This document shows, one piece after another, positions 1 to 63,987 of a stretch of 63,987 nt of DNA; position 1 is the first letter of the stretch; each line of letters begins with the position of its first letter. Location of the stretch: IMG/VR virus record IMGVR_UViG_3300047509_000028, positions 1 through 63,987 of that record, one strand, 5' to 3'. The notes beneath the pieces were generated by a model. The model worked only from the letters and a program-made list of their open reading frames with translations. It ran no database searches and was not told the origin of the DNA. The position numbers and the translations under genes are program-made. The stretch is from a virus. Taxonomy: Duplodnaviria; Caudoviricetes.

Positions 1-245
1 CAGTGCTAGGAAAGCAAAGACCGCTCTCCGCTAATCAGTGCTAGGACGGCGCGGGATCGCGCTACAGGCCGGGGAGTCGCCGCTCTACAGGGGAGTCAAG
101 CGCAAGCGTGTTCACGTTGCCCAGCGCCGCCTAGCCAGTCCTACCGTAGCGCCCGCATCGGCCCTGTCAAGTCCCCGGCTTGGCCTCAGTAGAACATGCT
201 ACAGCCCAAAGCGCAAGCGGTTTTCGTGCTGTCTTTGTAAGCCTA

Positions 246-280
246 TAAATGAAAGCGGCGCAGTAATTAACTGCGCCGCT
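246..280 (-). terminator. Rho-independent terminator after the early leftward operon
   Basis: 11-bp stem AGCGGCGCAGT/ACTGCGCCGCT (254-280) followed on the minus strand by TTCATTT, just downstream of ORF 302-715. Confidence 0.7.
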
Positions 281-301
281 CGGGTACTACGTACTGCTCT
301 T

Positions 302-715
302 TTACGCATCAATCTCGATACCGTCCGGGTCAACCTCAGCCGGTGCTTCGGCGTCATCCGCTGCGGTACGTGCGCCAGCGTGCCACACAACCAGTTCCGG
401 CTTGCCGCTGCCGCTGCCGTCTGCGTTGGTCGGCTCACCCAACGGGTAGAACCGGGTCACGACCTTGATCTTCTGGCGCTTCGCCGTCATGGCGATAGCG
501 GATTGCTTCTGGCGAGCCTTGCGCGCTGCATCTTCGGCAACGGTCAACGGCGTACCGTCTTGTTTCTTCTGGCCGTTCTTGCCCTCGACCGTCAGCACGA
601 AGCTATCGCCCTGCACCAGCGATGCGAAATTGTACTTCGGGCTACGCGGTGCGAAGTGCATATCACGCTTCGGGATCGCTACGTTTTTACGGACAACAAT
701 GGTGAACTCGCTCAT
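302..715 (-). CDS. hypothetical protein (137 aa)
   Basis: AAAGGAG RBS upstream; ends before the terminator; KYNFASL..GDSF segment typical of small phage DNA-binding proteins. Confidence 0.75.
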   Translation of the reverse strand: MSEFTIVVRKNVAIPKRDMHFAPRSPKYNFASLVQGDSFVLTVEGKNGQKKQDGTPLTVAEDAARKARQKQSAIAMTAKRQKIKVVTRFYPLGEPTNADGSGSGKPELVVWHAGARTAADDAEAPAEVDPDGIEIDA

Positions 716-791
716 AAGTTACTCCTTTGTAGTGGGCTGGATTGCCCGGTAAGTCAGGACTCCCCGACGTATGGCTAGTGTTTCATAGGTT

Positions 792-1085
792 TTACTCGTT
801 GTCAACAGGCGCGTCCAATTCTTTTTCGTGGGCAACGGCCCACAGCGTTTTCGTTAGCTCCTGTAGCTTGGTCGCCTGTACCGGCCTGCGACGGTCAATG
901 TAATACCAGCCCCGCAAGTACCAAATGCGCCCGGTATCTCGGCCAAGTGCCTTACAAGCCGCTTCGTAATCCTTAATTAAAGAATTACTTTTTATAGCGG
1001 AAGCGTGTTGTCGTCTTGTTCTTTCGTTCTTTCGTATCTGCGCTAGCTTCTTGTCGCATTCTATTTTCCTGTATTGGTAGCTCAC
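792..1085 (-). CDS. hypothetical basic protein, probable paralog of 1636-1887
   Basis: GTGA overlap with the upstream stop; shares the pattern Y..A.KA...W...V...L.ELT..L with 1636-1887. Confidence 0.65.
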   Translation of the reverse strand: MSYQYRKIECDKKLAQIRKNERTRRQHASAIKSNSLIKDYEAACKALGRDTGRIWYLRGWYYIDRRRPVQATKLQELTKTLWAVAHEKELDAPVDNE

Positions 1086-1627
1086 GTTATGTCTCCTGTC
1101 CAGTGTTCCGGCTTTACCCGCTCGTTCGCGCGTGTTAAGTACGTCGTCCCCTCCTGTATCCGTGCATGGCGTACATCACTTACCTCAAACCTCCCTGCGC
1201 CGGGAGTAGCATAGACGTACCGCACGCGCTTGCGTTGCCGCAGATCGTACTCGTTTTTAAACTTCACGTCCGCTCGACCGCCCAGCGCACGGCATACCCT
1301 AACCCAGCCTTCGTTATGCCCGCTGCCCAAGTGCGGGCGCACGAAGCATACCAGATGCGCTATTTCATGGGGTACTGTCTCCGCTAAGAAATCCTCTACG
1401 TTCTGCGCGATGGCAAGCCTGTTCACGATTACGTTAATATCCGCCCCATGAAGCTGTGCTAGCGCGGCGTTGTGCTTCTTTGTAATGCGATTGATGGTCG
1501 CATTCTCTAGCAGCACGATATTAAACGTAGCGAACTCGTTATCGTCAATGACGTAGCGCATACAGGCTTCCGACCAAACCTCCCTGAGCCGCGTCGCTAC
1601 GCGGCTCTCGTCTGCGGTAATGTCCAT
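1082..1627 (-). CDS. SprT-like zinc metalloprotease
   Basis: ETVPHEIAH...GH..GW motif; start reassigned to ATG 1627 after an AGGAG RBS. Confidence 0.8.
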   Translation of the reverse strand: MDITADESRVATRLREVWSEACMRYVIDDNEFATFNIVLLENATINRITKKHNAALAQLHGADINVIVNRLAIAQNVEDFLAETVPHEIAHLVCFVRPHLGSGHNEGWVRVCRALGGRADVKFKNEYDLRQRKRVRYVYATPGAGRFEVSDVRHARIQEGTTYLTRANERVKPEHWTGDIT

Positions 1628-1635
1628 GATAGCTC

Positions 1636-1887
1636 CTACAGGCTGGCCCTGTTCCGTAATTGCGTGGTCAACTCCCGCAGCCTGCGCAGCCTGACACGTT
1701 GCGGCTGGCCTCGCAAGGTACACCATACCCCGTCGAAGCTTACCCCCGGCAGGATGCCGTAGACGGCTTTGTACGCTTCCCTGTAGGCATCCAGCGCGTG
1801 TTGTTGTGTCTTACTCGGCTTAAATGGCTTCCTGCGGTGTAGCGGCAGGGGAATGCTCTTGCGGATATGCGGCATGGCGGCGATCAT
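1636..1887 (-). CDS. hypothetical basic protein
   Basis: ATGA coupling to the upstream gene; similar to 792-1085. Confidence 0.6.
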   Translation of the reverse strand: MIAAMPHIRKSIPLPLHRRKPFKPSKTQQHALDAYREAYKAVYGILPGVSFDGVWCTLRGQPQRVRLRRLRELTTQLRNRASL

Positions 1888-2273
1888 TCCACTCTCCAAG
1901 TTCTTGTTTCGCTAATGAACCGAACGCTGCGCTCGTTGCCCAGTGCCATGCAACCAAACGCTACCCATCCTCGTACTTCCTCTAGTGTTAACTCCGTGCC
2001 GATACTCTCGCCCTCGCTGTCCGTTGCCAGTATCAAGCCCTTGCCTGCGAGATACGCGGGGTTACCGCCTTCGACTCGGAACATGCCGACTGTGTTCCGT
2101 TTGCCGTTAAGCAACCCCTCGTCGTCAACGTAGATTGTATTCTCGGCTCCGTCTCCGAGTCTCACGCAATCGAATAGCTCCGCGTCTATTAGTTTGCAGA
2201 TGCTTTTATAGTCTCCGTCGTACTCGACCTCTGTTACTGCTTCGTTTTGCGGGTCTATAAGAATGGCGCGCAT
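1884..2273 (-). CDS. DUF3846-like conserved phage protein
   Basis: MRAILIDP...IYVDDEGLL...LAGKGLI pattern; GGGAG RBS before ATG 2273. Confidence 0.7.
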   Translation of the reverse strand: MRAILIDPQNEAVTEVEYDGDYKSICKLIDAELFDCVRLGDGAENTIYVDDEGLLNGKRNTVGMFRVEGGNPAYLAGKGLILATDSEGESIGTELTLEEVRGWVAFGCMALGNERSVRFISETRTWRVE

Positions 2274-2274
2274 G

Positions 2275-2655
2275 TTATTCTCCCGGTGTCTGCATCTGTT
2301 CCCACGTCCACGGCGTATTAGCCGCAATCTTTGGCGCGTAACCGCCGCCGTATCGCACTGTATGCTTGTCCAAGTCTACCACGAAAATGCCTGCATCGCC
2401 ATGCGAATCGTCCGCAGTTAGCAGTGCATCGCAGTTCCATACGCCTACTCCTAATACCTCACCCATGTTACTCTCACAAGCGTAACTAACTAGCCTTGCG
2501 AAGCCGTACGATACATCCGCGCCTCTCTTAATCAGGAAGCGGTCAAAGAATGAATCTAACAGTGCTGGTGTACCTTTACCTCCCCAGTGTAAGTACAGCA
2601 CTGGACTCAGTTCGCCTTGCGAATCGGTTAATTGGATTAGTGCACGGTCGCCCAT
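2275..2655 (-). CDS. conserved phage hypothetical protein
   Basis: MGDRALI...LYLHWGG N-terminus; AAAGGA RBS. Confidence 0.7.
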   Translation of the reverse strand: MGDRALIQLTDSQGELSPVLYLHWGGKGTPALLDSFFDRFLIKRGADVSYGFARLVSYACESNMGEVLGVGVWNCDALLTADDSHGDAGIFVVDLDKHTVRYGGGYAPKIAANTPWTWEQMQTPGE

Positions 2656-2709
2656 GATGATAGTTCCTTTATTATCCTACTGCCGCGTAGCGCGCGGCTC
2701 GCTTACTTC

Positions 2710-3564
2710 TTACTCGCTCCTGTCCAGCACCCGCTGCTTTTCTAACTGCGCGTTCACCCATGCTACCGGGTCACGCTCGAACAACTCGGCATCATCCAGA
2801 TAACCGCCTTGCATGAATACGTCCTGCGGTTCTAACTGCAACAGACGGCGCAGCAGCTTACCACGCTTCTCGCTTCCGACTGTACCCTCCCACCCGCCGC
2901 CGATTAAGCTTTCGCCTGTTACCGTACTTACGTGGTTAAAGCACACTGTACGTGCGAAGCTTGTTGAAGTCAGCACGGCTACACACTGCGCGAGACTGAT
3001 CGGATGCGAGTCTAACTGCACGCGCCCAGTGCAAACAAACTCAGGGATAGCGTGCGACACGGTATGATACGACGCCCACAACTCGACCGGACGTTCCTCA
3101 CTCATCCGCATCACTAACGCTGCTATTGCCGCACCACGACGGATGATCGCATCCTCGCCCACGCCAGCCGATACCATCACCTCTACCACCACGCGCACGG
3201 GTGCCGCTTCACTCTCAACCAACTGCCGCATCCGCATATGCCCCGGCTCGCCTGCTAGATACTCAGGCACGATAGGATATGCCCCTACTACGCTCGGCAT
3301 CCACTGCACTACATGCCGATCATGCAGGCCGCTGTCGATCTTGTCGATTAACTCGCGGGTCGTGCGGTAGCCTCGCTCGTTCACTGTGGCACCATCGCGG
3401 ATATATTTAATGGACTCCGCTAAGTCCCGCCCGCCTGCCCAACTCAGATGCGAACCGATACTATTCTTATCAACCCCCTGCGCCGCGACCTTGAGAAAGT
3501 CCGGCATACTCTCGGTGATGGTGATGAAACGATTAACGCCTTTGTCAACTGTTGGCTTGTTCAT
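2710..3564 (-). CDS. probable vWA-like partner of the adjacent AAA+ ATPase
   Basis: Directly downstream of the AAA gene; VPEYLAGEP and VRVVVEVMVSAG degenerate vWA-type segments. Confidence 0.55.
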   Translation of the reverse strand: MNKPTVDKGVNRFITITESMPDFLKVAAQGVDKNSIGSHLSWAGGRDLAESIKYIRDGATVNERGYRTTRELIDKIDSGLHDRHVVQWMPSVVGAYPIVPEYLAGEPGHMRMRQLVESEAAPVRVVVEVMVSAGVGEDAIIRRGAAIAALVMRMSEERPVELWASYHTVSHAIPEFVCTGRVQLDSHPISLAQCVAVLTSTSFARTVCFNHVSTVTGESLIGGGWEGTVGSEKRGKLLRRLLQLEPQDVFMQGGYLDDAELFERDPVAWVNAQLEKQRVLDRSE

Positions 3565-3589
3565 GTCACTTCCTTTGTCAGTGCGTTAG

Positions 3590-4951
3590 TTAAACGTTGG
3601 CGTGTTGGCGAATGCGTGCGATCTGTTCCTCAGTCAACCCTTTCCATACCAGCATGTTCAGACATTGCGCCTCGGAGAAACCAGCCCTTAGCAGGGCTGC
3701 ACCACGTATGCTAGCACGCGGGCTTACTACATGCTTCACGTCGCCGCTTGTCACGATAGCCTTGCGGATACGCTGTACCTTGTTCGTCCATAGGTCGTTG
3801 CCTGCCAGCGCACGCTCGAAGCTTTCATCATACGCCCAGTCCATCATAACAAACCTGTCCGTTGTTGCCTTGTCCAGCTTGTTCCGGCCAACGTAATCAT
3901 GCGTTGCCCCGTTGCCCCATGTGTTCGCGGTAGCGATGATGATGTTATCTGTATGCCGCGTGATCCGCTCACCTGCGAAGTCACACTGTCCGTTCTCAAG
4001 CATCATGCACAGAGCGACTAGCGCTTGCGGACTACCTGCATCCAGTTCATCCATCAGCAGCACCGATGGTACGCCATAACTGCGACTGCACTCAGTCTCC
4101 ACCCGCGCGCCTGTAGCCCCGCGATAGCCTAGCACCTTGTATTCCGTGTCCACCGCGCCGACGTGGTAATACGGGACGCCTAGAGCCTGCGCCACGGCCA
4201 TTGCTGCGCGTGTCTTGCCGGAACCGGCTGGCCCCGGTAGCAGGATCGGATAGCTGTAACCATCGCTGCCCTTCGTGCTAGCTAACTTAAGCAACTCCGG
4301 GAATTGATTATGCTGCACGCCTACGTTGACCGGCTCGCGTTCCCCGTTGTCGCTGCTTACCACGATCTGCTGCGGTAAGTTAATACCCCGCAGTTCCTCG
4401 CGGACTAGCTCACGCACCGCTTCGCTGTCCATGCTTCCGACGCCTAACGCCTCGCGTAATACCTGCGCGAGCGCATCGTTACTAGCAGCGTGCTTGGGCT
4501 TCACGTTCGCCGGTTCGGCTTTCGCTACCGGCTTGCTGTCCTGTTCTGCATTGTACGCTTCTTGCTCGTCATGCGACGGCTCAGGTTCTACCCTGTAGCT
4601 TTCCCCCGGTATCGGTACGTTCTTGCGCACTCCCGGCTTGTTGTATCCGGGATTGGCGTCGCTGCTGTTAATAAACTCCGTCATCGGCTTGCCTTGCTTG
4701 TTCGGTCGTGCCTTGTAAGCTGCCGCGCGTTGCTCCATCGCCGGAACGGCTTGCTCTAGTGCGTCGCGGTGCTGCGGATATTCTCGCAGTAGCCATTCAG
4801 CAAAGTGTGCTTTGCGTGGGGTTTCAAACCGTGTCTGCCAGTTTACGGTGACACCGCAGACGGTCTTAGCTAGCAGTTCAATGTCGCTGGTAATGCAGTT
4901 CGCTATTCTGCACGCGAGGTCACTTGAAAAACTGAAGTTATAGGTAGGCAT
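3590..4951 (-). CDS. MoxR/CobS-like AAA+ ATPase
   Basis: Walker A GPAGSGKT, Walker B LLMDE, sensor ATANT, LDKATTDRF arginine finger, SPR motif. Confidence 0.85.
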   Translation of the reverse strand: MPTYNFSFSSDLACRIANCITSDIELLAKTVCGVTVNWQTRFETPRKAHFAEWLLREYPQHRDALEQAVPAMEQRAAAYKARPNKQGKPMTEFINSSDANPGYNKPGVRKNVPIPGESYRVEPEPSHDEQEAYNAEQDSKPVAKAEPANVKPKHAASNDALAQVLREALGVGSMDSEAVRELVREELRGINLPQQIVVSSDNGEREPVNVGVQHNQFPELLKLASTKGSDGYSYPILLPGPAGSGKTRAAMAVAQALGVPYYHVGAVDTEYKVLGYRGATGARVETECSRSYGVPSVLLMDELDAGSPQALVALCMMLENGQCDFAGERITRHTDNIIIATANTWGNGATHDYVGRNKLDKATTDRFVMMDWAYDESFERALAGNDLWTNKVQRIRKAIVTSGDVKHVVSPRASIRGAALLRAGFSEAQCLNMLVWKGLTEEQIARIRQHANV

Positions 4952-5012
4952 GGTACGTTCTTCCTTTGAGGGTCTTAAAGACTGGTGCGCTTAGAGCGCG
5001 TGAATGCTACTG

Positions 5013-5192
5013 TTAAAGCTCATCTGCGAAGCGTGCCACTCGAACCGCCCGATCATGCGCGCTGATCCTTTCGTTGTCAAGCGCTTCCCTATTCTGGCGC
5101 TCGCGTTGTACTGCTTTTTCTTTCCGCCTACGATACTTTACATCTTGTGGCGACAGTTTCCAGCTAGGCTGATTCCAGAATGCAGTGTTCAT
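5013..5192 (-). CDS. small hypothetical protein (59 aa, MNTAFWNQPSW...)
   Basis: Read manually; ATGA overlap with the stop of 5189-5548. Confidence 0.5.
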   Translation of the reverse strand: MNTAFWNQPSWKLSPQDVKYRRRKEKAVQRERQNREALDNERISAHDRAVRVARFADEL

Positions 5193-5548
5193 TCTGCTAC
5201 TCCTTGCGCGTCGTCAATGGCGGATAACGCTTCCGCTAGCGCATCGTCGTCCCCTAAGTTCGCCGTGTCTGCGAACGTACCAGCCACTTCCTCCATGTAA
5301 CTAACTGCCCTGTCCATCGCTTCGATTGCGTCATTCATCGCGCTACCTTTGTCGCCATCCTGTTGCGACTCGGGCAGATTATCATACGCTTCCTGTTCCT
5401 CGTCGTGCACTTCGTTTACTGCATCCCTGATCGTTTCCAATTGATCCGCTATCTCCCGCGATTCTCGCATACAAGCATTAATGCGCGCGGCCATTCCGTT
5501 CAGTGCATCATACTGCACTTGCAGGTCTTTTCTACGTTGCTTATTCAT
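5189..5548 (-). CDS. hypothetical acidic coiled-coil protein
   Basis: MNKQRRK...EEQEAYDNLPES motif seen in phage early proteins; AAAGGAAG RBS. Confidence 0.7.
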   Translation of the reverse strand: MNKQRRKDLQVQYDALNGMAARINACMRESREIADQLETIRDAVNEVHDEEQEAYDNLPESQQDGDKGSAMNDAIEAMDRAVSYMEEVAGTFADTANLGDDDALAEALSAIDDAQGVAE

Positions 5549-5571
5549 GTTATCTTCCTTTGTAGGCTACT

Positions 5572-5633
5572 GGCCTCGTCAGCTAGAGCGATACTCTAGG
5601 AAGCTGCGCGATTCACTGCGCAGCGTTTCGGCC
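5572..5633 (-). ncRNA. hammerhead ribozyme (stem II open, type II topology)
   Basis: Minus strand: GGCC-GAAA-C-GCUGCGC(AGUGAAUC)GCGCAGC-UUC-CUAGAG(UAUCG)CUCUAG-CUGACGA-GGCC; full CUGANGA/GAAA core, NUH site and three stems. Confidence 0.85.
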
Positions 5634-5635
5634 TG

Positions 5636-5824
5636 TTAGTTAATGCCGCATGCTTCCATGAATGTTTCGCGGGCGAAGCGTGGATTATCCTGTTTCGCGT
5701 ACGTTGTATATTGCTCTGCCACCGTCTTGAGGGCCTGATGCACTCGCAAGTGATTATCTGCCCCATGAATCTCGTATACGTTGCGCAGTATCGCCGCAAT
5801 CGCTTTATAGTCTTTGCGCGTCAT
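5636..5824 (-). CDS. small conserved phage hypothetical protein
   Basis: MTRKDY..IA...DNPRF....F..ACG pattern; GGGAG RBS. Confidence 0.7.
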   Translation of the reverse strand: MTRKDYKAIAAILRNVYEIHGADNHLRVHQALKTVAEQYTTYAKQDNPRFARETFMEACGIN

Positions 5825-5881
5825 GGTAGTGCTCCCGATTACTAGCGCGGAATTGCGCTAGGTTGCTGCTGCTGCGTGGCG

Positions 5882-5911
5882 ATGATAGTTCCTCGCGGTT
5901 GCCCGCGTCAA
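5882..5911 (-). promoter_or_regulatory. sigma70-like promoter
   Basis: TTGACG-N18-TATCAT in an intergenic region. Confidence 0.55.
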
Positions 5912-5918
5912 GCCTGCG

Positions 5919-6896
5919 CTAGTAACTAAAGTTCTTAAGTTGCGAAGCAAACCACGCCCGATGTTCAATGTTCCGCAGGTACTTGCGGTAACGCTTTACT
6001 GGCAAGCCAAGCTCCGTTATTAGTTCTACGAACCTTCGCTGATCGTACTGCCACTGATCCGCAGGGTTATCGCGCTTAACGTACTTAGGCGCCGTCTTGT
6101 CCTGCGCTTTCATTTTACCTTCAACGTAGCTAACATACGCCACCACAAACGCAATGTAAAGCTCATGCTCCCGCACATTGTTCGGTGCTTGGAAACAACG
6201 AAACTCAAGTGTACCAGAGTGACCGTAGTGGGTGCGCCTTAACACGTTACTCTTACCCGACACGTCTATGTCACCGAAACGCGCGGCCCGGTTCTGCGGT
6301 TTTTCGAGCGGCGCGCAGTTCTCATCGTCGGCATAGTAACTAAACGCCCGAGTAATGTAAGGCCTATGGTACATATCCCATGCAGCGTACTCGGTAAACG
6401 TGTGGCCTAACTTCTCCGAGCCTACGTGGATATGCGCTCCGCCGCCCACACAAAACTCCGGTGCGGTATTACTAAACCCTACGCAGCGCATGATGCGATC
6501 GTAGTAATAAGCGACGCTGCTAAACTCTGTGTAATCACTGCACGGGTTTGTTGCAATTTCCACGCATCCGCAGTCTGTATCCCGGCTCCATGTTCTGACT
6601 GTTCCAGCGCGTAGCGCTTCGAGCATCTGTTCGCGGTATTCGCTACTGTAATACTCGCCGGTAGACCTTGCATAACCATACGCATCCAACGGGAACGGCG
6701 GCACCCATGTTAGCTCTACCCCGAGGGTATGCGGGAAAGGTACTGCTGTCTGCGCCATCGTTGAAGCTAGAGCCTTCACCTTTATCGCGCGGATTGCTTT
6801 CGCTGTTGGCGGCTTCCAGTATGGCCCGCCTAGTGTTATGGGTGACAGCTTGCAGGCTTCATCTAAGGTCAGCGGTCTTACTAGCTGAGTGTTCAT
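5919..6896 (-). CDS. putative amidoligase (COOH-NH2 ligase fold)
   Basis: TLGVEL, VEIAT, GGGAHIHVG and TLEFR motifs. Confidence 0.7.
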   Translation of the reverse strand: MNTQLVRPLTLDEACKLSPITLGGPYWKPPTAKAIRAIKVKALASTMAQTAVPFPHTLGVELTWVPPFPLDAYGYARSTGEYYSSEYREQMLEALRAGTVRTWSRDTDCGCVEIATNPCSDYTEFSSVAYYYDRIMRCVGFSNTAPEFCVGGGAHIHVGSEKLGHTFTEYAAWDMYHRPYITRAFSYYADDENCAPLEKPQNRAARFGDIDVSGKSNVLRRTHYGHSGTLEFRCFQAPNNVREHELYIAFVVAYVSYVEGKMKAQDKTAPKYVKRDNPADQWQYDQRRFVELITELGLPVKRYRKYLRNIEHRAWFASQLKNFSY

Positions 6897-6910
6897 GTTG
6901 CATCCTCCTG

Positions 6911-7255
6911 TTAGGATTTAATTATATCATTCAGTTCGTCGTCCGTCGCTTCATGTTCCTCCGGTTCGCCGGTTCTACTAATCGTAGTCGGCTCCGTGGT
7001 CTTGAAATACCCTGTTACCTGCGCTGTCGCAAACTTCCGCATCGTCTTTGCTTGTGTCACATGCGCCGCTGCTTTGCCTCGCAGTTCCTCGACTAGCGCC
7101 GTGGTTTGCTTGTATTCCTCTGCGGCTGCTACTGCGCGGCGCTTTGCTGCGCCTGCTTTGCTTTCCATGCGTTCGGCTTCTCCATTAAACTTGCGAGCGA
7201 GTTTGTCATGCTCGCGGGCCTCTACCTCTAAACGGTGTAACTTTATACCTGCCAT
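6911..7255 (-). CDS. hypothetical coiled-coil protein
   Basis: AAAGGAG RBS before ATG 7255. Confidence 0.65.
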   Translation of the reverse strand: MAGIKLHRLEVEAREHDKLARKFNGEAERMESKAGAAKRRAVAAAEEYKQTTALVEELRGKAAAHVTQAKTMRKFATAQVTGYFKTTEPTTISRTGEPEEHEATDDELNDIIKS

Positions 7256-7308
7256 TGTGATACTCCTTTGCCGGTTGTGTTGCGGTTGGTTATTAACGGG
7301 GTTGAGTC

Positions 7309-7490
7309 GCACTAGGTTGAAACATGAAACGCGCACCTGATTGAAACATGCAACGAGGCACTAGTTTGAAACATGAAACAAGACACCGGGCCGAAACATG
7401 CTGCATCGCACCGGCTTGAAACGTGCTGCACGCACCGAGTTGAAACAGGCTGCATTAGAGTGAAACAGAGAGCCTATGAAACACGCTGCA
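7309..7490. repeat. degenerate ~25-bp tandem repeat array, consensus GCACNNGNTTGAAACATG(AAAC/CTGCA)
   Basis: GAAAC cores at 7319, 7343, 7368, 7393, 7418, 7442, 7462 and 7478; a related copy near 7736-7756. Confidence 0.85.
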
Positions 7491-7565
7491 TCCAGCGGTG
7501 GCGCAGGCTGTGGGGCAGAATTGGGAGTCTGTTTCATTTTGGAAAAGGATAGAGAGGATTTCATA

Positions 7566-7594
7566 AGGGTAGCATATACTAAGATACAAGTCAA
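7566..7594 (-). promoter_or_regulatory. sigma70-like early promoter
   Basis: TTGACT-N17-TACCCT with TG extended -10, pointing through the repeat array into the early operon. Confidence 0.6.
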
Positions 7595-7851
7595 CCCTCC
7601 CCTTTACTAATATAATCCAATACAATATGTTTCTCTTCTTTCCCTTGCTGCATGGGAGAATCGTGCTGTACGCCATACTGGATCAACGCTACCAGCGATT
7701 TTATTTTCGCTGCATGCTTGCTGCATACACCAATCCGAAACATGAAACAAGCCACCATTAGGAAACACGCAACAGATTAGTTAAAATGGTATCTAACGCA
7801 CTAACATTTCCGATACTGCCGTGCGGGAAACCGCACGGCAGGCGCAGTTTG

Positions 7852-8229
7852 CTAGGCCGCAATCTTTTCGACTTGCATTACATGGTAGACGTACGTCTTT
7901 TTCATGTAACTTTTGCGCTGGCCGTCTGCTTTGTCCGTCCAAAATCGCAACGTCTGAACCTGCACGCCATTATACTTTTCCGCTGGCATGACCTTGTAAC
8001 CAAGCGCCAGCCAAGCGTATGCGGTAAACACGTTCACGCGCGGGATAATTGCGCCGGGCAGTATGCCAAACTTGCCGAAGCCTTCCATGATTGCCGCATA
8101 GTTAAGCAAGCTTTCTTGGCTAACAGCATTATGCAAGCATGCGACTGCGATGCGCTCTTTGTTTGTCTCGGCAGGTTGATTCAATGCGGCATTAATGCGA
8201 CGGCGGCTGATTTTCTTGGAAGCGTTCAT
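7852..8229 (-). CDS. hypothetical protein with ArdC-like ssDNA-binding motif
   Basis: NVFTAYAWLALGYKV...YVYHVMQV pattern; GAGGA RBS. Confidence 0.55.
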   Translation of the reverse strand: MNASKKISRRRINAALNQPAETNKERIAVACLHNAVSQESLLNYAAIMEGFGKFGILPGAIIPRVNVFTAYAWLALGYKVMPAEKYNGVQVQTLRFWTDKADGQRKSYMKKTYVYHVMQVEKIAA

Positions 8230-8630
8230 GGTATATCCTCAGGTTATGTTGCAGTTTGATTTAGTTTAATGCGATTTAGTTAGGGTTAATACTCTTTTCC
8301 TAACCCTATTATCCGGCCCGCATTACTACCGGATGCATCCATTATACTACTTCGCAACCCCACAAGCTAACTAAATCCCGTCGCAATAATTAACTATGCA
8401 AACTAACCTAGTTAATACCTGTTTTCTGCGCCTACTGCCCGCTTATCTGCGCGAACTGCGGCCCTACCCCCCATGCGGACTACGCAGCCCTGCACCCCCT
8501 CCGTCGCGCGCGCGACACACCTCGCCTCTCGTGCGCTAGACACGTTACTAAACACCCTAAAAATTTCCCCCGCTAAAATACTCGCCCCCAAATACTACGC
8601 AACAAAATTCACGCAACAAAGCTAACGCTC

Positions 8631-8660
8631 TTGACAGACTTCACCTAAAAGTTCTACACT
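8631..8660 (+). promoter_or_regulatory. sigma70-like promoter for the packaging/late block
   Basis: TTGACA-N18-TACACT about 35 nt upstream of ORF 8695. Confidence 0.65.
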
Positions 8661-8694
8661 GCTGTAATCTTATAAGTAGAAACTTCTACATCCT

Positions 8695-9309
8695 ATGTCC
8701 GTCGATCCTGTCAGCTTTCACGACTCTCTAGTAATACGCGCCCGGAACCTGCGCTTCCGTGGTGCTGGCTCGCCCTATGACTTCCTGTCGGATATCGGTA
8801 TCGTACCTATTAAGGAATTCATCTATAAGGGCAGCATGTTAATCGACGTAGCGGAAACGCTAAACGTGTCGGTAACGCAGCTAAAGAACTGGATAGCCAA
8901 CGAAGGGCTAGAGAGTGAAATAGAAGAAGCAAGCATATCCAGCGCAGAAGGCTACATCGCCAACGGCGAACGGCTACTTAAGTCAGCAGAAAATAAGTTC
9001 CAGCTAGACAAAGCGAAAGCCATGATCGAACATGGCCGCTTCATGGCAAGCAAGAAAGATAAAAAGACCTATGGGAATCAGTTGGAGATCACTGGCGGGC
9101 CAGCACAAGTGCATTACGTCTTTGCCGTACCGGCAACATCACAGGTGATGCTTGATGCACAAGCACCGAAGCAACTAGCCATTGATGCAGAGTTTAACGA
9201 AGTACCGCCTGTAAGGCTTGATCCATTAAATCTTGGCTCTGCTCTACCCGCGCGAGCGACAGCGAGCGTAGAATCCGGCGTAACCGCCGTGGAAGTGCAA
9301 GATGCTTAA
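8695..9309 (+). CDS. terminase small subunit (putative)
   Basis: HTH-like segment, KAKAMIEHGRFMASK...YG motif, overlaps the start of terL. Confidence 0.7.
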   Translation: MSVDPVSFHDSLVIRARNLRFRGAGSPYDFLSDIGIVPIKEFIYKGSMLIDVAETLNVSVTQLKNWIANEGLESEIEEASISSAEGYIANGERLLKSAENKFQLDKAKAMIEHGRFMASKKDKKTYGNQLEITGGPAQVHYVFAVPATSQVMLDAQAPKQLAIDAEFNEVPPVRLDPLNLGSALPARATASVESGVTAVEVQDA

Positions 9310-10804
9310 CGAACAACAAGCGGATACTTCTACCCGCAAAACAGTCGTCTACGAAGCCGAGCCGACACCGGCAAAGCTGCACAATGACCGAGGGCTACAG
9401 TTACAGTATCTAGAAGGCCCGATGGGTAGCAGTAAATCCACGTCCTGCATTATGGAGATACTGATGCGGGCGATGCGGCAGAAACCGCACAAGGGCGTTA
9501 GAAAGTCTCGTTGGGCAGTTGTGCGTAATACGTATGGCGAACTGAAAAGCACGACGATTAAGACATTCCAAGAATGGGTGCCCGACAGCATTGCTCCAAT
9601 CGTTTACTCTATGCCGATCATGTGTAAGTTTAAACAGAAACTCGGTGATGGTACGGCGATGCACCTAGAAGTTCTGTTCATGGCGTTGGACACCCCGGAA
9701 GATGCAGCAAAGCTCTTAAGCCTTGAGCTAACAGGCGCCTACGTGAATGAGGGACGTGAAATACCGTGGGAAGTGGTAGAGTTACTCTTGTCGCGTATCG
9801 ACCGCTATCCGAAAGTAGATGAAGGCGGAGCAACTGAACCGGGGGTGCTAGTAGATTCAAACCCACCAAGAAATTCCCATTGGCTATACAGGAAATTTGA
9901 GGCGGATGATACCGTAAGGCTTGTCGTGCAGAACGCGCAGGGTGAGGATATCAACGTCACATGGAGGAAGTATAAGCAACCGCCTGCGGTCTATAAGGAT
10001 CAGATAACAGAGAAGTGGGTGATTAACCCGGATGCGGAGAACCTTAAACACTTATCTCCTAATTACTACGTCAACCAGATGACGTTGGGGGATGAGCATA
10101 TCCGCGTGAATCTCGCAGGCGAGTACGGCATGAGCCGGAAAGGTACGCCGGTCTTTGCGAAGTTCTCGGAGTTAAAGCACGTCAGTAAAGAGATATTACA
10201 GCCGCGTCGCGGTACGCTAGCACTGATGGGGATAGATTTTGGATTACAGCCTGGGGCTGTTATAGGCCAATTAAGTCACAAAGGATTGATGCTCTTAGAT
10301 GAGATTCCTGCTACGGATGAGTCGTTAGAGGACTTCCTAGATCACTACGTGTTGCCTGTACTGCGTACCAGATATCAGGGATATCAGATTGTAGCCTGCG
10401 GCGATCCGAGCGGCGGCGGTCGGCAGAGTATTAATAAGCTCACTAGTATTGGGGTGATGAACAGTAAGGGCATTAAAACCTACCCTGCTATAACGAATAG
10501 CTTTATCAAGCGTAAGGAAGCGGTAGACTGGTTCCTCGGTCGGGATGAAGGGTTTATTGTAAGCAAGAATCTCACGCATATTAGGGAAGTGATGGGGGCT
10601 GGGTATGTTTACAAAGAACAGCGCAACGCGCAAGGCAAGGTGTTAGATATCCCCGATAAAAATGAGTTTAGCCACGTCGCTGATGCGATTCAGTATCTCT
10701 GCCTGTACGCGCGCTATGGCGGCGGGAGTCTCGCAATGGGCGTTGGCGGGGGCGTGTCCGTGAGCGATGGCGGGCCTCCCAAGAAGCGGCACCTATGGGC
10801 TTGA
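9302..10804 (+). CDS. terL: terminase large subunit
   Basis: GPMGSSKS Walker A, AVVRNTY, YVNE Walker B, DSNPP, nuclease GIDFG and SHVADAIQY. Confidence 0.92.
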   Translation: MLNEQQADTSTRKTVVYEAEPTPAKLHNDRGLQLQYLEGPMGSSKSTSCIMEILMRAMRQKPHKGVRKSRWAVVRNTYGELKSTTIKTFQEWVPDSIAPIVYSMPIMCKFKQKLGDGTAMHLEVLFMALDTPEDAAKLLSLELTGAYVNEGREIPWEVVELLLSRIDRYPKVDEGGATEPGVLVDSNPPRNSHWLYRKFEADDTVRLVVQNAQGEDINVTWRKYKQPPAVYKDQITEKWVINPDAENLKHLSPNYYVNQMTLGDEHIRVNLAGEYGMSRKGTPVFAKFSELKHVSKEILQPRRGTLALMGIDFGLQPGAVIGQLSHKGLMLLDEIPATDESLEDFLDHYVLPVLRTRYQGYQIVACGDPSGGGRQSINKLTSIGVMNSKGIKTYPAITNSFIKRKEAVDWFLGRDEGFIVSKNLTHIREVMGAGYVYKEQRNAQGKVLDIPDKNEFSHVADAIQYLCLYARYGGGSLAMGVGGGVSVSDGGPPKKRHLWA

Positions 10805-10868
10805 CGTGGAGCCGGAAGCGCCCTACGGTCGTCCGGAGAATGCCCCGCCAACACGAAGGGAAAGCGCT

Positions 10869-11177
10869 ATGATTGAGCCAGAGCTTCAGGTCGTCCTACG
10901 TAGGCTTGACTATGTAAGCGACTCGATACAGCAGCATGCTGCGGATGACTTGCAACACCATGCTGCGGTGCTGGCGAGTATAGAAGAAAAGTCCGTAATA
11001 GATAGGGCGGAACGTGCGAAGATAAGTAAGAAAATAGATGAGATAGCTGGGTTGTTTGTTATTTGGAATACAGCGAAAGGACTGCGTAGTATCGTCGTAA
11101 CTTTAGGTAAAGTCGCTATCGGTATCATGGCTATTGGAGCGGCAGTGAAGTTTATACTGACATGGGGCAGGTGGTGA
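10869..11177 (+). CDS. membrane protein of the lysis cassette
   Basis: Coiled coil plus C-terminal TM segment; start reassigned to MIEPEL. Confidence 0.55.
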   Translation: MIEPELQVVLRRLDYVSDSIQQHAADDLQHHAAVLASIEEKSVIDRAERAKISKKIDEIAGLFVIWNTAKGLRSIVVTLGKVAIGIMAIGAAVKFILTWGRW

Positions 11178-11512
11178 ACGAGGACGAGCTATTTAAGATC
11201 GCTACGCTAGTGGTAGCGCTATTGTCTGTTCTAGCTTCCGTATCCGTAGCGGTTATGCAGATACGCGCCATAAAAGAACGGCGAGATAATGCAGATGAGA
11301 CGAGAAGTAACCTTACAGAACTAGCTAAATCAGTAAATGGCGCTAAAACAGCCGCAGAAGCAGCGGCGAAAGCAGCAGGGTATTTTGAAGGGCAAGCTCC
11401 ACATAGCGCACGCGGGGATCAGTTATCTGCGCAGGCTCACGGCGCAAGCGAAGAAGCTAGAAGTATATCAGCGGCAGCGGAACTGGAAATAGCGAAGAAA
11501 CCAAACACATAA
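11174..11512 (+). CDS. N-terminally anchored coiled-coil membrane protein (i-spanin-like topology)
   Basis: One TM helix followed by an Ala-rich coiled coil; GTGA coupling. Confidence 0.5.
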   Translation: MNEDELFKIATLVVALLSVLASVSVAVMQIRAIKERRDNADETRSNLTELAKSVNGAKTAAEAAAKAAGYFEGQAPHSARGDQLSAQAHGASEEARSISAAAELEIAKKPNT

Positions 11513-11525
11513 AGGAGATTTAGAT

Positions 11526-11687
11526 ATGGACATTATCGTATTTATATTACTGTTATCATCGTTTGTATCGTTCGTTATTGCGGCAGCGAAAGCGCCGACG
11601 TTTACGTTCTGGATTGGAGTAGGGTTAGCAGCGTATATCTTGTCCTTGCTGGTTAATACAGGTTTTCATATAGTGCACTTAGGATGA
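11526..11687 (+). CDS. small 2-TM membrane protein (53 aa, holin-like)
   Basis: Read manually: MDIIVFILLLSSFVSFVIAAAKAPTFTFWIGVGLAAYILSLLVNTGFHIVHLG; AAGGAG RBS. Confidence 0.6.
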   Translation: MDIIVFILLLSSFVSFVIAAAKAPTFTFWIGVGLAAYILSLLVNTGFHIVHLG

Positions 11688-11896
11688 CACGTTGGGAGCT
11701 AGTATCTGCTAGTATAGACGCTGGGAACGATACAACGCGAAAAATCGCAGACGATACGAAACTGCTAATGGAATCGGTAGGCGCAACGCTGTATAGGGCA
11801 CATAAGCGGGGGCAAGTGACACGAGTAGCAATGCGCAAGAAGTCAAGTCCAGTACCGTACTTCGTGTATACAAGGACTAAAGATGACCGACGCTAG
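11684..11896 (+). CDS. small winged-helix-like basic protein
   Basis: ATGA coupling; TTRKIADD...SVGATLYR...GQV pattern. Confidence 0.5.
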   Translation: MTRWELVSASIDAGNDTTRKIADDTKLLMESVGATLYRAHKRGQVTRVAMRKKSSPVPYFVYTRTKDDRR

Positions 11897-12266
11897 GACT
11901 GACACGAAGGCTACTATACAGGCTACTTTTGATGGGTTCGATAAAGGTCTGCGAGCGTTTCTCGCGGTAGCAGTTGTGGTAATGGTAGCGGGTATAGTCT
12001 ATATGATGTTTACCCGACAGATACCCGACGCAAGTAGGGAGATTGCGGGCACTGTAGTAGGTGTAATGCTCGCTATACTTAAAGATGTGTATAGTACAGT
12101 ATACAGTACGTCAGCCTCGTCCGCCAAGAAGGATGCAACAATAGCAGAAATAGCTAAATCGGGTAGCCAAAATAGCGGAATGGGCATGGGCGATACTGTA
12201 AGTAAAACAACTAGTAGCACAACGACTTCGCCACCTGCGGAGCCAACAACGGGAGTAACGCAATGA
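11883..12266 (+). CDS. holin-like 2-TM protein
   Basis: Two TM helices then STSASSAKKD, resembling the FGSS..S..KD motif of phage holin-like proteins. Confidence 0.6.
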   Translation: MTDARTDTKATIQATFDGFDKGLRAFLAVAVVVMVAGIVYMMFTRQIPDASREIAGTVVGVMLAILKDVYSTVYSTSASSAKKDATIAEIAKSGSQNSGMGMGDTVSKTTSSTTTSPPAEPTTGVTQ

Positions 12267-12613
12267 AGAAGATTCTTTTAGCAGTACTGATTGCTAGTCT
12301 TATGTGCTGTAAGTCCTTAGTAGGGGCGGGAATTGTTAACAAGATTGACGCGAATGTGACTGCGGTACAGATTGAACAAGCGTGCCAAACGATCAAAACT
12401 GGCGAAGATGCGGTGTTGTTGCTGGCCGCGAACCACCAGCTTTCTAATGCATGGCTTGCAAAGATTAAAGTCGTTATTCCTTTGACGCAGCCGACGTGCA
12501 ATCAGGCCACGTTACCGACTTCGATCCCAACGGCGCAGTATCAGGCACTGCTTGATTACGGCTTGACGTTCACGAATGCGCAAGCGAACCCGCACGGCGC
12601 ACCGGCTAACTAA
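12263..12613 (+). CDS. lipoprotein (possible o-spanin)
   Basis: MKKILLAVLIASLMCC lipoprotein signal inside the lysis cassette. Confidence 0.55.
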   Translation: MKKILLAVLIASLMCCKSLVGAGIVNKIDANVTAVQIEQACQTIKTGEDAVLLLAANHQLSNAWLAKIKVVIPLTQPTCNQATLPTSIPTAQYQALLDYGLTFTNAQANPHGAPAN

Positions 12614-12624
12614 GGGAGTAAATT

Positions 12625-12900
12625 ATGCAGCTTAACTTAAACAATATATTTACCGGGGTTAAGTCGCTTCTCCCGCTTGCTACAGAAGCACTTTCTATTA
12701 TTAATCCGGGGGCTGGCGCAGCGATTTCAGTAGTTAGTAAGATCGCTACGGAGATAGATGCCGCTATTCCTCTTGCGGAAGATTACTTAGCGAAAATGAA
12801 AGCGATCAAAGCTGGATACACGCAGGCCCAGTGGGATGCGTTTAGGGCTAGCAAACAGGCCGATGACGACGCGATTATGGCGTTGCAGCCTACGGTATGA
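12625..12900 (+). CDS. hypothetical amphipathic protein
   Basis: AGGGAG RBS; coupled to the endolysin gene. Confidence 0.6.
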   Translation: MQLNLNNIFTGVKSLLPLATEALSIINPGAGAAISVVSKIATEIDAAIPLAEDYLAKMKAIKAGYTQAQWDAFRASKQADDDAIMALQPTV

Positions 12901-13418
12901 GTACACCTAGCAAGGCGCAGCTTCTACAGCAGTTACGATCCATACAAGGTAACGGACTGCTAATTTATCTCCGTGCGGCTGCCGAAGCGCACGGACTGCC
13001 TGTGGGCTATGTAGTCGCTGTAGCTTCTAGAGAGACGAACTGTGTCAATGAGCTAGGCGATTATCAAGGCGGACAGTATCACGGCGTCGGTATCATGCAA
13101 CGAGATATCCAGCACCCCGAAGCAAAGCAAGCACGCGACGACGGAAGTTGGAAAACCCCGGCAGGAATAAAACTATTAGTCGATGCGGACGTGGAGGAAC
13201 TAGCGCAGAACTGTGGGACGGTGCGCGGGTATTTCGACGACGTAACTGAGGATGATGTATTGCGTATCGCAGCCGATGGGTACAACGACGGTATCAGCAG
13301 GGCACTACGCGACGCAAACGATGGCGGCGATCCAGATCGGCATACGACGGGACACGACTACGGCGAAGATGTAATGGCGCGTAAAGCTGTTTTTGACGTG
13401 CTATTAGGGAGTACATGA
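12897..13418 (+). CDS. endolysin, lysozyme-like/transglycosylase fold
   Basis: ASRETN catalytic Glu, GIMQ, YN.G and D..TTG.DY..DVMAR motifs as in goose-type lysozymes. Confidence 0.8.
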   Translation: MSTPSKAQLLQQLRSIQGNGLLIYLRAAAEAHGLPVGYVVAVASRETNCVNELGDYQGGQYHGVGIMQRDIQHPEAKQARDDGSWKTPAGIKLLVDADVEELAQNCGTVRGYFDDVTEDDVLRIAADGYNDGISRALRDANDGGDPDRHTTGHDYGEDVMARKAVFDVLLGST

Positions 13419-13522
13419 TGCACATTGTATGGATCGTGCTGGCCGTACTTGCGGTATTGGCAGCTATAGCAGGAACCTTTATTTTTATAATGTACCAACT
13501 CGCTAAAGGGATGAGTCGGTGA
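13415..13522 (+). CDS. single-TM peptide (35 aa)
   Basis: Read manually: MMHIVWIVLAVLAVLAAIAGTFIFIMYQLAKGMSR; ATGA overlap and GGGAG RBS. Confidence 0.5.
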   Translation: MMHIVWIVLAVLAVLAAIAGTFIFIMYQLAKGMSR

Positions 13523-13594
13523 GTTTGCTCTACTACGCACTGGAAGTCTTAATCATCTACGGGGTATTATGGCTCTGCTGCCCGAGGCTATCGA

Positions 13595-15670
13595 ATGAGC
13601 GCTAATCTGTCCAGCACGAATCCGTTGCTTACTCCAAAGGACGATAATCCCTTAACTAAATACGGGTTGGGCGAGATTAGCAACGTAAAAGTGCAGAACG
13701 CATTAGCGGCGCATGTTAATAAACAGTTTGAATGGAATAAGCAGCATAAAAGAAATATAGGAATCACCGAACGCCTAATTAGAAACTTACGCGCAAAACG
13801 CTGCGAGTATCAGCCAGACGAAAAACTACTGTTAGGGGAATTCAATAATATCTACGTTGCTATCTGTGCGCTAAAAGCCCGCGCCGCAGAATCATGGCTA
13901 ATAGATATCATCGTTAATAATATCGACAAACCGTGGACACTCAACCCTTCGGTAGAGCCAGATTTGCCAGATAGGCTAAAAGAGCAAGTGATTGATGCAC
14001 TTTTACTTGAACTTCCTGAATTTAAAACCTTCGATGCGCTAAAAGACCGCGCGCAGCAGTTGAAGTCGGCGGTACAGAGTATTGCAGTACAGCAAGCGAC
14101 GGCTACTGTGCAGCGCATGGAAACCCATATTCAGGGACAGCTACAAGAAGGCGGATGGGTCGATACGTTCAGCGCGTTTATCGCAGACTTAGTGGTATTC
14201 CCGGCGGCGATGATACGCGGGCCTATCTCAGTAGGCCGACCGACACCTGAATGGGATGGAGATAACTTTACCATCAAGAATGAATCGGTACTAACTACTA
14301 GAACGATTAGCCCATTTAATGCGTATCCCGCGCCGAATTCTTCGACGTGCCAAGACGGCAATAACTTTATCGAAGCGATAGAATACACGCACTCGGATAT
14401 TCACGACTTAATTAGCGTCCCCTCGTTCTTAGAGTCCAACATACGGCAGGTATTAGATAAGTATGCGTTAGGATATACGCCTACAAGAATTGAAGATTCG
14501 ACAAAGAAAGCGCTAGAAGGCAAAGAGCAGCCGCTTACATCGCATTCGACAGGACTAGAAGTACGTATCTATAATGGCAAGATCATAGGGAAGATGCTTG
14601 CCGAAAATGGGGTACTAATCTCCGACCCGCAGAAGTTCTATGAATGCGAAGTATGGGTGATTGGCGAGTACGTTATACGTGCGGTGCTGAACCCGAATCC
14701 ATTAGGTAAACGGCCTATTTACGGCACGTCCTACGTTAAGGTAAACGGCTCGTTTTGGGGCCAAAGCGTTATTGATACAGTGTACGATGTAATGCGCGTA
14801 TGCAATGCCGCATGCCGATCCATCGTACGCAACATGGGCTACGCAAGCGGGCCGGTCGGTGAAGTAGATGCAGGCAGGTTAGCTCCGGGCGAGGACGGCA
14901 CCGAGATAGAACCCTATAAGATATTCCAAGTCGGGCCTGACTTGACCGGCACAGGTGGAGCAGCTTTCAAGTTCCATAATGTGTCGATGATCGCAGGCGA
15001 ACTGAAAGAAGTCTTTGAGTACTACATGAAGTTAGCGGATGATTTATCTGGCGTACCCGCTTACGTACTAGGTAATCCGCAAGTGGCAGGCGCAGGTAGA
15101 ACACTTGGCGGACTTAGTATGCTGATGGGCAACGCTGCGAAGGGCATTAAAAACGTACAGCTTAACATCGACCGTGACGTGATTACGGGTGTAGTGGATG
15201 CGTATTACTACTATAACATGGTCGTGTCTACCGATAACGGCATTAAAGCAGACGCGAAGGTGGTAGCGCGCGGCGCGACGGGTCTGCTACAGCGGGAGTT
15301 GGCGCAGACAAGAACAGTGGAGATACTGCAACTGCTTACGCCGTATGCGCAACAAGGACTGGTATCGCCGCAGGGTATTGAGTACTTACTACGCGAAGTG
15401 TTGAAGCCAACGGGTATGGACATAGACAAGATCATACCTGATCCCGACAAAGCATCCAGCGAGAATGAAATAGGGACGTTGTTGGGGGGACAAGGGCAGT
15501 CTCCATCACCACCGCCACCTGCACTACCGCAGCAAGGAGGCCCACAAACGCCCGTACTAAATACGGGGACTAATACGCCGCCTAGATTACCAGCACAGAG
15601 TCAGCCACCTTTACCTACACCGAATATGCAACCGTTCCCAAAACCAGTTAATCTTCCACAAGGAGCATAA
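13595..15670 (+). CDS. portal protein
   Basis: 691 aa, located between terminase and scaffold/capsid; ADDLSGVP..G...GAGRT..GLSML pattern of podovirus portals. Confidence 0.85.
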   Translation: MSANLSSTNPLLTPKDDNPLTKYGLGEISNVKVQNALAAHVNKQFEWNKQHKRNIGITERLIRNLRAKRCEYQPDEKLLLGEFNNIYVAICALKARAAESWLIDIIVNNIDKPWTLNPSVEPDLPDRLKEQVIDALLLELPEFKTFDALKDRAQQLKSAVQSIAVQQATATVQRMETHIQGQLQEGGWVDTFSAFIADLVVFPAAMIRGPISVGRPTPEWDGDNFTIKNESVLTTRTISPFNAYPAPNSSTCQDGNNFIEAIEYTHSDIHDLISVPSFLESNIRQVLDKYALGYTPTRIEDSTKKALEGKEQPLTSHSTGLEVRIYNGKIIGKMLAENGVLISDPQKFYECEVWVIGEYVIRAVLNPNPLGKRPIYGTSYVKVNGSFWGQSVIDTVYDVMRVCNAACRSIVRNMGYASGPVGEVDAGRLAPGEDGTEIEPYKIFQVGPDLTGTGGAAFKFHNVSMIAGELKEVFEYYMKLADDLSGVPAYVLGNPQVAGAGRTLGGLSMLMGNAAKGIKNVQLNIDRDVITGVVDAYYYYNMVVSTDNGIKADAKVVARGATGLLQRELAQTRTVEILQLLTPYAQQGLVSPQGIEYLLREVLKPTGMDIDKIIPDPDKASSENEIGTLLGGQGQSPSPPPPALPQQGGPQTPVLNTGTNTPPRLPAQSQPPLPTPNMQPFPKPVNLPQGA

Positions 15671-15673
15671 GAA

Positions 15674-15865
15674 ATGAGCAGTATGTACGGCAAAGCAGAC
15701 GGCATTTGCGGGTTCGGTACGTCCTATCCGAGTACCCCTGCTAGCAATGTTAAGAGTACCGGCAATAGTTTCGGTACGAAAGAAGCGGTAAAGGGGGTAA
15801 AGAATGTACCGCTTACAAAGCCAAATAAAGTAGGCCCGAAGAAGTTTTCGGCGCGCGGTAAGTAA
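15674..15865 (+). CDS. small basic hypothetical protein
   Basis: AAGGAG RBS; TAATG coupling to the next gene. Confidence 0.6.
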   Translation: MSSMYGKADGICGFGTSYPSTPASNVKSTGNSFGTKEAVKGVKNVPLTKPNKVGPKKFSARGK

Positions 15866-16065
15866 TGAAAGAGGGTACGTTGCGGGATTTTAAACAGGCG
15901 ATAGCGACGGGTATTAATCGCCCGTTGCTAGTTTATTATGAAGAAAGGCTGCAAGACGCAATGCAGGGGTTGCTAGTGGCAAACGAAGAAACATTTAAGC
16001 AAAATCAGGGTAGATGTTTAGAGTTACAAGAGTTAATCAAACTAATCAAAAGTATAAGGGAGTAA
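15865..16065 (+). CDS. small head-module protein
   Basis: QG...L..L motif common in small genes between portal and scaffold. Confidence 0.6.
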   Translation: MKEGTLRDFKQAIATGINRPLLVYYEERLQDAMQGLLVANEETFKQNQGRCLELQELIKLIKSIRE

Positions 16066-16069
16066 TACA

Positions 16070-17008
16070 ATGGCACTGCCAGCAAGTGCGCAAGCACAAA
16101 AAGATGCGTTAGAAGCCGCAGGTACGAGTAACGTGAAGCCGATTGAGCCGGTGAAGCCGGTAGAAGTTGTACCGGCCGAAGGTAAAGTCACGATTTCGCG
16201 GGAGGAATTCAATGAAATGCAGGCGGCAGCGGATCGGGTCAAAGCGGCGGAAGGCCGCACTGAGATTCTACAAGGCGATTTGGAGGTCTTGCAGCGCCGC
16301 TTGACAGACTTGGAAACTGCCTCTAAGGGTAAGTCCAGTAGCGATCCTGCACCTGCGCCTGCGCCGGTCGTGGCGATCCCAGCGGTTGCTTATACCGACA
16401 AAGAAAAAGAGGATTACGGCGAGAGCAAGGACTATATCAGGAAAGTAGGCGCAGAGCTTTTAAGTGAAGTAATGCTACCCGCGTTTAAGACGTACGACGA
16501 TAGGCTAGCAGCATTAGAGGAAAAGCTAAATACCGTTAATACCGTAGCAACGCAAGCCAGTCAGCGTACCGCGCAGTCAGCACAGAAGTCGTACACCGAC
16601 AAGGTACGTGAGAAAGTTCCAGAGTTTGATGAATGCGTAAATAGTAAGCACTGGCCTTCGTTTGTGCAAGCAATGGAAGGTATGTCGGGGCTAACATACG
16701 CGGAGTGCATACAAAATAACCTAAACCGCGAAAATGTTGACGGCATGGTCAATGTATTTAATACCTTCAAAACGAAGTACGGTATAGGTAAGAAACCAGA
16801 CGATAGTGGGTATGTAGGAGCAAATCCGTCAGGTACTACAGAAACACCGAACGATGGAACCGAAGGGAAAGAAGTTCTTAAGTTTAGCGACCGTAAAGAT
16901 TTAAACAAAAGGTTCATGTCTGGTAAGATAACCCAAGACGAGTATCAGACTGAAAGGGCAAAGTACGAGTTAGCTGAGAAAGAAGGGCGTCTTAACTACG
17001 ACGCATAA
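16070..17008 (+). CDS. capsid scaffolding protein
   Basis: Acidic coiled coil directly upstream of the capsid gene; C-terminal AEKEGR motif. Confidence 0.75.
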   Translation: MALPASAQAQKDALEAAGTSNVKPIEPVKPVEVVPAEGKVTISREEFNEMQAAADRVKAAEGRTEILQGDLEVLQRRLTDLETASKGKSSSDPAPAPAPVVAIPAVAYTDKEKEDYGESKDYIRKVGAELLSEVMLPAFKTYDDRLAALEEKLNTVNTVATQASQRTAQSAQKSYTDKVREKVPEFDECVNSKHWPSFVQAMEGMSGLTYAECIQNNLNRENVDGMVNVFNTFKTKYGIGKKPDDSGYVGANPSGTTETPNDGTEGKEVLKFSDRKDLNKRFMSGKITQDEYQTERAKYELAEKEGRLNYDA

Positions 17009-17031
17009 AGTAATTAACTAGGAGCATAGAA

Positions 17032-18896
17032 ATGCCAATTCCCGCCGCAGCAGGCTTAACGTCAGCGGCGTTATAAATAAGACAAGGCCCGCTATAGCGA
17101 AAGCTGTAGTAGTAAACCTAGTGAATTGCGGGAAAAGCTGAAACGCCAATCCGCAGCCAAGCCCAGCGATGGGAAGGTTCAACGACTAGGGCATATCGTT
17201 CGCCGTACTGAGTACGGCAATCTCGGGCTATAGGCCCAAAGGATAACAGCATGAATCGGGAAGAACGCGGCATACTTGTGGGTATGGTAATGGGCGATGG
17301 CTGTCTAAGGGTTCGTAAACGATATGAATCCGGTAGGGAAAACCAGACGGTTACACTTTTGCAGATATCGCACTCCATAAAGCAAGTAGATTACTTAAGA
17401 TATAAAGCTGAGAGAGTTAGTAATATCTTAGGAGGTAGGTCCAAAGTAACTTACTACGACGTAAAATTGAAAGGCCATAGTGCAGCATATAAAATGGCAC
17501 GTACCATAAAGGTAAGTAAGTATTTTGAGCAACTAAGAGGTTGGATATACCCTACCGGCAAGAAAGAAATAAATAGTAGGGTATTAGATATGCTCACCCC
17601 AGAAGGGTTAACTCTTTGGTACTTAGATGATGGGCATACGAAGTGGTCTTGGAATAAGGAAGGAAATATAACAGCAGCACAATCTTTATGGGCAGTATGC
17701 TTGCCAGTACCGCAAATATCGCTGCTACAAGAATACCTTTTCGACGTATATGGGTTTGATTCACAAATGGTGATGGTGAATAGTTCTAATATGTTGAATT
17801 TTAAAAGTAAGGTTTCGCACGAAATGCGCGAAATGTTTAGGTCGTATACTCCCGATTCGATGCTGTATAAGATATGCCCCACGAGTGCTAGGCTCCCTCC
17901 GAGACTTAGAAGGGATGAAGATATAGTCTGAGCTTATGGGAATAAGTAACCATAAGAAGTTAGGATAAAGAGCCTAACGATAACATAACTGACCCGCAGT
18001 ACAGCAATAACCTTATCACTCCCCTGTTCCGCATGGAATTGTTGGAGCGTTTCTATACGACTACCGTGTATAGCGACATTTCCACTACGGAATACACAGG
18101 CGAGTTAAATAAGGGTGGCGATCAGATCACGTTCCAGCGCGAGCCAAAGGTCGTGGTTCGTGACTACGATAAGAACGGTAAGATCGTGCACGATACGATT
18201 GATGGTGAGCCGGTCACCATGACGATTGATAACGCTAAGACTTTCTCGATCAAGATGAATATGATCGACGAAAAGCAGATTCAGAACTTCGAGAACTGGA
18301 AAGCGGCATTCCTTAAGAGTGCTGGTTATGAACTTGCGCGTGCGATTGACCCGCAGTTACTTACGGCAATGTGGACAAGCGCAGCGGCGTATAATCAGGG
18401 TCTAACCGCTGGTTTGGTTTCCGCTAACGTCAATATGGGCGTAGCGGGTACACCATTAGCGATTACGAAAACAAACGTAATCGACGTGTTGCAGCAAGTG
18501 CATCAGGTGCTTGACGAAGCGTTAGCTCCGCGCGAAGGTCGTTTTATCGTACTTCCTTCCGCTGGTATGGTTGCGCTTAAGACTAGTGACCTGAAATTCG
18601 CGTATGCAACTGCGTTAAATACGACCCCGATGTTAAATGGTAAGGTTCCAGAAATCGTTGCAGGATTTATTATTTTGGAATCGCAAAATCTTCCGTCAGT
18701 GATTGACGGCGCAGTGCGGGCGTATCACATTGTTGCTGGTGCGAAAATGGCGACTGCGTTTGCCGCACAGATCGAGAATAGTCGTGTTGTAACAGATAAA
18801 GATGATTGGGCGAATTATTATCAGGGTTTATCGGTGTACGGGTTTAAAGTGCTGTACCCGGATGCTATCGTCCACCTGTACGCCAACTTTGCCTAA
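17032..18896 (+). CDS. major capsid protein, spliced: exon 1 17032-17056 and exon 2 17992-18896 (309 aa)
   Basis: AGGAG RBS; joining the exons gives in-frame MPIPAAAG-Y-PQYSNNLITPLFRMELLERFY...; capsid motifs EYTGEL..GGD.I, LDEALAPREGR, GLSVYGFKVL. Confidence 0.88.
17057..17991 (+). mobile_element. group I self-splicing intron (935 nt) in the major capsid gene
   Basis: P GAATTGCGGGAAA, Q AATCCGCAGC, R GTTCAACGACTA, S AAGATATAGTCT; exon ends in U pairing with G of GGCCCGCT (P1); terminal G at 17991. Confidence 0.92.
17251..17931 (+). CDS. intron-encoded LAGLIDADG homing endonuclease
   Basis: Two motifs, ILVGMVMGDG and LTLWYLDDG; lies between the intron R and S elements. Confidence 0.9.
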   Translation: MNREERGILVGMVMGDGCLRVRKRYESGRENQTVTLLQISHSIKQVDYLRYKAERVSNILGGRSKVTYYDVKLKGHSAAYKMARTIKVSKYFEQLRGWIYPTGKKEINSRVLDMLTPEGLTLWYLDDGHTKWSWNKEGNITAAQSLWAVCLPVPQISLLQEYLFDVYGFDSQMVMVNSSNMLNFKSKVSHEMREMFRSYTPDSMLYKICPTSARLPPRLRRDEDIV

Positions 18897-18909
18897 TAGG
18901 AGAATATAA

Positions 18910-19482
18910 ATGGCAACGCATGAACTCTACTTAGGCGGCCCGTCTAATACAAATAGCGGGCAGAAGATGTTTCCCGCCGCAGCGTTTAACAACGCAATTG
19001 CGCCGTTTACTACTATGCCCGTTGCGGAGCATAAAGCTACTACGGTAGCTGCGCTAACGCGCACGTTAGCATTCGGTACGTCGCAAGGCAGGCCGGATGA
19101 CCCGGCGTTAGCCGAATACGTTCGCAATCATACGATTGCAGCAGCAGACGTACTGGACTTAATCGTTATACCGGCAAACACGTTACTGCTGGGCGTGTAC
19201 TGCCAAGTAGAAAATCCGTCGGGTAAGGTAGGTACGATTACGTTTAGCTTAGACGATGGTACGACGTTCGGCGCTGCGGTAGATATAAATGCCGCATTCA
19301 GTAAGATGGTTGCTCCGGGCGGCGCATGGGTATCGGCGGGCGCAGTTAGTTTGGCTACCGCGAACTTCTCGAATGTCGTACGCATGCTAAAAGCTACGTT
19401 AACTACGCTAGCTACCGATTTTGGTGCGTTACGTATTAGCGTATCTCCGATCCTGATTGCATTGCAGCAAGGGCAGTACTAA
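18910..19482 (+). CDS. virion structural protein (capsid decoration-like), paralog A
   Basis: Follows the capsid gene, AGGAG RBS; highly similar to the next ORF. Confidence 0.7.
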   Translation: MATHELYLGGPSNTNSGQKMFPAAAFNNAIAPFTTMPVAEHKATTVAALTRTLAFGTSQGRPDDPALAEYVRNHTIAAADVLDLIVIPANTLLLGVYCQVENPSGKVGTITFSLDDGTTFGAAVDINAAFSKMVAPGGAWVSAGAVSLATANFSNVVRMLKATLTTLATDFGALRISVSPILIALQQGQY

Positions 19483-19494
19483 TAGGAGAGTAGT

Positions 19495-20409
19495 ATGGCA
19501 ACGCATGAGTTGTACGTAGGCGGCCCTGCTAACCCTAATCAAGGACTGCGGATGTTTCCGGCGGCGGCATTTAGTAATGCCGCTAAGCCGTTTACGACAA
19601 TGGACATTGCGCAGCACAAGCAGACGCTTGTAGCTGCGTTAACTCGTACGCTAGCGTTTGGTACGTCACAGGGAAGGCCGGACGACCCCGCACTAGCGGA
19701 GTATGTGCGGACGCATGTAATAGCTGCTAACGACGTATTGGACTTAATCGTTATCCCGGCAAATACGCTACTGTTAGGCACATACTACAACGTAGAGAAT
19801 CCACAGGCAGGTGTAGCGCTAGCATTTACGCTAGACGATGCTACGACATTTGGCGGGGCTAATCAATTAGCCGCACCAGTACAAGCAGCAGGCTCTACGG
19901 TAGCTGTAGGTGGTACGGTAACTGACGGGGATCATTTTTACGTAATTACCGCAATTACGGCGTTGGGCGAAACCACTAAGTCTAACGAAATTAAAGTTAC
20001 CGCAGCGGGCGGCAACTTATCAATTAACACGCTGAATTGGGGCGCTGTAGCTGGCGCAACCGGATATAGGGCATATAGGGGCGTAGTTACTGGGGTATAC
20101 ACCACGTACATAGCTTTTGGTGCAGTAGTAACGGGCGACGATACGGGTGCGGCGGGTACAGCAGGTACTCCGCCAACGACTAACACAAGCGGCAATAGTG
20201 TCTATACAGATACAGCTAGTAGTAAATTCTCAGTGCCCAACGGGGCAGCATGGGTCACTGCTGGCTCGGCGACGTTAGCTAACGCGAACTTTTCCAACGT
20301 ACCGAGAATGCTGGGTGCTAAAGTTGTTGCGCTAGGGGCGGCAGGTTTCGGCAGTCTACGGGTAAGCATATCGCCGCTCGTAGTGCAGTTATGGCAAGGG
20401 CAATATTAA
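19495..20409 (+). CDS. virion structural protein, paralog B with a ~113-aa inserted beta-rich domain
   Basis: Same MATHELY...QGQY framework as paralog A plus an insertion at ~19861-20199. Confidence 0.7.
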   Translation: MATHELYVGGPANPNQGLRMFPAAAFSNAAKPFTTMDIAQHKQTLVAALTRTLAFGTSQGRPDDPALAEYVRTHVIAANDVLDLIVIPANTLLLGTYYNVENPQAGVALAFTLDDATTFGGANQLAAPVQAAGSTVAVGGTVTDGDHFYVITAITALGETTKSNEIKVTAAGGNLSINTLNWGAVAGATGYRAYRGVVTGVYTTYIAFGAVVTGDDTGAAGTAGTPPTTNTSGNSVYTDTASSKFSVPNGAAWVTAGSATLANANFSNVPRMLGAKVVALGAAGFGSLRVSISPLVVQLWQGQY

Positions 20410-20421
20410 CGGGAGTAGATA

Positions 20422-20565
20422 ATGGATAAGAGAGAATTTGAGAAAGATAAGGTATATCTAAAACACAGCGTAACAGGGCAGATTTATCCGTACGAGAAGT
20501 TGCTAGAAAAGCACCCTGATTTTGCCCCTTTCGTACCGAACCCTTCCAAAGCAGAAAAACAGTAG
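20422..20565 (+). CDS. small hypothetical protein (47 aa)
   Basis: Read manually: MDKREFEKDKVYLKHSVTGQIYPY...; GGGAG RBS. Confidence 0.55.
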   Translation: MDKREFEKDKVYLKHSVTGQIYPYEKLLEKHPDFAPFVPNPSKAEKQ

Positions 20566-20624
20566 CGCCACAGGTAGTAGATGTAGTAAAGGACGTTCTA
20601 GGATAACTAAATAGGCGGTGTAGC

Positions 20625-21329
20625 ATGGAAACGGTGGGACAATACGTAAAGCACGTTTCCACGCAGCTTAACGATCAAGCATACGGGCGTCCTTACATTC
20701 GGTGGGGGCGCTCTTTGCTTTTGGAGTATTTAAATCTTGCGCTTTCGGAGATAGGAACCTATCGACCGGAAGCGTTTTCCGTTCCTACGGTTATTACGCT
20801 TAAGCCCGGTACAGAACAACACGCGCCGGATAATACGGGCATCATATCTGTTTACTCTAATGCGGACGGTACGCCGATACATCCCACAGATGGGGCAATG
20901 TCCAACGCCTTTGCAGTGTACGATATATGCCCCGCGAAACCTAAATTCGTGCGCGGTACGCCAGTATTTTTAGTAAAATCATTTAGCGTAGACCCCACGA
21001 ATTCTAGTACGTTCTATGTGGAACCGGCAATTCCGGTAGGCGTTGAAGTTAAAGTAAACGCCATGATTCCGGGCGATACCCCACGGTACGCATTATCTGA
21101 TTGGGATAAGTCGCTTGGTATGCCACATAAATTCGATAACAACCTAGTAGATTTTATGATGGCGTGTGCATATAGATTAGACAGCGAATCGCCAGAATCC
21201 AGAGCGAATAGCGAATCGTATTTAAAGAGTTTCTTTAGTGCTATGGGAATTAAGTACAAGCAAGAATCGAAGTATCGTTCAGGGTATTATCTCGGCGATA
21301 CTGGTACCGGAAATCCGAGGGCAGAATGA
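20625..21329 (+). CDS. head-tail adaptor-like protein
   Basis: QLND....RW....LLEYLN.A...I...RP.A N-terminus typical of podovirus adaptors. Confidence 0.7.
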   Translation: METVGQYVKHVSTQLNDQAYGRPYIRWGRSLLLEYLNLALSEIGTYRPEAFSVPTVITLKPGTEQHAPDNTGIISVYSNADGTPIHPTDGAMSNAFAVYDICPAKPKFVRGTPVFLVKSFSVDPTNSSTFYVEPAIPVGVEVKVNAMIPGDTPRYALSDWDKSLGMPHKFDNNLVDFMMACAYRLDSESPESRANSESYLKSFFSAMGIKYKQESKYRSGYYLGDTGTGNPRAE

Positions 21330-22000
21330 ATACTTGCCCATGCCCCACGGTATCATTCCAAGAGTGCGTCGCGTTAGATACGTTGCTGCGCCATGTGATA
21401 CCTGTTATACCTGAGTTACCTCATTCGATGGCGTTAGATAGGCTACGCCAAGCGTACATAGAACTAGCGCGTCGGTCGAATCTAATAACAGTAAAACTAA
21501 CGCAAGACTATCAAGCGGGCGTCACTGATTACTTATTGACCCCGCCAGATGGGTACGATATTTACATGGTACAGGGCGTGGAACACCATAACGGATTTTG
21601 GTGGTACGACGGTACGTCCGGATTTATAGGTGGATTACAGAATGACTGGGGTAGTGCGTTTAAGGGCGCGCACGGCTTCTATATGACAGGTAATAATGTA
21701 TTGAATTTGTATCAGGCACCTTCTGCGGATCAAGTTGACGGGTTAGTAGTGTATGCCACATTAACGCCGACTGACTGCGTGCAGGACATGCCAATAGCTA
21801 TTTCAATACCTTTCGGTAATGGTATAGCCCAAAAAGTAATCTCAGACGCATTACGTATACCGAATAAACCGTGGAGTAATCCAGCGTTAGCCAAGAGTTA
21901 CGAAATGGAGTTTAATAGAACAGTGCTAGACGCAAAGCGCTTAGCTAGCACGAATAGGCAGCGTGGGCCACTTAAGGCACGTCCAGTGAGAATCGTATGA
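21326..22000 (+). CDS. adaptor/tail tubular-like protein
   Basis: LRQAYIEL and IPNKPWSNPALA motifs; position in the module. Confidence 0.65.
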   Translation: MNTCPCPTVSFQECVALDTLLRHVIPVIPELPHSMALDRLRQAYIELARRSNLITVKLTQDYQAGVTDYLLTPPDGYDIYMVQGVEHHNGFWWYDGTSGFIGGLQNDWGSAFKGAHGFYMTGNNVLNLYQAPSADQVDGLVVYATLTPTDCVQDMPIAISIPFGNGIAQKVISDALRIPNKPWSNPALAKSYEMEFNRTVLDAKRLASTNRQRGPLKARPVRIV

Positions 22001-22323
22001 ACGCACTTGGATATGTGACTATAGATAAGGATAAGCCTTACTTAACGGTCTACATTAAATGTACGAAGCTATCTGGCGTTACTACCAGCGGCCCTAGCAG
22101 TATGTCGGTTACGCGACTAGGAGAAAAAGCTCCGTGCGCTAGCTATGCTCCGCTACAAATAGGTTTGAATGCTAACACGCTGTTATTTGCGCTAGATAGT
22201 AGCGTACTTAGTAAATCAGCAGGTAGATATGTAGGCACTATAACGTATAAAGGCACGATATTGGGCGACGTAACTTTTATCTATAGTAAACTAACTACCG
22301 TATTGGCGGGCGAAAATGTTTAG
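21997..22323 (+). CDS. hypothetical structural protein
   Basis: ATGA coupling; beta-rich. Confidence 0.6.
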   Translation: MNALGYVTIDKDKPYLTVYIKCTKLSGVTTSGPSSMSVTRLGEKAPCASYAPLQIGLNANTLLFALDSSVLSKSAGRYVGTITYKGTILGDVTFIYSKLTTVLAGENV

Positions 22324-22804
22324 GCCGGTACATGGTGTAAGAGGGTATTTGACCGCAGCTATCAATACGATGGTTACGGCTATTCTTTTAGATGACGCTA
22401 CTGTATGCCTGCTTAAAAATATGCTGCCGGTAGGGGACTATACTTACCTACTTATACAGACAGGATATAGCTACGAAATAGTTAAAACGGTATCGTTCAC
22501 AGGGAACGCTTTAAATGTGGTGCGCGCCCAAGATGGCACTACTGCCCAGTCTTTCCCGATGAATGCTAGCGTAGTATTCGTACTAAGCCAGTCTGCCATA
22601 AACGATATAGTTAGTCAGCAGTCTATAGGGCAGATAGACCTAATAGGTACGGGCATAGTTACAGTAACCAAGACTGGGCCTAATCAATTTACAATAGACG
22701 CGCCAGAAGTAAGTATAACTAGTGATTCAGAGAAAATAATAGTTGGCGGAGATTTCCCTAATTTTGTTATTTCGAGTCCACTAATACAAGATTGCTGTGA
22801 TTAA
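22316..22804 (+). CDS. tail-associated protein, adaptor-domain paralog 1
   Basis: GDYTYL...EIVK...VRAQDGT domain; ends DCCD. Confidence 0.65.
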   Translation: MFRPVHGVRGYLTAAINTMVTAILLDDATVCLLKNMLPVGDYTYLLIQTGYSYEIVKTVSFTGNALNVVRAQDGTTAQSFPMNASVVFVLSQSAINDIVSQQSIGQIDLIGTGIVTVTKTGPNQFTIDAPEVSITSDSEKIIVGGDFPNFVISSPLIQDCCD

Positions 22805-24437
22805 GGTACTGTACGATGCGATAGGTACGTTAACGGCGGTGCTTACGAAGGAAAGTAACATAGCCTTTGTAGATAGCACGCTGTATGGGGTACTATTCGC
22901 GGCTATAGGAATCGGAGACTGGACGTACTTAACGATAGACGACGGAAATAAGGCGGAGGTAGTTAAAGTCTATAGAGTTAACAGTGCGGGGGTATTTCTA
23001 GTACGCGGGCAAGATAATACGACGCCGACTTTATTTAGTGCGGGAACGTCGATAAAATATCAATTAACTGCCGCCGAAATAAAAGACAGGATTATACCGC
23101 CATCTATACAGGTAACAGCACAAGATGCTATACAGATAGAGAACGGTAAAATAGGGTATTTACTAGCCGCTATACAGGATGAAGGCGGAACATTTAGTAC
23201 GGTAAGTGAAAATGAGATACGATTGGGCAGGAACGAACAAGCGTATGGGTGCTGTATATCTAATGCGCCGGGTTCTGTAGGGCCGCCAACGATATCTATT
23301 AAGATTCACGGAGTCCCGCCTGATGGCGAAGTAGGCGAACCATATAGTTTCACATGGACGGTAACAGGCGGAACAGGAACCGGGAATGTATTTTCTAAGG
23401 ATTCAGGTAGTATACCGACCGGCACTATATTCGTAACTATAGAATGGCTAAATGATACAGATTCAGGTATACCTACCGTAGCGGGCGTCTACACTTTCGT
23501 ATTAAGAGTTACCGATGATGCGGGCAATACTGACTCAGCGCCAGAATCTATAACGATACGAAACGCTTTATACGGGTATGTTTCTAATGTAGCAGCAGGG
23601 TCGGTATCATTGATAAGCAGGGCATTTGGAGTAGTAGATACGGTAACTCCCATAGTTAATCCCGGCCCAATAGGAGTTCTACCAAACCGTAAATTCGCCT
23701 ATGTATGCGCAGGAAGCGGTAACGTACAGGTTATTAATGCTATTACGCATCTAATAGATTTTACAGTACCCGTAGGCGCGCCTACCCCAACAGGATTAGC
23801 GGTAAAACATGATGGTATTAGAGTGTACGCATCGACTGGGAGCGATAATACAGTAGTTCAGATAGATACGACATTACCAATACCGGCAGTAGTTGGATCG
23901 CCGTGGACTGGTTTTTTATCGCCATCTATTATCGTAATGCACCCCGTACTGGATAGGATGTATATTGTAGATACTCTTAATAACAGGATTCAATGCAGGG
24001 CTACAGATGGTACAATACTAGGCAATATACCCGTGTTTGACCCACAAGGGCTAGGTATAAGTCCAGACGGAAATACACTATATGTAGGCGTTTATGGCGG
24101 AATGAATGCGTATAGCACGATTACGTATGGCCCCATAGGGTCGGTAGGATACAGAAGTGGATTCGGCCCGAATAATGTAGCTACAAATGCGGTAGGCACA
24201 AAAGCGTATGTTTCAGATTATAATTATCCAGATGTGCCAGTTATCGACTTAAGTTCGTTTAGCGTAATAAAGTTTATACCTACAGGAGTTCCGTCGTTCG
24301 ATATTAAACGCCATCCAGATACAGGTAACATATACGTTCCGGCGGGATTGGTGCATGTCATAGATACGGTAACTGATACGGTAATACGTAATTTCCCGAC
24401 TAGCAGCGGCCCCGCATGGATAGCTTTTCCCGAATAA
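22797..24437 (+). CDS. tail-associated protein, paralog 2: adaptor domain, Ig-like domain and YVTN/YncE-like beta-propeller
   Basis: GDWTYL...EVVK...VRGQDNT; PDGEVGEPYSF...YTFVLRVTD Ig-like segment; repeated YV.....V.VID blades. Confidence 0.7.
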   Translation: MIKVLYDAIGTLTAVLTKESNIAFVDSTLYGVLFAAIGIGDWTYLTIDDGNKAEVVKVYRVNSAGVFLVRGQDNTTPTLFSAGTSIKYQLTAAEIKDRIIPPSIQVTAQDAIQIENGKIGYLLAAIQDEGGTFSTVSENEIRLGRNEQAYGCCISNAPGSVGPPTISIKIHGVPPDGEVGEPYSFTWTVTGGTGTGNVFSKDSGSIPTGTIFVTIEWLNDTDSGIPTVAGVYTFVLRVTDDAGNTDSAPESITIRNALYGYVSNVAAGSVSLISRAFGVVDTVTPIVNPGPIGVLPNRKFAYVCAGSGNVQVINAITHLIDFTVPVGAPTPTGLAVKHDGIRVYASTGSDNTVVQIDTTLPIPAVVGSPWTGFLSPSIIVMHPVLDRMYIVDTLNNRIQCRATDGTILGNIPVFDPQGLGISPDGNTLYVGVYGGMNAYSTITYGPIGSVGYRSGFGPNNVATNAVGTKAYVSDYNYPDVPVIDLSSFSVIKFIPTGVPSFDIKRHPDTGNIYVPAGLVHVIDTVTDTVIRNFPTSSGPAWIAFPE

Positions 24438-25001
24438 ATGTATAAGCGTCTTCTAAATGCGCATGGCACTACTACGTCGTTACTTAGTGTAGGCGGTAAC
24501 GCGGTAGCAGTAAATGCAGGGCTATATACTGCTATTGCGGCAGTATTAGGAAGCGGCGATTGGTCTTACTTAAGACTACAAGATTCGGTAAATACAGAAA
24601 TAGTTAAAGTATTTGCGATTTTAGGCAGTAATACTATAGCGATTAATAGGGCTAAGGATGGGACGAAAGCGTATACATTTGGCAGTGGAAGTACAGTAGA
24701 TTATGTAGATACTGTAAGTGGAGTGCTAGACTCTATAACAGTAAATCCGCTTACTTTAACTGCGTTAGGTGCCATAGATATTATCGGGGGCGTAGTGGAT
24801 TACCCGTTACTAGATATAGAAACATTAGGCGGGGCAGAAGTCAATGGACAGAACATAGGCGAAGTAACTATAGCTGCTGGATGTTGCGAACTTATAGGCG
24901 AAGGTACACCGCCTATTCCCGTAAGACTTACACGGTTTAGGGTCACGGATGCCGACGACTACAGAGTTACTAGTGAGGATGATTACAGAATATCCGTATG
25001 A
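24438..25001 (+). CDS. tail-associated protein, adaptor-domain paralog 3
   Basis: GDWSYL...EIVK...NRAKDGT; GCC motif. Confidence 0.65.
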   Translation: MYKRLLNAHGTTTSLLSVGGNAVAVNAGLYTAIAAVLGSGDWSYLRLQDSVNTEIVKVFAILGSNTIAINRAKDGTKAYTFGSGSTVDYVDTVSGVLDSITVNPLTLTALGAIDIIGGVVDYPLLDIETLGGAEVNGQNIGEVTIAAGCCELIGEGTPPIPVRLTRFRVTDADDYRVTSEDDYRISV

Positions 25002-26317
25002 GTAACCTTCGTAAACAGATTATAGACCTACCCCTTAAGTCCGTCCTCAACGGCACCGAACTGGTTGAGATACAGGAAGCTGCGGGGGGAATAGGTTCAA
25101 GCAAGCGTACGCCATTATCGGCGGCTATTACACTGATATTAGCTGGCGCAGTAACTAGCGTAAATACCAGAACTGGGGCGGTAACTCTTAGTAAATCCGA
25201 TGTAGGACTTAGTAACGTCGATAATACTTCGGATGCTAATAAACCAGTCTCTACTGCGCAAGCAGCAGCAGATGCCACAGTACTTAGTACAGCAGCGACA
25301 TTCACTGTTAGCCAAGTAGCCGCAGAAGCAACGGCAAGAACAAGTGGGGATAGTGCAACTCTAGCTAGCGCGCATACCTATGCAGATGGCGTAGTCGCTA
25401 CGGAAGCTACGGCAAGAGCGGCAGCGGATGCGCTATTAGCCCCCAAAGCATCGCCTACCTTGACAGGCGCTCCGACCGCACCTACTGCAAGTCACGGCGA
25501 CAATACCGCTAAACTAGCGACGACGGCATTCGTACAGGATGCGGTATCGAGCGCAGGCGGTGGCACAGTTACAAGTGTAAGCGTAACAACCGCAAATGGC
25601 GTTAGTGGTACGGTAGCTAATCCAACTACTACACCGGCTATTTCGTTAACTTTAGGGGCTATAACTCCTACGTCGGTAGCGGCAAGTGGGGCCGTTACTG
25701 GCTCTAATTTATCCGGCACGAATACCGGCGACCAAAGCAGTGTAACAGGTAATGCTGGTACAGCAACCGCGCTACAGACCGCGCGCAATATAGACGGCCA
25801 AGCGTTTAACGGGTCGGCAGATATCACAGTCATTGCTCCCGGTACGCACGCAGCAGCAAGCAAGGCGACGCCGGTAGATGCAGATGAACTACCGTTAGTA
25901 GATAGCGCCGCAGCTAATGTACTAAAGAAACTAACGTGGGCGAACCTAAAAGCGACACTTAAGACGTACTTTGATACGCTCTATGCGCCAGTAGCCTTTA
26001 CACCGAATGTGCAAAATGTAGCTTCCGCTGCTACGATTACTCCGACGTTTAGTAACGATATGGTGCGAGCTACAGCGCAAGCTGCGGCACTTACAATAGC
26101 TAATCCTACCGGAACTGCTAAAGATGGGTGGGGCATCGCGTTTGAGTTAAAAGATGATGGTACGGCTAGGGGTATAACTTTTGATACGCAATATAGAGGT
26201 ATAGGCGGGGCGCTACCGACGACAACTGTAGCTGGTAAGCGGATGATGTTTGCGGCGGTATTTAATAACGCAGATACAAAGTGGGATATACCGCTGCCGG
26301 TGGCGCAGGAGACATAA
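24998..26317 (+). CDS. tail fibre protein
   Basis: VTSVNTRTGAV, VGLSNVDNTSDANKPVSTAQ, APKASP.LTG.PTAPTA, LATTAFV and LQTAR.I.G..FNGSADIT fibre repeats. Confidence 0.85.
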   Translation: MSNLRKQIIDLPLKSVLNGTELVEIQEAAGGIGSSKRTPLSAAITLILAGAVTSVNTRTGAVTLSKSDVGLSNVDNTSDANKPVSTAQAAADATVLSTAATFTVSQVAAEATARTSGDSATLASAHTYADGVVATEATARAAADALLAPKASPTLTGAPTAPTASHGDNTAKLATTAFVQDAVSSAGGGTVTSVSVTTANGVSGTVANPTTTPAISLTLGAITPTSVAASGAVTGSNLSGTNTGDQSSVTGNAGTATALQTARNIDGQAFNGSADITVIAPGTHAAASKATPVDADELPLVDSAAANVLKKLTWANLKATLKTYFDTLYAPVAFTPNVQNVASAATITPTFSNDMVRATAQAAALTIANPTGTAKDGWGIAFELKDDGTARGITFDTQYRGIGGALPTTTVAGKRMMFAAVFNNADTKWDIPLPVAQET

Positions 26318-27162
26318 TGCGCCCATTTAAAGCAATGCTAAAAGGACAAGCAGCGGGCGGCTACAATGCCGAGACGGTGACGTGGTATACTAGAATTACA
26401 GCACTTGGCGGCTCTACTAGCACGACGCAAAAGAATTGGGCGGATGCGCTAATCGTAGCAATTAGAGGTAAAAGTTATGGCGGCGGCTTAGTATCGTTAT
26501 GGCCGTACATCGGCGGTACGATAGCTGCTAACCGCGTTCCGTTAAGGGACGCTACAAATGTAGGCGCTGCTACGAATAGTGGTTTCGTAGACGCAGATTG
26601 TGGGGACGCGATAGGCACCAAGAATGCTACGGAAGCCGCTAAGTATATGGATAGCTTAATTTCCCCGCAGAATTTATTAAACCTTAACGGGGCGGCGAAT
26701 AAAGCAGGAATGGGACACTATGAAAGGTCTTGGGGGGCAGGATCGAACGTAGAACCGATAGGCTGTTATGACGCATCAAACACGCAGCGTTATTGTTTAG
26801 ACTTACGTTCCACGTTTGAGCGGTGTAGATTCGGCACCACAGGAAACGCAGGCGGTAGTAGCTCCACTACGACGAATGCTCACTACTACATGCAGAGTAC
26901 GGTAAGCGGCGGCGCTGCTACGTTAGCAATGTATAAAGATGGTTCGCACTTAGGCACGGATTTCGTAGGCTCGGAAGCGACAACCGGCGCTGGCGACCAC
27001 ACAATTATCTTGATGGGATGTAACGAGGCCGGTACGATTACACCGTGGAAGTCTGGCGGCGTAGCGTGCCACTATTTAACCGACGGCACTTGGTCAAGCA
27101 GCGATATAGCCGATTTCCATACGACACTAGGTACATGTTTAATAACCCCAACAGGCAGATAA
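26317..27162 (+). CDS. tail fibre-associated beta-sandwich protein (possible receptor binding)
   Basis: TAATG coupling with GGAG RBS gives start MRPFKAML; Gly/Ser/Thr-rich beta content. Confidence 0.55.
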   Translation: MRPFKAMLKGQAAGGYNAETVTWYTRITALGGSTSTTQKNWADALIVAIRGKSYGGGLVSLWPYIGGTIAANRVPLRDATNVGAATNSGFVDADCGDAIGTKNATEAAKYMDSLISPQNLLNLNGAANKAGMGHYERSWGAGSNVEPIGCYDASNTQRYCLDLRSTFERCRFGTTGNAGGSSSTTTNAHYYMQSTVSGGAATLAMYKDGSHLGTDFVGSEATTGAGDHTIILMGCNEAGTITPWKSGGVACHYLTDGTWSSSDIADFHTTLGTCLITPTGR

Positions 27163-27247
27163 CCATGAGCGCATATAGCATTTTAGATCCTATTACCGGA
27201 ACCGGCACGTCGAAAACATTTATGTTCCGCGTTAATAGGCCAATACG

Positions 27248-28666
27248 ATGACTCTACGAATCATATACCAAAGGCTAGCCGGTACGATACTTACCGATAT
27301 ATCGGACGTATCCACGCTGCTTCCTATAGACCTTATTACGTTAGCTGCTATAGAAGATGCAGTAAACTTTGGCGCAGGGGAATGGACTTACCTTACGATA
27401 AGTAACGGTAGCGGTTCGTACGTGGAAGAAGTAAAAGTTACGGGTACTAGCGGGAATAACTTAGTTATAGTACGGGGTAGAAGCGGGTCTACGCCTAGAG
27501 CGTTTACCGCTATAGACGCATACGTTACGAATGTAACGGGCGAAGATGCAATCAAAGATATCATAACGCAGTTTGCAACGCCGCCGGTAACTACAGTATC
27601 GGCCACAGGCGCAGCTACTAGCGCCTTAGTCGGAAATAACTATAATATATATGTACCAATACCGGAAATAACCGGCAGCGACGGGATAGACGTTACGGGA
27701 TCATGGCCTAGATACAATATAGCTTTTGTAGGTATCGGTGGTGGATGTTGCGCAGGGTGCGGGGGCGGAAGCGGGGGTGGTGGCGGGATAGATACACTAG
27801 ATATTACTAGTGATATACTACAAGGCAGTATTTTAGCTAATGTATTGCGCCTCTCGTTGCAAACTCCCGCGTTTACGGGCGCAGTTGGTATTACCGTAAC
27901 AGGCACCTATCCTAACTTTACTATTACGGGTAGCGCAGCGGGTACAGGTACGGTAACTTCTGTTGCCGCTGGTACGGGTATTACTGTAACGGGTGCGCCT
28001 GCAATAAATCCTACGGTAGCTATAACTAATACTGGTGTGACAGCAGGTAACTACGCAGGGTTAGTAATCAATGCACAAGGGCAGATAGTTACAGTACCCG
28101 CTGGGTTTAATCCGCTTAGCAATATAACCGCAGATGAAGGGATAAGCGTAGTTATAACAGGCGGTGTCGCGGCCCTTACAGTAGCTGATGCAGCAGTAGG
28201 CGTCGATGGTATCGTAGCTCTAGCAGATAGTGGATCGCCGCTTGACCCCACAGATGATGCAACGGCAACAACGCCTAAAGTAGTAGCTGCTGCTATAGCA
28301 GCCGCCGCGACTGGCGGCACACAAGGCAATGGTACGTCTACAGGCGAGGCAGATGCTAGTTACACAAACACACTAGGGGCTACTAATCTCGCTATTACCT
28401 TAGCGGCGGGTAAAAAATTAGCCTTATTCGCGGAATGCGAAATGTTAGATGGTGGAGCGCCGTTAACTCCGGTAGCTTTTGGTTTAGCTATTTTTGCCGC
28501 AACAGGCCCGGTAGCTGTGTATAAAGGAAAGAAAGCCACGCAAAGTAAGCAGACTATAGCAACAGTTATAGTAGGCCCATTAACCGATACAATAGCGTTA
28601 GTAACGACCGCAGTACCGGGCGGCTCTACAATCTTTTCATCATCCTTAATAGCGATTCCCCTCTAA
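27248..28666 (+). CDS. tail fibre-like protein, adaptor-domain paralog 4
   Basis: GEWTYL...EEVKV...VRGRSGS; GGGCCAGCGGG linker; GTVTSV.AGTGI and GVTAG.Y....INAQGQI fibre repeats. Confidence 0.7.
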   Translation: MTLRIIYQRLAGTILTDISDVSTLLPIDLITLAAIEDAVNFGAGEWTYLTISNGSGSYVEEVKVTGTSGNNLVIVRGRSGSTPRAFTAIDAYVTNVTGEDAIKDIITQFATPPVTTVSATGAATSALVGNNYNIYVPIPEITGSDGIDVTGSWPRYNIAFVGIGGGCCAGCGGGSGGGGGIDTLDITSDILQGSILANVLRLSLQTPAFTGAVGITVTGTYPNFTITGSAAGTGTVTSVAAGTGITVTGAPAINPTVAITNTGVTAGNYAGLVINAQGQIVTVPAGFNPLSNITADEGISVVITGGVAALTVADAAVGVDGIVALADSGSPLDPTDDATATTPKVVAAAIAAAATGGTQGNGTSTGEADASYTNTLGATNLAITLAAGKKLALFAECEMLDGGAPLTPVAFGLAIFAATGPVAVYKGKKATQSKQTIATVIVGPLTDTIALVTTAVPGGSTIFSSSLIAIPL

Positions 28667-30903
28667 TGCCTAGCATACGCCTAACTAAATTCGGCGGCAT
28701 CAATACCGAAATTGCTGCTAGAAATAGCGGTAAAGAGGTCGCGCAGATAGCGCATAACTGCCTGTTATGGGATGGCTCACTACGCCCGTTAGCGCAGTGG
28801 AGAAACTTAAACGTCGTAGGATATGACTGCCGTAGCGTACATATAGACACGGATGATGTAACTATAAAATTAAACTCGTTGGAAGATGCGGCATTTCTGA
28901 CATCTGAAGTCTTTGCTAAGTCTACCGTCGTGGGACTTGCAGCAGATAAGTTTCAGTCGTATCAATCGAATATAGGCTATACTAATGATTTAAACCCCGC
29001 GAATACCGCCTACGAAGTGAGCGTGCCGCAACCCATATTAAGCAACGCTAGTACGGTGACATATACGCCAGAATACATTTCCAAGAAAGCGGTAAATAGG
29101 CTGTATGCGGTATCTACGTTACGCTATAACGGTAGCGGGTATGAAGAATCGCCACTTACTTTGATACCTAACCAAAGTTCGCAAACAGTAGTTTATGAAG
29201 GCGATTTAGCTAATATCCATATTGTATTGGCAGATGCGAGATTACACGAACGCAGTAAGATGCGACTGTATCGCTCTATATCCGCAATGGATACCGCTTC
29301 CGGCATAGTAAACGAACTAGATACTGAGTGGTTTTTAGTAACCGAACTAGGTACTATAGGCAACGGGTTAACTGGCACGTACGACTATTTCGACGGCGGT
29401 AGCGCTACAAGTTTGTCAATGGATGTGCACTTAGCAGATCGGCACAATCCGCCTGCGCCATACACGTATACAGCTTTAACCGTAGCAGAGGGCGGCTGGG
29501 TTGCTGCGGCTACGGCGGATGGTAAGATAGCTGTATCAGAACGGTATCAGTATCATGGCTGGCCTAGCGAGAACTATGCGAGTATTCCAGAGACGGTAAC
29601 AGACCTTGTAGCGCACTACGATACGCTTTACGTAGGTACGAAGAATCGACCGTACGCGGTATCGCTGGCTAATGGCGAAGCGTTAGGTTTACAGATGGGG
29701 GTTATTCCGTTCACAGCTAGTTACGAATGTTTGGCAGATACAATGGATGTTACTACAAACGGCGCGATGTACGCGACGAATGCGGGGGTTATATCCTTAT
29801 CGAAGCAGGGTATGGAGTTAGTTACTTCTGGCGTAGCGAGTGGCGTACGGCCACTGTACTGCGCTCAATACGCGGATAATACGACGGTAATGCAGCCCCC
29901 GGAGCAGGCTGTGATTGTAGGGTCTACGTTGGGCGGAACGCTAGCAGCAGCCACCCACTACTACGTAGTTACGGCAAAGAACGGCGCTGGGGAAACTAAG
30001 GTATCAAACGAACGTTCGGTAGTAAATACAGGTAGTACGTCCAGTAACAGGATATCATGGGAGCATGTAAAAGATGCTACCTTTATGCGCATATACCGAG
30101 GAACTGCGCCGGGGGCGGAGAACGTATACTATGAAATCGCTAACGATAGCGCTAGTACTGACGTATTTCTTGATACGGGGGCTACTGCGATCAACGGAAC
30201 CCCGCCAAACACTAACACGGCAATAGAACCTACCGAAAAATGTACGGAATTGCATTTTAGGGATACAGACCACGGAGCCTATTTTAACGGTAAGTATTTT
30301 GGGTTTGCGCAATTACCGCGCGATGATGGCTTAAGAATGGACTTAGGATACCTATTCGATACTGGTAGTACGCTAGACGGAGAACATCCGCTGCAAAAGT
30401 TGATTACGTTCGATGGGCCGCCGGGGAAGGTTATATCGCATACAACTAGCAGCAGTGGACTAGACGTACTTATAGGTATCCCGAATCCAGATATACTCGT
30501 AGACGCAGACATAAAGAATTCTGTGCACTCTATGCCGTTCCCGAACACGAAAGAAGGTGGTACGTACGATTTAGCGCCTAAAATGTGTTACCGCTGGAAG
30601 TCTAAGAAATTCGTATTTCCGGGCAATATGTGCATGTCGGCAGCTAAAGTAGTACATGACTGCAATGGGCACGTAAGGATTAAGTTCTACGTAGATTGCT
30701 GCTGTCGGTATGAAGTACTAGTTAAAGATTGCAAACCGTTTCGGCTTCCCGACAGTATGCAGGGAGTGGAGTGGGAAGTAGAAGTTATAGGCACTGCGAC
30801 GGTGCACGAAATTCATGTAGCTAGTTCCTTAAGAGAGTTAATCGAACACGACAGGTACGCAGACAGGGGATCGGGTATCATCGGTACACTAGGCGAACAA
30901 TAG
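28666..30903 (+). CDS. tail nozzle/stabilization-like protein with an inserted domain
   Basis: KFGGI...AQIAHNC.L.DG.LRP start, SE.YQ.HGWP, YRWKSKKF motifs of podovirus tail proteins. Confidence 0.7.
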   Translation: MPSIRLTKFGGINTEIAARNSGKEVAQIAHNCLLWDGSLRPLAQWRNLNVVGYDCRSVHIDTDDVTIKLNSLEDAAFLTSEVFAKSTVVGLAADKFQSYQSNIGYTNDLNPANTAYEVSVPQPILSNASTVTYTPEYISKKAVNRLYAVSTLRYNGSGYEESPLTLIPNQSSQTVVYEGDLANIHIVLADARLHERSKMRLYRSISAMDTASGIVNELDTEWFLVTELGTIGNGLTGTYDYFDGGSATSLSMDVHLADRHNPPAPYTYTALTVAEGGWVAAATADGKIAVSERYQYHGWPSENYASIPETVTDLVAHYDTLYVGTKNRPYAVSLANGEALGLQMGVIPFTASYECLADTMDVTTNGAMYATNAGVISLSKQGMELVTSGVASGVRPLYCAQYADNTTVMQPPEQAVIVGSTLGGTLAAATHYYVVTAKNGAGETKVSNERSVVNTGSTSSNRISWEHVKDATFMRIYRGTAPGAENVYYEIANDSASTDVFLDTGATAINGTPPNTNTAIEPTEKCTELHFRDTDHGAYFNGKYFGFAQLPRDDGLRMDLGYLFDTGSTLDGEHPLQKLITFDGPPGKVISHTTSSSGLDVLIGIPNPDILVDADIKNSVHSMPFPNTKEGGTYDLAPKMCYRWKSKKFVFPGNMCMSAAKVVHDCNGHVRIKFYVDCCCRYEVLVKDCKPFRLPDSMQGVEWEVEVIGTATVHEIHVASSLRELIEHDRYADRGSGIIGTLGEQ

Positions 30904-30911
30904 GGAGTCGT

Positions 30912-31409
30912 ATGAGTAGCGTATTAAAGACACAGAAACAAGTGGATGAAAATTTAACCGCCATATTTCGTAAGAGGTTTGAATTAGACTCAGAGCAAAA
31001 TAAGGATAATCCGGGCTACCAAGCATGGGGTCTAGAAGCGATAGAAGTGGCTCTCGCTATGGCGAATATGGTTTTAGCTATTAAGCGTCCTGATTCCGGT
31101 AGAGGTTTTAGGATGGCTAAAGACCTTACTTACGGGCTTAATGCTAATAACTTTTGGGTAAAAAATGCTCCTGTACTAATGCCGCTAGTAACTACTATGC
31201 TTAACGCACACGCAGACGAATTAAATATAGCGATGGATGTAGCTACTTACCGAGAGTATTCTGGATATGATGCGTTACTAAGCTCTACAAAGTGTGCCTC
31301 ACTTGAGCTATTCTCTATGATCCTGTACCTTGTAGGTGGCCCATTGCTGATGGCGGTTTCGTCAACACCGCTTAAGTTAGACTTAATGCCTTACTTCGTG
31401 AGTGTATAA
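30912..31409 (+). CDS. hypothetical protein
   Basis: GGGAG RBS; in the operon. Confidence 0.65.
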   Translation: MSSVLKTQKQVDENLTAIFRKRFELDSEQNKDNPGYQAWGLEAIEVALAMANMVLAIKRPDSGRGFRMAKDLTYGLNANNFWVKNAPVLMPLVTTMLNAHADELNIAMDVATYREYSGYDALLSSTKCASLELFSMILYLVGGPLLMAVSSTPLKLDLMPYFVSV

Positions 31410-32206
31410 TGTCCGCAGTATTCGGCCAGCAGATTGATTTAGTAGAAATAGCCACGCAGGCTATCGAAGCTGCGGCTGGCATAGGGGCGCTAATACAAGG
31501 GCTTAAACTTGTAGAGTTGTCGCGCAAGTACTATGATCTATACAACGCACAACGGCATTTTTACTATAACGTATTTCAGAATGGCGTAGAAACTCCGTTA
31601 TTAGCGGACGTATACGCTAAGCCGATTTACGTTATAGATTACGCAGGGCGTGCGGCAACAGCCTACAACGCTCTTACAGGCCCATTCGGCGGTAAAGCCA
31701 CAGATACGTTAGGCTGGTGGACACGGCACGCGAATATGTATGCGTTTGCCCCTGACCCGCTAATTACGGAAATGCCGATAGACTTAGCTGCATTACAGTC
31801 CGATTGGACGAATTACCTATTCCGCTTTGAAGAACTGTGGGCGGATATAAGAAATGATGAGCGCTGGGCTAGACGGCTTGCGATACACAATATCGGTATC
31901 AAACAGGGCGCAGAAATCTCTACGGCGTTGGATAGCGCACTTGGGCAGTACCAAGACAACATACAAGACATGAGTAATCAGTTAGCTACGTACGGAAATG
32001 GGGTTGCTAAATACGCTGGATACAAACGCAGCTTATCCGATATGCGGGAGGAATTTTCGCATGGTACGTCGTATCAGAGGAATATATCTCCTGCGAATAA
32101 TACTCCGTCTGTAGATACGATAGGTGGCGGGTATTCCCCGCCAACGACTCCGCAGAGTCCGTTTATAGGCTCGCCAGTGCGCAATAATCTGGTAGGTATA
32201 CAATGA
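31409..32206 (+). CDS. putative internal virion/ejection protein, paralog A
   Basis: Helical; shares motifs with the next ORF. Confidence 0.6.
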   Translation: MSAVFGQQIDLVEIATQAIEAAAGIGALIQGLKLVELSRKYYDLYNAQRHFYYNVFQNGVETPLLADVYAKPIYVIDYAGRAATAYNALTGPFGGKATDTLGWWTRHANMYAFAPDPLITEMPIDLAALQSDWTNYLFRFEELWADIRNDERWARRLAIHNIGIKQGAEISTALDSALGQYQDNIQDMSNQLATYGNGVAKYAGYKRSLSDMREEFSHGTSYQRNISPANNTPSVDTIGGGYSPPTTPQSPFIGSPVRNNLVGIQ

Positions 32207-32970
32207 CTGACTACATGAGTCCCGGCATGACGCCAGTACAGAATCAGCCTTTGGCCGGTAGGGACGGCATGAATGCGGCGTTTGAGAGTACCGATAAAGG
32301 CGGAATGCGGGGTATTGCTTTGCTAGCTATGGCGATTGCAGAGTACGAGCTTAAGCAAAAAGCAATTAACCTAGCTAAAGATTACTACAACGTCAATAAA
32401 CAGGATTACGATTACGTAGCGTCGCATCACCAACCTGCGATGCGGCAAACAGCTATAGAAGCGTTCGGCCCAAGTAATCCATATTACGCTTATGATCTTC
32501 CTGCGTCCGTCGCAGCGGGTATGGCAAAGTCCAATATCATCGACAAGCAGTGGCACGAAGCACGTCGAAGAATGTCGAAGTATAATGTAGGACAGATGCG
32601 CCGACTAGACTACGAAATGGCAATAGCAAAAACCCACGCAGTCATGGGCGGCTGGAATGCAGGTATACGTTACGAACTCGCTTGGGCAGATGAACATAAT
32701 AACCGTACGTATAATCGTAAGTTGTCAATAGCGAATATTGGTATAGGTTTCGGTAATATCGTACGCGCGGGACTGGCGGCTTCCGTACAGAAACTTGCCG
32801 CATCCTATGACAATATAGGCGATACGATTGCTTCGATAGGCAATGGTATGCAGGAGCGCGCCGGGTACCAAGAAGCGCGCAAAGATATACGTAAGCTATT
32901 TAATCCTGCCAAAGTAAGCCAAACCAGCCAACCGAATAAGTTAGTGCAGAATGAGAGGACTCCGATATGA
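32203..32970 (+). CDS. putative internal virion/ejection protein, paralog B
   Basis: RYELAWAD..N...RKL.IANIGI compared with RFEELWAD..N...RRLAIHNIGI in paralog A. Confidence 0.6.
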   Translation: MTDYMSPGMTPVQNQPLAGRDGMNAAFESTDKGGMRGIALLAMAIAEYELKQKAINLAKDYYNVNKQDYDYVASHHQPAMRQTAIEAFGPSNPYYAYDLPASVAAGMAKSNIIDKQWHEARRRMSKYNVGQMRRLDYEMAIAKTHAVMGGWNAGIRYELAWADEHNNRTYNRKLSIANIGIGFGNIVRAGLAASVQKLAASYDNIGDTIASIGNGMQERAGYQEARKDIRKLFNPAKVSQTSQPNKLVQNERTPI

Positions 32971-33812
32971 GACAGGTCTATTTCGATCCGTTCGGTAAAT
33001 ACACGGAAGGCTATGATGCTGGGGCAAGCCGCCAGCTACAGACCGAGAAAGACGTGCGCGATGCGCGGCAGCAGGACTATACGTATAACGTAACGAACCC
33101 GCTGAATACCCAAGTATTAAAGAATGAAGCAGATTTATCTACGTATGCGCTACCGCTTAGGGAACGTAATGCGGGGTACTTGGTAGACCAGGAACAGGCA
33201 AAAGCGAATGAGGCTCAACAGGGCGTCGCTAATGAATATGGTAACTTAACTAATAGTATGTACTTCCCCCTGCACCAATTTGCTGCGAACACAGGTATGC
33301 GTATTTCGACGAACGGCGATGGTACATGGGCTATTCACGACCGCAATAATAACATTATAGCCCCTAATGTGTCTGAGCAGAATATACACGATTATCTGAA
33401 CAGAGACTATAACTTAAAAGCCGGTTCGACTCAGGCAGCAAACGCTAGAGATTACGGACAAGCAGACTATTTTAGCGGTAGGAACGCAACACAGCAAGGT
33501 GTAGCGAATACTAGAGCGGATGCTTCTATGTACGGCGCAGATACGCGCGCCGCTGCGCGTGCTGGTGGGTATAGCCCGTTTGATCCATTTGGTATAGGCC
33601 GTATTCAAGGTACGAATGGGCAACCCGACTATACGAATCCCGGCAGTATTTTACCCGCACCCCCTGCGCGACAGCCACAGCCGCAGACACAGCCGCAGGC
33701 ACAGCCGCAGACAGATCAGTACGGTATTCCGCCTATGTCAAGCGTAACAGGCTACGGCGTAGATGGGGATATAGCGGCAAGAAGGACGAAGCTACCCGCC
33801 GGGAATATCTAA
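32967..33812 (+). CDS. putative internal virion protein
   Basis: Gln/Asn/Ala-rich; coupled stop-start. Confidence 0.6.
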   Translation: MRQVYFDPFGKYTEGYDAGASRQLQTEKDVRDARQQDYTYNVTNPLNTQVLKNEADLSTYALPLRERNAGYLVDQEQAKANEAQQGVANEYGNLTNSMYFPLHQFAANTGMRISTNGDGTWAIHDRNNNIIAPNVSEQNIHDYLNRDYNLKAGSTQAANARDYGQADYFSGRNATQQGVANTRADASMYGADTRAAARAGGYSPFDPFGIGRIQGTNGQPDYTNPGSILPAPPARQPQPQTQPQAQPQTDQYGIPPMSSVTGYGVDGDIAARRTKLPAGNI

Positions 33813-34495
33813 TGCCTAGTCTTACTGATATCTACAATATCACTCCCGATATTACGCAGTTAGCGTCAGGTGCGGATGATCTTACGGGTACGTCGCAGGT
33901 AGAGAATTCGTTACAGCTACCTACCGATTACTTACAAGATAACCATGACGCATTGCTGAGTGCGGCAAAACAACGTATAGGTCGTATGTCGCCTATTTAC
34001 GCGCAGAAGAATCAGATAGCACCCCCACAACCCCAGCAGAACTTTCAGGAATCGCCCGTACCACCAGTACACCCAAATGGGCAAGTAAATCCAGACTTCA
34101 TTACGCAGTTAATGAAGAACCATGAATCGAAGGGTAGTTACACAGTAAAGAATCCAGACCCGAATAGTACCGCATCTGGCGCGTACCAGTATACAGACGC
34201 CACATGGAACGGATACGGCGGGTATACGAAAGCAATGTTAGCTCCGCCAGCAGTGCAGGATCAGAAATTTCGGGAAGATATAGCAAATAGAATACTGCAC
34301 TATAACGGCAATCCGTTTAAAGTAATTGCAGCGCATTATCAGCCTATGCGTGCCGACCATCCCGAAACATGGAACGAACCAGTGAAAGGTAATCGCGGCA
34401 AGCAATCGCAATCCGTTGCATCCTATGTAGCGCAAACCGTACATGGTACGCCGTTAGAACAAGCGTTTCAGACGTATATGAGGAATCCGCAATGA
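33812..34495 (+). CDS. virion-associated lytic transglycosylase
   Basis: HES.G.Y...NP..STASGAYQY...TW..YGG....A..AP..VQD motif. Confidence 0.8.
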   Translation: MPSLTDIYNITPDITQLASGADDLTGTSQVENSLQLPTDYLQDNHDALLSAAKQRIGRMSPIYAQKNQIAPPQPQQNFQESPVPPVHPNGQVNPDFITQLMKNHESKGSYTVKNPDPNSTASGAYQYTDATWNGYGGYTKAMLAPPAVQDQKFREDIANRILHYNGNPFKVIAAHYQPMRADHPETWNEPVKGNRGKQSQSVASYVAQTVHGTPLEQAFQTYMRNPQ

Positions 34496-34830
34496 GTATT
34501 CTTAGAAGTAATAACAAACTAAACATTGCAACCCAGCAGAGTTTAGCAGAATACGGTATTGCGCGCGAAGAAGCAGTGAAAGGCTCCAAGAAAATCAAAG
34601 GCTCTGAGCCTAAGTATTTCATTATGGAGCGCGAAGGAAAGGATTATAACCTCAGTTTTCCGGCTAACCTAGAATCTCTACCCACCAGTAAGGGGCAGAG
34701 TTTAGCCATCGTAGCGCCGGATAATGAGGCATTCGACTTACTCGCGCCAAAGAACTTTTCAGAGAAGTTGTCTTTTAAAGATACGAAAAGCATCCGTAAA
34801 TACCTTAGCAGACTATTGGATACCCTGTAA
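34492..34830 (+). CDS. hypothetical protein
   Basis: ATGA/TAATG coupling on both sides. Confidence 0.6.
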   Translation: MSILRSNNKLNIATQQSLAEYGIAREEAVKGSKKIKGSEPKYFIMEREGKDYNLSFPANLESLPTSKGQSLAIVAPDNEAFDLLAPKNFSEKLSFKDTKSIRKYLSRLLDTL

Positions 34831-37800
34831 TGGACGGATCAGGATATAACTTACCTAGCAGCCCGTACGTACCGCCGAGTAACGTACCGGCGTTGCCGCC
34901 TGCGTACCAGCCGCGTAACTTTGATGCGCCTCCGGGGTATACGCCACAACCGGCGCAGACGTACGATCCACAGGCAGATATACAGCGGCTAGGTTTAGGC
35001 AAACCGCCTGAGCAGATGAACTTCGATCCTGCGTTAGACGGGTCGGGAAACTACAATGTGCGGGATGAAAGCCATCCAGATTCTATCTACGCTAAGCATT
35101 TAGCGAATGGCGGCCAACCACCAGATACAATAAACGACTGGTACGCTAAAGCCAAAGCGATGAAAGGGTCGGATTTAGACGACAAAGAACAAGACGCACT
35201 AGCGGGTAATTATAGGAATCAACTAGAGAAGTTTTACTTAGACCGTGGCGCTAAACCAGCGTTTATTAAAGGGACTTTATCACTGTTCGATAAAGGCTTA
35301 CCCGCATGGAAGAAGTCGGTTACGCCCGCAGAGGCTACGGCTACCAAAAATACAGATAGCCCATTAACTACATTCGGCTACGAAGCGGAAAACAAAACTG
35401 TATACGGAATACCCTCCGATCTAGCGCAGATAGCTTCTGGTGGGGCAGAGTTAGCTGAAAAAACGGTGAATGCTCCGGCTAGATACGGTACTGAACTTTA
35501 TAACTACTTCACTGGGGGTAATCGCGTAGCTCCGCAAACACATGCGATATCTGACATTCTAGGCAATATAGCGAATCCGGCGTTAGGCGGAGCAGGGGCT
35601 AGCGCACAAGATTACGCTACGCAGCAAACTAAAGCTGTAATGGGCGCAAACTATAACGATCCGCAGTACGCTAAATTGCGGGCAGACCTAACTGCGCAGA
35701 ATATGGCGAAAGCTACAGGTACGCAGGCTCCCGCGATAGCGGGCGGGGCCGGATTACCAGCGGGGTATGCTCCTACTAATACGCCGTTACCCGAGCGGTC
35801 TTTAGGTAACATAGAAGAATTGACTAGAGAAAGAAACGCAGCGACGAATCCTATATCGTCTGCGGGTGGTGATCTAGCAGGTACGTTAGCCGAGATATTC
35901 CTAACGCGGAAAATACCCGCGCTAAAAGGAATGAATCCGTCTACGTACTGGAAAATAGTAGCGCCGTTATTAGCGGCACAGACGGGAACTGAAACGGCTA
36001 GAGAGCAAGTGGGTACGCCGCAAGGTGTTAGTATGGGGCAGTTAGCGGCAGACTACCCTGTAGATACCGCTATGAATCTAGCGGGAACGCATCTACCAGT
36101 TAAGAGCGGTACGATACGCGCATTATCAGGTGCGGGCATAGGTGCTGTTGAGTCTGCGGTGAGAGGACTTATAGATAAAGCAGTAAATCCAGATCAGAAT
36201 ACCGGCTCCCCATATGCAGGAATGGGGCCGCAAGCTACGTTAATGGCGATCATGGCGGCTTTGTCTAAGGCTCCCATAGGAGGGGCGAAGCCGCTGAAAG
36301 GCGGTAAAACTGATACCACGCAAACTACGAATACCGTAACGCCCCCGCCAGCAGGCGGCGCAGGTGGTACAGTAGAACCACAAGCTGCGCAGCCCGCAGC
36401 AGGCTTACCTACGTCCATTACGGAAGCACCGGGAGCGGGCATAGCGGGTAAGGCGTACACAGACTTAGAAGATACGTCGATAGACAAAACTGCAAAGCGT
36501 GAAGCTGCAATTAAGAAAACATTAGGCGCAGCGAAGGCAACCCCACAAGGCGTTATTCATGCAGCAGCTACGCTTGCGCAGAAGTACGCAGGCGAAACAT
36601 GGGCGGATATGTCCGCAGAGCAACGCGCTAACTTAACGGCTACCGTAGCGCAAAAGATACATGGAGCAGGCGAAGCATCACCGCCTATTTATGCAGTCGA
36701 AGGGACACAGGAAGCAATTAACGCAATACGTGATGCAGCAAAACCCGCACCAGCGCCAGCACCGACAGCCCCAGCCGGGGGCGAAACCGCGATGCCTGCG
36801 GACGTGGCGGCGGCGGTGGGCGGTACTCAGGTTCCCGGCACAGTCGAACCGGCTCCTGCGAGCGCTGGCGAAGCTCCTGCGGCCCCTGCGCCGGTCGATC
36901 CCGGCACGGCGGAAGCCCTGCGCGCGTTACCCCATGTAGACCCGAACGCGAAAGATAGTAATGGGCCAGTAGCAAAGAAATATGCTCCGCAGATTGCCGC
37001 ATTAGGGCATGATCCTAGCCAGATATCAAAAGCGCAAGCGGGTTATATCTTAGGGCATTCGTTAACCGCTGAACAGTTACAGGGTGTGCTGCACACTCCG
37101 GGGGAAGCACCGGGACAGGCCGCACCTGCACATGTGGCAGACGAGATACATAGCGTATTAAATGATGCGAACAATGAACCTACTACGGTAAAAGGACAGG
37201 GCGATAAGTTAGCTAAGACGGTCGCTAAGATAAAAGCGGCGCAGAATAAGCAGGCAGCTAGAACGACACAACAAGCGGTCAACCCGCTAACAGCACGTCC
37301 AGAACCTATCGTCTTGCCCCCCGGCCCGGATGCCGAACGTACTAACGTCGGCGGTAGTACAGCTAGGAAAGGAACGAAAGCGCAGCTTGCGAGGCAGGAA
37401 GCGATTAACAAGGCGGCGGATGCAGCGGATGCCGCCGAGAAGTTTAAGCCTATAGCGCAGCAGTATTTCCAGAATTTCACGGAGAACCTGAATAGGGGTA
37501 ACTTACCGTACTTCCAAGAATTACGAACACGCTGGCGGAAAGGAGAATTTAATTCGCCGGATCAACGCGAACAACAGCTTCAAGATGCGTTTAAGCAGGA
37601 ACAAGAAATAGCATCTAAGCCTTTAGTTAAGACGAAGCCTAGTAACGTACTGACGACGAAACAAGCGCATGGCGGCTTACTTACCAAGAAAGGTGTCACT
37701 GCGTCCGAAGCACCGAAGCCCGCAGATACCAGCCCGAAAATGTCTGACTTGCTCGCAAAGAAGGGTAAAGGGTTAACTAAGAGCGATTCTGAGACAATCG

Positions 37801-40800
37801 CTAAGGCCAAGATGATCGCAGGCGTTCTGAAAGGCTACGGACATACAGACGAAGCCATAGGGAAAATGAGCGTACAGGAAGCGGCTGATGCAATGGATAA
37901 GGAGTTTCAAGGAACGAAAGGGAAGCCAGCGGAGAAACCTACGCCCCCAAAAACGGAAGCCTCCGCACCAAAAGCGGAGGCGCAACAGGAAAAGGTAAGC
38001 CTAAAAAATAAACTTGCGCTGATTACGAAAGACGAAAACTTAACTCCGAAGCAGGCGGGCGATCTTATACGCGCAGTGGAAACGGCACAACAAGGCAATC
38101 ATGAAGCACTTAATGACGTACTGGCAGAACACGCCTTTGATAAGTCGTTAACTAAAGCAATTAAGAAACTCGCACAAGAAGATTACGTTTCTCCGCGCGA
38201 GCAGTCCAAAGCTCAAATACGTGCGTTAGACGAAGAAGCAGCTAGAGGTAAAGAAGGACTAGATGCCGACGAAAATCTTGCCCCGCGTGAAGCGTCGGAA
38301 GTAAGTGATGTAACACAACCAATGGAGTTGCGATTTGCAAAAGAGGAAGAACTAGGGGAAGAATTAAGCAACGAGCCGACTCCGCAACATATTCAATCTA
38401 AGATAGACGATATCAACGAGCGCGCTAGAGCGGGGATACTAACCTACGAAGATGCGCGTACGCAGATACGCGAACTACGCGAAGAAGCACAGGCCGAAAA
38501 CCAGCGCGGTAGCGAGGGGGTACAATCCCGTCTTTACCGTATGGAACGGAATAGCGACGAAGGCTCAAAGCCTGCTATCCGCATGGCGCAGTGGTTACTT
38601 AAGAATAACCCGAACCTAGCGAAAGGTTTAGGTATAGGGCTGAAACATATGTCCGAAGCGGGCAGGTATATTCCTGACCGCGCTTTAGCGTTCATTGCTA
38701 AAAGTGGGGTAGGAGTGCGTACTATTATTCACGAGATACTGCACCATACAGAGAAGATGCTACCCCCGGATATTCAGGAACGCATACGTGCGGAGTACAC
38801 CGCGCGGCTGCTAAATAAGCAGAAACAGGCGGAGACCACCAATAACGAAGCCTTGAAAGGTTATCTAGATGCGGTGCGTACGAACCTAATCCATCCTACG
38901 GAGGAAAACCGTAAAGCAGCTTTAGAGTTTATAACTAATAAATCTGTTGATCCGAAAGAGTATAAGTATCTCGATCCTTCCGAGTACTGGGCGGAAACAG
39001 GCTCGGGCATCTTACGCCGCAACCACGAGGCGGGTTCGTGGATCGGCAAAGCGCGTAATTGGATACAAGAGTATACAGAACACGCAAAAGCCGTTTTAGG
39101 ACTGGATAGCGATTCCGCTGTTTACAAAGGGCTTAAGAGCTTAACCGCTTCCGAAGGCGAAGCGCTTTCTACGCGGCAACTTAATAAGTCTGAGGCTTCA
39201 CAGGCCAGCCTAGAAAATAAAGACCCTAGTGAATACACCGATAAGGACGTAGAGGAATTAAACAAGGAACAAAAGTCTGAGCCTATCTTGAACCGCTCCG
39301 CAGTCGGCAACGTACAGAAGGTAGTGGAATATCTAGCCAATAAGCGCGAAGGTATCGCGCAGACTATGTATGCACTTACACGCGGCGGAGTGAAAGTAAC
39401 CGATAGTAACAACATATTTAGTCGGTTCTATAACTACGAGGGTCTAAAGCTAGAGCATAATTATATCGACGACGCCGAGGTATACAACCCGCTAAATAAC
39501 TTCGTGCATGGCGAATACGCTAAAACACACGGCACGCCGCAAGAGTACATGAATGACGTGAACGATTGGTTCAGGGCGAGAATGTGGTTGGATCATGCCC
39601 ATTACTTATGGACGCGCGATGTACCATTAAAAGAAGGCCAAGAAGTTGTTAGGCAGGGACTACTAGAGGACTTGCTAGACAACAAGACAAGCCCCGAAGC
39701 GAAGCGTATTGCACAAAATAGGATCGCGGAGAAGTACGCGGCTACACCAGAACGTGAGTACATGATAAAGAACGGCGTGCCGGTAGATAAACTAGAAGCG
39801 ACTCTTAGCACACTCGCTAAGAAGGGCATGGACGAGAAAAGCTTAAAGCCATTGAACGATATGATGCAGCCCGTACGTGACCGTACGACGCAGCGCAGAA
39901 TCGCATCCGGCGAATTATCGCAAGAAGATATACGTCTACGGGACTCTGTAGGCGACAAGTGGTATGTACCATTGAAAGGGCCGCCAGACGGCGTACGCGA
40001 TAACCAGAACCAAGATATCATATCGCAAGGCATTAACACCCGTCGATATTCCGAGCAGATACAGATAGCAGAAGGCCGCAAGTCGGAAGCGGAAAAGCCA
40101 TTCTATCGGCTGATTATGGATATGCACCGCGCTGGCGAACGGCAAGCGATGCACCCGGTTACGGAAACTATTTATAATGCGATGCTGGATGCGAACGATA
40201 GAATAGACGAGCTACAGCCGAAGCTGGATAAGTTGCGCGCTGCGCGCAATGCCGGGACTATGACGCAAGCAGAGTATGCAGAGAAAGCAAAGCCGCTTAA
40301 GCAACAGCTACTAGACCTACGTAATGCGTCTGGTAAAATAAGCGTATATAAAGGTAACTTGGCTAGAGGGTTTACCGATGAAGCCGGTACGGAAACGCCG
40401 ACCCTACCAGTTGGCCGGTACGATGTAGTTTATAATGACGGCGATACGCACTACGTTATGGGGCTACACGCAGATAGCCAGCTATTACGCGGACTTGTTT
40501 TGCAGTCTCAGACAGTCGTACCCGTAGCGCCAGTGAGGGCGATTGGCGCAGCTACCAACGCATTTGCGCGCATTGCTACCTCAGTGAATATACCGTGGGA
40601 TACCTTAGTGCAGTTCCCGCGCCAGTGGACATTTACGCCGTTGTTGCTTGCTACGGCGAAGTTCGATAACCCATTACAGGGCGCAGCGTTCATAGCGAAG
40701 AATACGGTAAACAATATCAAGATGCTTGGGGCCATACGCAGCATCCCCGCGCGCATGATGGGAGACTTAGCCGCACTAAAAGAATACGCCGCACAGAATC

Positions 40801-42260
40801 CTAATTCCCCCGCCGCATGGGTAGCGGACTACGAAGCACATGGCGGGCGTATAGGACATACGTTAGGCTTTAACCAGAGTAATGCAGAACGGTTGTTTTT
40901 AAATAAGTTCTCCGATATCGACTATACGAAACTAAGTGCGATAAAGCAATTTCCAGAAGCAGTATGGCAGCGTATAGTAAAATACTCAGGCGCTTATCTT
41001 TCGGCGTTGGATACGTTTACTCGCGCAGGATCATATAAGACCCTAGTAGACTCAGGAGTAGAACCGACACAGGCGGCGGCAGACGTGCGCGCAACACTGG
41101 ATTACTCTACCGCAGGACGGTGGAGCGGTACGATGAATAGTCTGTTCGCGTTTAGTCGCACAGGTCTTACGTCGCTGGATGCTGCACGTCGCGCATTTGT
41201 TAGCCCCGAAGGTAAGTTCGATTACGTTAAATTCGGTAAGTGGCAGGGGTTCTTAGGGGCCGTAGGCGCAGGAATCGCATACCCACTAATGAATGCGTTG
41301 TTGGGTAAAGATGAGGACGGCAAAGACCGTATGGCGAAAATCGCGCCTGATACACTAACGCAGCAATTCGTTATGCCAATTGGGGATAAGGTGATTAAAA
41401 TACCCATCGGGCAGGGCTTGCCACAGATGATGCTAGCCCCCGGTATATTGGCCGGGGCGGTCATGCACGGACACATGACGTTCAAGGAAGCGGTAGACGC
41501 ATACAAGGAAACGCTACGCCGTAATACGCCGCGCCCGTTGCAGCCGGGGCGCGTTGCAGGGCATTCCCCTATGCAGATCATAGCAGCGTCGGCGTTAGGC
41601 TTAACTCCTACGTTAGCGTCACCGCCTGCGGAAATGAATGCGAATGTCAACGCATTTGGACTACCGATCCATACGGAGCACTATGATCCGAAGCTACCTA
41701 TGTCGGAACAAGGTATGAAGAATACCCCGCAGGAGTTTAAAGATATCGCTCGCTGGATGCACAATACCGCACACTACGACGTATTCCCCGAGGACGTGCG
41801 CTATATTGCGCAGGCGTATGGCGGTTCGATGGTGAATAGCATTATACGTGCAGCGGTAAGTGATCGTCCATTCTTGGATCAGGGCGAACAGCCAATAGAT
41901 ACAGGATTGCTTAGCAAGGCAATCAGTAATGACGAGCAGTTCTATCTAAGCAGGAAACTGCATTCCACGATAGAAGATTTGCAGGATAACGGGCAACGGT
42001 ACAATACTCTTATTGCGCGGGCAGAAGCGGATGGGGCGAGTAAGGAAGAAGCGAAAGCAAAAGCGGATCAAGTGAAAAACTCAGACCCGGAATTTAAGCA
42101 GGGGCTTGATGCGTACGATAAACTTAATTCGGCGCAGATGAAATACTATAAAGACTTATCCGCTATGCGGAAAGATAAGATGCTAAGCGACGAGCGTAAA
42201 GCGATACTACGTAAGCAGTACGATAGTACATTACGTAAAGTACTAGAAGCGACACAATAA
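34830..42260 (+). CDS. giant (2476 aa) ejected polyvalent protein with a zincin-like HExxH domain and an LPD38-like C-terminus
   Basis: TIIHEILHH...SEYWAE metallopeptidase-like motif; WYVPL and LDYS..G......NSLFAF motifs; last gene of the virion module. Confidence 0.7.
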   Translation: MDGSGYNLPSSPYVPPSNVPALPPAYQPRNFDAPPGYTPQPAQTYDPQADIQRLGLGKPPEQMNFDPALDGSGNYNVRDESHPDSIYAKHLANGGQPPDTINDWYAKAKAMKGSDLDDKEQDALAGNYRNQLEKFYLDRGAKPAFIKGTLSLFDKGLPAWKKSVTPAEATATKNTDSPLTTFGYEAENKTVYGIPSDLAQIASGGAELAEKTVNAPARYGTELYNYFTGGNRVAPQTHAISDILGNIANPALGGAGASAQDYATQQTKAVMGANYNDPQYAKLRADLTAQNMAKATGTQAPAIAGGAGLPAGYAPTNTPLPERSLGNIEELTRERNAATNPISSAGGDLAGTLAEIFLTRKIPALKGMNPSTYWKIVAPLLAAQTGTETAREQVGTPQGVSMGQLAADYPVDTAMNLAGTHLPVKSGTIRALSGAGIGAVESAVRGLIDKAVNPDQNTGSPYAGMGPQATLMAIMAALSKAPIGGAKPLKGGKTDTTQTTNTVTPPPAGGAGGTVEPQAAQPAAGLPTSITEAPGAGIAGKAYTDLEDTSIDKTAKREAAIKKTLGAAKATPQGVIHAAATLAQKYAGETWADMSAEQRANLTATVAQKIHGAGEASPPIYAVEGTQEAINAIRDAAKPAPAPAPTAPAGGETAMPADVAAAVGGTQVPGTVEPAPASAGEAPAAPAPVDPGTAEALRALPHVDPNAKDSNGPVAKKYAPQIAALGHDPSQISKAQAGYILGHSLTAEQLQGVLHTPGEAPGQAAPAHVADEIHSVLNDANNEPTTVKGQGDKLAKTVAKIKAAQNKQAARTTQQAVNPLTARPEPIVLPPGPDAERTNVGGSTARKGTKAQLARQEAINKAADAADAAEKFKPIAQQYFQNFTENLNRGNLPYFQELRTRWRKGEFNSPDQREQQLQDAFKQEQEIASKPLVKTKPSNVLTTKQAHGGLLTKKGVTASEAPKPADTSPKMSDLLAKKGKGLTKSDSETIAKAKMIAGVLKGYGHTDEAIGKMSVQEAADAMDKEFQGTKGKPAEKPTPPKTEASAPKAEAQQEKVSLKNKLALITKDENLTPKQAGDLIRAVETAQQGNHEALNDVLAEHAFDKSLTKAIKKLAQEDYVSPREQSKAQIRALDEEAARGKEGLDADENLAPREASEVSDVTQPMELRFAKEEELGEELSNEPTPQHIQSKIDDINERARAGILTYEDARTQIRELREEAQAENQRGSEGVQSRLYRMERNSDEGSKPAIRMAQWLLKNNPNLAKGLGIGLKHMSEAGRYIPDRALAFIAKSGVGVRTIIHEILHHTEKMLPPDIQERIRAEYTARLLNKQKQAETTNNEALKGYLDAVRTNLIHPTEENRKAALEFITNKSVDPKEYKYLDPSEYWAETGSGILRRNHEAGSWIGKARNWIQEYTEHAKAVLGLDSDSAVYKGLKSLTASEGEALSTRQLNKSEASQASLENKDPSEYTDKDVEELNKEQKSEPILNRSAVGNVQKVVEYLANKREGIAQTMYALTRGGVKVTDSNNIFSRFYNYEGLKLEHNYIDDAEVYNPLNNFVHGEYAKTHGTPQEYMNDVNDWFRARMWLDHAHYLWTRDVPLKEGQEVVRQGLLEDLLDNKTSPEAKRIAQNRIAEKYAATPEREYMIKNGVPVDKLEATLSTLAKKGMDEKSLKPLNDMMQPVRDRTTQRRIASGELSQEDIRLRDSVGDKWYVPLKGPPDGVRDNQNQDIISQGINTRRYSEQIQIAEGRKSEAEKPFYRLIMDMHRAGERQAMHPVTETIYNAMLDANDRIDELQPKLDKLRAARNAGTMTQAEYAEKAKPLKQQLLDLRNASGKISVYKGNLARGFTDEAGTETPTLPVGRYDVVYNDGDTHYVMGLHADSQLLRGLVLQSQTVVPVAPVRAIGAATNAFARIATSVNIPWDTLVQFPRQWTFTPLLLATAKFDNPLQGAAFIAKNTVNNIKMLGAIRSIPARMMGDLAALKEYAAQNPNSPAAWVADYEAHGGRIGHTLGFNQSNAERLFLNKFSDIDYTKLSAIKQFPEAVWQRIVKYSGAYLSALDTFTRAGSYKTLVDSGVEPTQAAADVRATLDYSTAGRWSGTMNSLFAFSRTGLTSLDAARRAFVSPEGKFDYVKFGKWQGFLGAVGAGIAYPLMNALLGKDEDGKDRMAKIAPDTLTQQFVMPIGDKVIKIPIGQGLPQMMLAPGILAGAVMHGHMTFKEAVDAYKETLRRNTPRPLQPGRVAGHSPMQIIAASALGLTPTLASPPAEMNANVNAFGLPIHTEHYDPKLPMSEQGMKNTPQEFKDIARWMHNTAHYDVFPEDVRYIAQAYGGSMVNSIIRAAVSDRPFLDQGEQPIDTGLLSKAISNDEQFYLSRKLHSTIEDLQDNGQRYNTLIARAEADGASKEEAKAKADQVKNSDPEFKQGLDAYDKLNSAQMKYYKDLSAMRKDKMLSDERKAILRKQYDSTLRKVLEATQ

Positions 42261-42288
42261 AAAAAGGGCTAGCTTATTAGGCTAGCCC
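42259..42288 (-). terminator. terminator between the convergent structural and replication blocks
   Basis: GGGCTAGC-ttattag-GCTAGCCC with an A-run at 42259-42265 (U-tail on the minus strand). Confidence 0.75.
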
Positions 42289-42308
42289 AAAGGCGGGGTA
42301 GGGCCAAC

Positions 42309-45257
42309 TCACCCCGCCGCAGCATTCGGTTCGTCTGTATCTTCAATCACTAAATGCGCTAACTTCGGATTGTTCATGTCGATCTTCCAGCATCGGCAGT
42401 TCACTGCTGGTAGCTGTGTGCCTGTGGTTAACCGGAATTGCTGGTTATCTCTTACAATAATACCGTCCTTTAATAATCCCTGTCGCATCCATGATGGGTC
42501 TATATTGTGCGTTCTACAATAGTCGCGTACTGCCGAGATAGACACATGGGCGAATGTAGGACTGCCATTCACGTAATCAAGACGTGCCTTAATAGAGTGC
42601 ATATTACCGTTCATGGCTCCCAAGTCTACTAAGCCGTTATTCATACGTAGCAGTGACGACAGATTCGCATTGAAGAATTCGCCCAAGCACGATACTGGAT
42701 CGGATGCTGATGCGGCTATTTGCTCGCGCACTTTAGGTAGTTCTATGTTAAGGATGCGCATTACTAGTGCCTCTGCATCGTAGTTATGCAGGTGAAGTAT
42801 GTCCCTGCTAATCTTTCCGGCTACCAGTACACACGCCAAGTACGCACAACAAAACCGCTCGTAAGGCCGAAACCCTGCTTTTTTATCTAGAGCGACTATC
42901 GTACGCGCAAGGGCGTTGCGAATGGCGGCAGCACGGGGAAGTAGGTACTTTACAAATTCTCTACCGGCATGTCCGTAGTTATTTCGCAGCAAGGATATGC
43001 AGGCGTCTACGTGTGCTTTCCATTTTGCGTCTGCCGGGATTACATTCACTTCAAATGTCCTAGAGCCTTCGGCACCGTACCCTTTACGATTCGCGGTATA
43101 CTTATCAAGTACACTAGTGTTACTGGTACAGACAACAACTGTACCCCATGTTGTTTCGTTGACTTTGTTTTGTCCGTCCTGATTCGCGCGTGTTTTACCG
43201 CGCCCGCCTGTGAAAGCTAGAACAAAGTCGGATATGTTTTTCGGCTCCATATTGGTTATTTCGTCGAACGCAACAGCTACGCTATTTAGGTATCCTATTG
43301 TATTGAACGATGATATAACGGTGTCGTCTGTACGAAGCCTACTTTCTGCCGGTATCCCAAAAACACTAGACATTACTTTCAGCGCTGTAGACTTACCTGC
43401 GCCTCTATCGCCCATCATGTTATAAAGCATACCATTGTATTCAGTAAACCCAAACAACGCTGCTGCGAAACCTGTTAGGGCCGCAAGAATGTAGGGGTCT
43501 GAATCCGGCATTTTTTCGTAGACCGCAAACCCTTTTTTCCAATCCTCTAGCGTGCCTTTTGTTTCTACGCACGTTATGGGGGGCAGTGCTTTTTCATCAT
43601 CGCCGCTTTTAGTTTTAAGATGATCGGCAACCGATCCCGGCTGCAAGTTTCCCTCGCAGTCATAGTACCCATCAGATACTACAAACTTAGGCGTAGCTGT
43701 ATTGATTTCACGCCAACCAAAATGTGAGTATTCCACTTCTGCGGCCTTATGTTTTTGTAAGTAAATTACGTAGTCTACCATGTACTTAGATACTGAGGCA
43801 GACTTCCCATAATCAGGCACAACCCCTTTTGTATTCATAAACCTGTTGAGGGATTTATTGTCCGCTAACAGTTCGTTGGGCAGTCTAAACTTGCGAAGCC
43901 CATCTTTCGGAAGCCATAGGTGAATCTCCATACCCTCGTTCTCAAGGCTTTCGGTACGGAACCGGCGGGTGGGATACATATCGTATTCATATACCTTTTC
44001 AATTACTTCCGTCCATTCCCCGCTGACGGCATCTTTTTGCTTCTTGTGCATGTAGACTCCGCCGTTTTCCCCACGGAAGTAAGGAGTAGGCGGTATCGGT
44101 ATGCTGACACGTTCTATTTCTACGTTACCTTCTTCGTCCTTAACTTCTATATCACGTACTTCTATATCTGTTCTTTCGCGTGCCAGCGTAGACGTATGGA
44201 TAGGCGACTTGACAGTAGCAGCGAACGGGCATCCCTCGCAACGTGCCGGATCAATCCCACGGAAGCGCTCGCAGGTGGTAGGGCCGTTCTGCGCCTCGCG
44301 TACCTGCTGGTACTTCGCGTAGGTTTCTTCGCCGCTATAGTCTGGATGCTTACTAGATAATGCGTGCGCAAGCGCAACGCCTGATACTTCCGTACCGTCG
44401 CTACTCGTATGGAATAGATGCGGCACAAGTCCTAGCATAGCGTACCATTCCGGTTCGCCTGCTGTTTCCGAGTGCGTTAGGTATTCTTTAACCCAATTGC
44501 AGTTACGCGCTACGAGCGAGATATCTACAGGCGCAGACTGCATCGCTTCTGTAGGTTTAACCCCGGATAGTCCCGCAGGTTCCTCTATACTAGCGCCAGT
44601 AAGGGCAGTTAGCTTAGCGTAAAACTCTCCGAAGTCTACTACGTCATCCGACCACTGGATAATGCTAACTGGGGTTAGTTCACCGTTCTTAAGGTTGAAG
44701 GATGCGGGGATGCGCAATACGCCTGCACTATCTGCTACGCGCGATCCATCCGCTACGACTCGTGGTTCTATTAGCGGTATGACGCGCTTAAAGCGACCCG
44801 CTGCTTCCATCCATTTATCGGACGGTATGCCCGCTGCCATCGGCCAATAGACATGCAAGCCGAAGCCGCTATCGACAATAATAGGGTCGGGCAAGTTAAA
44901 CGCTTTCGCTACGTTGTTTACGCCTATTAAGGCTTCTTCTTTCGTAGCGTAGTGATTCGGTTTACCGGGGCGCACGTCTACATCAAGTACGAAAGCTCTA
45001 GTACTACACGAATTACTTTGCACCCTAACGCGGGGTTTACTGTTCACGACTACGGAGGCTTCTTTGAGTGTGGATACCCCAAAGTAAAAATTGTATTTAG
45101 TGTAGGCTATTTTAGGCAGGAATTTACACAATTCGTCTACGTTATTGAATACCCTATGCGTAAAGTACGATTTTGGCTTCGCAGGTATTAGCCACGCGAG
45201 GCAAGGCTTCCCTTCGGTGGATAGCACTCGTTCAAAGAATTCGCGTTGTGTCTGCAC
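42309..45257 (-). CDS. primase-helicase (N-terminal primase, Cys cluster, DUF927-like ATPase)
   Basis: LDVD, DSGFGLHVYW, VLRIP primase motifs; TCERF...CEGCP; G.RGAGKST Walker A, FDEIT. Confidence 0.85.
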   Translation of the reverse strand: MQTQREFFERVLSTEGKPCLAWLIPAKPKSYFTHRVFNNVDELCKFLPKIAYTKYNFYFGVSTLKEASVVVNSKPRVRVQSNSCSTRAFVLDVDVRPGKPNHYATKEEALIGVNNVAKAFNLPDPIIVDSGFGLHVYWPMAAGIPSDKWMEAAGRFKRVIPLIEPRVVADGSRVADSAGVLRIPASFNLKNGELTPVSIIQWSDDVVDFGEFYAKLTALTGASIEEPAGLSGVKPTEAMQSAPVDISLVARNCNWVKEYLTHSETAGEPEWYAMLGLVPHLFHTSSDGTEVSGVALAHALSSKHPDYSGEETYAKYQQVREAQNGPTTCERFRGIDPARCEGCPFAATVKSPIHTSTLARERTDIEVRDIEVKDEEGNVEIERVSIPIPPTPYFRGENGGVYMHKKQKDAVSGEWTEVIEKVYEYDMYPTRRFRTESLENEGMEIHLWLPKDGLRKFRLPNELLADNKSLNRFMNTKGVVPDYGKSASVSKYMVDYVIYLQKHKAAEVEYSHFGWREINTATPKFVVSDGYYDCEGNLQPGSVADHLKTKSGDDEKALPPITCVETKGTLEDWKKGFAVYEKMPDSDPYILAALTGFAAALFGFTEYNGMLYNMMGDRGAGKSTALKVMSSVFGIPAESRLRTDDTVISSFNTIGYLNSVAVAFDEITNMEPKNISDFVLAFTGGRGKTRANQDGQNKVNETTWGTVVVCTSNTSVLDKYTANRKGYGAEGSRTFEVNVIPADAKWKAHVDACISLLRNNYGHAGREFVKYLLPRAAAIRNALARTIVALDKKAGFRPYERFCCAYLACVLVAGKISRDILHLHNYDAEALVMRILNIELPKVREQIAASASDPVSCLGEFFNANLSSLLRMNNGLVDLGAMNGNMHSIKARLDYVNGSPTFAHVSISAVRDYCRTHNIDPSWMRQGLLKDGIIVRDNQQFRLTTGTQLPAVNCRCWKIDMNNPKLAHLVIEDTDEPNAAAG

Positions 45258-45265
45258 ATTGGCCC

Positions 45266-45544
45266 TTATTGGTACTTGGCAAACATTGTTTTAAGAGTTT
45301 CGTTTTTTGTGTCTTGCGTAAGCCCTTCCTGCAAAGGAAGTAACTTATCCTCTATTAACTTATCAATTGTGTCCAACGCATTTATAAGTATGTTACTTAC
45401 CATCTTGTATGGCTTCGCATCTTCTCCTTTACGGATGATGATATAGATTGTAGTGTAATGAAGTTCGGTGACAGCCGATAACGCGCGCACGTTTAATTGT
45501 GCGCGCTTAAGCGTTTCTTTAATTCTATCGGCTAGGTTTAGCAT
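45266..45544 (-). CDS. HTH DNA-binding protein
   Basis: LNVRALSAVTELHYTTIY HTH-like segment. Confidence 0.6.
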   Translation of the reverse strand: MLNLADRIKETLKRAQLNVRALSAVTELHYTTIYIIIRKGEDAKPYKMVSNILINALDTIDKLIEDKLLPLQEGLTQDTKNETLKTMFAKYQ

Positions 45545-46554
45545 CAGGTCAATCCGTTCAGGATATCCTCTAGCGCGGCATCATCCGCCACTTCCGTTGC
45601 GGCTGGCACTGGTACGTTCTTGCGGATCGGCGTTGGGGCTGCCGGGGTAGGCCGCTGTGGCGCAGAATCGGGCCTTGCGGGCTGCTGAGCCGTCGTCTGT
45701 GGACGCTGTGGGGCCGGTCGGGACGGTTGCTGCGGGGCCGGACGCTGAGCCGCTGCGGGCTGCTGCGGGGCTTCCGCTGCCGGGGTTTCGTCCGCTGCGA
45801 CTTCATGCGACAAGTCTACCGTTGCCATCGTCACTTCTTTCAGGTTCTTTACTTCGTCCGACGCCACTAACTCACGCACTGCTTCCAGTTCTTCCGCACT
45901 GATATAACGGTTCGGCTCAAACAGTAACTTAGGCACAGACGAGTTCGTATCGAAACTAATCCGCGTTGCTAGCATCGCAACGTCGATACCACGATTACCG
46001 ACCATCTTAATGTAGTCGTTAAGGTTTTGCTTCTTACCGTCCGACGTACCATCACCAAACAAACCGCCTGCGCGTACTTCTAACTTGAACACGCGGCGTT
46101 CGTCTACATCACCTGCAAGCATCACAACAACTCTACGGAAGTAACCGCAAGCCTTATACAGATTACCGTCTACGTTTTTACTGCCCTTCACGTTCTGTGG
46201 ACACGTCATGCACTTGTCATCCTGTTTCGATTTCACGTCCATTGCTGGCGTAATACCATCTGCGGAATAGCACGCGGGGGAAGCTTGATCGCCTTGCTTG
46301 TACGTTCCTTCGTAGTACATACGGCTCACTGCTGGGGCCGCACCCAAGATAATTACGTCAAGGTAGTTTTCATCGAACACACCTTCCTCTTTACCGTTTA
46401 CCACTAAGCGGAAGCGACTACCTTTTAAGCCAATCCTGTTGCCGCCTTGAAACATGGCAGCCATCAGTTCTTTCGTTACGCCCAAGTCTACGCCAGTAAT
46501 ATGCGCTGGTAGATTTGCTGGGCCGCTGGGGTTGAAGGTTAATTCATTCGACAT
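45544..46554 (-). CDS. putative ssDNA-binding/replication protein
   Basis: SRMYYEG, CYSADG, CMTCPQN.KGS, ACGY.RR motifs; Pro-rich linker and acidic tail. Confidence 0.65.
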   Translation of the reverse strand: MSNELTFNPSGPANLPAHITGVDLGVTKELMAAMFQGGNRIGLKGSRFRLVVNGKEEGVFDENYLDVIILGAAPAVSRMYYEGTYKQGDQASPACYSADGITPAMDVKSKQDDKCMTCPQNVKGSKNVDGNLYKACGYFRRVVVMLAGDVDERRVFKLEVRAGGLFGDGTSDGKKQNLNDYIKMVGNRGIDVAMLATRISFDTNSSVPKLLFEPNRYISAEELEAVRELVASDEVKNLKEVTMATVDLSHEVAADETPAAEAPQQPAAAQRPAPQQPSRPAPQRPQTTAQQPARPDSAPQRPTPAAPTPIRKNVPVPAATEVADDAALEDILNGLT

Positions 46555-46563
46555 GATAGCTCC

Positions 46564-46824
46564 TTAATCTAGTAAGCCATATACGGCAGGGTTATTACGT
46601 TCGTTGTTTCGGTATTGCGCTTTAAATAAGTCTAACAGACTAACGATAGCGTTTGTACTTGTTTCGCGGATTTTATCGTCACTGCCAAGTACTTGCAGTA
46701 CTTCTCTGAATTCCTCGAAGATTTCTAGTATCCGCGTATCCCTTATTCGCGTTTCGGGATCAGATAAGTAAGCAAGCATATCTCCATAAGAAAGCTGGAT
46801 AACTTCTTTGCGGCTGGTGTCCAC
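46564..46824 (-). CDS. hypothetical protein
   Basis: AAGGAG RBS with GTG start. Confidence 0.6.
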   Translation of the reverse strand: MDTSRKEVIQLSYGDMLAYLSDPETRIRDTRILEIFEEFREVLQVLGSDDKIRETSTNAIVSLLDLFKAQYRNNERNNPAVYGLLD

Positions 46825-46886
46825 GTTCGCTCCTTAAAGAAATGGATACCGCCCTTCGGATGAAGGGTATTCTAGTTACGAGGTTC

Positions 46887-47276
46887 TTAACTACGACGGA
46901 CTACTACAGTAAGCTCAGGCGATATGTTCACTCCCGGCGGGAGTTCGCCTGTTTCATCGTATATTTCTTGTACGGCTTTAATGGATAGCCGTTTCTCTAG
47001 CAGATCGAACCTACGCGATTCTGCCATGTACTCCCATAGCGTCGGCCAGTCAGAGCAGTTACCCTTGAGCCGGGTCTGTTGATATGCAGTACCGCTTTCT
47101 GATCCTAACTGCGTTGCGTTATCTTCCTTCATCTTAGCTAGCAGCCATGCTGCTAGACGATCTAACTTCGCTTTCAGTGCTTCATCTTGCTCTTTGTACG
47201 CGGCCGCTAAGGTGCTGCGTGAGTCGCGTAGTTTCACGTACGCTTCGATGATACTTTCCACGTTTACCTGCGTCAT
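46887..47276 (-). CDS. conserved phage replication-module protein
   Basis: YVKLRD...DW......DLLEKR...LPPGVN pattern. Confidence 0.7.
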   Translation of the reverse strand: MTQVNVESIIEAYVKLRDSRSTLAAAYKEQDEALKAKLDRLAAWLLAKMKEDNATQLGSESGTAYQQTRLKGNCSDWPTLWEYMAESRRFDLLEKRLSIKAVQEIYDETGELPPGVNISPELTVVVRRS

Positions 47277-47357
47277 AAATTCACTTCCTTTATGGCGGTT
47301 TTAGGGTGTATTCCGAACAAGTAGAATCTGCTACAAATGCCCGGAAGTCAAGCAGTA

Positions 47358-48896
47358 TCAAGCAATCGCGGCAGAATACAGGCTCAGTAGTTGCCCCTGC
47401 AAAGAGGATTTCGTTTGCAGTACTTTATAAATCTGCGACTCAACAGGGTGGCAATAAATATGGTAAATAGATATAGGTCTAGTTTGGTTAGGCCCATCGG
47501 CTCGCGCGTTCGCTTGTTCGTATTGCTCAATAGAAAAGATCGGTGCGTACCAGATAATCACGTCAGCGGCGGATAGGTCCAGGCCGTGAGCAGCTACCTT
47601 TGGGTGAGCTACCAAGACCTGTGGATCGGTCGAAGTCTGAAACCTTGTAAAGATATCATCGCGGTTTGCCTTACTTACATCTCCGTTGACTAGCTCTACT
47701 GTGTGCTTAGCACTTAAATGATTCACAATCATCTGCATAGCAAACTTGAACGGCGCAAAGATAATGACCTTGCCTTCTGCACCCTCTATTAGTTCATCTA
47801 GAATCTCTAGTCGAGACTTCGGGTTTAGAAATACTGCACTACCTGAGTCATCTTTTACTACCCCGCACATGATCTGCTGTAGCTTGATTAACTTCACAGC
47901 CGCGTTCCCTGCGCTTATCTCCACGTCCTCATCTTCATGCCGCATCTTTGCTTTCACCGCATCGAACACACGCTTCTGTTCGTGAGACATGGTACACTGG
48001 CGTTCGTTGTATGTAATCGGCGGTAGGTCTAGACATTCTTCTTTTGTGAACCGTATCGCAGGCTGCATCAGTTCCATGACGCGCTCGGTCGCACCTAGTC
48101 TCGGCACCCACTTGTACGGGCCGCAAGGCCGCATCATAGTTTCCTGAAAGAGCCGGAAGCTAGCCGGGATACTCTCCGGGCAGACAAGCTTAATTAAACC
48201 GTAGGCATCTGTAGGCGCGTTGGGCGCTGGTGTTCCTGTAAGCAGCCACAACCGCGTATCCGCCTGAATTAGGGTCTTTAGTTTCTTGTATCTCTTGTTC
48301 TGCGGATTGCAATACGCCGATGCTTCGTCTACGATAATCAGGTCTGGTTTCCACTTGAGCAGTTCTTCGTTAATAGTAACCACACCATCGAAGTTAATCA
48401 CAGCTATCTCTGTAGCGGATTTCAGTAGCTCGATACGCTTCTCTCGCTTGCCGATTAACGAAGTAACGCTAATATGCGGCGTCGTACCGAAAGCTTCTTT
48501 TGCCCATACGTTCATCACGCTCAGCGGACAGATAACTAGAATTTTTTTGAGGAAGCCTCGTTTCTTTAAGTAATCCGTCGCCCATAAAGCCGCCGACGAT
48601 TTTCCTGTCCGCATGGCATTGAAGCAGAAACACCTACGGTGCAGCGTTAAAAACTCTGCTGTCGTGACTTGGTGCGCCATCGGCGTGTATCTGCCGCTGA
48701 ATGTAAAGCCGTCATAGAGTAACGGACTCGGTGCGTTTAATCCTAAGTTCCGTAGAACCTTCGCGGCTTCTAACGTATGCTTCACCGCGACTAACTGATG
48801 CCCCTTGAAGTGAAGTAGCTTCGCAGTCGGCAACACCGCTAAGACAGGTGCGGAGTCTGCTAGGGACATAAGTAAAGCGCCGTTACGAGCTAACAT
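47358..48896 (-). CDS. SNF2-family helicase
   Basis: MRTGKS, IVDEAS, LTGTP, AHGLDL and QANAR motifs. Confidence 0.9.
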   Translation of the reverse strand: MLARNGALLMSLADSAPVLAVLPTAKLLHFKGHQLVAVKHTLEAAKVLRNLGLNAPSPLLYDGFTFSGRYTPMAHQVTTAEFLTLHRRCFCFNAMRTGKSSAALWATDYLKKRGFLKKILVICPLSVMNVWAKEAFGTTPHISVTSLIGKREKRIELLKSATEIAVINFDGVVTINEELLKWKPDLIIVDEASAYCNPQNKRYKKLKTLIQADTRLWLLTGTPAPNAPTDAYGLIKLVCPESIPASFRLFQETMMRPCGPYKWVPRLGATERVMELMQPAIRFTKEECLDLPPITYNERQCTMSHEQKRVFDAVKAKMRHEDEDVEISAGNAAVKLIKLQQIMCGVVKDDSGSAVFLNPKSRLEILDELIEGAEGKVIIFAPFKFAMQMIVNHLSAKHTVELVNGDVSKANRDDIFTRFQTSTDPQVLVAHPKVAAHGLDLSAADVIIWYAPIFSIEQYEQANARADGPNQTRPISIYHIYCHPVESQIYKVLQTKSSLQGQLLSLYSAAIA

Positions 48897-49194
48897 GAAG
48901 TTCCAGCAAGTACTCGCTTAATTGTCCTACATTTGTTTCGTCTATTACCATATAGATTCCTTTGTGCCTCGTCACTTTAGCTTCCCATGCTTTCTGCATG
49001 TCGGTTTGCTTGTTGTACCCAAATTTTGTTTCTATCTCTACATACATACCTTCGTAACAGCACACAAAATCTGCGACGCCTACCATTCCGAAGGGTCTAG
49101 GCATATGGTAAAGAATCCCTAGTTCTTTCAGAACCTCTTTTACATCTTGCTTAACGTGTTCTTCTTTTTCGTAGGTTCTACGCATCATCGTCAC
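48883..49194 (-). CDS. VRR-NUC nuclease
   Basis: GVADF...EIETK....T..Q motif. Confidence 0.8.
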   Translation of the reverse strand: MTMMRRTYEKEEHVKQDVKEVLKELGILYHMPRPFGMVGVADFVCCYEGMYVEIETKFGYNKQTDMQKAWEAKVTRHKGIYMVIDETNVGQLSEYLLELHVSS

Positions 49195-49549
49195 CGATTC
49201 TCAATTCGGGATGCCCAATCCTACGGCTTACTTCATTATACTTCATTATCGTAGCGCCACCTAAATCTATATTCAGTCTAGCTGCAAGTAAGTCAAGGTA
49301 TATCTGTGTGTCTGCTAATTCTTTAGCCGCATTCTTCGTAAATTCAAATACGTCTATATCTCCACGCTCAAACTTTTTACGAAAGTTAGCGTACTCACCT
49401 AATTCTCCTACTACGGCTTGTAGCCACTGCGAAGGAGTCCAATCGTTTATATCGCCAGTAGGGTGCGCTATATCCCCCTTGCTATTCTTGAATAGCGGTA
49501 GTTTAGCTAAATTAGCTTTGCGTAGTTCTTCAAAGGTCAGATGGTACAT
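49178..49549 (-). CDS. MazG-like nucleotide pyrophosphohydrolase
   Basis: GELGE...KK...KELAD...YL motif. Confidence 0.8.
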   Translation of the reverse strand: MYHLTFEELRKANLAKLPLFKNSKGDIAHPTGDINDWTPSQWLQAVVGELGEYANFRKKFERGDIDVFEFTKNAAKELADTQIYLDLLAARLNIDLGGATIMKYNEVSRRIGHPELRIGDDDA

Positions 49550-49746
49550 TAGATACTTCTCCCCATGTCTTTCATCGCTCTAGCCAAGCGGCGCATAGAT
49601 GCTTCATAATGGCTAAGCACTTGTGGGAAGTCATCGTCTACAGGTGCAGTTTGCCTAAGCCGGTTATTCTGCTTGGTAGCTTCTTCCAGCGCATCCCATT
49701 CTTCCTTGCGCTTACCCATTAAGCCACTAAATTCATCATTAGTCAT
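49549..49746 (-). CDS. hypothetical protein
   Basis: AAGGAG RBS; TAATG coupling. Confidence 0.55.
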   Translation of the reverse strand: MTNDEFSGLMGKRKEEWDALEEATKQNNRLRQTAPVDDDFPQVLSHYEASMRRLARAMKDMGRSI

Positions 49747-49767
49747 AGCTGTGGCTCCTTCTCGTTG

Positions 49768-50067
49768 TTACGCATGTACTACTTCCCACTTCGCAAACAG
49801 ATAATCCGCTTCGTTCTTGTACTTCATGGCGTCCGCCGCAGGCGATCCCGATACTTCTACGTCAAATTGCACGTCGAACGTCACTACGTCATTGAAGTTA
49901 TCTATCGGGCGCTGCGGTCGCAGGTCTTTGTATGTAAAGCGGAGTCCGATGGTACATATCACTTCATCTTGCCATACGTCAACGACGACCTTTTCAGCTT
50001 GATAGCCTAGCCCCTTAAGAGCAAGGGTGATCCGATCTGCGTAGAGATTTGCTGTTGAGATAAACAT
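49768..50067 (-). CDS. hypothetical protein
   Basis: AAGGAG RBS. Confidence 0.6.
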   Translation of the reverse strand: MFISTANLYADRITLALKGLGYQAEKVVVDVWQDEVICTIGLRFTYKDLRPQRPIDNFNDVVTFDVQFDVEVSGSPAADAMKYKNEADYLFAKWEVVHA

Positions 50068-50080
50068 TTACCTACTCCTT

Positions 50081-50386
50081 TTAACCTAACGATAACGTTA
50101 GAGTGTCGCCGTTGCCGCGTAATTCCCTGCTTTCAATAACAACTGGCTCCATTGCCATGATTTGTTCTACCGTAAGAACGGTACTTTCTACTCGGTATAG
50201 CACGCACTCGCCTCTCGTATTAAGCGTAGATATAGTAACCCTAGAAATGGTGGGCATATCTTTTTCCTGCATAGCTACATACTTACAGGTTTGCGCTTTA
50301 AGAATTGCGGCGGGTACGCCAGCTTCCATAAGTAACTGGACTACTTTTACCGCTGCGGTAATTTGTTCTTCGGTGAGCGGTTCCAT
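50081..50386 (-). CDS. hypothetical protein
   Basis: TAATG coupling. Confidence 0.55.
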   Translation of the reverse strand: MEPLTEEQITAAVKVVQLLMEAGVPAAILKAQTCKYVAMQEKDMPTISRVTISTLNTRGECVLYRVESTVLTVEQIMAMEPVVIESRELRGNGDTLTLSLG

Positions 50387-51060
50387 TATCTATTCCTCTT
50401 AGGCTGCCAATATTTGCATGTTTTTACGGCGCAGTACCCGCGACATAACCCACTAGGCTTCTCAGGCCACACATTATTTTCTTCGCTCCATTGCATGTCG
50501 GCTACGCCCTTAGCAAATTGATCCATCGTCTTTGGGATATCCGCTCTTTGGATGATCTTACTCGTTGGCTTACTTGGTTCCTGAAACCATGTAAAAAGCG
50601 TGATGACTTTCTCTACCGCTGGGAATGTAGCGAACACCAGTACTCCCATTAAGTCAAGCTGCAAGGAGGCAGGTTTGCGCTTACCTGTTTTCCAGTCGTT
50701 TGCTAATGCAGCATGTCCGTTAACTTTGATTAAGTCCCCGATACCACGACACCAAGCGTTCGGATCGTTAAATTCTACGGGTATTAGGTTCACGTCTACT
50801 GCTAATTCCAACTCTACATACGTATCTCCAGGCGCTCCGATAATGCGATCTGCTACATGTTTGAAACGATCCATGCTATGCGGCAGTTCTGCACCTGTTA
50901 AGGCTCTTTGTTCTAAGGCGGAATGGACTTCCTTGCCCCATACGGTATGTACCGTAGGTTCCTCTACGAAGTTCTGCGCAATCTTCGTTTCGTAAAACTG
51001 CCGTGGGCAAGTCTGGTAGTGATTGTAGCTACTAAAGCTCCACGGTATAACAGACTTCAC
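50386..51060 (-). CDS. Cas4/RecB-like PD-(D/E)xK exonuclease
   Basis: WSFSS...CPRQ, G..VH, D.....DWKTGK, QL, C-terminal C...C....C. Confidence 0.85.
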   Translation of the reverse strand: MKSVIPWSFSSYNHYQTCPRQFYETKIAQNFVEEPTVHTVWGKEVHSALEQRALTGAELPHSMDRFKHVADRIIGAPGDTYVELELAVDVNLIPVEFNDPNAWCRGIGDLIKVNGHAALANDWKTGKRKPASLQLDLMGVLVFATFPAVEKVITLFTWFQEPSKPTSKIIQRADIPKTMDQFAKGVADMQWSEENNVWPEKPSGLCRGYCAVKTCKYWQPKRNR

Positions 51061-51467
51061 TGGACTTTCCTAAGCCGCAAAGCCTGCCAAATCAAGTTCT
51101 GTGCGATACGCTGGACGCAGTACGCCTCTAGTTCATGGCACGGAGCTTTCTCGTTAATCTCTATTACGTACTGCTGCCAAATATGCGTTGCTTCGTGCGT
51201 AAGCAAACCGCACATCTGCGCGATGGATACTTCTAGTAAATGCTTTCTAGGGCAGAATACGATACATAAAGTCTCGCCTTCTGAGTTTTCTAGAATATGT
51301 AACGTGGAGTTTGCTTTTTTCGTAGCCAACGGTTCTACGTACTCTTTTACGTTAAGGCGTTTAAGCTCCGCATGGAACGTCTTTTCATCCCATATCAAGC
51401 AATGGTGCGGCAATGGTAGCATTCCATCCCGGCGTAGCCAGTTAATCTTGTGCATTCTTTTCTCCAT
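51057..51467 (-). CDS. hypothetical protein with HExxH motif
   Basis: LTHEATH...ELEAY. Confidence 0.6.
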   Translation of the reverse strand: MEKRMHKINWLRRDGMLPLPHHCLIWDEKTFHAELKRLNVKEYVEPLATKKANSTLHILENSEGETLCIVFCPRKHLLEVSIAQMCGLLTHEATHIWQQYVIEINEKAPCHELEAYCVQRIAQNLIWQALRLRKVQ

Positions 51468-51636
51468 GCTTTTCTAAGCAATCTTCACTCACGCAGCGGC
51501 CTTCATGGTCTACCTGTACTGCTCCGCACCCTTCGCAGAGTACGACAACTAAATACCCCGGATCGCATAATCCGCGCATGTCACCGTAATCCTGCCCAAA
51601 GACTTTCTCGCTGCACTGCCTGCAAAAATCCGCCAT
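51442..51636 (-). CDS. small Cys-rich (zinc-binding) protein
   Basis: CRQC, CEGC and further Cys residues; TAATG coupling. Confidence 0.6.
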   Translation of the reverse strand: MADFCRQCSEKVFGQDYGDMRGLCDPGYLVVVLCEGCGAVQVDHEGRCVSEDCLEKHGEKNAQD

Positions 51637-51986
51637 TAGCCTACGCCTCTCGGCGGTAGGTCACTACCCGCCATATCATTCCGCCACAGGTCACTGTTCA
51701 GCCCCATAGCTAACCGCGTTTGCAACATCACTAGCACACCCATTGCCTCTACCGGCGTTTCAGTATTCGATACAAGGAAACTCAATACCTGATTCCCTAT
51801 GTCATAGGTATGTGCGGCTTTTGCTTGTCGCCTAGCATTCGCTTCATCTTCCGGCGACAACGGCGGCATGATTGGTACGACGTTGGGCTTTCCTGTACCG
51901 TTCGCTTTTTCTCCGTCGGGTTTATTTTCTCCGTCGGGTTTAATGACGTGCTTCTCTGGCGGCATAACGATCTTGGAATCACTCAC
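51636..51986 (-). CDS. hypothetical protein
   Basis: AAAGGAG RBS with GTG start; internal 18-bp duplication at 51907-51942. Confidence 0.6.
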   Translation of the reverse strand: MSDSKIVMPPEKHVIKPDGENKPDGEKANGTGKPNVVPIMPPLSPEDEANARRQAKAAHTYDIGNQVLSFLVSNTETPVEAMGVLVMLQTRLAMGLNSDLWRNDMAGSDLPPRGVG

Positions 51987-52073
51987 TTCGTTTCTCCTTT
52001 GCCTATGTAATATCCGATGACGGCCCTACTAATAGCCAACCTACGTAAAAGCATAATGTCGAAAAGCTAACCA

Positions 52074-52967
52074 TTACATATCTCTCCTATCTCGAAAACC
52101 TAGAAACACTGGAAAACGCGGAGCGTTCTTAACTCCTACTGGAAAGTGCTTGTACTTTACTATTTTCCCAACGAGGTATTTACGGCCTTCCCATAAGTTC
52201 GCTCTTTGCTCTGCGGAGAATCCCGTGCCAATTGAGAATTCAACTCCGCTAACCAAGTCTCTAACGGACAAAGCGCCGAGTGTGCCTGCTTGAGTCTTAC
52301 CTGCTTGGTGACTACTACGCTTGGTAAAACCGCGTTCATCTGTTGTCGCTTCATTGGTATTCGTCTCCTGTTCAATAGTATCAAGCACGATAGCTTCTCC
52401 ATCTTCAAACCGTTTTACTTTTAGCAAGTAGCCTTCTTTTAAGGTACTGCGGTTCTGCTTATACGGCCCGTTCGGATCGCGGAGCATGATGCCTTCGTAG
52501 CCTAAGCCTACGCTTTCTTCTTCAAAAGCTTTAAGTTCGTTGAGATTGTCGATGCGGCGTTGCGGCACCCACACCATCGGCGTACCCGCCTGCGCATTAA
52601 CTGTCGCGGCTAGTCTAGCTACCTGCGCTCGCGCATGGAATGGGCCGGGTTCGTCCCACTTGTCAAAGATATACCACTTCACGTCCGGTTCGTCGCCTAC
52701 GGACATAACCCCGCTCGTCGTTTGCTGCATTAGGTTTTTATCGTACGCATTACCTACGACTAGTTCGCCGTCTAAGCCATGAAAGCGCGGGCCTCCGAAG
52801 CAACATGCAGTGTAGTCGTTTGGTATTTCCTTCATACTCCTGCTTAGAAGCCTGCCTTTTACATTCGTCGCCCTGATCCCATCAATCTTTACGCTCGCTA
52901 GCAGCGGGTACTTGAGCGTAGCTAAATCTTTTACTGCTGTGGCTAACATGACGCGCTTAAGTTCCAT
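52074..52967 (-). CDS. ATP-dependent DNA ligase
   Basis: KIDG, LDGEL, IFD, EGIMLR, LLKVK, GTGF and PRFP motifs. Confidence 0.92.
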   Translation of the reverse strand: MELKRVMLATAVKDLATLKYPLLASVKIDGIRATNVKGRLLSRSMKEIPNDYTACCFGGPRFHGLDGELVVGNAYDKNLMQQTTSGVMSVGDEPDVKWYIFDKWDEPGPFHARAQVARLAATVNAQAGTPMVWVPQRRIDNLNELKAFEEESVGLGYEGIMLRDPNGPYKQNRSTLKEGYLLKVKRFEDGEAIVLDTIEQETNTNEATTDERGFTKRSSHQAGKTQAGTLGALSVRDLVSGVEFSIGTGFSAEQRANLWEGRKYLVGKIVKYKHFPVGVKNAPRFPVFLGFRDRRDM

Positions 52968-52969
52968 AA

Positions 52970-53251
52970 CTATCTCCTTCCTTTGGTTGATTTCATCTTG
53001 CTCTCAAACCTGTTTGTTAACTCAAAATAAATCCGTTGTCCCAAGTGCTTCAAGTCTGCTGTGTCCTCGTCAAAGTACCCTTCGGAATAACACGTATTAG
53101 CAAACTCCGTACCGCCTTCGTCCAGTTTGAACGTAAACAACACGCGCTCACTGTTGAGCGGCTGTCGCTGCATGGATATCACCTGCCCCTTGCACGCCTT
53201 CTGTAAAGCACAGCAGATGGTAAGCACTCTGTTAAGTGTGGCGTCGTCCAT
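52970..53251 (-). CDS. hypothetical protein
   Basis: TAATG coupling. Confidence 0.55.
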   Translation of the reverse strand: MDDATLNRVLTICCALQKACKGQVISMQRQPLNSERVLFTFKLDEGGTEFANTCYSEGYFDEDTADLKHLGQRIYFELTNRFESKMKSTKGRR

Positions 53252-53535
53252 TAACTAACGCCTGTAAGCAGCAACTTGAAATCTTTAAAGATTCTTGTAG
53301 CCTTCTCGTTAATATTCTCTTTCGTGGCGCTCAAAAAGAATTCATCGCTATACGCCGTAGTCAATTCTCGACTGCTTGCAGAGATACCCTCTGGTCGCAT
53401 GGCAATCTCTATGTACCCCGTGTCGCCACTCTCGTATCTGCGTACGTAGGGCTTGTGCTTGGGTAGTTTCTTCGCTACCGCCGCTGCCATTCGCTCTGCA
53501 ATGGTCATTGCTTTAGTACTCTGTTCTTCGGTCAC
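53251..53535 (-). CDS. hypothetical protein
   Basis: GTGA coupling. Confidence 0.55.
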   Translation of the reverse strand: MTEEQSTKAMTIAERMAAAVAKKLPKHKPYVRRYESGDTGYIEIAMRPEGISASSRELTTAYSDEFFLSATKENINEKATRIFKDFKLLLTGVS

Positions 53536-53747
53536 TTCGTATCTCCCTCTAGTTTCGCAATGCGTTCTTCTAGTTCGGCTATGCGTCGGTACGCCACTAA
53601 CAGATAACTCCCAAGATTGCTAGTACGCCACAACACAAAAGATATTATCTGTTCTATAGTTTGTTCGCAACTATTAAACTGCTCTACCGATTCGTCATCG
53701 GCACACTTGAATTTTTCCGCTACTTCCTTTGTAGTTGGTGTCGTCAT
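53532..53747 (-). CDS. hypothetical protein
   Basis: AAGGAG RBS. Confidence 0.55.
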   Translation of the reverse strand: MTTPTTKEVAEKFKCADDESVEQFNSCEQTIEQIISFVLWRTSNLGSYLLVAYRRIAELEERIAKLEGDTK

Positions 53748-53758
53748 GTTACACTCCC

Positions 53759-53977
53759 TTAAAGTTTATACCACTTTTCTACGTAACTCGGCCCTTCTAC
53801 AGAACCGTCGGGGTACAATATACACCTACCCGACGCAGGTAAACGCCATCTATAGCACTTATACACGCCTAGCACTAAACTTACGGTAGGTTTAGCCCAT
53901 CGCTTAGTTTCTTCGCCGTCGTGATCTATAAGTACGATGCGTCTACGGCCTAGTAATTCAGCTATTCTATTTAGCAT
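53759..53977 (-). CDS. hypothetical protein
   Basis: Overlaps the end of the Pol C-terminal gene; fills the operon. Confidence 0.5.
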   Translation of the reverse strand: MLNRIAELLGRRRIVLIDHDGEETKRWAKPTVSLVLGVYKCYRWRLPASGRCILYPDGSVEGPSYVEKWYKL

Positions 53978-54287
53978 CGCCGTACCTTATAGCCGTACTG
54001 CACTCTACGCCTAGCGGTAGCCCCGGTAAATAATCTGGTGTCGTAGACATAATCCCTATTGCTGCGTCAAGGTACAAATCTTCTTCGTTCTCTGGTACTA
54101 ACGAAACCATTTCATCGTACGTCGTCATTACGACCGGGTAGAGCTTATTTAACTTCGCCTTATGCTGCTTCAAAATAATAGCGCTCACTGCTTGGCAGCA
54201 GTTAGATACCAGAAGGGGTTGGCCGTCTGTGCCGCGCACAGTGAACCTATGGTTTGGGCCTGTATTACGTATGTCGTAGACTTTCAT
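53967..54287 (-). CDS. DNA polymerase A C-terminal fragment fused to split-intein C part (IntC 29 aa plus 77-aa extein)
   Basis: MKVYDI...HRF...LLVSN|C intein blocks F/G, then CCQAVSA...YDEMV...LPLGVE...RYG PolA motif C and end. Confidence 0.88.
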   Translation of the reverse strand: MKVYDIRNTGPNHRFTVRGTDGQPLLVSNCCQAVSAIILKQHKAKLNKLYPVVMTTYDEMVSLVPENEEDLYLDAAIGIMSTTPDYLPGLPLGVECSTAIRYGDAK

Positions 54288-54958
54288 TCTAATCGGTTCC
54301 TTACATCGGGTTCTATGAATAATTTATCTTCGGGCCATCCTGCCATGATGCGGTAACTTAGGGTGGTATGGTTAATTCCATATTCCGTAGCTGCGTCGCT
54401 AAGTAGCATTCTACCTTTAGGAGTATTGACCCATACATTGCTTCGTGTGTTCCCGGTCTGTATCTTTCTTGATACCCAACGACAGTTATTCTTGTTATAG
54501 TTACCGTTATTATCTTCTCTATCTAACGTAAGTCCGGGCATGTACTTTTCTGCCATATCCTCCCAAAAAGCCTCAAAAGTACTCCATCTTTCGCAAACAG
54601 AAATGCCTCTTGCGCCGTAATTAGCGTAAGCTTGGTGGGTAGGCAGACGACACCTATCCTGCATAGATCGCCAAACTGCATACGCAGGATGGTGGGACAT
54701 ACCATGTGTTTTATTACTATCCGATATACCTTGTTTGAGATTGCACCCACAAGATTTTATCTTGCCTTTCGTTAGTTCAGTTCCCGCCATTATCTTTTCT
54801 ACGCCGCAGTCGCAGCGTATAAGCCATTGCGATTTACCTTTACCCGAACCGGCGTAACTAATCGCTTCTAACATGCCGCTACGGAAGCCGGTAATGTCTT
54901 TGGTAAGACGCCGCTGCTTCCTCATAGGTGGTGGTATTGGCTTCTGTCCACTGTTCAT
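54284..54958 (-). CDS. free-standing HNH-family homing endonuclease
   Basis: CDCG..KSCGC, W..M..RC, NYGARGI.VCERW, LTLDR.DNNGNY...NCRW motifs; different frame from both Pol fragments. Confidence 0.85.
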   Translation of the reverse strand: MNSGQKPIPPPMRKQRRLTKDITGFRSGMLEAISYAGSGKGKSQWLIRCDCGVEKIMAGTELTKGKIKSCGCNLKQGISDSNKTHGMSHHPAYAVWRSMQDRCRLPTHQAYANYGARGISVCERWSTFEAFWEDMAEKYMPGLTLDREDNNGNYNKNNCRWVSRKIQTGNTRSNVWVNTPKGRMLLSDAATEYGINHTTLSYRIMAGWPEDKLFIEPDVRNRLE

Positions 54959-56828
54959 TGATATCTACCTTATGTTCTGGCGTTATCGAAATACCGCCGA
55001 AGTCTATCGTGTCTTGCTCGCCTTGTTCGATTACCCCATCGTGGGGAACCCAAGCGCAGCCGTCCCACAGCAAATCTTCGGGGGAGACTTCGATGATACG
55101 CTTCCAACCGTTCAGAGTCAAGACCTCCGTTTCGGAGCCTATGCAGTTTTCTATGATTTTACCGCCAAAGAGCTTAACAGGTTTAGCGCCATCCAAGTAC
55201 GTCATCCGTCCTTCTACATCTTTCGCTAAGCCGGGATATTTGACGCACAGCCCGCCCGGAAGCAATATCGCAGGCATATCAAACAAGGGATCGTGCGTCG
55301 TAATGACTAAGCTATGGCTTTGCGTCGAAGTCGCTATCGGCAGTTCTACGTCATGCCGTTCATCCAGCATCGCAGTCACCGCCGTATTCGCCTGTCTCCA
55401 AAGCTTCGTCACACCCTTAAAAGTATTTCTATACAGCCGCACAATGCTATTAGCGAATTGTTCATCGACGCCGTTAATTCCGTTCGCCTTGCAGTATTCA
55501 ATGAAGCGTGCTGCACCCATTCCATAGCCTAGTCCAAGTAAGCCTGACTTAGCAATCTGTCGCTCTAAAGGATGCGTTTGTTTAGTGATCTCTACCCCGT
55601 AAATCTTCGACCCGAACCAGCCGTAGATATCTTGGCCCTGTCGCATTAACTCTAGTGCCTTTGCTTCCTCTCCATCTGGCCCGGTAATCTGCATACCCAT
55701 CCACAGCACGAGCCTGCATTCGATCTGCATGTAGTCGGCTACACCGAGGACGTACCCTTCGGGTGCGTAGATTGCCCTGCGCAGCGTTCCGCCGCGTTTG
55801 AGGTTCATGGGGTTGCCCCCGCCGCCCTTGTTGCCGCTGTAGCGCTGCGTAACCTGTGCGCCCGCGTAGTTATAGCCTACAGGCCACGCGCCCCGGCCCG
55901 CCGCGTCCCGGTACAGGATCGCGCGGGTTTCTTCAATCGTGCTTTTCACTTCCAGTCTCGCGGCGACTAACGCCTGCACATCTGGATCGTCGTGTTCTAG
56001 CAAAGCTTTATGTTCTTCGTCCGTCTTGGCAAAGGCGTAGGTGACTTTACCCTTTGCGTTAATCTTCGTTGGCGGCGTCACGCTTAATGCTTCCAGTGCC
56101 TCTGCGTACTTATTGTTCGACATAAGTAAATCACGCGAAGTAAGCCCCGCATTATTCAATGCGTCGATCTTATTTTGCTTTACTTCTTGTATGTACTGAT
56201 CTAGTAGTTCTGCGTCTAGGAAAAGCTGCGGGTTCGTGAATGCTCTAATTGTCCAATCCAACGATGATAGTTCTTCTTTCGGGAAGTGCGGTAAGAGCTT
56301 CTTCGCAATCGCGTTCGTGAGTACTACGTCCCCAGCTTCTAGCATTCCTTTACTTTCGTTCCAGCGTGGCTCACCAACGGTGTAGTCGGCTAAGCGTTCT
56401 TCAATCCACGCTGGTAAGTCTCTGTGATTGTACGCCTTTGATAAGTCATCCATCTTAGTCATGCCGCACAGTTTCTCTGCGACGTACTTAAGACCGTGGC
56501 GCGCTAGGTGCGGGCCTATAAGCGCTCTACTTAATCCTAGCGTGTCGATGTAAAGCTTGGGATAGATGCCGTAGTGCCATGCTAAAATAGCTCCGTCGAA
56601 TTGCAAGTTATGGCCTACTAAAGCGCATTCGTTCCAATCGAATCTAGCTAACGCGGCTTCTACATTCCTGTGGCTTACCCATTTCGCAGGCCCAAAGTTT
56701 AGGCTTACACCGAAGCCGTGGCACTTAAAGCGCGGGTCACGGATATATTTCTCCGTCGTCATGTCTTTGTTTGAAAGACTATAACCGTCACCGTAAAAAG
56801 TTTCTGCGTCGAGTGTGATTAACTTCAC
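54879..56828 (-). CDS. DNA polymerase A N-terminal fragment (561 aa) fused to split-intein N part (88 aa, from Cys codon 55145)
   Basis: Exo LDAET and GHNLQFD; motif A ADYMQIECR; motif B RQIAKSGLLGLGYG; GGKIIEN|CIGSETEVLTLNGW block A; ITPEH block B. Confidence 0.9.
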   Translation of the reverse strand: MKLITLDAETFYGDGYSLSNKDMTTEKYIRDPRFKCHGFGVSLNFGPAKWVSHRNVEAALARFDWNECALVGHNLQFDGAILAWHYGIYPKLYIDTLGLSRALIGPHLARHGLKYVAEKLCGMTKMDDLSKAYNHRDLPAWIEERLADYTVGEPRWNESKGMLEAGDVVLTNAIAKKLLPHFPKEELSSLDWTIRAFTNPQLFLDAELLDQYIQEVKQNKIDALNNAGLTSRDLLMSNNKYAEALEALSVTPPTKINAKGKVTYAFAKTDEEHKALLEHDDPDVQALVAARLEVKSTIEETRAILYRDAAGRGAWPVGYNYAGAQVTQRYSGNKGGGGNPMNLKRGGTLRRAIYAPEGYVLGVADYMQIECRLVLWMGMQITGPDGEEAKALELMRQGQDIYGWFGSKIYGVEITKQTHPLERQIAKSGLLGLGYGMGAARFIEYCKANGINGVDEQFANSIVRLYRNTFKGVTKLWRQANTAVTAMLDERHDVELPIATSTQSHSLVITTHDPLFDMPAILLPGGLCVKYPGLAKDVEGRMTYLDGAKPVKLFGGKIIENCIGSETEVLTLNGWKRIIEVSPEDLLWDGCAWVPHDGVIEQGEQDTIDFGGISITPEHKVDINEQWTEANTTTYEEAAASYQRHYRLP

Positions 56829-57103
56829 TGATGCTCCTTCATAAACTCGTCACTAACTAACATAGGAATCATTACGCAGTCCATGTGGGCCGGGGCATGG
56901 GCTTTGCAACTCTGATACCGCATCACGACTTGCTCCGGTGTCTGCTGTAAACCAAACGGCCCCGGCATAGGCGCAGCCGGTACAAACTTCTGTAAACCTA
57001 TGCCGAGTAACACGGCGAGCAATAACGCTGTAAAAACAAGCGCGATCCACGCCAACGTCATGTTAGGCTTTGGGTAATCTTTGTATTCATCTTGCAGTTT
57101 CAT
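56825..57103 (-). CDS. single-TM membrane protein
   Basis: Hydrophobic helix; AAGGAG RBS. Confidence 0.55.
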   Translation of the reverse strand: MKLQDEYKDYPKPNMTLAWIALVFTALLLAVLLGIGLQKFVPAAPMPGPFGLQQTPEQVVMRYQSCKAHAPAHMDCVMIPMLVSDEFMKEHQ

Positions 57104-57299
57104 CTGGTATCTCCTTTGTGGTGTACACTTCTATGCCGTCAGCCTCTAGCTTGTGCTTCAACTTCTCCCTAATAATGTTCATGCTTTTCGGTGCTTCAAA
57201 CGCGAGCCGTACCTGTGTTGGTGATATCTGTATGACACGCACGGAGATAGCTTCCCCGATCAGGATTGCTTCGCCTATCGCTGCCGTAAGAACTAGCAC
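57087..57299 (-). CDS. csrA: CsrA/RsmA-like RNA-binding protein (variant)
   Basis: MLVLT..IGE.I.IG..I.V.V......QVRL...AP....I.RE aligns with the CsrA consensus. Confidence 0.8.
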   Translation of the reverse strand: MLVLTAAIGEAILIGEAISVRVIQISPTQVRLAFEAPKSMNIIREKLKHKLEADGIEVYTTKEIPDETAR

Positions 57300-57523
57300 T
57301 AGATGCGCTCCAAGCGTTCTATGTACGTATATTTATTTTTAGCGCTTACGTAACTAATATACGGTTTACCATCGCTCGCTATTTCTACGCACTCACGGTC
57401 ACGCTTGTACTCTAGCCAAATACTCCACCGCCGCGCCTGTTCGTGGGCAAGCTGGTAGATTAGGCAAAGGACAATCAGCCCCACCGTGGCATCGAACGCT
57501 ATTACTACTTCTAATAAATTCAC
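57299..57523 (-). CDS. hypothetical membrane protein
   Basis: N-terminal TM helix; GTGA coupling. Confidence 0.5.
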   Translation of the reverse strand: MNLLEVVIAFDATVGLIVLCLIYQLAHEQARRWSIWLEYKRDRECVEIASDGKPYISYVSAKNKYTYIERLERI

Positions 57524-57951
57524 GGTGCGCTCCTTGCTGCTACTTCGTCTAAGAGATTTTGTAATTCTTCCGGCGTCATTATGACGATCTTTGTTTTGTA
57601 GATTGTTTCTCGCCTATACCGGTCTTGTACTACTTCTATAGGTATCTGCTTTTTAAGCGTGTTTACTAATTCATTAGTTAAAGCGTTACGCATGTATCCT
57701 TCCTGAGCATCCTTCGGCATGTAGCGGGTATCCCTATCTTCTATAGCGGTACAAGCTTGATACGTGTGCTCTCGGATAAACCTGGGGATATCTGCGATTA
57801 GTTCTTTAGGCACTTCTTGCCTATACAAGCTATTACCTAGAAAGTACTTCATCGCGTCAACATGATAAGTGTCTATCTCATCGTACCAATAACGATCAGT
57901 CTGCTTAGGCGGTAGCGGCTGTATCTCTTTTTGTTTGTCGTTGCTTTTCAT
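57520..57951 (-). CDS. hypothetical protein
   Basis: AAAGGAAG RBS. Confidence 0.6.
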   Translation of the reverse strand: MKSNDKQKEIQPLPPKQTDRYWYDEIDTYHVDAMKYFLGNSLYRQEVPKELIADIPRFIREHTYQACTAIEDRDTRYMPKDAQEGYMRNALTNELVNTLKKQIPIEVVQDRYRRETIYKTKIVIMTPEELQNLLDEVAARSAP

Positions 57952-58135
57952 TTCTTCCTTTGGCGTGCTAGGTCACTAATTTGTTCCTGCGTATAACCAG
58001 AATTCTTTGCCCGGTAAGCCTTCCCGTACGTACTTGTGGGTGGTGATTGCCGCTCCTTCCCTGACTTGTACTGTGAACATGGTGGGAGTGTGGCTGGCAT
58101 ATATTTGCCGTTCCACGGGCCTCCTTTTACGGGTA

Positions 58136-58216
58136 TCGGGACGGCGGGATTTGAACCCGCATGGATTTCTCCGGCGGCTTTTAAGGCCGCTTTGTCTGCC
58201 GTTCCAACACGTCCCG
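58136..58216 (-). tRNA. tRNA-Leu(UAA), CCA not encoded
   Basis: Acceptor CGGGACG/CGTCCCG+A, anticodon arm GCGGC-CTTAAAA-GCCGC, long variable arm, T arm GCGGG-TTCAAAT-CCCGC. Confidence 0.88.
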
Positions 58217-58222
58217 AACTAT

Positions 58223-58429
58223 TCATCTATCCACCACGTCGGCGTTAATCTCTTTCATCTTCTCTGTAAAGGCTAATACTCTTTCTACGACTGCCCACTG
58301 CCCCTCGGTAAGCGTCACGATTCTTGTATTCTTACGGGACGCGATGGCGTTTTCTGTTTCGTCCAGTCCTAACTGCTTTCGCGCGTGTGCGCGTATGCCT
58401 TCAAGACTTAGATCGGTGCAGCCGTTCAT
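58223..58429 (-). CDS. hypothetical protein
   Basis: ATGA coupling. Confidence 0.5.
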   Translation of the reverse strand: MNGCTDLSLEGIRAHARKQLGLDETENAIASRKNTRIVTLTEGQWAVVERVLAFTEKMKEINADVVDR

Positions 58430-58980
58430 GCAGACTCCAACAAATTCGTTAGCTTAATCACTAGCTCTCCGTATACATCTTCGTCGCTGTCCACTAGCTT
58501 CCATGCGGAAAGGATATTCTTGCCGGCGTAGAGTGCCTTAATGCTATTGGATTCTTCGCAGAGCAGAAATCTTAATCCTTTAAATAAGTAATCCAAGACA
58601 GGATCACAACTACCGTATTGCAAGTGTCGTAGTGTTTTGCAAAGCTGCTTACGTTGTGCTGCTCTTGTGGGGCTATTAATAATGTTCGTTAGGTCTACAA
58701 ACTCAATGCCTAGCTTATCGCAAAGCTCCTTCGCTACGTCGTAAAGGTCTAAGAGATAGGCTTCTAGTACTTGCTCCGCTTGCTTTTTGCAGCGGGGATG
58801 CGGGGAACCTAACACGACAAGCGTGTTTGCTAATCCTATTTGTTCTAGCACAACGCCATCTATTCGTCCTTCGTCACCATATCTAGCGCCTAATACTGCA
58901 TGCAATTTTTCAGACAAGCTATCCGCTTCCGCGCACCACTGCGAACTTGCTTTAACTGTAGGGGCGCTGGTGTAGATCAT
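58426..58980 (-). CDS. hypothetical protein
   Basis: ATGA coupling; 184 aa. Confidence 0.55.
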   Translation of the reverse strand: MIYTSAPTVKASSQWCAEADSLSEKLHAVLGARYGDEGRIDGVVLEQIGLANTLVVLGSPHPRCKKQAEQVLEAYLLDLYDVAKELCDKLGIEFVDLTNIINSPTRAAQRKQLCKTLRHLQYGSCDPVLDYLFKGLRFLLCEESNSIKALYAGKNILSAWKLVDSDEDVYGELVIKLTNLLESA

Positions 58981-59155
58981 GTTTTTAACGGCTTCGATTC
59001 CGGATCACCTAAACGCATCGCAAGCTTACGGCATTCTTTAGCGTCGGGTAAAGGCCGTTTACCGTTTGCAGCATCAAGTAATACTTGTTCTACTTCCACA
59101 CGGCGATTCATCCATGGCGCGCCCTCTGCCTCCGCTAGTGCGTCGCGGATTTCAG

Positions 59156-59383
59156 CTAGCAGCGAATCGTCACCGAATTGGATATACGCATATTTTCGAT
59201 GTTGTGTGCGAGTTTTGCCTCGCACTTGCGAAGTGCCGCCACAAGTGCATTCTGCGATTCGCCTAGCTTTCGAGCGCGATATTCAGCCTCTTTGAGCTGC
59301 GGTTCTGCGCGAGCATCCGAGTCAGAGAGGTCTTCACGTGCGTTGCTGATGTGGCGCAGGCAAGCGTCAAGATTGGCGTTCAT
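59156..59383 (-). CDS. hypothetical protein (possibly frameshift-linked to 58977-59225)
   Basis: ATGA coupling; GGAGG RBS. Confidence 0.45.
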   Translation of the reverse strand: MNANLDACLRHISNAREDLSDSDARAEPQLKEAEYRARKLGESQNALVAALRKCEAKLAHNIENMRISNSVTIRC

Positions 59384-59610
59384 CCGCCCCTCCCAACGCC
59401 GTATGAATCAAGCGCATTTTCGATATAACGCACAGCTTGCGCATCGTCTGGAACACGATAGCCGAGCGAACGCATGTGCTTTGCCCACGACTCAAGCACT
59501 ACAGACGGGTCAATGTCTGGATAGCAGTACCACATGGAGATATGGCTTTTGCCGCCATTCGTTACGATTGTCCACGCTGCGCTGCGGTCTTCCTTTTTAT
59601 GCTTTTTCAT
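59380..59610 (-). CDS. hypothetical protein
   Basis: Start reassigned to MKKHKK (ATGA overlap, GAGG RBS). Confidence 0.5.
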   Translation of the reverse strand: MKKHKKEDRSAAWTIVTNGGKSHISMWYCYPDIDPSVVLESWAKHMRSLGYRVPDDAQAVRYIENALDSYGVGRGG

Positions 59611-59852
59611 GGTAGAAACCTCAGGTGGCTCATCATGCGATCCTGCAAGCCAGGATGTTTCTTGTGCAGCCGCGCGTTCTCGGCGGATATGTCTGGCGCT
59701 GGCTGCTGCGACTGTAGTGCGGCTGCTTTTGCTGTAACCCATCGGTCAACGGCCAGCATCAATTCGGTGTCCTGTCCTTCGACACCGCCCGTAGTTTGCG
59801 CACACGTTGCGAGCCAATCTCCGGCAGCAATCAGTTCCTCATTAGCGGTCAT
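59607..59852 (-). CDS. hypothetical protein
   Basis: AAGGAG RBS before MTANEEL. Confidence 0.5.
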   Translation of the reverse strand: MTANEELIAAGDWLATCAQTTGGVEGQDTELMLAVDRWVTAKAAALQSQQPAPDISAENARLHKKHPGLQDRMMSHLRFLP

Positions 59853-60045
59853 GGGTTGGCTCCTTCGCTTTGTAGTGCCGCTCAAGTCGTTTCAGTGCGT
59901 CGCTGATACCTGCGCGCGTGATCGTCATATCCGGCACGTACAGCACGCACACCAGCCGTTCGGCGTCGGCGTAGTTGTTGAAATCGCCTGAACTGATCTG
60001 GGCGAAAATCATGTCTGAGTCTGCTTGCCAGTTGTTATCGCTCAC
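59842..60045 (-). CDS. hypothetical protein
   Basis: AAGGAG upstream of GTG 60045. Confidence 0.45.
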   Translation of the reverse strand: MSDNNWQADSDMIFAQISSGDFNNYADAERLVCVLYVPDMTITRAGISDALKRLERHYKAKEPTHDR

Positions 60046-60144
60046 GTCCTCGTCTCCTTCGGTGCGGGTGGACTCCGACTCCATGTATTGCGGAGCGTCG
60101 GGGTACCACCTAGTTCTTTAGCGTCCATAGTTCTTCCTTTGGGA

Positions 60145-60172
60145 AGCTACGCTGCGATATCGCAGCGTAGCT
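60145..60172. repeat. perfect 28-bp palindrome
   Basis: AGCTACGCTGCGAT|ATCGCAGCGTAGCT, intergenic. Confidence 0.9.
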
Positions 60173-60179
60173 GATTTAC

Positions 60180-60506
60180 TTACGGACCTGCTGGCGGCGT
60201 AGCCGCAGGGGTATTCGCCGCGACAGCAGCGGCCAGTGCGTCTGTATTGCCTTGCAGGTCTGCGGCAAGCTTCGTAAGAGCCGCCGTGTCGCCTGCTTCT
60301 GCTGCCGCTACTGCGTCGGTAATCTGCTTAGAAATACCGTTAAGTAGTACAACTGCCGATGCAATGACCGTTGTCTGTGCCGCTACTTCACTTGCAATCA
60401 GGTCTGTTTCTGCGCTCATCTTTTTAAGCTCCTTAAGGATTAATGATTGCCCCCACATGCTGTGTAGGGCAAGTAAGACTAAACAAATAACTAGAACCTC
60501 TAACAT
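60180..60506 (-). CDS. Ala-rich coiled-coil protein with N-terminal hydrophobic segment
   Basis: AGGAGG RBS. Confidence 0.65.
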   Translation of the reverse strand: MLEVLVICLVLLALHSMWGQSLILKELKKMSAETDLIASEVAAQTTVIASAVVLLNGISKQITDAVAAAEAGDTAALTKLAADLQGNTDALAAAVAANTPAATPPAGP

Positions 60507-60578
60507 CTTCTACCTCCTATGCGCGTCCATGCGCCCGCTTTACGTCTTTGCTCTCCATGCACTTGCGCTATCGCGCTT

Positions 60579-61142
60579 CTACCCACTGCTAACTGCTATC
60601 GCATTATCCACTTCCCCTATCTCGATACTACTCTTACGACCTTCTTCTTGCACTGCACGGAAAAGCACGCCGCGTGATTCTGCTGGGGCTTCCTCGCCCT
60701 TTGCGTAGAGATATGCAAGCACTAAGATAAGCTGCTTGGCGGGAATAGCTACCGGCGTTGCCATGAAAGCCTCGATCTTTTCGAGTGCCTTTATTTCTTC
60801 TTCCTTTGTTTTTCCTTTCTTAGCAACCCCTATTACAGACCATGTACCGTACGTTCCATCCTCTATGTTCTTATAGCCGTGTTTGCTAGCAGATTGCTTT
60901 AAGCAATCTTTCTCGTACTTCTTTTCAATCTCTGCTACCCGTGCAAGCGACGCGATCATTCCGTCTACCTGTTCGCCGGGAGATTTACCGCCGAGTTTAG
61001 CGACTTCGACTTTCTCTTGCACAAGCGCAGACAGCCTCTCGTACAATGGAAAGTCTATTTCCTTGTAGCTTTTGTCTGGCGGGTCTTGCCAGTCACCGAG
61101 TTTGCATGTTTTGAAGTGCTGTTTGCTTGCGTAGTATTTCAT
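60579..61142 (-). CDS. hypothetical protein
   Basis: AAAGGAG RBS. Confidence 0.6.
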   Translation of the reverse strand: MKYYASKQHFKTCKLGDWQDPPDKSYKEIDFPLYERLSALVQEKVEVAKLGGKSPGEQVDGMIASLARVAEIEKKYEKDCLKQSASKHGYKNIEDGTYGTWSVIGVAKKGKTKEEEIKALEKIEAFMATPVAIPAKQLILVLAYLYAKGEEAPAESRGVLFRAVQEEGRKSSIEIGEVDNAIAVSSG

Positions 61143-61177
61143 GTTGCTCTCCTTTATCTTTCTGTGATTGGGTTTAG

Positions 61178-61459
61178 TTATTTCTTCGGGTAGCCCGAAA
61201 GTTCTTCGGCTAGTTTCCTATCCATCAGCAAAAACGTTTTCGGCCTGCGATCTTCGGGCCTGCGAAATGTGTTAAACTCCTTCTCATCGTATGCGAATCC
61301 TGCCACCTCAAACATGCCATTATCCATTACTACGATAACTGCCTTATCTTCTGGTACGTCTTTCCATGTACCGATAAAATACTGCGCACCGCGTACGCTA
61401 ATAAGGTCGCCTACTTTGCCCCTGTTGTAGCCTAACGAATGTTCGACGTAATATCCCAT
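61178..61459 (-). CDS. conserved phage hypothetical protein
   Basis: AAGGAG RBS; MGYY...DNG.F..AG......E...F..P.D.RP pattern. Confidence 0.65.
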   Translation of the reverse strand: MGYYVEHSLGYNRGKVGDLISVRGAQYFIGTWKDVPEDKAVIVVMDNGMFEVAGFAYDEKEFNTFRRPEDRRPKTFLLMDRKLAEELSGYPKK

Positions 61460-61478
61460 TTGTTTTCTCCTTGCTTTG

Positions 61479-61554
61479 TGGTGGGCCAGTCTGGAATCGA
61501 ACCAGAATCAATCCGTTATGAGCGGAACGCTTGTAACCAATAAGCTACAGGCCC
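61479..61554 (-). tRNA. tRNA with CAU anticodon, most likely tRNA-Ile2 (lysidine type)
   Basis: GGGCCTGTAGCTTATTGGTT...CTCATAA...GGTTCGATTCC...GGCCCACCA; C4-G69 and C5-G68 pairs; encoded CCA; one acceptor mismatch. Confidence 0.85.
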
Positions 61555-61862
61555 GCTTGTACTACAAATCCGTAGCTTTCGTACTCTGCTACTGTATCCT
61601 GTAGTTCTACTTCTTCCTCTGCTTCTAACGCTTCCCTTACTGAATCATCTTCCTGTTCTTCGATGAAGCAGGAATCTTTCAAACTGTAGCTCAGGTTAAT
61701 TAAGTCAAGCTCTTTTATTTCTCCATCCTCTCGCCAAAGCTGTATCTTATGGCCCGGTACAGGGGCAAACGGAAGTAGCAACACCTTTGTTAGCCAAATA
61801 CTCTCGCTCTCGCGTAACCCTTGCACCTTCACGTTAATGATAAGCGTGGCGTGCTGGATCAT
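61545..61862 (-). CDS. hypothetical acidic protein
   Basis: ATGA coupling; stop codon lies inside the tRNA 5' end. Confidence 0.55.
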   Translation of the reverse strand: MIQHATLIINVKVQGLRESESIWLTKVLLLPFAPVPGHKIQLWREDGEIKELDLINLSYSLKDSCFIEEQEDDSVREALEAEEEVELQDTVAEYESYGFVVQAGL

Positions 61863-62074
61863 GGCTGCACCCTCGCAGCAATTTCCTCTTTCCGTTTCTG
61901 CTTTTCTAGCTCACGCTTCGCGCGCTTATACGCATTGCGTCCATAATCTCTTGGTTTCCGCTTGCCTGTTGCATCCCGCTCGTCGGCGTCATACACGAGT
62001 CTACCTTTCTTGAGCCGCTGCTTAATTAACGCATCGCGGTATTCTTTTTTCTCTTGCTCAGTTTTCATACGCAC
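61859..62074 (-). CDS. small basic hypothetical protein
   Basis: Lys/Arg-rich ORF in the operon. Confidence 0.5.
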   Translation of the reverse strand: MRMKTEQEKKEYRDALIKQRLKKGRLVYDADERDATGKRKPRDYGRNAYKRAKRELEKQKRKEEIAARVQP

Positions 62075-62246
62075 GCGCCTTTGCCGACCAAAGGAGAATA
62101 TCCTCGGCCTGCGATAATGTAGGTACTTCGGGTTTGTCTACTTCACCGACTAGAATCGACTGCGCTTGATACCGCTTCCACGTTTCTAGCGGGTTCTCAT
62201 AGCATGGCAGTCGGTCGGAGATTCGTAGCTGGGGATCGGTGTTCAT
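62058..62246 (-). CDS. hypothetical protein
   Basis: CAGGAAG RBS. Confidence 0.5.
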   Translation of the reverse strand: MNTDPQLRISDRLPCYENPLETWKRYQAQSILVGEVDKPEVPTLSQAEDILLWSAKARAYEN

Positions 62247-62350
62247 AGCAGCTTCCTGTGCTAGTGTGGGGGGCTACTTACGGTAGCTACTCGGCAGTCT
62301 GGTGTTCTCCGCACCTATGCCTAACTGCTTAGGCCCGCGCGTAGCCGCGC

Positions 62351-62467
62351 TTAGTCAAACTTACCCTTCTTCTTTTTACCCTTATCTTCCTTCTTCTCAA
62401 ACGGTTTGCTCTCGGTCTTTTCCTCGGCCTTTGAACCTTCTTTCATCTTTTTCTTCATACCTTTCAT
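62351..62467 (-). CDS. Lys/Glu-rich peptide (38 aa)
   Basis: Read manually: MKGMKKKMKEGSKAEEKTESKPFEKKEDKGKKKKGKFD; TAATG coupling. Confidence 0.5.
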   Translation of the reverse strand: MKGMKKKMKEGSKAEEKTESKPFEKKEDKGKKKKGKFD

Positions 62468-62700
62468 TACGCTTTCCTTCGGTTAGTGGAGCGTTTAACA
62501 ACTTGTAAGTTACTGCGCCCGTTACCGGCTCCTACGCCTCTTACGTGATCTACTTCCTTACCGTCTTGCGAACTTTTACCTTTACGCCCAAGCTTAGCCA
62601 CCGCTGCATTTCTAGCAGCCCTATCTTTAATATCCTGCGGCTTGCCGTGATCGCGGGCGTATTCTTTCGTGTAGTCCCGCTCGCTATTCTTAGTAGGCAT
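62467..62700 (-). CDS. small HNH endonuclease
   Basis: RDYTKEY...RAARNAA...DGKEVDH...GNGRSNL.V...NR motif; start reassigned to MPTKN. Confidence 0.75.
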   Translation of the reverse strand: MPTKNSERDYTKEYARDHGKPQDIKDRAARNAAVAKLGRKGKSSQDGKEVDHVRGVGAGNGRSNLQVVKRSTNRRKA

Positions 62701-63001
62701 AGCCCAATTCCTTTTTACGTGCGTCCAGTTCTTCACAGATACGGTGCATTTCTTCGTGCTTCTTTCGTTGTATCTCTTTTCGCTGCTCACTGCGGGCCGT
62801 GTCTACTGGTTCTAGCAACTTTTTCCATGTGTCGCAGCCGTGTGTTAGTCGCTTAGCGATGGCTCCGTACGCGCCGTTAAACCCTTTGCCTAAAGCAATT
62901 ACGTAAACCTGCTGTATCGAATTAAACTTCATGCCATCTAGCACGTAATGTGCGTGAGCGTTATGCTCGGCCGTAATGAAGTTCTGGCGCGTGCGTGGCA
63001 T
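62690..63001 (-). CDS. hypothetical protein, possibly DNA-binding
   Basis: Directly follows the stop of the DUF3309-like gene. Confidence 0.55.
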   Translation of the reverse strand: MPRTRQNFITAEHNAHAHYVLDGMKFNSIQQVYVIALGKGFNGAYGAIAKRLTHGCDTWKKLLEPVDTARSEQRKEIQRKKHEEMHRICEELDARKKELGYAY

Positions 63002-63148
63002 CTAAAGCCTACCTGTCAATAGCAGAATAATAAGAAGAATCAGGATAATCAAGCCTACAGCGCCATTAGGGCCATTGCCCCAATTGAAGTTAAGGCCGCC
63101 GAGTAACACAACGATTAATAAGATAAGCAATAGCAGTCCGATGCTCAT
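63002..63148 (-). CDS. DUF3309-like small membrane protein (48 aa)
   Basis: Read manually: MSIGLLLLILLIVVLLGGLNFNWGNGPNGAVGLIILILLIILLLTGRL; AAAGGAG RBS. Confidence 0.75.
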   Translation of the reverse strand: MSIGLLLLILLIVVLLGGLNFNWGNGPNGAVGLIILILLIILLLTGRL

Positions 63149-63243
63149 GGTACTTCTCCTTTAGTAAACACTACGCCCTTTATAACCATCGGTGTCCCAT
63201 TAGCTATGTTCTGCTATTAAGGATGGCGTAGCGGTAAATTGGT

Positions 63244-63365
63244 GCGGTTAAATTAGTAGTGCGACTAGTGCTGGCTAAGGATTACTGCCTACTTCCGCAG
63301 GTTCTTACAACTTAGCGGTTGCCCTTGCAAGAGTCGTAGCGCCGAAAGTCGCACTACCAAACCGC
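63244..63365 (-). ncRNA. candidate structured ncRNA with pseudoknot
   Basis: 13-bp closing stem UGGUAGUGCGACU/AGUCGCACUACUA plus GCGGUU/AACCGC; inner stems with GCAA and GGAA tetraloops; GCUAAG/CUUAGC crossing pairing. Confidence 0.6.
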
Positions 63366-63524
63366 TTATCCTTTCACTTTCTTCAAATTCGGATTAGCGC
63401 GCTTTGCTTTCTTGCTCGCATTCCGTGCGCCTGCCGCGATAATCGCGCTGGCGTTCTTCATCGGTAAACCTTCTTTAGCGGCTACGCTCTTAGCAGCCGC
63501 TTTGAATCCCATACCCTTAGCCAT
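63366..63524 (-). CDS. small basic Lys/Ala-rich protein (52 aa)
   Basis: Read manually: MAKGMGFKAAAKSVAAKEGLPMKNASAIIAAGARNASKKAKRANPNLKKVKG; GGAG RBS. Confidence 0.65.
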   Translation of the reverse strand: MAKGMGFKAAAKSVAAKEGLPMKNASAIIAAGARNASKKAKRANPNLKKVKG

Positions 63525-63537
63525 TAGGAGTTCTCCA

Positions 63538-63816
63538 TTAGTAGCTGGTTATCGGCACAATCGTATGGTTAGCTAATACCGCCGCGCCTGCTGGCGTGAT
63601 CTTGTACTCTACCTGCGGATCAGGCGGCGAAGTTACTAACATACCGGCTTTTACTAAAAGGGCTAACGGTGCTACATTACCGGCCCATACACTTTGCGGT
63701 TGAAAGCTAGTCGTTGCTTTTTGCAGCGCGTCGAACATTGGCTGTGTGATATTGCCGGCCTGTATGCCTGCTACGATGCGTGCTGTTAGCGCTTCTTGCT
63801 GCGGACTCGTACTCAT
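63538..63816 (-). CDS. hypothetical winged-helix-like protein
   Basis: L..LVKAGML.....YKITPAG...L pattern; GAGGA RBS. Confidence 0.6.
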   Translation of the reverse strand: MSTSPQQEALTARIVAGIQAGNITQPMFDALQKATTSFQPQSVWAGNVAPLALLVKAGMLVTSPPDPQVEYKITPAGAAVLANHTIVPITSY

Positions 63817-63987
63817 GATAGTTCCTCAGTTAGTAAAATAGCAACGCCTAGTCGTCTTAGTATGGGCCGCATGGCGCGGGGGAAATTAACGCCCTATCGT
63901 TGCCTGCTAGTGTTAAGGCACTTGCTAGCTTGCCATCACCATTTCCCACACCAATGTTCAGTGGAGCAACGGGCCTCGTAATCAGTG

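What the first reader, a model, noticed from the sequence alone, without database searches (positions are those of the whole stretch)
5572..5633. Hammerhead ribozyme between two early genes, with a non-canonical stem III base
Seen: the minus-strand RNA has the complete core (CUGACGA, GAAA), stem I CUAGAG/CUCUAG, stem II GGCC/GGCC and stem III GCUGCGC/GCGCAGC. The cleavage triplet is UUC, with the cut between 5600 and 5599, and pair 15.2-16.2 is a C-U mismatch. It lies downstream of a sigma70-like promoter and about 50 nt upstream of the ATG at 5548. Inference: self-cleavage processes the early polycistron and gives the downstream AAA/vWA/SprT transcript a 5'-OH end, which may change its stability. 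The mismatch may slow or tune cleavage.
Basis: partly seen in the sequence, partly recalled or inferred. Interest (0 to 1): 0.75.

Follow-up and report, generated by a model that had tools for sequence, protein, structure and literature searches.

The report
Hammerhead ribozyme between phage genes
A small self-cutting RNA (type II hammerhead ribozyme) of a kind already common in phages lies between two genes of this soil phage; its one oddity is a mispaired base next to the cutting site that probably slows it.

Summary
The minus strand 5633-5572 has a complete hammerhead core, stems I and III closed by loops, an open 4-bp stem II (type II), cleavage between 5600 and 5599, and a C-U mismatch at 15.2-16.2.

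It is not a chance motif. It belongs to an abundant phage class with stem II GGCC/GGCC, an A before it and AG after it. A class-derived pattern hit 97 stretches of IMG/VR, and 115 of 117 matches parse as hammerheads. A covariance model built without the window scores it 54.9 bits, E 7e-14. Chance pattern matches in bacterial genomes score 23-34 bits.

Rfam's RF02276 misses it. That model also misses 23 of 24 class members at its cut-off.

The context is typical of the class: the upstream stop codon ends 2 nt before the ribozyme and the next start lies 23 nt after it.

The mismatch is unique among 128 distinct class members and should weaken cleavage. The nearest relative phage has a syntenic copy with a different defect, G8 to A.

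Phage type II hammerheads have been known since 2011, and this scan has noted many on other DNA. This is an ordinary new member, with no cleavage or expression data.

The parts
5572..5633 (-). Type II hammerhead ribozyme, from the outer end of stem II to the outer end of stem II (62 nt)
   Evidence: Sequence. Sole descriptor hit in the window. Class covariance model R1 gives 54.9 bits, E 6.9e-14 over 5636-5560.
5634..5634 (-). A directly 5' of stem II, invariant in the class
   Evidence: A in 128 of 128 distinct class members; present here.
5630..5633 (-). Stem II strand GGCC (11.4-11.1), which pairs with 5575-5572
   Evidence: The G-C/C-G pairs are kept in 120-128 of 128 members.
5626..5629 (-). 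Core G12 A13 A14 plus A15.1
   Evidence: Invariant in 128 of 128 members, with A15.1-U16.1 in 127 of 128.
5603..5625 (-). Stem-loop III: C15.2 (5625), 7 G/C-rich pairs (5624-5618 with 5609-5603) and an 8-nt loop (5617-5610)
   Evidence: The stem differs from that of relative L104 by compensatory changes.
5602..5602 (-). U16.2, mispaired with C15.2 (5625); the only non-standard 15.2-16.2 pair in the class sample
   Evidence: 15.2-16.2 across 128 distinct members: C-G 118, G-C 7, U-G 1, A-U 1, C-U 1. The C-U is the window.
5600..5601 (-). U16.1 and C17; predicted scission between 5600 and 5599
   Evidence: Position follows from the core alignment. C17 in 117 of 128 members. Cleavage was not tested.
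5583..5599 (-). Stem-loop I: CUAGAG / UAUCG / CUCUAG. The loop begins with the class-invariant U (5593). The top pair is G-C.
   Evidence: First loop base U in 128 of 128 members; top pair G-C in 122 of 128.
5576..5582 (-). Core C3 U4 G5 A6 C7 G8 A9 (CUGACGA)
   Evidence: matches the class consensus.
5570..5575 (-). Stem II strand GGCC (10.1-10.4) followed by the class-typical AG tail (5571-5570)
   Evidence: Tail A in 118 and G in 114 of 128 members.
5636..5824 (-). Upstream ORF (62 aa, no family match). Its TAA stop (5638-5636) ends 2 nt before stem II.
5189..5548 (-). Downstream ORF (119 aa, phrog_4068, function unknown). The ATG lies 23 nt after stem II, and AAGGAAG at 5560-5554 is a likely ribosome-binding site.

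Best explanation
The element is a genuine type II hammerhead ribozyme. It belongs by descent to a large class that punctuates phage operons. That class has stem II GGCC/GGCC, an A before and AG after stem II, and a U-first loop I.

It is transcribed as part of the leftward message that runs from the 62-aa ORF into the 119-aa ORF and the AAA-ATPase / DUF7192 / SprT-like block. Once the 62 nt are made, the three-way junction folds and the RNA cuts itself after C17, between 5600 and 5599.

The upstream message then ends 36 nt after its stop codon. It carries a 2',3'-cyclic phosphate just 3' of the G/C-rich stem III hairpin. The downstream message starts with a 5'-OH and the stem I hairpin, 51 nt before its ATG, with the ribosome-binding site free.

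The likely consequence is that the two halves of the operon get separate fates and stabilities. The C15.2-U16.2 mismatch isolates the A15.1-U16.1 pair, so cleavage is probably slower than in typical class members.

Shown: the sequence, the fold prediction, class membership, compensatory changes, and the context.
Inferred: transcription, cleavage, the end chemistry in vivo, the effect on stability, and the size of the slowing.
For: - **Core and helices:** complete core and three helices; the minimum-free-energy fold is the junction.
- **Class size:** the pattern GGCCGAAA-N35-65-CTGANGAGGCCAG hit 97 IMG/VR stretches. Of 117 matches, window included, 115 parse as type II hammerheads, with 97 distinct sequences.
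- **Model score:** model R1 was built from 19 class members without the window. It gives one hit in the window, 54.9 bits, E 6.9e-14.
- **Calibration:** in bacterial genome contigs, pattern matches without good stems score 23.4-33.9 bits. Real ones score 44 bits or more: 20 hits in 13 of 69 loci.
- **Covariation:** stems I and III covary freely across 128 distinct members.
- **Class marks:** the window has all of them. A before stem II 128/128, loop I first U 128/128, top stem I pair G-C 122/128, AG tail.
- **Context:** the longest upstream open frame stops within -3..+1 nt of stem II in 88 of 128 contexts, against 1-7 of 117-129 at shifted anchors. The window is at -2. The next start lies 10-39 nt after stem II in 101 of 132; the window is at 23.
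- **Nearest relative:** phage L104 (AAA ATPase 52% identical) has a hammerhead at the same relative place (56.6 bits). Stems I and III are kept through changes on both sides.
- **Literature:** clustered prophage hammerheads cleave in about 2-kb transcripts in vitro, and those of A. tumefaciens cleave in vivo (PMC3088659, passages). Three type II hammerheads next to phage-like genes in D. vulgaris cleave in vivo and in vitro (PMC8782182, passages).
Against: - **No direct data:** there is no RNA or cleavage evidence of any kind.
- **Rfam:** RF02276 gives no hit even at E<=10 and none at gathering.
- **The mismatch:** the 15.2-16.2 pair is non-standard here and in no other of 128 distinct members. 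A review says innermost stem III mismatches hit the cleavage rate hardest (PMC8495972).
- **Fold probability:** the nearest-neighbour probability that all junction pairs form together is 0.0068, sixth lowest of 128, against a median of 0.46. In the minimum-free-energy fold A15.1-U16.1 is open.
- **Relative's copy:** L104 has CUGAUAA, with G8 changed to A and C3 unchanged. Comprehensive mutagenesis found no high-activity mutants of the catalytic guanosines (PMC9901934, passages). Catalysis may therefore be dispensable in this lineage.
- **More distant relatives:** L105-L112 have no hammerhead near the AAA gene.
- **Promoter:** the promoter match upstream is no better than chance.
Confidence: 0.6

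Rival explanations
1. It is a hammerhead by descent that no longer cleaves at a useful rate. On this reading it is a decaying relic, or an RNA kept only for its hairpins, for example as a stabiliser or spacer between cistrons.
For: - The C-U mismatch at 15.2-16.2 is unique among 128 members.
- P(all junction pairs) is 0.0068, against a median of 0.46.
- Innermost stem III mismatches are the most harmful (PMC8495972).
- The only syntenic relative has an uncompensated G8-to-A change, at a position with no high-activity mutants (PMC9901934).
- More distant relatives lack the element, so it is dispensable for this phage family.
- Core deviations occur in 7 of 39 class members that were not selected by a perfect-core pattern, so imperfect copies are common.
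Against: - All 11 core nucleotides, all three core-adjacent pairs and every class-specific mark are intact.
- Stems were maintained by compensatory changes since the split from L104.
- One 1x1 mismatch inside a 9-position stem with 7 G/C-rich pairs need not abolish activity in a tertiary-stabilised natural hammerhead.
- Perreault et al. measured slow but real activity in phage core variants (PMC3088659).
Confidence: 0.33
2. It is a chance arrangement of hairpins, or a different element such as an intrinsic terminator, that only resembles a hammerhead.
For: - Rfam reports no hammerhead.
- The fold z-score is modest at -1.98.
- 4 of 400 shuffled windows give some relaxed type II descriptor hit. 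Over the many windows of a large scan, chance hits must occur.
Against: - 0 of 400 shuffles match with stems this long.
- The class model gives 54.9 bits, E 7e-14, about 20 bits above chance pattern matches.
- The window shares class marks outside the catalytic core and the class-typical stop/start spacing.
- A homologous copy exists in the nearest relative.
- The terminator scan lists nothing at this site. Stem III is followed by UUCC, not a U run.
Confidence: 0.02

Closest known systems
Type II hammerhead ribozymes of bacteria, prophages and phages (Perreault et al. 2011, PMC3088659; Rfam RF02276)
   Same: - Same catalytic core, and the same permutation: stems I and III closed, stem II open.
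- Same habitat, between same-strand genes of phages and prophages.
[quoted passage not shown]
   Different: - It scores below RF02276's cut-off, with no hit at E<=10. The closest-looking IMG/VR examples, L007 and L008, reach 26.6 bits against a cut-off of 37.
- Stem II has 4 pairs (GGCC) rather than the 2 pairs of the Rfam consensus (alignment).
- The loop I to 3'-tail pseudoknot described for most type II hammerheads is not supported in this subclass. Observed complementarity equals that of shuffled loop/tail pairings, and mutual information is low.
- There is a C-U mismatch at 15.2-16.2.
- The phage carries a single copy rather than a cluster.
The 'GGCC...GGCC-AG' subclass defined here from IMG/VR (176 model hits in 98 loci plus the window)
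   Same: All subclass marks, lengths and the gene-boundary layout are shared.
   Different: It is the only one of 128 distinct members with a non-standard 15.2-16.2 pair. Many members occur in arrays, for example 11 hits in L011, whereas this phage has one.
Syntenic hammerhead of the nearest relative phage (L104:3132-3192, +)
   Same: - Same position, upstream of the small gene that precedes the AAA ATPase.
- Same flanks (ACUAACA...GGCC, GGCCAG).
- Similar loops, with stems kept by compensatory changes.
   Different: L104 has a standard C15.2-G16.2 pair and a GUC site, but its core reads CUGAUAA (G8 to A, position 3187). The flanking small genes are unrelated.
Slow core-variant hammerheads in phages (e.g. 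the A6C variant in phage Bcep176; HHphage of haloviruses HF1/HF2; Perreault et al. 2011)
   Same: These are natural phage hammerheads with a deviation expected to slow cleavage. They lie just upstream of a gene, and the authors suggest such variants may be condition-dependent (passages).
   Different: Those deviations lie in the core itself. Here the core is intact and the defect is the pair one step out in stem III.

Membership tests
Hammerhead ribozyme (any type) | Conserved core C3 U4 G5 A6 N7 G8 A9 and G12 A13 A14 | tested here: met
   CUGACGA at 5582-5576 and GAA at 5629-5627; required by the descriptor.
Hammerhead ribozyme (any type) | A15.1-U16.1 pair and H17 (not G) at the cleavage site | tested here: met
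   A5626 with U5601, and C5600.
Hammerhead ribozyme (any type) | Standard pairs directly next to the core in all three stems (10.1-11.1, 1.1-2.1, 15.1-16.1). This is the acceptance rule of Perreault et al. 2011. | tested here: met
   G5575-C5630, C5599-G5583 and A5626-U5601.
Hammerhead ribozyme (any type) | Continuous stem III beyond 15.1-16.1 (15.2-16.2 paired) | tested here: not met
   C5625 opposite U5602; 1 of 128 distinct class members. Seven standard pairs follow. This is not one of Perreault's rejection criteria for a single mispair in a long stem.
Type II hammerhead | Stems I and III closed by loops, stem II open | tested here: met
Type II hammerhead (Rfam RF02276) | Score at or above the gathering cut-off (37 bits) | tested here: not met
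   No hit at gathering and none at E<=10. The model also detects only 1 of 24 pattern-class hammerheads in 14 loci at its cut-off, so the failure says little.
Type II hammerhead (Perreault consensus) | Pseudoknot of 4 or more pairs between loop I and the nucleotides just 3' of stem II | tested here: not met
   At most 3 contiguous pairs are possible in the window. Across the class, complementarity equals that of shuffled pairings: mean 3.77 against 3.83 +/- 0.08.
Phage 'GGCC...GGCC-AG' type II subclass (defined here) | Significant score with a covariance model built from other members | tested here: met
   54.9 bits, E 6.9e-14, sole hit in the window. Chance pattern matches score 23-34 bits.
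Phage 'GGCC...GGCC-AG' type II subclass (defined here) | Subclass marks outside the core: A before stem II, U first in loop I, G-C top pair of stem I, AG after stem II | tested here: met
   All are present. Frequencies are 128/128, 128/128, 122/128, and 118 and 114 of 128.
Phage 'GGCC...GGCC-AG' type II subclass (defined here) | Lies between same-strand genes, with the upstream stop abutting stem II and the next start 10-39 nt after it | tested here: met
   Stop at -2 and start at +23. Class: 88 of 128 and 101 of 132.
Hammerhead ribozyme (any type) | Site-specific self-cleavage giving 2',3'-cyclic phosphate and 5'-OH ends | not testable with these tools
   No RNA run holds the stretch. A bench assay is needed.

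The most novel reading that the evidence does not exclude
In this phage lineage the hammerhead at the boundary of the AAA-ATPase module may be kept in a deliberately weakened or non-catalytic state. Two related phages carry different single defects at positions that matter for catalysis: C-U at 15.2-16.2 here, and G8 to A in L104. Meanwhile the stems (through compensatory changes) and every subclass-specific tertiary nucleotide stay intact.

The fold would then act as a slow or conditional switch. For example, it could cut only when no ribosome is terminating on the stop codon that abuts stem II, or only at high Mg2+. Alternatively it could act purely as a structural boundary. It would not be a constitutive cutter.
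Probability: 0.15. Interest if true: 0.5.

Novelty: new member of a known kind. Interest (0 to 1): 0.28.

Why it matters
For this phage it marks a probable mRNA processing site that separates a small upstream gene from the AAA-ATPase / DUF7192 / SprT-like block.

More generally, three things came out of the check.
- Rfam's type II hammerhead model misses most of a very common phage subclass: 23 of 24 at its cut-off. Annotation pipelines therefore under-report these ribozymes.
- The subclass has a rigid layout, with the upstream stop codon touching the ribozyme in about 70% of cases. This makes translation-coupled control of cleavage testable.
- Natural near-core defects such as this C-U mismatch and the relative's G8A are ready-made test cases. 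They ask how much imperfection a natural, tertiary-stabilised hammerhead tolerates.

None of this changes what is known about how hammerheads work.

Tried and rejected
- **Rfam.** The whole window at gathering gave only two tRNAs. The locus at E<=10 gave only a 12.7-bit partial Hammerhead_1 match and a spurious flavivirus cHP match. RF02276 on the record gave 0 matches from 5 candidates scored. I rejected this as evidence against membership.
- **DNA similarity to deposited phages.** blastn gave no match.
- **Close relatives through single proteins.** The AAA ATPase found no pattern match in IMG/VR. The 119-aa protein found four loci at 31-37% identity, none with a hammerhead.
- **First narrow pattern**. 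It gave 3 stretches. L006 lies in what looks like coding sequence and does not parse as a hammerhead; I dropped it as chance. L007 and L008 are real.
- **Rows that did not parse**. Two of 117 pattern matches did not parse: L014 2913-2979 and L058 7028-6963. R1 later scored the L014 site at 51.1 bits, so my descriptor was too strict there. L058 gave no R1 hit.
- **Loop I to tail pseudoknot.** No signal.
- **Promoter and terminator scan.** Counts were no higher than in shuffles.
- **Expression.** No RNA holder was listed. One DNA run, possibly the source, was found. Its contigs cover 5300-5900 without differences, which only shows that the letters are reproducible.
- **More distant relatives.** L105-L112 gave no hammerhead, even with filters off on 7 loci. 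I gave that of the 9 loci L104-L112. L107 and L108 were left out because their AAA matches to L106 are identical in identity and length. Both were covered with default filters.
- **Werner and Uhlenbeck 1995.** This is the primary paper on stem mismatches. It is not held, so I cite only a review's sentence. My memory of its numbers is not used.
- **Supplements.** Supplementary alignments of Perreault et al. 2011 could not be seen. They may already contain this GGCC subclass.
- **Chance expectation for the, 68 pattern.** This is my own arithmetic: 20 fixed bases and 31 gap lengths give about 2.8e-11 per position. That is about 34 expected in the 596 Gb of genome contigs, both strands. It comes from no tool.
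- **The metagenome-contig scan was not used.** The 5.8-billion-protein search found no relative closer than 52%.

Full report
**What is there.** The window is a complete 63,987-base IMG/VR virus record. Its only listed DNA holder is a soil metagenome run.

On the minus strand, positions 5633 to 5572 read as follows:
- GGCC, then GAAA, then C;
- stem III: GCUGCGC, an 8-nt loop, GCGCAGC;
- UU, then C;
- stem I: CUAGAG, loop UAUCG, CUCUAG;
- CUGACGA, then GGCC.

This is the hammerhead core with stems I and III closed and stem II open, that is type II. C17 is 5600, so the cut falls between 5600 and 5599. C15.2 (5625) faces U16.2 (5602). The minimum-free-energy fold of 5645-5560 is this three-way junction, with the four junction-side bases of stem III left open.

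**Is it more than chance?** My descriptor covers all three topologies with stems of 3 pairs or more. It finds this site and no other in the record. Four of 400 Markov-shuffled windows give some relaxed type II hit, and none gives one as good. For a scan of very many windows that alone would not be enough, so I looked for relatives of the RNA itself.

**A large phage class.** A pattern that keeps only stem II, GAAA, the CUGANGA box and the AG tail, and leaves 35-65 free bases between, hit 97 stretches of IMG/VR. In the loci fetched, plus the window, there are 117 matches. Of these, 115 parse as type II hammerheads, giving 97 distinct sequences.

I built a covariance model (R1) from 19 members of the 56-nt form, without the window. 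It finds one hit in the window, 5636-5560, at 54.9 bits and E 6.9e-14 with rough calibration.

Because the window satisfies the same pattern, part of that score comes by construction. The calibration comes from bacterial genomes. There the pattern hit 69 stretches, where my arithmetic expects about 34 by chance. R1 splits its 36 hits there (E<=0.001) into 20 hits of 44 bits or more in 13 loci, and 16 hits of 23.4-33.9 bits. The window sits with the real ones.

In 98 IMG/VR loci plus the window, R1 finds 176 hits. Many phages carry arrays.

Across 128 distinct aligned members, stems I and III covary freely. The class has marks outside the catalytic core, and the window has all of them:
- A before stem II: 128/128.
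- U first in loop I: 128/128.
- G-C as the top pair of stem I: 122/128.
- A and G after stem II: 118 and 114 of 128.

**Why Rfam is silent.** RF02276 gives nothing for the window at gathering or at E<=10. It scores the canonical look-alikes L007 and L008 at 26.6 bits against a cut-off of 37. In 14 loci holding 24 pattern-class hammerheads, it reports one of them at its cut-off. The Rfam consensus has a 2-pair stem II, a 9-pair stem I and a tail suited to a pseudoknot (alignment).

In this subclass I find no sign of that pseudoknot. Loop-tail complementarity equals that of shuffled pairings, and mutual information is low. The negative Rfam result therefore reflects the model, not the RNA.

**Context.** The ribozyme fills the 87-nt gap between two minus-strand ORFs. 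ORF 5636-5824 (62 aa) has no family match. ORF 5189-5548 (119 aa) matches phrog_4068. Downstream follow an AAA ATPase (3590-4951), a DUF7192 protein (2710-3564) and a SprT-like protein (1082-1726).

The upstream TAA ends 2 nt before stem II. The next ATG is 23 nt after stem II, preceded by AAGGAAG. This is the class rule:
- The longest upstream open frame stops within -3 to +1 nt of stem II in 88 of 128 contexts. At anchors shifted by 150-500 nt the figure is 1-7 of 117-129 (one search gives 91 of 132 without the edge filter).
- The next start lies 10-39 nt after stem II in 101 of 132 contexts.

**Relatives of the phage.** No deposited phage matches at the DNA level. The best AAA-ATPase homologue in 5.8 billion proteins is 52% identical. 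Its contig, L104, carries a hammerhead of the same subclass about 300 nt upstream of the AAA gene (56.6 bits). The flanks are similar, and stems I and III are kept through changes on both sides. The structure has therefore been under selection in this lineage.

L104 has a standard C-G at 15.2-16.2 and a GUC site. Its core, however, reads CUGAUAA: G8 is A while C3 is unchanged. More distant relatives at 39-43% identity, L105-L112, have no hammerhead within 3.5 kb of the gene.

**The mismatch.** Among 128 distinct members, 15.2-16.2 is C-G 118, G-C 7, U-G 1, A-U 1 and C-U 1. The C-U is the window.

[quoted passage not shown] The primary paper is not held.

In a nearest-neighbour model, the probability that all consensus junction pairs form together is 0.0068 for the window. 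That is sixth lowest of 128, against a median of 0.46. The main reason is that A15.1-U16.1 is left as an isolated pair.

Imperfect copies are not rare in the class. Seven of the 39 members that were not pre-selected for a perfect core deviate somewhere in the core or at 15.1-16.1. One of these is the known compensated U3/A8.

For G8, comprehensive mutagenesis found no high-activity mutants of the catalytic guanosines (PMC9901934, passages).

**How it most likely works.** The element is transcribed within the leftward operon, folds, and cuts after C5600.

The upstream RNA ends just 3' of the stem III hairpin with a cyclic phosphate. The downstream RNA begins with a 5'-OH and the stem I hairpin, 51 nt ahead of its ATG.

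Perreault et al. 2011 proposed exactly this processing role for clustered prophage hammerheads, and showed cleavage in about 2-kb transcripts in vitro. For the A. tumefaciens hammerheads they also showed cleavage in vivo (PMC3088659, passages). Three type II hammerheads beside phage-like genes cleave in D. vulgaris cells (PMC8782182, passages).

Two further points are my inference from general knowledge of bacterial mRNA decay. A 3' hairpin should protect against 3' exonucleases. A 5'-OH with a 5' hairpin should limit 5'-end-dependent RNase entry.

I put membership by descent at about 0.95. I put 0.6 on the whole statement, that it still cleaves (slower than typical) and so processes the message, and 0.33 on a relic that no longer cleaves.

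**What is not supported.** The promoter-like site at 5911-5882 is one of four matches, where shuffles give 3.8. 'Early' was not tested. 'vWA' was not confirmed. No RNA data exist for this stretch.

**Novelty.** Phage and prophage type II hammerheads between genes have been in print since 2011. This scan already holds 472 notes with the words hammerhead, phage and intergenic, several on the same kind of array. This is a new, slightly defective member of a known kind.

Noticed in passing
L104:3132-3192 (+), core at 3182-3188: The syntenic hammerhead of the nearest relative phage has perfect stems and a GUC site, but its core reads CUGAUAA. G8 is changed to A and C3 is unchanged. By standard rules this should strongly impair catalysis.
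   Followed up: partly
Class level: 132 non-redundant hammerhead contexts in L007-L103 plus the window: The stop codon of the upstream gene ends within -3 to +1 nt of stem II in 88 of 128 contexts, against 1-7 of about 125 at shifted anchors. A terminating ribosome would therefore cover stem II and G12-A14. This could couple cleavage to translation, or it could just reflect genome compaction.
   Followed up: partly
Class level: alignment A2: This subclass shows no loop I to 3'-tail pseudoknot signal. Instead it has an invariant A before stem II, an invariant U opening loop I, and AG after stem II. These probably form a different tertiary contact.
   Followed up: partly
L100:12206-12737 (+): Three identical hammerheads lie exactly 237 nt apart. 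Six further, weaker model hits lie on either side, one upstream (11886-11960) and five downstream (12951-14428). This looks like a tandem unit that would be cut into about 237-nt RNAs.
   Followed up: no
L011 (8,523 bases): Eleven model hits on one strand, roughly one every 400-500 nt. This is a very dense hammerhead array.
   Followed up: no
L019:9705-9760 (+): A twister-P5 ribozyme (Rfam 42.4 bits, above its cut-off) lies 359 nt downstream of a hammerhead of this subclass (9283-9346). Two ribozyme classes occur in successive gene gaps.
   Followed up: no
window, whole record: The Rfam gathering scan reports only two tRNAs (61482-61554 and 58136-58216, both minus). It reports no group I intron model, although another first-stage note on this record proposes one at about 17032-18896.
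   Followed up: no
window, whole record: CTGANGA occurs only 6 times on both strands together. My arithmetic for equal base frequencies gives about 31, so the box is under-represented. The cause was not examined.
   Followed up: no

Follow-up and report, generated by a model that had tools for sequence, protein, structure and literature searches.

Is the major capsid gene of this soil phage split by an intron, and would an intact capsid protein be made from it? We addressed this question in the whole 63,987-bp stretch of DNA analyzed here (the window), a phage genome rated complete, in which a terminase, a portal, and a scaffold-like gene precede the capsid gene, and the other late genes are intact. 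On unspliced RNA, reading from the true start of the capsid gene gives a 14-aa peptide that ends at an in-frame TAA within the insert (Table 1), and a naive gene call reports a 287-aa capsid protein from a start further downstream. The first-pass annotation had placed a group I intron with a LAGLIDADG endonuclease at codon 9 of the gene and had predicted that ORF callers would truncate the capsid protein, as the naive call does.

Could the assembler have joined an intron-like segment into the capsid gene? The window is a metagenome-assembly record, and a second contig from the same DNA run has 42 nt of the intron core in common with it. Such a chimera is vanishingly unlikely: a 40.6-kb contig of the source DNA run spans positions 16400-19000 with zero differences and flat depth, and a faulty joint would not yield an insert placed exactly between a U and a terminal G so that its removal restores the frame. 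Neither an intron-less contig nor a joint across the intron was found in the source DNA run, and megablast of positions 16000-19500 against GenBank phages returned no match.

We then asked where the ends of the insert lie. A blind in silico scan, in which all T/G boundary pairs were scored with the capsid HMM, gave a unique best solution (178.5 bits) that joins position 17056 to 17992. The join reads GGC TAC CCG, in frame with the 287-aa ORF (18033-18896), and the predicted spliced product is 309 aa long; displacing the two boundaries together by a single base, whichever way, loses the conserved Gly-Tyr. Exon 1 begins with ATG (17032-17034) and ends in GGCT, and the intron begins with TAACG and ends in AACTG. 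A homologue of 309 aa that is 90% identical (P0001) begins MPIPAAAGYPQYSNNLITPLFRMELLERF, which is exactly the predicted spliced N terminus, and the DNA of the intron-less relative L001 is continuous across the insertion site. More broadly, each of the 12 fetched homologues begins M-x-x-x-x-A-x-G-Y-P-Q-Y-S, and all of the best 120 homologues listed are 308 to 318 aa long. The intron-less homologues thus fix the junction at 17056/17992. They confirm the proposed position after codon 8 plus one base and also the claim that excision restores the frame, since the spliced N terminus is the one that intron-less homologues naturally have. By its matches to phrog_267 (E = 6e-38) and PF19821 (28.4 bits versus a cutoff of 25), the protein belongs to a P22-coat-like capsid family.

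These data also bear on whether a free-standing endonuclease cassette simply occupies the 5' end of the capsid gene, with the capsid protein made from Met23 and no splicing. An ATG at 18033 does open the 287-aa ORF; however, there is no ribosome-binding site in front of it, and a protein initiated there would lack 22 residues that all 12 fetched homologues conserve. The solved capsid protein gp6 (PDB 8e16) can be aligned from residue 14 onward, which also speaks against a start at Met23. The full group I core with covariation described below, and exact U and G boundaries that restore the frame, likewise make a cassette exceedingly unlikely. Three further candidates were rejected: an intein, on account of stop codons in the exon frame and an ORF with its own start; frameshifting or recoding, since a ribozyme lies within the 935-nt insert; and a group II intron, for which there was no match and in whose place a group I core is present.

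Does the insert carry a complete group I ribozyme? The Rfam model RF00028 (Intron_gpI) scored 47.5 bits, 2.5 bits below its gathering cutoff of 50, with E values of 1e-10 for the region, 5.6e-9 for the whole window, and 1.3e-12 for the genome. The Rfam search suggested in the first-pass annotation was therefore successful by E value but not by gathering cutoff; at the gathering threshold only two tRNAs were reported, and the intron was visible only with E-value thresholds. The shortfall can be explained by the 681-nt ORF between P7 and P3', which splits the model; a separate 3' piece (17916-17946, 12.7 bits) covers the S element and P9. Despite the missed cutoff, the match is far beyond chance, and we consider it decisive.

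The conserved core is present, with the P3-P8 helices, the P, Q, R, and S elements, and the P3-P7 pseudoknot, and these four elements, the U-G pair in P1, and the terminal G were all located where they had been claimed to be (Table 1). P1 consists of U17056.G17086, six Watson-Crick pairs (in the same numbering, last two digits: C55-G87, G54-C88, G53-C89, C51-G91, G50-C92, and A49-U93), and one A.C mismatch (A52 with C90), and four of its pairs are contiguous. Local minimum-energy folding of the 5' end favored a competing hairpin (17043-17048/17065-17070) and a longer P2 over P1. A search for P10 gave no convincing candidate, and the bases 5' of the guide sequence did not pair with ACCCGC. Between P7 and P3' lie hairpins followed by the ORF; group I introns of subgroup IA, the phage type, have extra helices P7.1/P7.2 in that interval.

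Table 1. Features of the split capsid gene and its intron, in order along the window
Feature	Position	Strand	Basis or remark
Shine-Dalgarno AGGAG of the capsid gene	17020..17024	+	read from sequence; same leader in intron-less relative L001
Capsid exon 1, 25 nt (8 codons and first base of Tyr9)	17032..17056	+	sequence, homologues, boundary scan
P1 5' strand, exon side; U17056 is the predicted splice-site U	17049..17056	+	pairs with 17086-17093
Group I intron, 935 nt	17057..17991	+	RF00028 score; boundaries from intron-less homologues
In-frame TAA ending the exon 1 frame on unspliced RNA	17074..17076	+	read from sequence
Internal guide sequence, P1 3' strand	17086..17093	+	sequence, boundary scan
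P2 hairpin, GAAA loop	17094..17107	+	Rfam alignment; 77% paired, compensatory changes in 5/5 pairs
P3 5' strand	17117..17122	+	pairs with 17887-17892
P element	17124..17135	+	conserved core
P4 (17127-17132), short P5 (17137-17146), P4' (17150-17155)	17124..17157	+	Rfam alignment, covariation
Q element	17148..17157	+	conserved core
P6/P6a, GCGA loop	17157..17177	+	Rfam alignment; 100% paired
R element	17176..17189	+	conserved core
P7 5' strand, in R element	17179..17188	+	G17184 in putative guanosine-site G-C pair
Peripheral hairpins between P7 and ORF (second, 17220-17244)	17203..17244	+	folding
LAGLIDADG_2 homing endonuclease ORF, 226 aa, 681 nt	17251..17931	+	PF03161, phrog_11023, I-SceI
P3 3' strand	17887..17892	+	covariation alignment
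P8 hairpin	17894..17915	+	read from sequence and relatives; 61% paired
S element (core position)	17918..17929	+	conserved core
J8/7 and P7 3' strand, S element	17918..17931	+	Rfam alignment, covariation
P9 (17933-17956) and P9.1 (17959-17978)	17933..17978	+	Rfam alignment, folding; compensatory changes visible
Terminal G of intron	17991..17991	+	sequence, boundary scan
Capsid exon 2, 301 codons including the split Tyr	17992..18896	+	phrog_267, PF19821, homologues

The fold was evaluated on an alignment of 17 introns, the one in the window and 16 relatives at other sites in homologous capsid genes, onto which the helices of the window intron were projected and compared with shuffles and with slid partners. 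Helices were paired in 80.1% of cells compared to 69.7% in shuffles, a level that 0 of 500 shuffles reached, and pairing fell to 30-51% when partners were slid by 1 to 3 columns. P3 was paired in 91% of cells, with changes on both sides in four of its six pairs; P4 was 100% paired, with one compensatory pair (G-C to U-A, 3 sequences against 14); and P7 was 97% paired, its pair 17182/17929 alternating between A-U and G-C at 9:8. The lower figure for P8 can be attributed to poor alignment register there, and that for P9 and P9.1 (49-59%) to MAFFT misregister, as judged by eye. Among the introns inserted near residue 42 of the capsid protein, 11 of 11 have a U before the intron and a G at its end, and 11 of 11 form a U.G-closed P1 with their own, different exon. 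For five introns at other sites (L028, L032, L108, L122, and L049) the boundary scan was ambiguous, and they were left out of boundary use.

Is the intron perhaps a relic that no longer splices, in a defective phage or a capsid pseudogene? Decay of this kind would fit an Rfam score just below the cutoff, a P10 that is not evident, and the A.C mismatch in P1. It is nevertheless very unlikely, given that the core helices are all intact, with invariant core bases common to the window intron and the 16 relatives, that the endonuclease ORF is intact and keeps both motifs, that the capsid exons at 90% identity to their intact homologue carry no frameshift or stop, and that the genome is rated complete and its remaining late genes are intact. 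From the sequence, we infer that the capsid intron is spliced.

What does the intron encode? The ORF matches PF03161 with 76.2 bits (cutoff, 25; E = 3.7e-21) over 164 of 168 profile positions, which bears out the LAGLIDADG assignment, and it also matches phrog_11023. Eight of eight aligned sequences keep its motif residues G15-D16-G17 and D126-D127-G128 unchanged; judged by these residues, it is a single-chain, two-motif LAGLIDADG_2 enzyme with the Asp of both catalytic motifs present. The closest solved relative is I-SceI (PDB 1r7m and others; E = 3e-4 over residues 84-208), which comes from a group I intron in yeast mitochondrial LSU rRNA. The two enzymes share the LAGLIDADG_2 family, a similar length, and a single chain with two motifs, whereas their sequence similarity is very low and their hosts, target genes, and target sites are unrelated. 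As a single query against IMG/VR, the endonuclease found no relative, but a profile search did. The five closest endonuclease relatives (P0122-P0126) are 44-49% identical. The GC content of the ORF is 0.41 versus 0.49 for the genome.

The last 45 nt of the endonuclease ORF double as P3', P8, J8/7, and P7', and its stop codon TGA (17929-17931) lies inside P7. At the other end of the ORF, part of the endonuclease ribosome-binding site is paired within the hairpin at 17220-17244. Sequence-by-sequence folding gave a two-tier hairpin before the endonuclease start in most members, as seen by eye; RNAalifold gave no consensus for this hairpin, and the mean pairing of the ribosome-binding site (0.65) was not significantly different from that in shuffles (0.56). 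We make no claim of repressed translation on this basis.

Is the intron a mobile element? Of 25 related viral loci compared, 4 were truncated so close to the start of the gene that they were uninformative, and the insert was absent in all 21 informative ones, including one with 90% capsid identity. The insertion site itself differs at only 4 to 7 of 30 bases in these 21 intron-less relatives, even at 35% protein identity. The intron is therefore polymorphic for presence at a conserved site among close relatives, as a mobile intron would be. Relatives of it occupy homologous capsid genes in at least 26 related loci. Such introns (e.g., L026, L036, L070, and L101) have the same ribozyme architecture, endonuclease family, ORF position, and host capsid family, and the S element often encodes a DIV-stop end of their ORF. 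They differ from the window intron in lying elsewhere in the gene, at about residues 42, 91-113, 208, and 222-235, and in endonucleases that are 25-41% identical to that of the window and form separate clades. We consider it very probable that the insert is a mobile, endonuclease-bearing group I intron that splits the capsid gene in the late structural operon of this phage.

How would such an intron work? In the pre-mRNA, the capsid ribosome-binding site and eight and one-third codons would precede the 935-nt intron, with the remainder of the capsid gene after it. The intron is expected to fold into P1-P9.1 with the P3/P7 pseudoknot; free guanosine would attack after U17056, held in its U.G wobble with G17086, and the freed exon end would then attack after G17991, joining ...GGCU to ACCC... 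and restoring the 309-aa capsid protein. The endonuclease, an I-SceI-like single chain, would be made from its own ribosome-binding site. Other homing endonucleases suggest that it would cleave capsid alleles lacking the intron in relatives that infect the same cell, and repair of the cut would copy the intron into the relative's capsid gene. Because the endonuclease ORF runs through P3', P8, and J8/7 into P7, a ribosome finishing the ORF and a folded ribozyme should be mutually exclusive on any one RNA.

The first-pass annotation had also suggested that splicing might gate late assembly, which is pure inference. The splice site is predicted to lie 25 nt from the AUG, inside or beside the footprint of the initiating ribosome, and ribosome loading would race with P1 formation, so that intron folding could act as a gate on capsid production. 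Speculatively, until the 3' half of the intron has been transcribed, the P3 5' strand (17117-17122) might help by pairing with the ribosome-binding region of the capsid gene (17017-17022). This pairing had a probability of 0.27-1.0 in the ensembles of some nascent lengths; occlusion of the ribosome-binding region showed no clear effect (0.63-0.83 versus 0.68 in spliced RNA), with 5 of 100 shuffles as good. A more ambitious reading combines such a gate, set by the race between ribosome loading and P1, with an undescribed radiation of group I introns that carry I-SceI-like endonucleases; this intron would be one of its lineages, and the radiation would be limited to one capsid family, at five or more sites, with endonuclease clades that track the sites. 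As a whole, we think it unlikely.

Which known systems does this intron resemble? The T4 td intron, with its endonuclease I-TevI, splices itself in a guanosine-initiated reaction; its exon frame meets a stop within the first few intron codons, its endonuclease ORF is peripheral, and translation of that ORF must not be allowed to disturb the ribozyme. The early exon-frame stop and the intron-borne endonuclease ORF are thus common to both. In contrast to the window intron, the td intron encodes a GIY-YIG enzyme, interrupts a nucleotide-metabolism gene, and follows a long first exon.

Closer precedents interrupt capsid genes. The capsid-gene intron of mycobacteriophage LittleE (Cluster J; Pope et al. 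2013, PMC3706429) was shown to splice by reverse transcription-PCR and by N-terminal sequencing across the junction, and the authors could not type it firmly. Like the intron described here, it is a group I-type intron (~0.8 kb) that interrupts a tailed phage's major capsid gene, is preceded by a U and ends in a G, carries a LAGLIDADG ORF, and occurs in only some relatives. Its endonuclease ORF is on the opposite strand, whereas that of the window is encoded on the sense strand, in overlap with the 3' core of the ribozyme; it is inserted deeper in the gene, past the delta domain, rather than at codon 9; and its capsid subunit is distantly HK97-related, whereas Pfam and PHROGs make the window capsid P22-coat-like. 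The same source cites Tuc2009 as a further case of a capsid-gene intron. In crAss-like phages, as Yutin et al. (2021, PMC7886860) describe them, from one to several group I introns interrupt the capsid gene, and the legend for the transcription gene block gives LAGLIDADG as an intron-encoded endonuclease maturase. These too are metagenomic phages whose capsid introns were recognized via endonuclease domains; they belong to another phage order and have another capsid family. The window endonuclease gave weak tblastn matches to crAss-like records.

Against these sources and the related loci found here, the rarity premise of the first-pass annotation, that phage group I introns are mostly reported in nucleotide-metabolism, polymerase, lysin, or terminase genes, was overstated. 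The intron is real, but capsid-gene introns of a similar kind are already known. New here, though minor, are a first exon of 25 nt and an intron family that occupies several sites, all within a single capsid family.

For this phage and its relatives, automatic annotation leaves the capsid protein 22 residues short and adds an orphan "hypothetical" ORF, and recognition of the intron corrects both. The short exon 1 and an endonuclease ORF that ends in P7 make the locus a convenient natural construct for interference between translation and ribozyme folding. It also adds one more well-delimited case in which the capsid gene, the most highly expressed late gene, is a favored home of homing-endonuclease introns in many uncultured phages, presumably because its DNA is so conserved.

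The window, a complete viral record of 63,987 bp, derives from a soil metagenome and carries its head-and-tail block on the + strand from ~8.7 to 42.3 kb. The first-pass annotation had claimed that a group I intron interrupts the major capsid gene, that the capsid frame cannot be reached without splicing, and that ORF callers would truncate the protein. The two capsid exons are indeed separated by 935 nt, and the unspliced capsid frame ends at a TAA stop (17074-17076). A naive ORF call returns a 287-aa protein from ATG 18033 (Met23), ahead of which no ribosome-binding site was found, versus 309 aa for the intron-less homologue P0001.

Coordinates of the structural genes, capsid exons, intron helices (all read from the sequence) and apparently split DNA polymerase gene
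Feature	Position	Strand	Details
Small and large terminase	8695-10804	+	
SU10-type portal	13595-15670	+	
Scaffold-like gene	16070-17008	+	312 aa, coiled coil
Capsid gene		+	After the scaffold-like gene; followed by structural, tail-fibre and internal-virion proteins
Capsid exon 1	17032-17056	+	Starts at ATG 17032
Capsid exon 2	17992-18896	+	
P1	17049-17056 with 17086-17093		U.G pair at splice site, one A.C mismatch
P2	17094-17107		GAAA loop
P3	17117-17122 with 17887-17892		
P4	17127-17132 with 17150-17155		
P5			2-bp helix
P6/P6a	17157-17177		
P7	17179-17188 with 17924-17931		
P8	17894-17915		
P9	17933-17956		
P9.1	17959-17978		
DNA polymerase part 1	54882-56828	-	649-aa ORF, exonuclease and polymerase domains
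HNH endonuclease ORF	54287-54958	-	224 aa, overlaps the 649-aa polymerase ORF
DNA polymerase part 2	53970-54287	-	106-aa ORF, matches DNA polymerase profiles at their C-terminal end

Can the exon boundaries be fixed exactly? A protein search with the exon 2 translation gave 236 relatives, the best 120 of which are all 308-318 aa. P0001, the closest among the capsid matches listed (90% identical), has an N terminus identical to the predicted spliced one, and 12/12 fetched capsid homologues start M-x-x-x-x-A-x-G-Y-P-Q-Y-S. We also ran a blind boundary scan, in which all T...G pairs were ligated in silico and scored with the capsid HMM; the single best pair was the predicted junction, 17056/17992 (178.5 bits). 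The nearest capsid protein of solved structure, gp6 (PDB 8e16), aligns from residue 14 onward, upstream of Met23, and the stretch from the 3' splice site to ATG 18033 is therefore genuine coding sequence.

The intron is polymorphic in its presence. Among 25 related capsid loci in IMG/VR, 4 end too close to the 5' end of the gene to be informative, and all 21 with upstream sequence are continuous across the insertion site. In locus L001, the leader and ribosome-binding site are those of the window, and the capsid gene that follows is unbroken. Only 4 to 7 of 30 bases at the insertion site differ across the 21 intron-less relatives, including those with capsid proteins only 35% identical; such extreme DNA conservation is in keeping with the way homing endonucleases usually operate.

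The Rfam search, proposed as a check, gave a mixed outcome. At the curated threshold it returned two tRNAs and no intron. At E-value thresholds, Intron_gpI matched 17063-17407 with an E value of 1e-10 (5.6e-9 for the whole window, 1.3e-12 for the genome), but its 47.5 bits fall under the cut-off of 50, because the core is split into a 5' and a 3' half by a 681-nt ORF. A second Rfam piece (17916-17946) corresponds to the S element and P9. The P, Q, R and S elements noticed in the first pass are present (17124-17135, 17148-17157, 17176-17189 and 17918-17929), as are U17056 before the intron and G17991 as its last base. No convincing P10 was found in the window's intron, and local minimum-energy folds favour a rival hairpin (17043-17048 with 17065-17070) over P1. 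In the source DNA run, the intron-containing contig has flat depth. A second contig from this run (run X1), 6.4 kb long, matches 42 nt of the intron core (17148-17189) with 5 differences, and at least one further group I intron of the same type is thus present in the sample.

The fold is borne out by covariation. Relatives of the intron ORF were collected, 16 whole related introns were aligned with the window's, and its helices were projected onto the alignment. Overall, 80.1% of cells were paired, compared to 69.7% in column shuffles (0/500 as high), and pairing fell to only 30-51% when partners were slid by 1-3 columns. P4, P6 and P6a were 100% paired, P3 was 91% paired with compensatory changes in 4/6 pairs, and P7 was 97% paired, with one pair A-U in 9 sequences and G-C in 8. 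P8, P9 and P9.1 were only 49-61% paired in the MAFFT alignment, which by our reading sets these helices out of register; judged by eye, they covary. P1 offers the neatest test of the structure, since the relatives occupy other places in the capsid gene. In 11/11 introns at capsid-profile position 42, the best boundary pair has a U before the intron and a G at its end, and all 11 form a U.G-closed P1 with their own, different exon.

The endonuclease gene claimed for the intron is present and intact. The 226-aa ORF (17251-17931), preceded by AGGA at a distance of seven bases from its start, matches LAGLIDADG_2 (76 bits) and phrog_11023. Both motif aspartates are present (G15-D16-G17, D126-D127-G128) and invariant in 8/8 sequences. 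Its closest solved structure is I-SceI (E 3e-4). Of 5.8 billion clusters, only seven others are related at E <= 0.001, the five closest being 44-49% identical, and the GC content of the ORF is 0.41, versus 0.49 in the genome. The last 45 nt of the ORF double as P3', P8, J8/7 and P7'; the stop TGA (17929-17931) supplies three paired bases of P7, and the terminal ..DIV-stop, found at the end of several relatives as well, is what the S element encodes. Full translation of the endonuclease and a folded ribozyme would thus be mutually exclusive on one molecule.

The intron family is confined to one capsid family. RF00028 (E <= 0.01) adjoins the ORF in 11/13 loci with distant endonuclease relatives, and capsid exons recognised by the HMM of the window's capsid family flank the endonuclease in 27/144 fetched loci, a count that includes a few contigs held in two collections. 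Breaks fall at capsid-profile positions ~42-43 (15 loci), 91-113 (5), 208-209 (4) and 222-235 (1); none of these capsid-flanked loci is broken at codon 9. Intron relatives occupy at least four other positions in homologous capsid genes (L026-L169, e.g., L026, L036, L070, L101, L028 and L108). In a maximum-likelihood tree the endonucleases group by insertion site (site-95 and site-208 groups, 100/100 each), and the window's forms its own clade with five proteins (97/99).

Multiple introns occur in several of these genes: Rfam matches L035 twice, and in L096 the next capsid exon follows only after a long gap. In L032 (1103-1790), a capsid first exon of ~66 nt precedes ~610 nt with a different LAGLIDADG-type ORF (motif LIDGEG), for which Rfam gives no group I match; it is the second insertion close to the capsid start in this family. 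Endonucleases of L070, L071, L072, L101 and L032 have a Cys-rich extension of 40-80 residues, coded inside the equivalent of the window's P8 loop.

Other intron candidates were also seen. L030, a 108-kb viral contig, has four separate RF00028 matches in 2.6 kb (1966-4488; best, 77 bits), in a host gene that the capsid HMM does not place among relatives of the window's capsid family. In Xanthomonas phage DES1 (L171; OK624832), 69 nt at 31402-31470 match the intron core (79%) and lie in an unannotated gap between "terminase family protein" and "large terminase protein" ORFs, with a hypothetical ORF between them; this looks like an unannotated terminase intron. In the window, the family-A DNA polymerase gene (53970-56828, - strand) is apparently split, with no group I core found there by Rfam; the gene may hold an unrecognised intron, or a free-standing endonuclease may have split it.

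Elsewhere in the structural block, two paralogous ORFs directly 3' of the capsid gene (18910-19482 and 19495-20409, + strand) are alike at the N-terminal part (MATHELY.GGP...MFPAAAF...) and the C-terminal end. Neither has a Pfam or PHROG match, and a role as head decoration or fibre proteins is possible. Within their PAAA codons, 12 bases are identical to capsid exon 1 (TCCCGCCGCAGC). At the end of the block, a 2476-aa ORF (34830-42260, + strand) has LPD38 (large polyvalent protein) as its sole recognised domain.

The premise that capsid introns are unusual held only in part, since capsid-gene group I introns were already known. Pope et al. 2013 (PMC3706429) demonstrated that an 819-bp group I-type intron is spliced out of the capsid gene in mycobacteriophage LittleE; like the window's, this intron contains a LAGLIDADG ORF. 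They also refer to a capsid intron reported for lactococcal phage Tuc2009. Yutin et al. 2021 (PMC7886860) describe group I introns, up to several each, in capsid genes of crAss-like phages. Further literature matches on capsid introns were giant-virus and unrelated cases only, and the literature searches on capsid introns returned no description of so short a first exon or of this multi-site intron family.

Splicing had been suggested to gate late assembly. The 5' splice site lies 25 nt from the AUG, and on unspliced RNA an initiating ribosome, or one that terminates at 17074-17076, would overlie P1 or the guide sequence; from this geometry, translation and splicing must compete. Bases 17017-17022 of the capsid ribosome-binding region (ACUAGG) complement the P3 5' strand, and five of the six (CUAGG) are identical to the P3 3' strand (GCUAGG). 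This pairing is seen in folds of nascent transcripts, in which occlusion of the ribosome-binding site is not above that of spliced RNA and is equalled in 5/100 shuffles; on these modeled folds, it is unlikely that the pairing would act as a gate.

Taken together, our data identify a genuine group I intron with well-defined limits, which interrupts the capsid gene of an uncultured soil phage and encodes a LAGLIDADG homing endonuclease resembling I-SceI. We infer that the intron RNA splices, that the endonuclease would cut the insertion site where the intron is absent, and that the intron would home.
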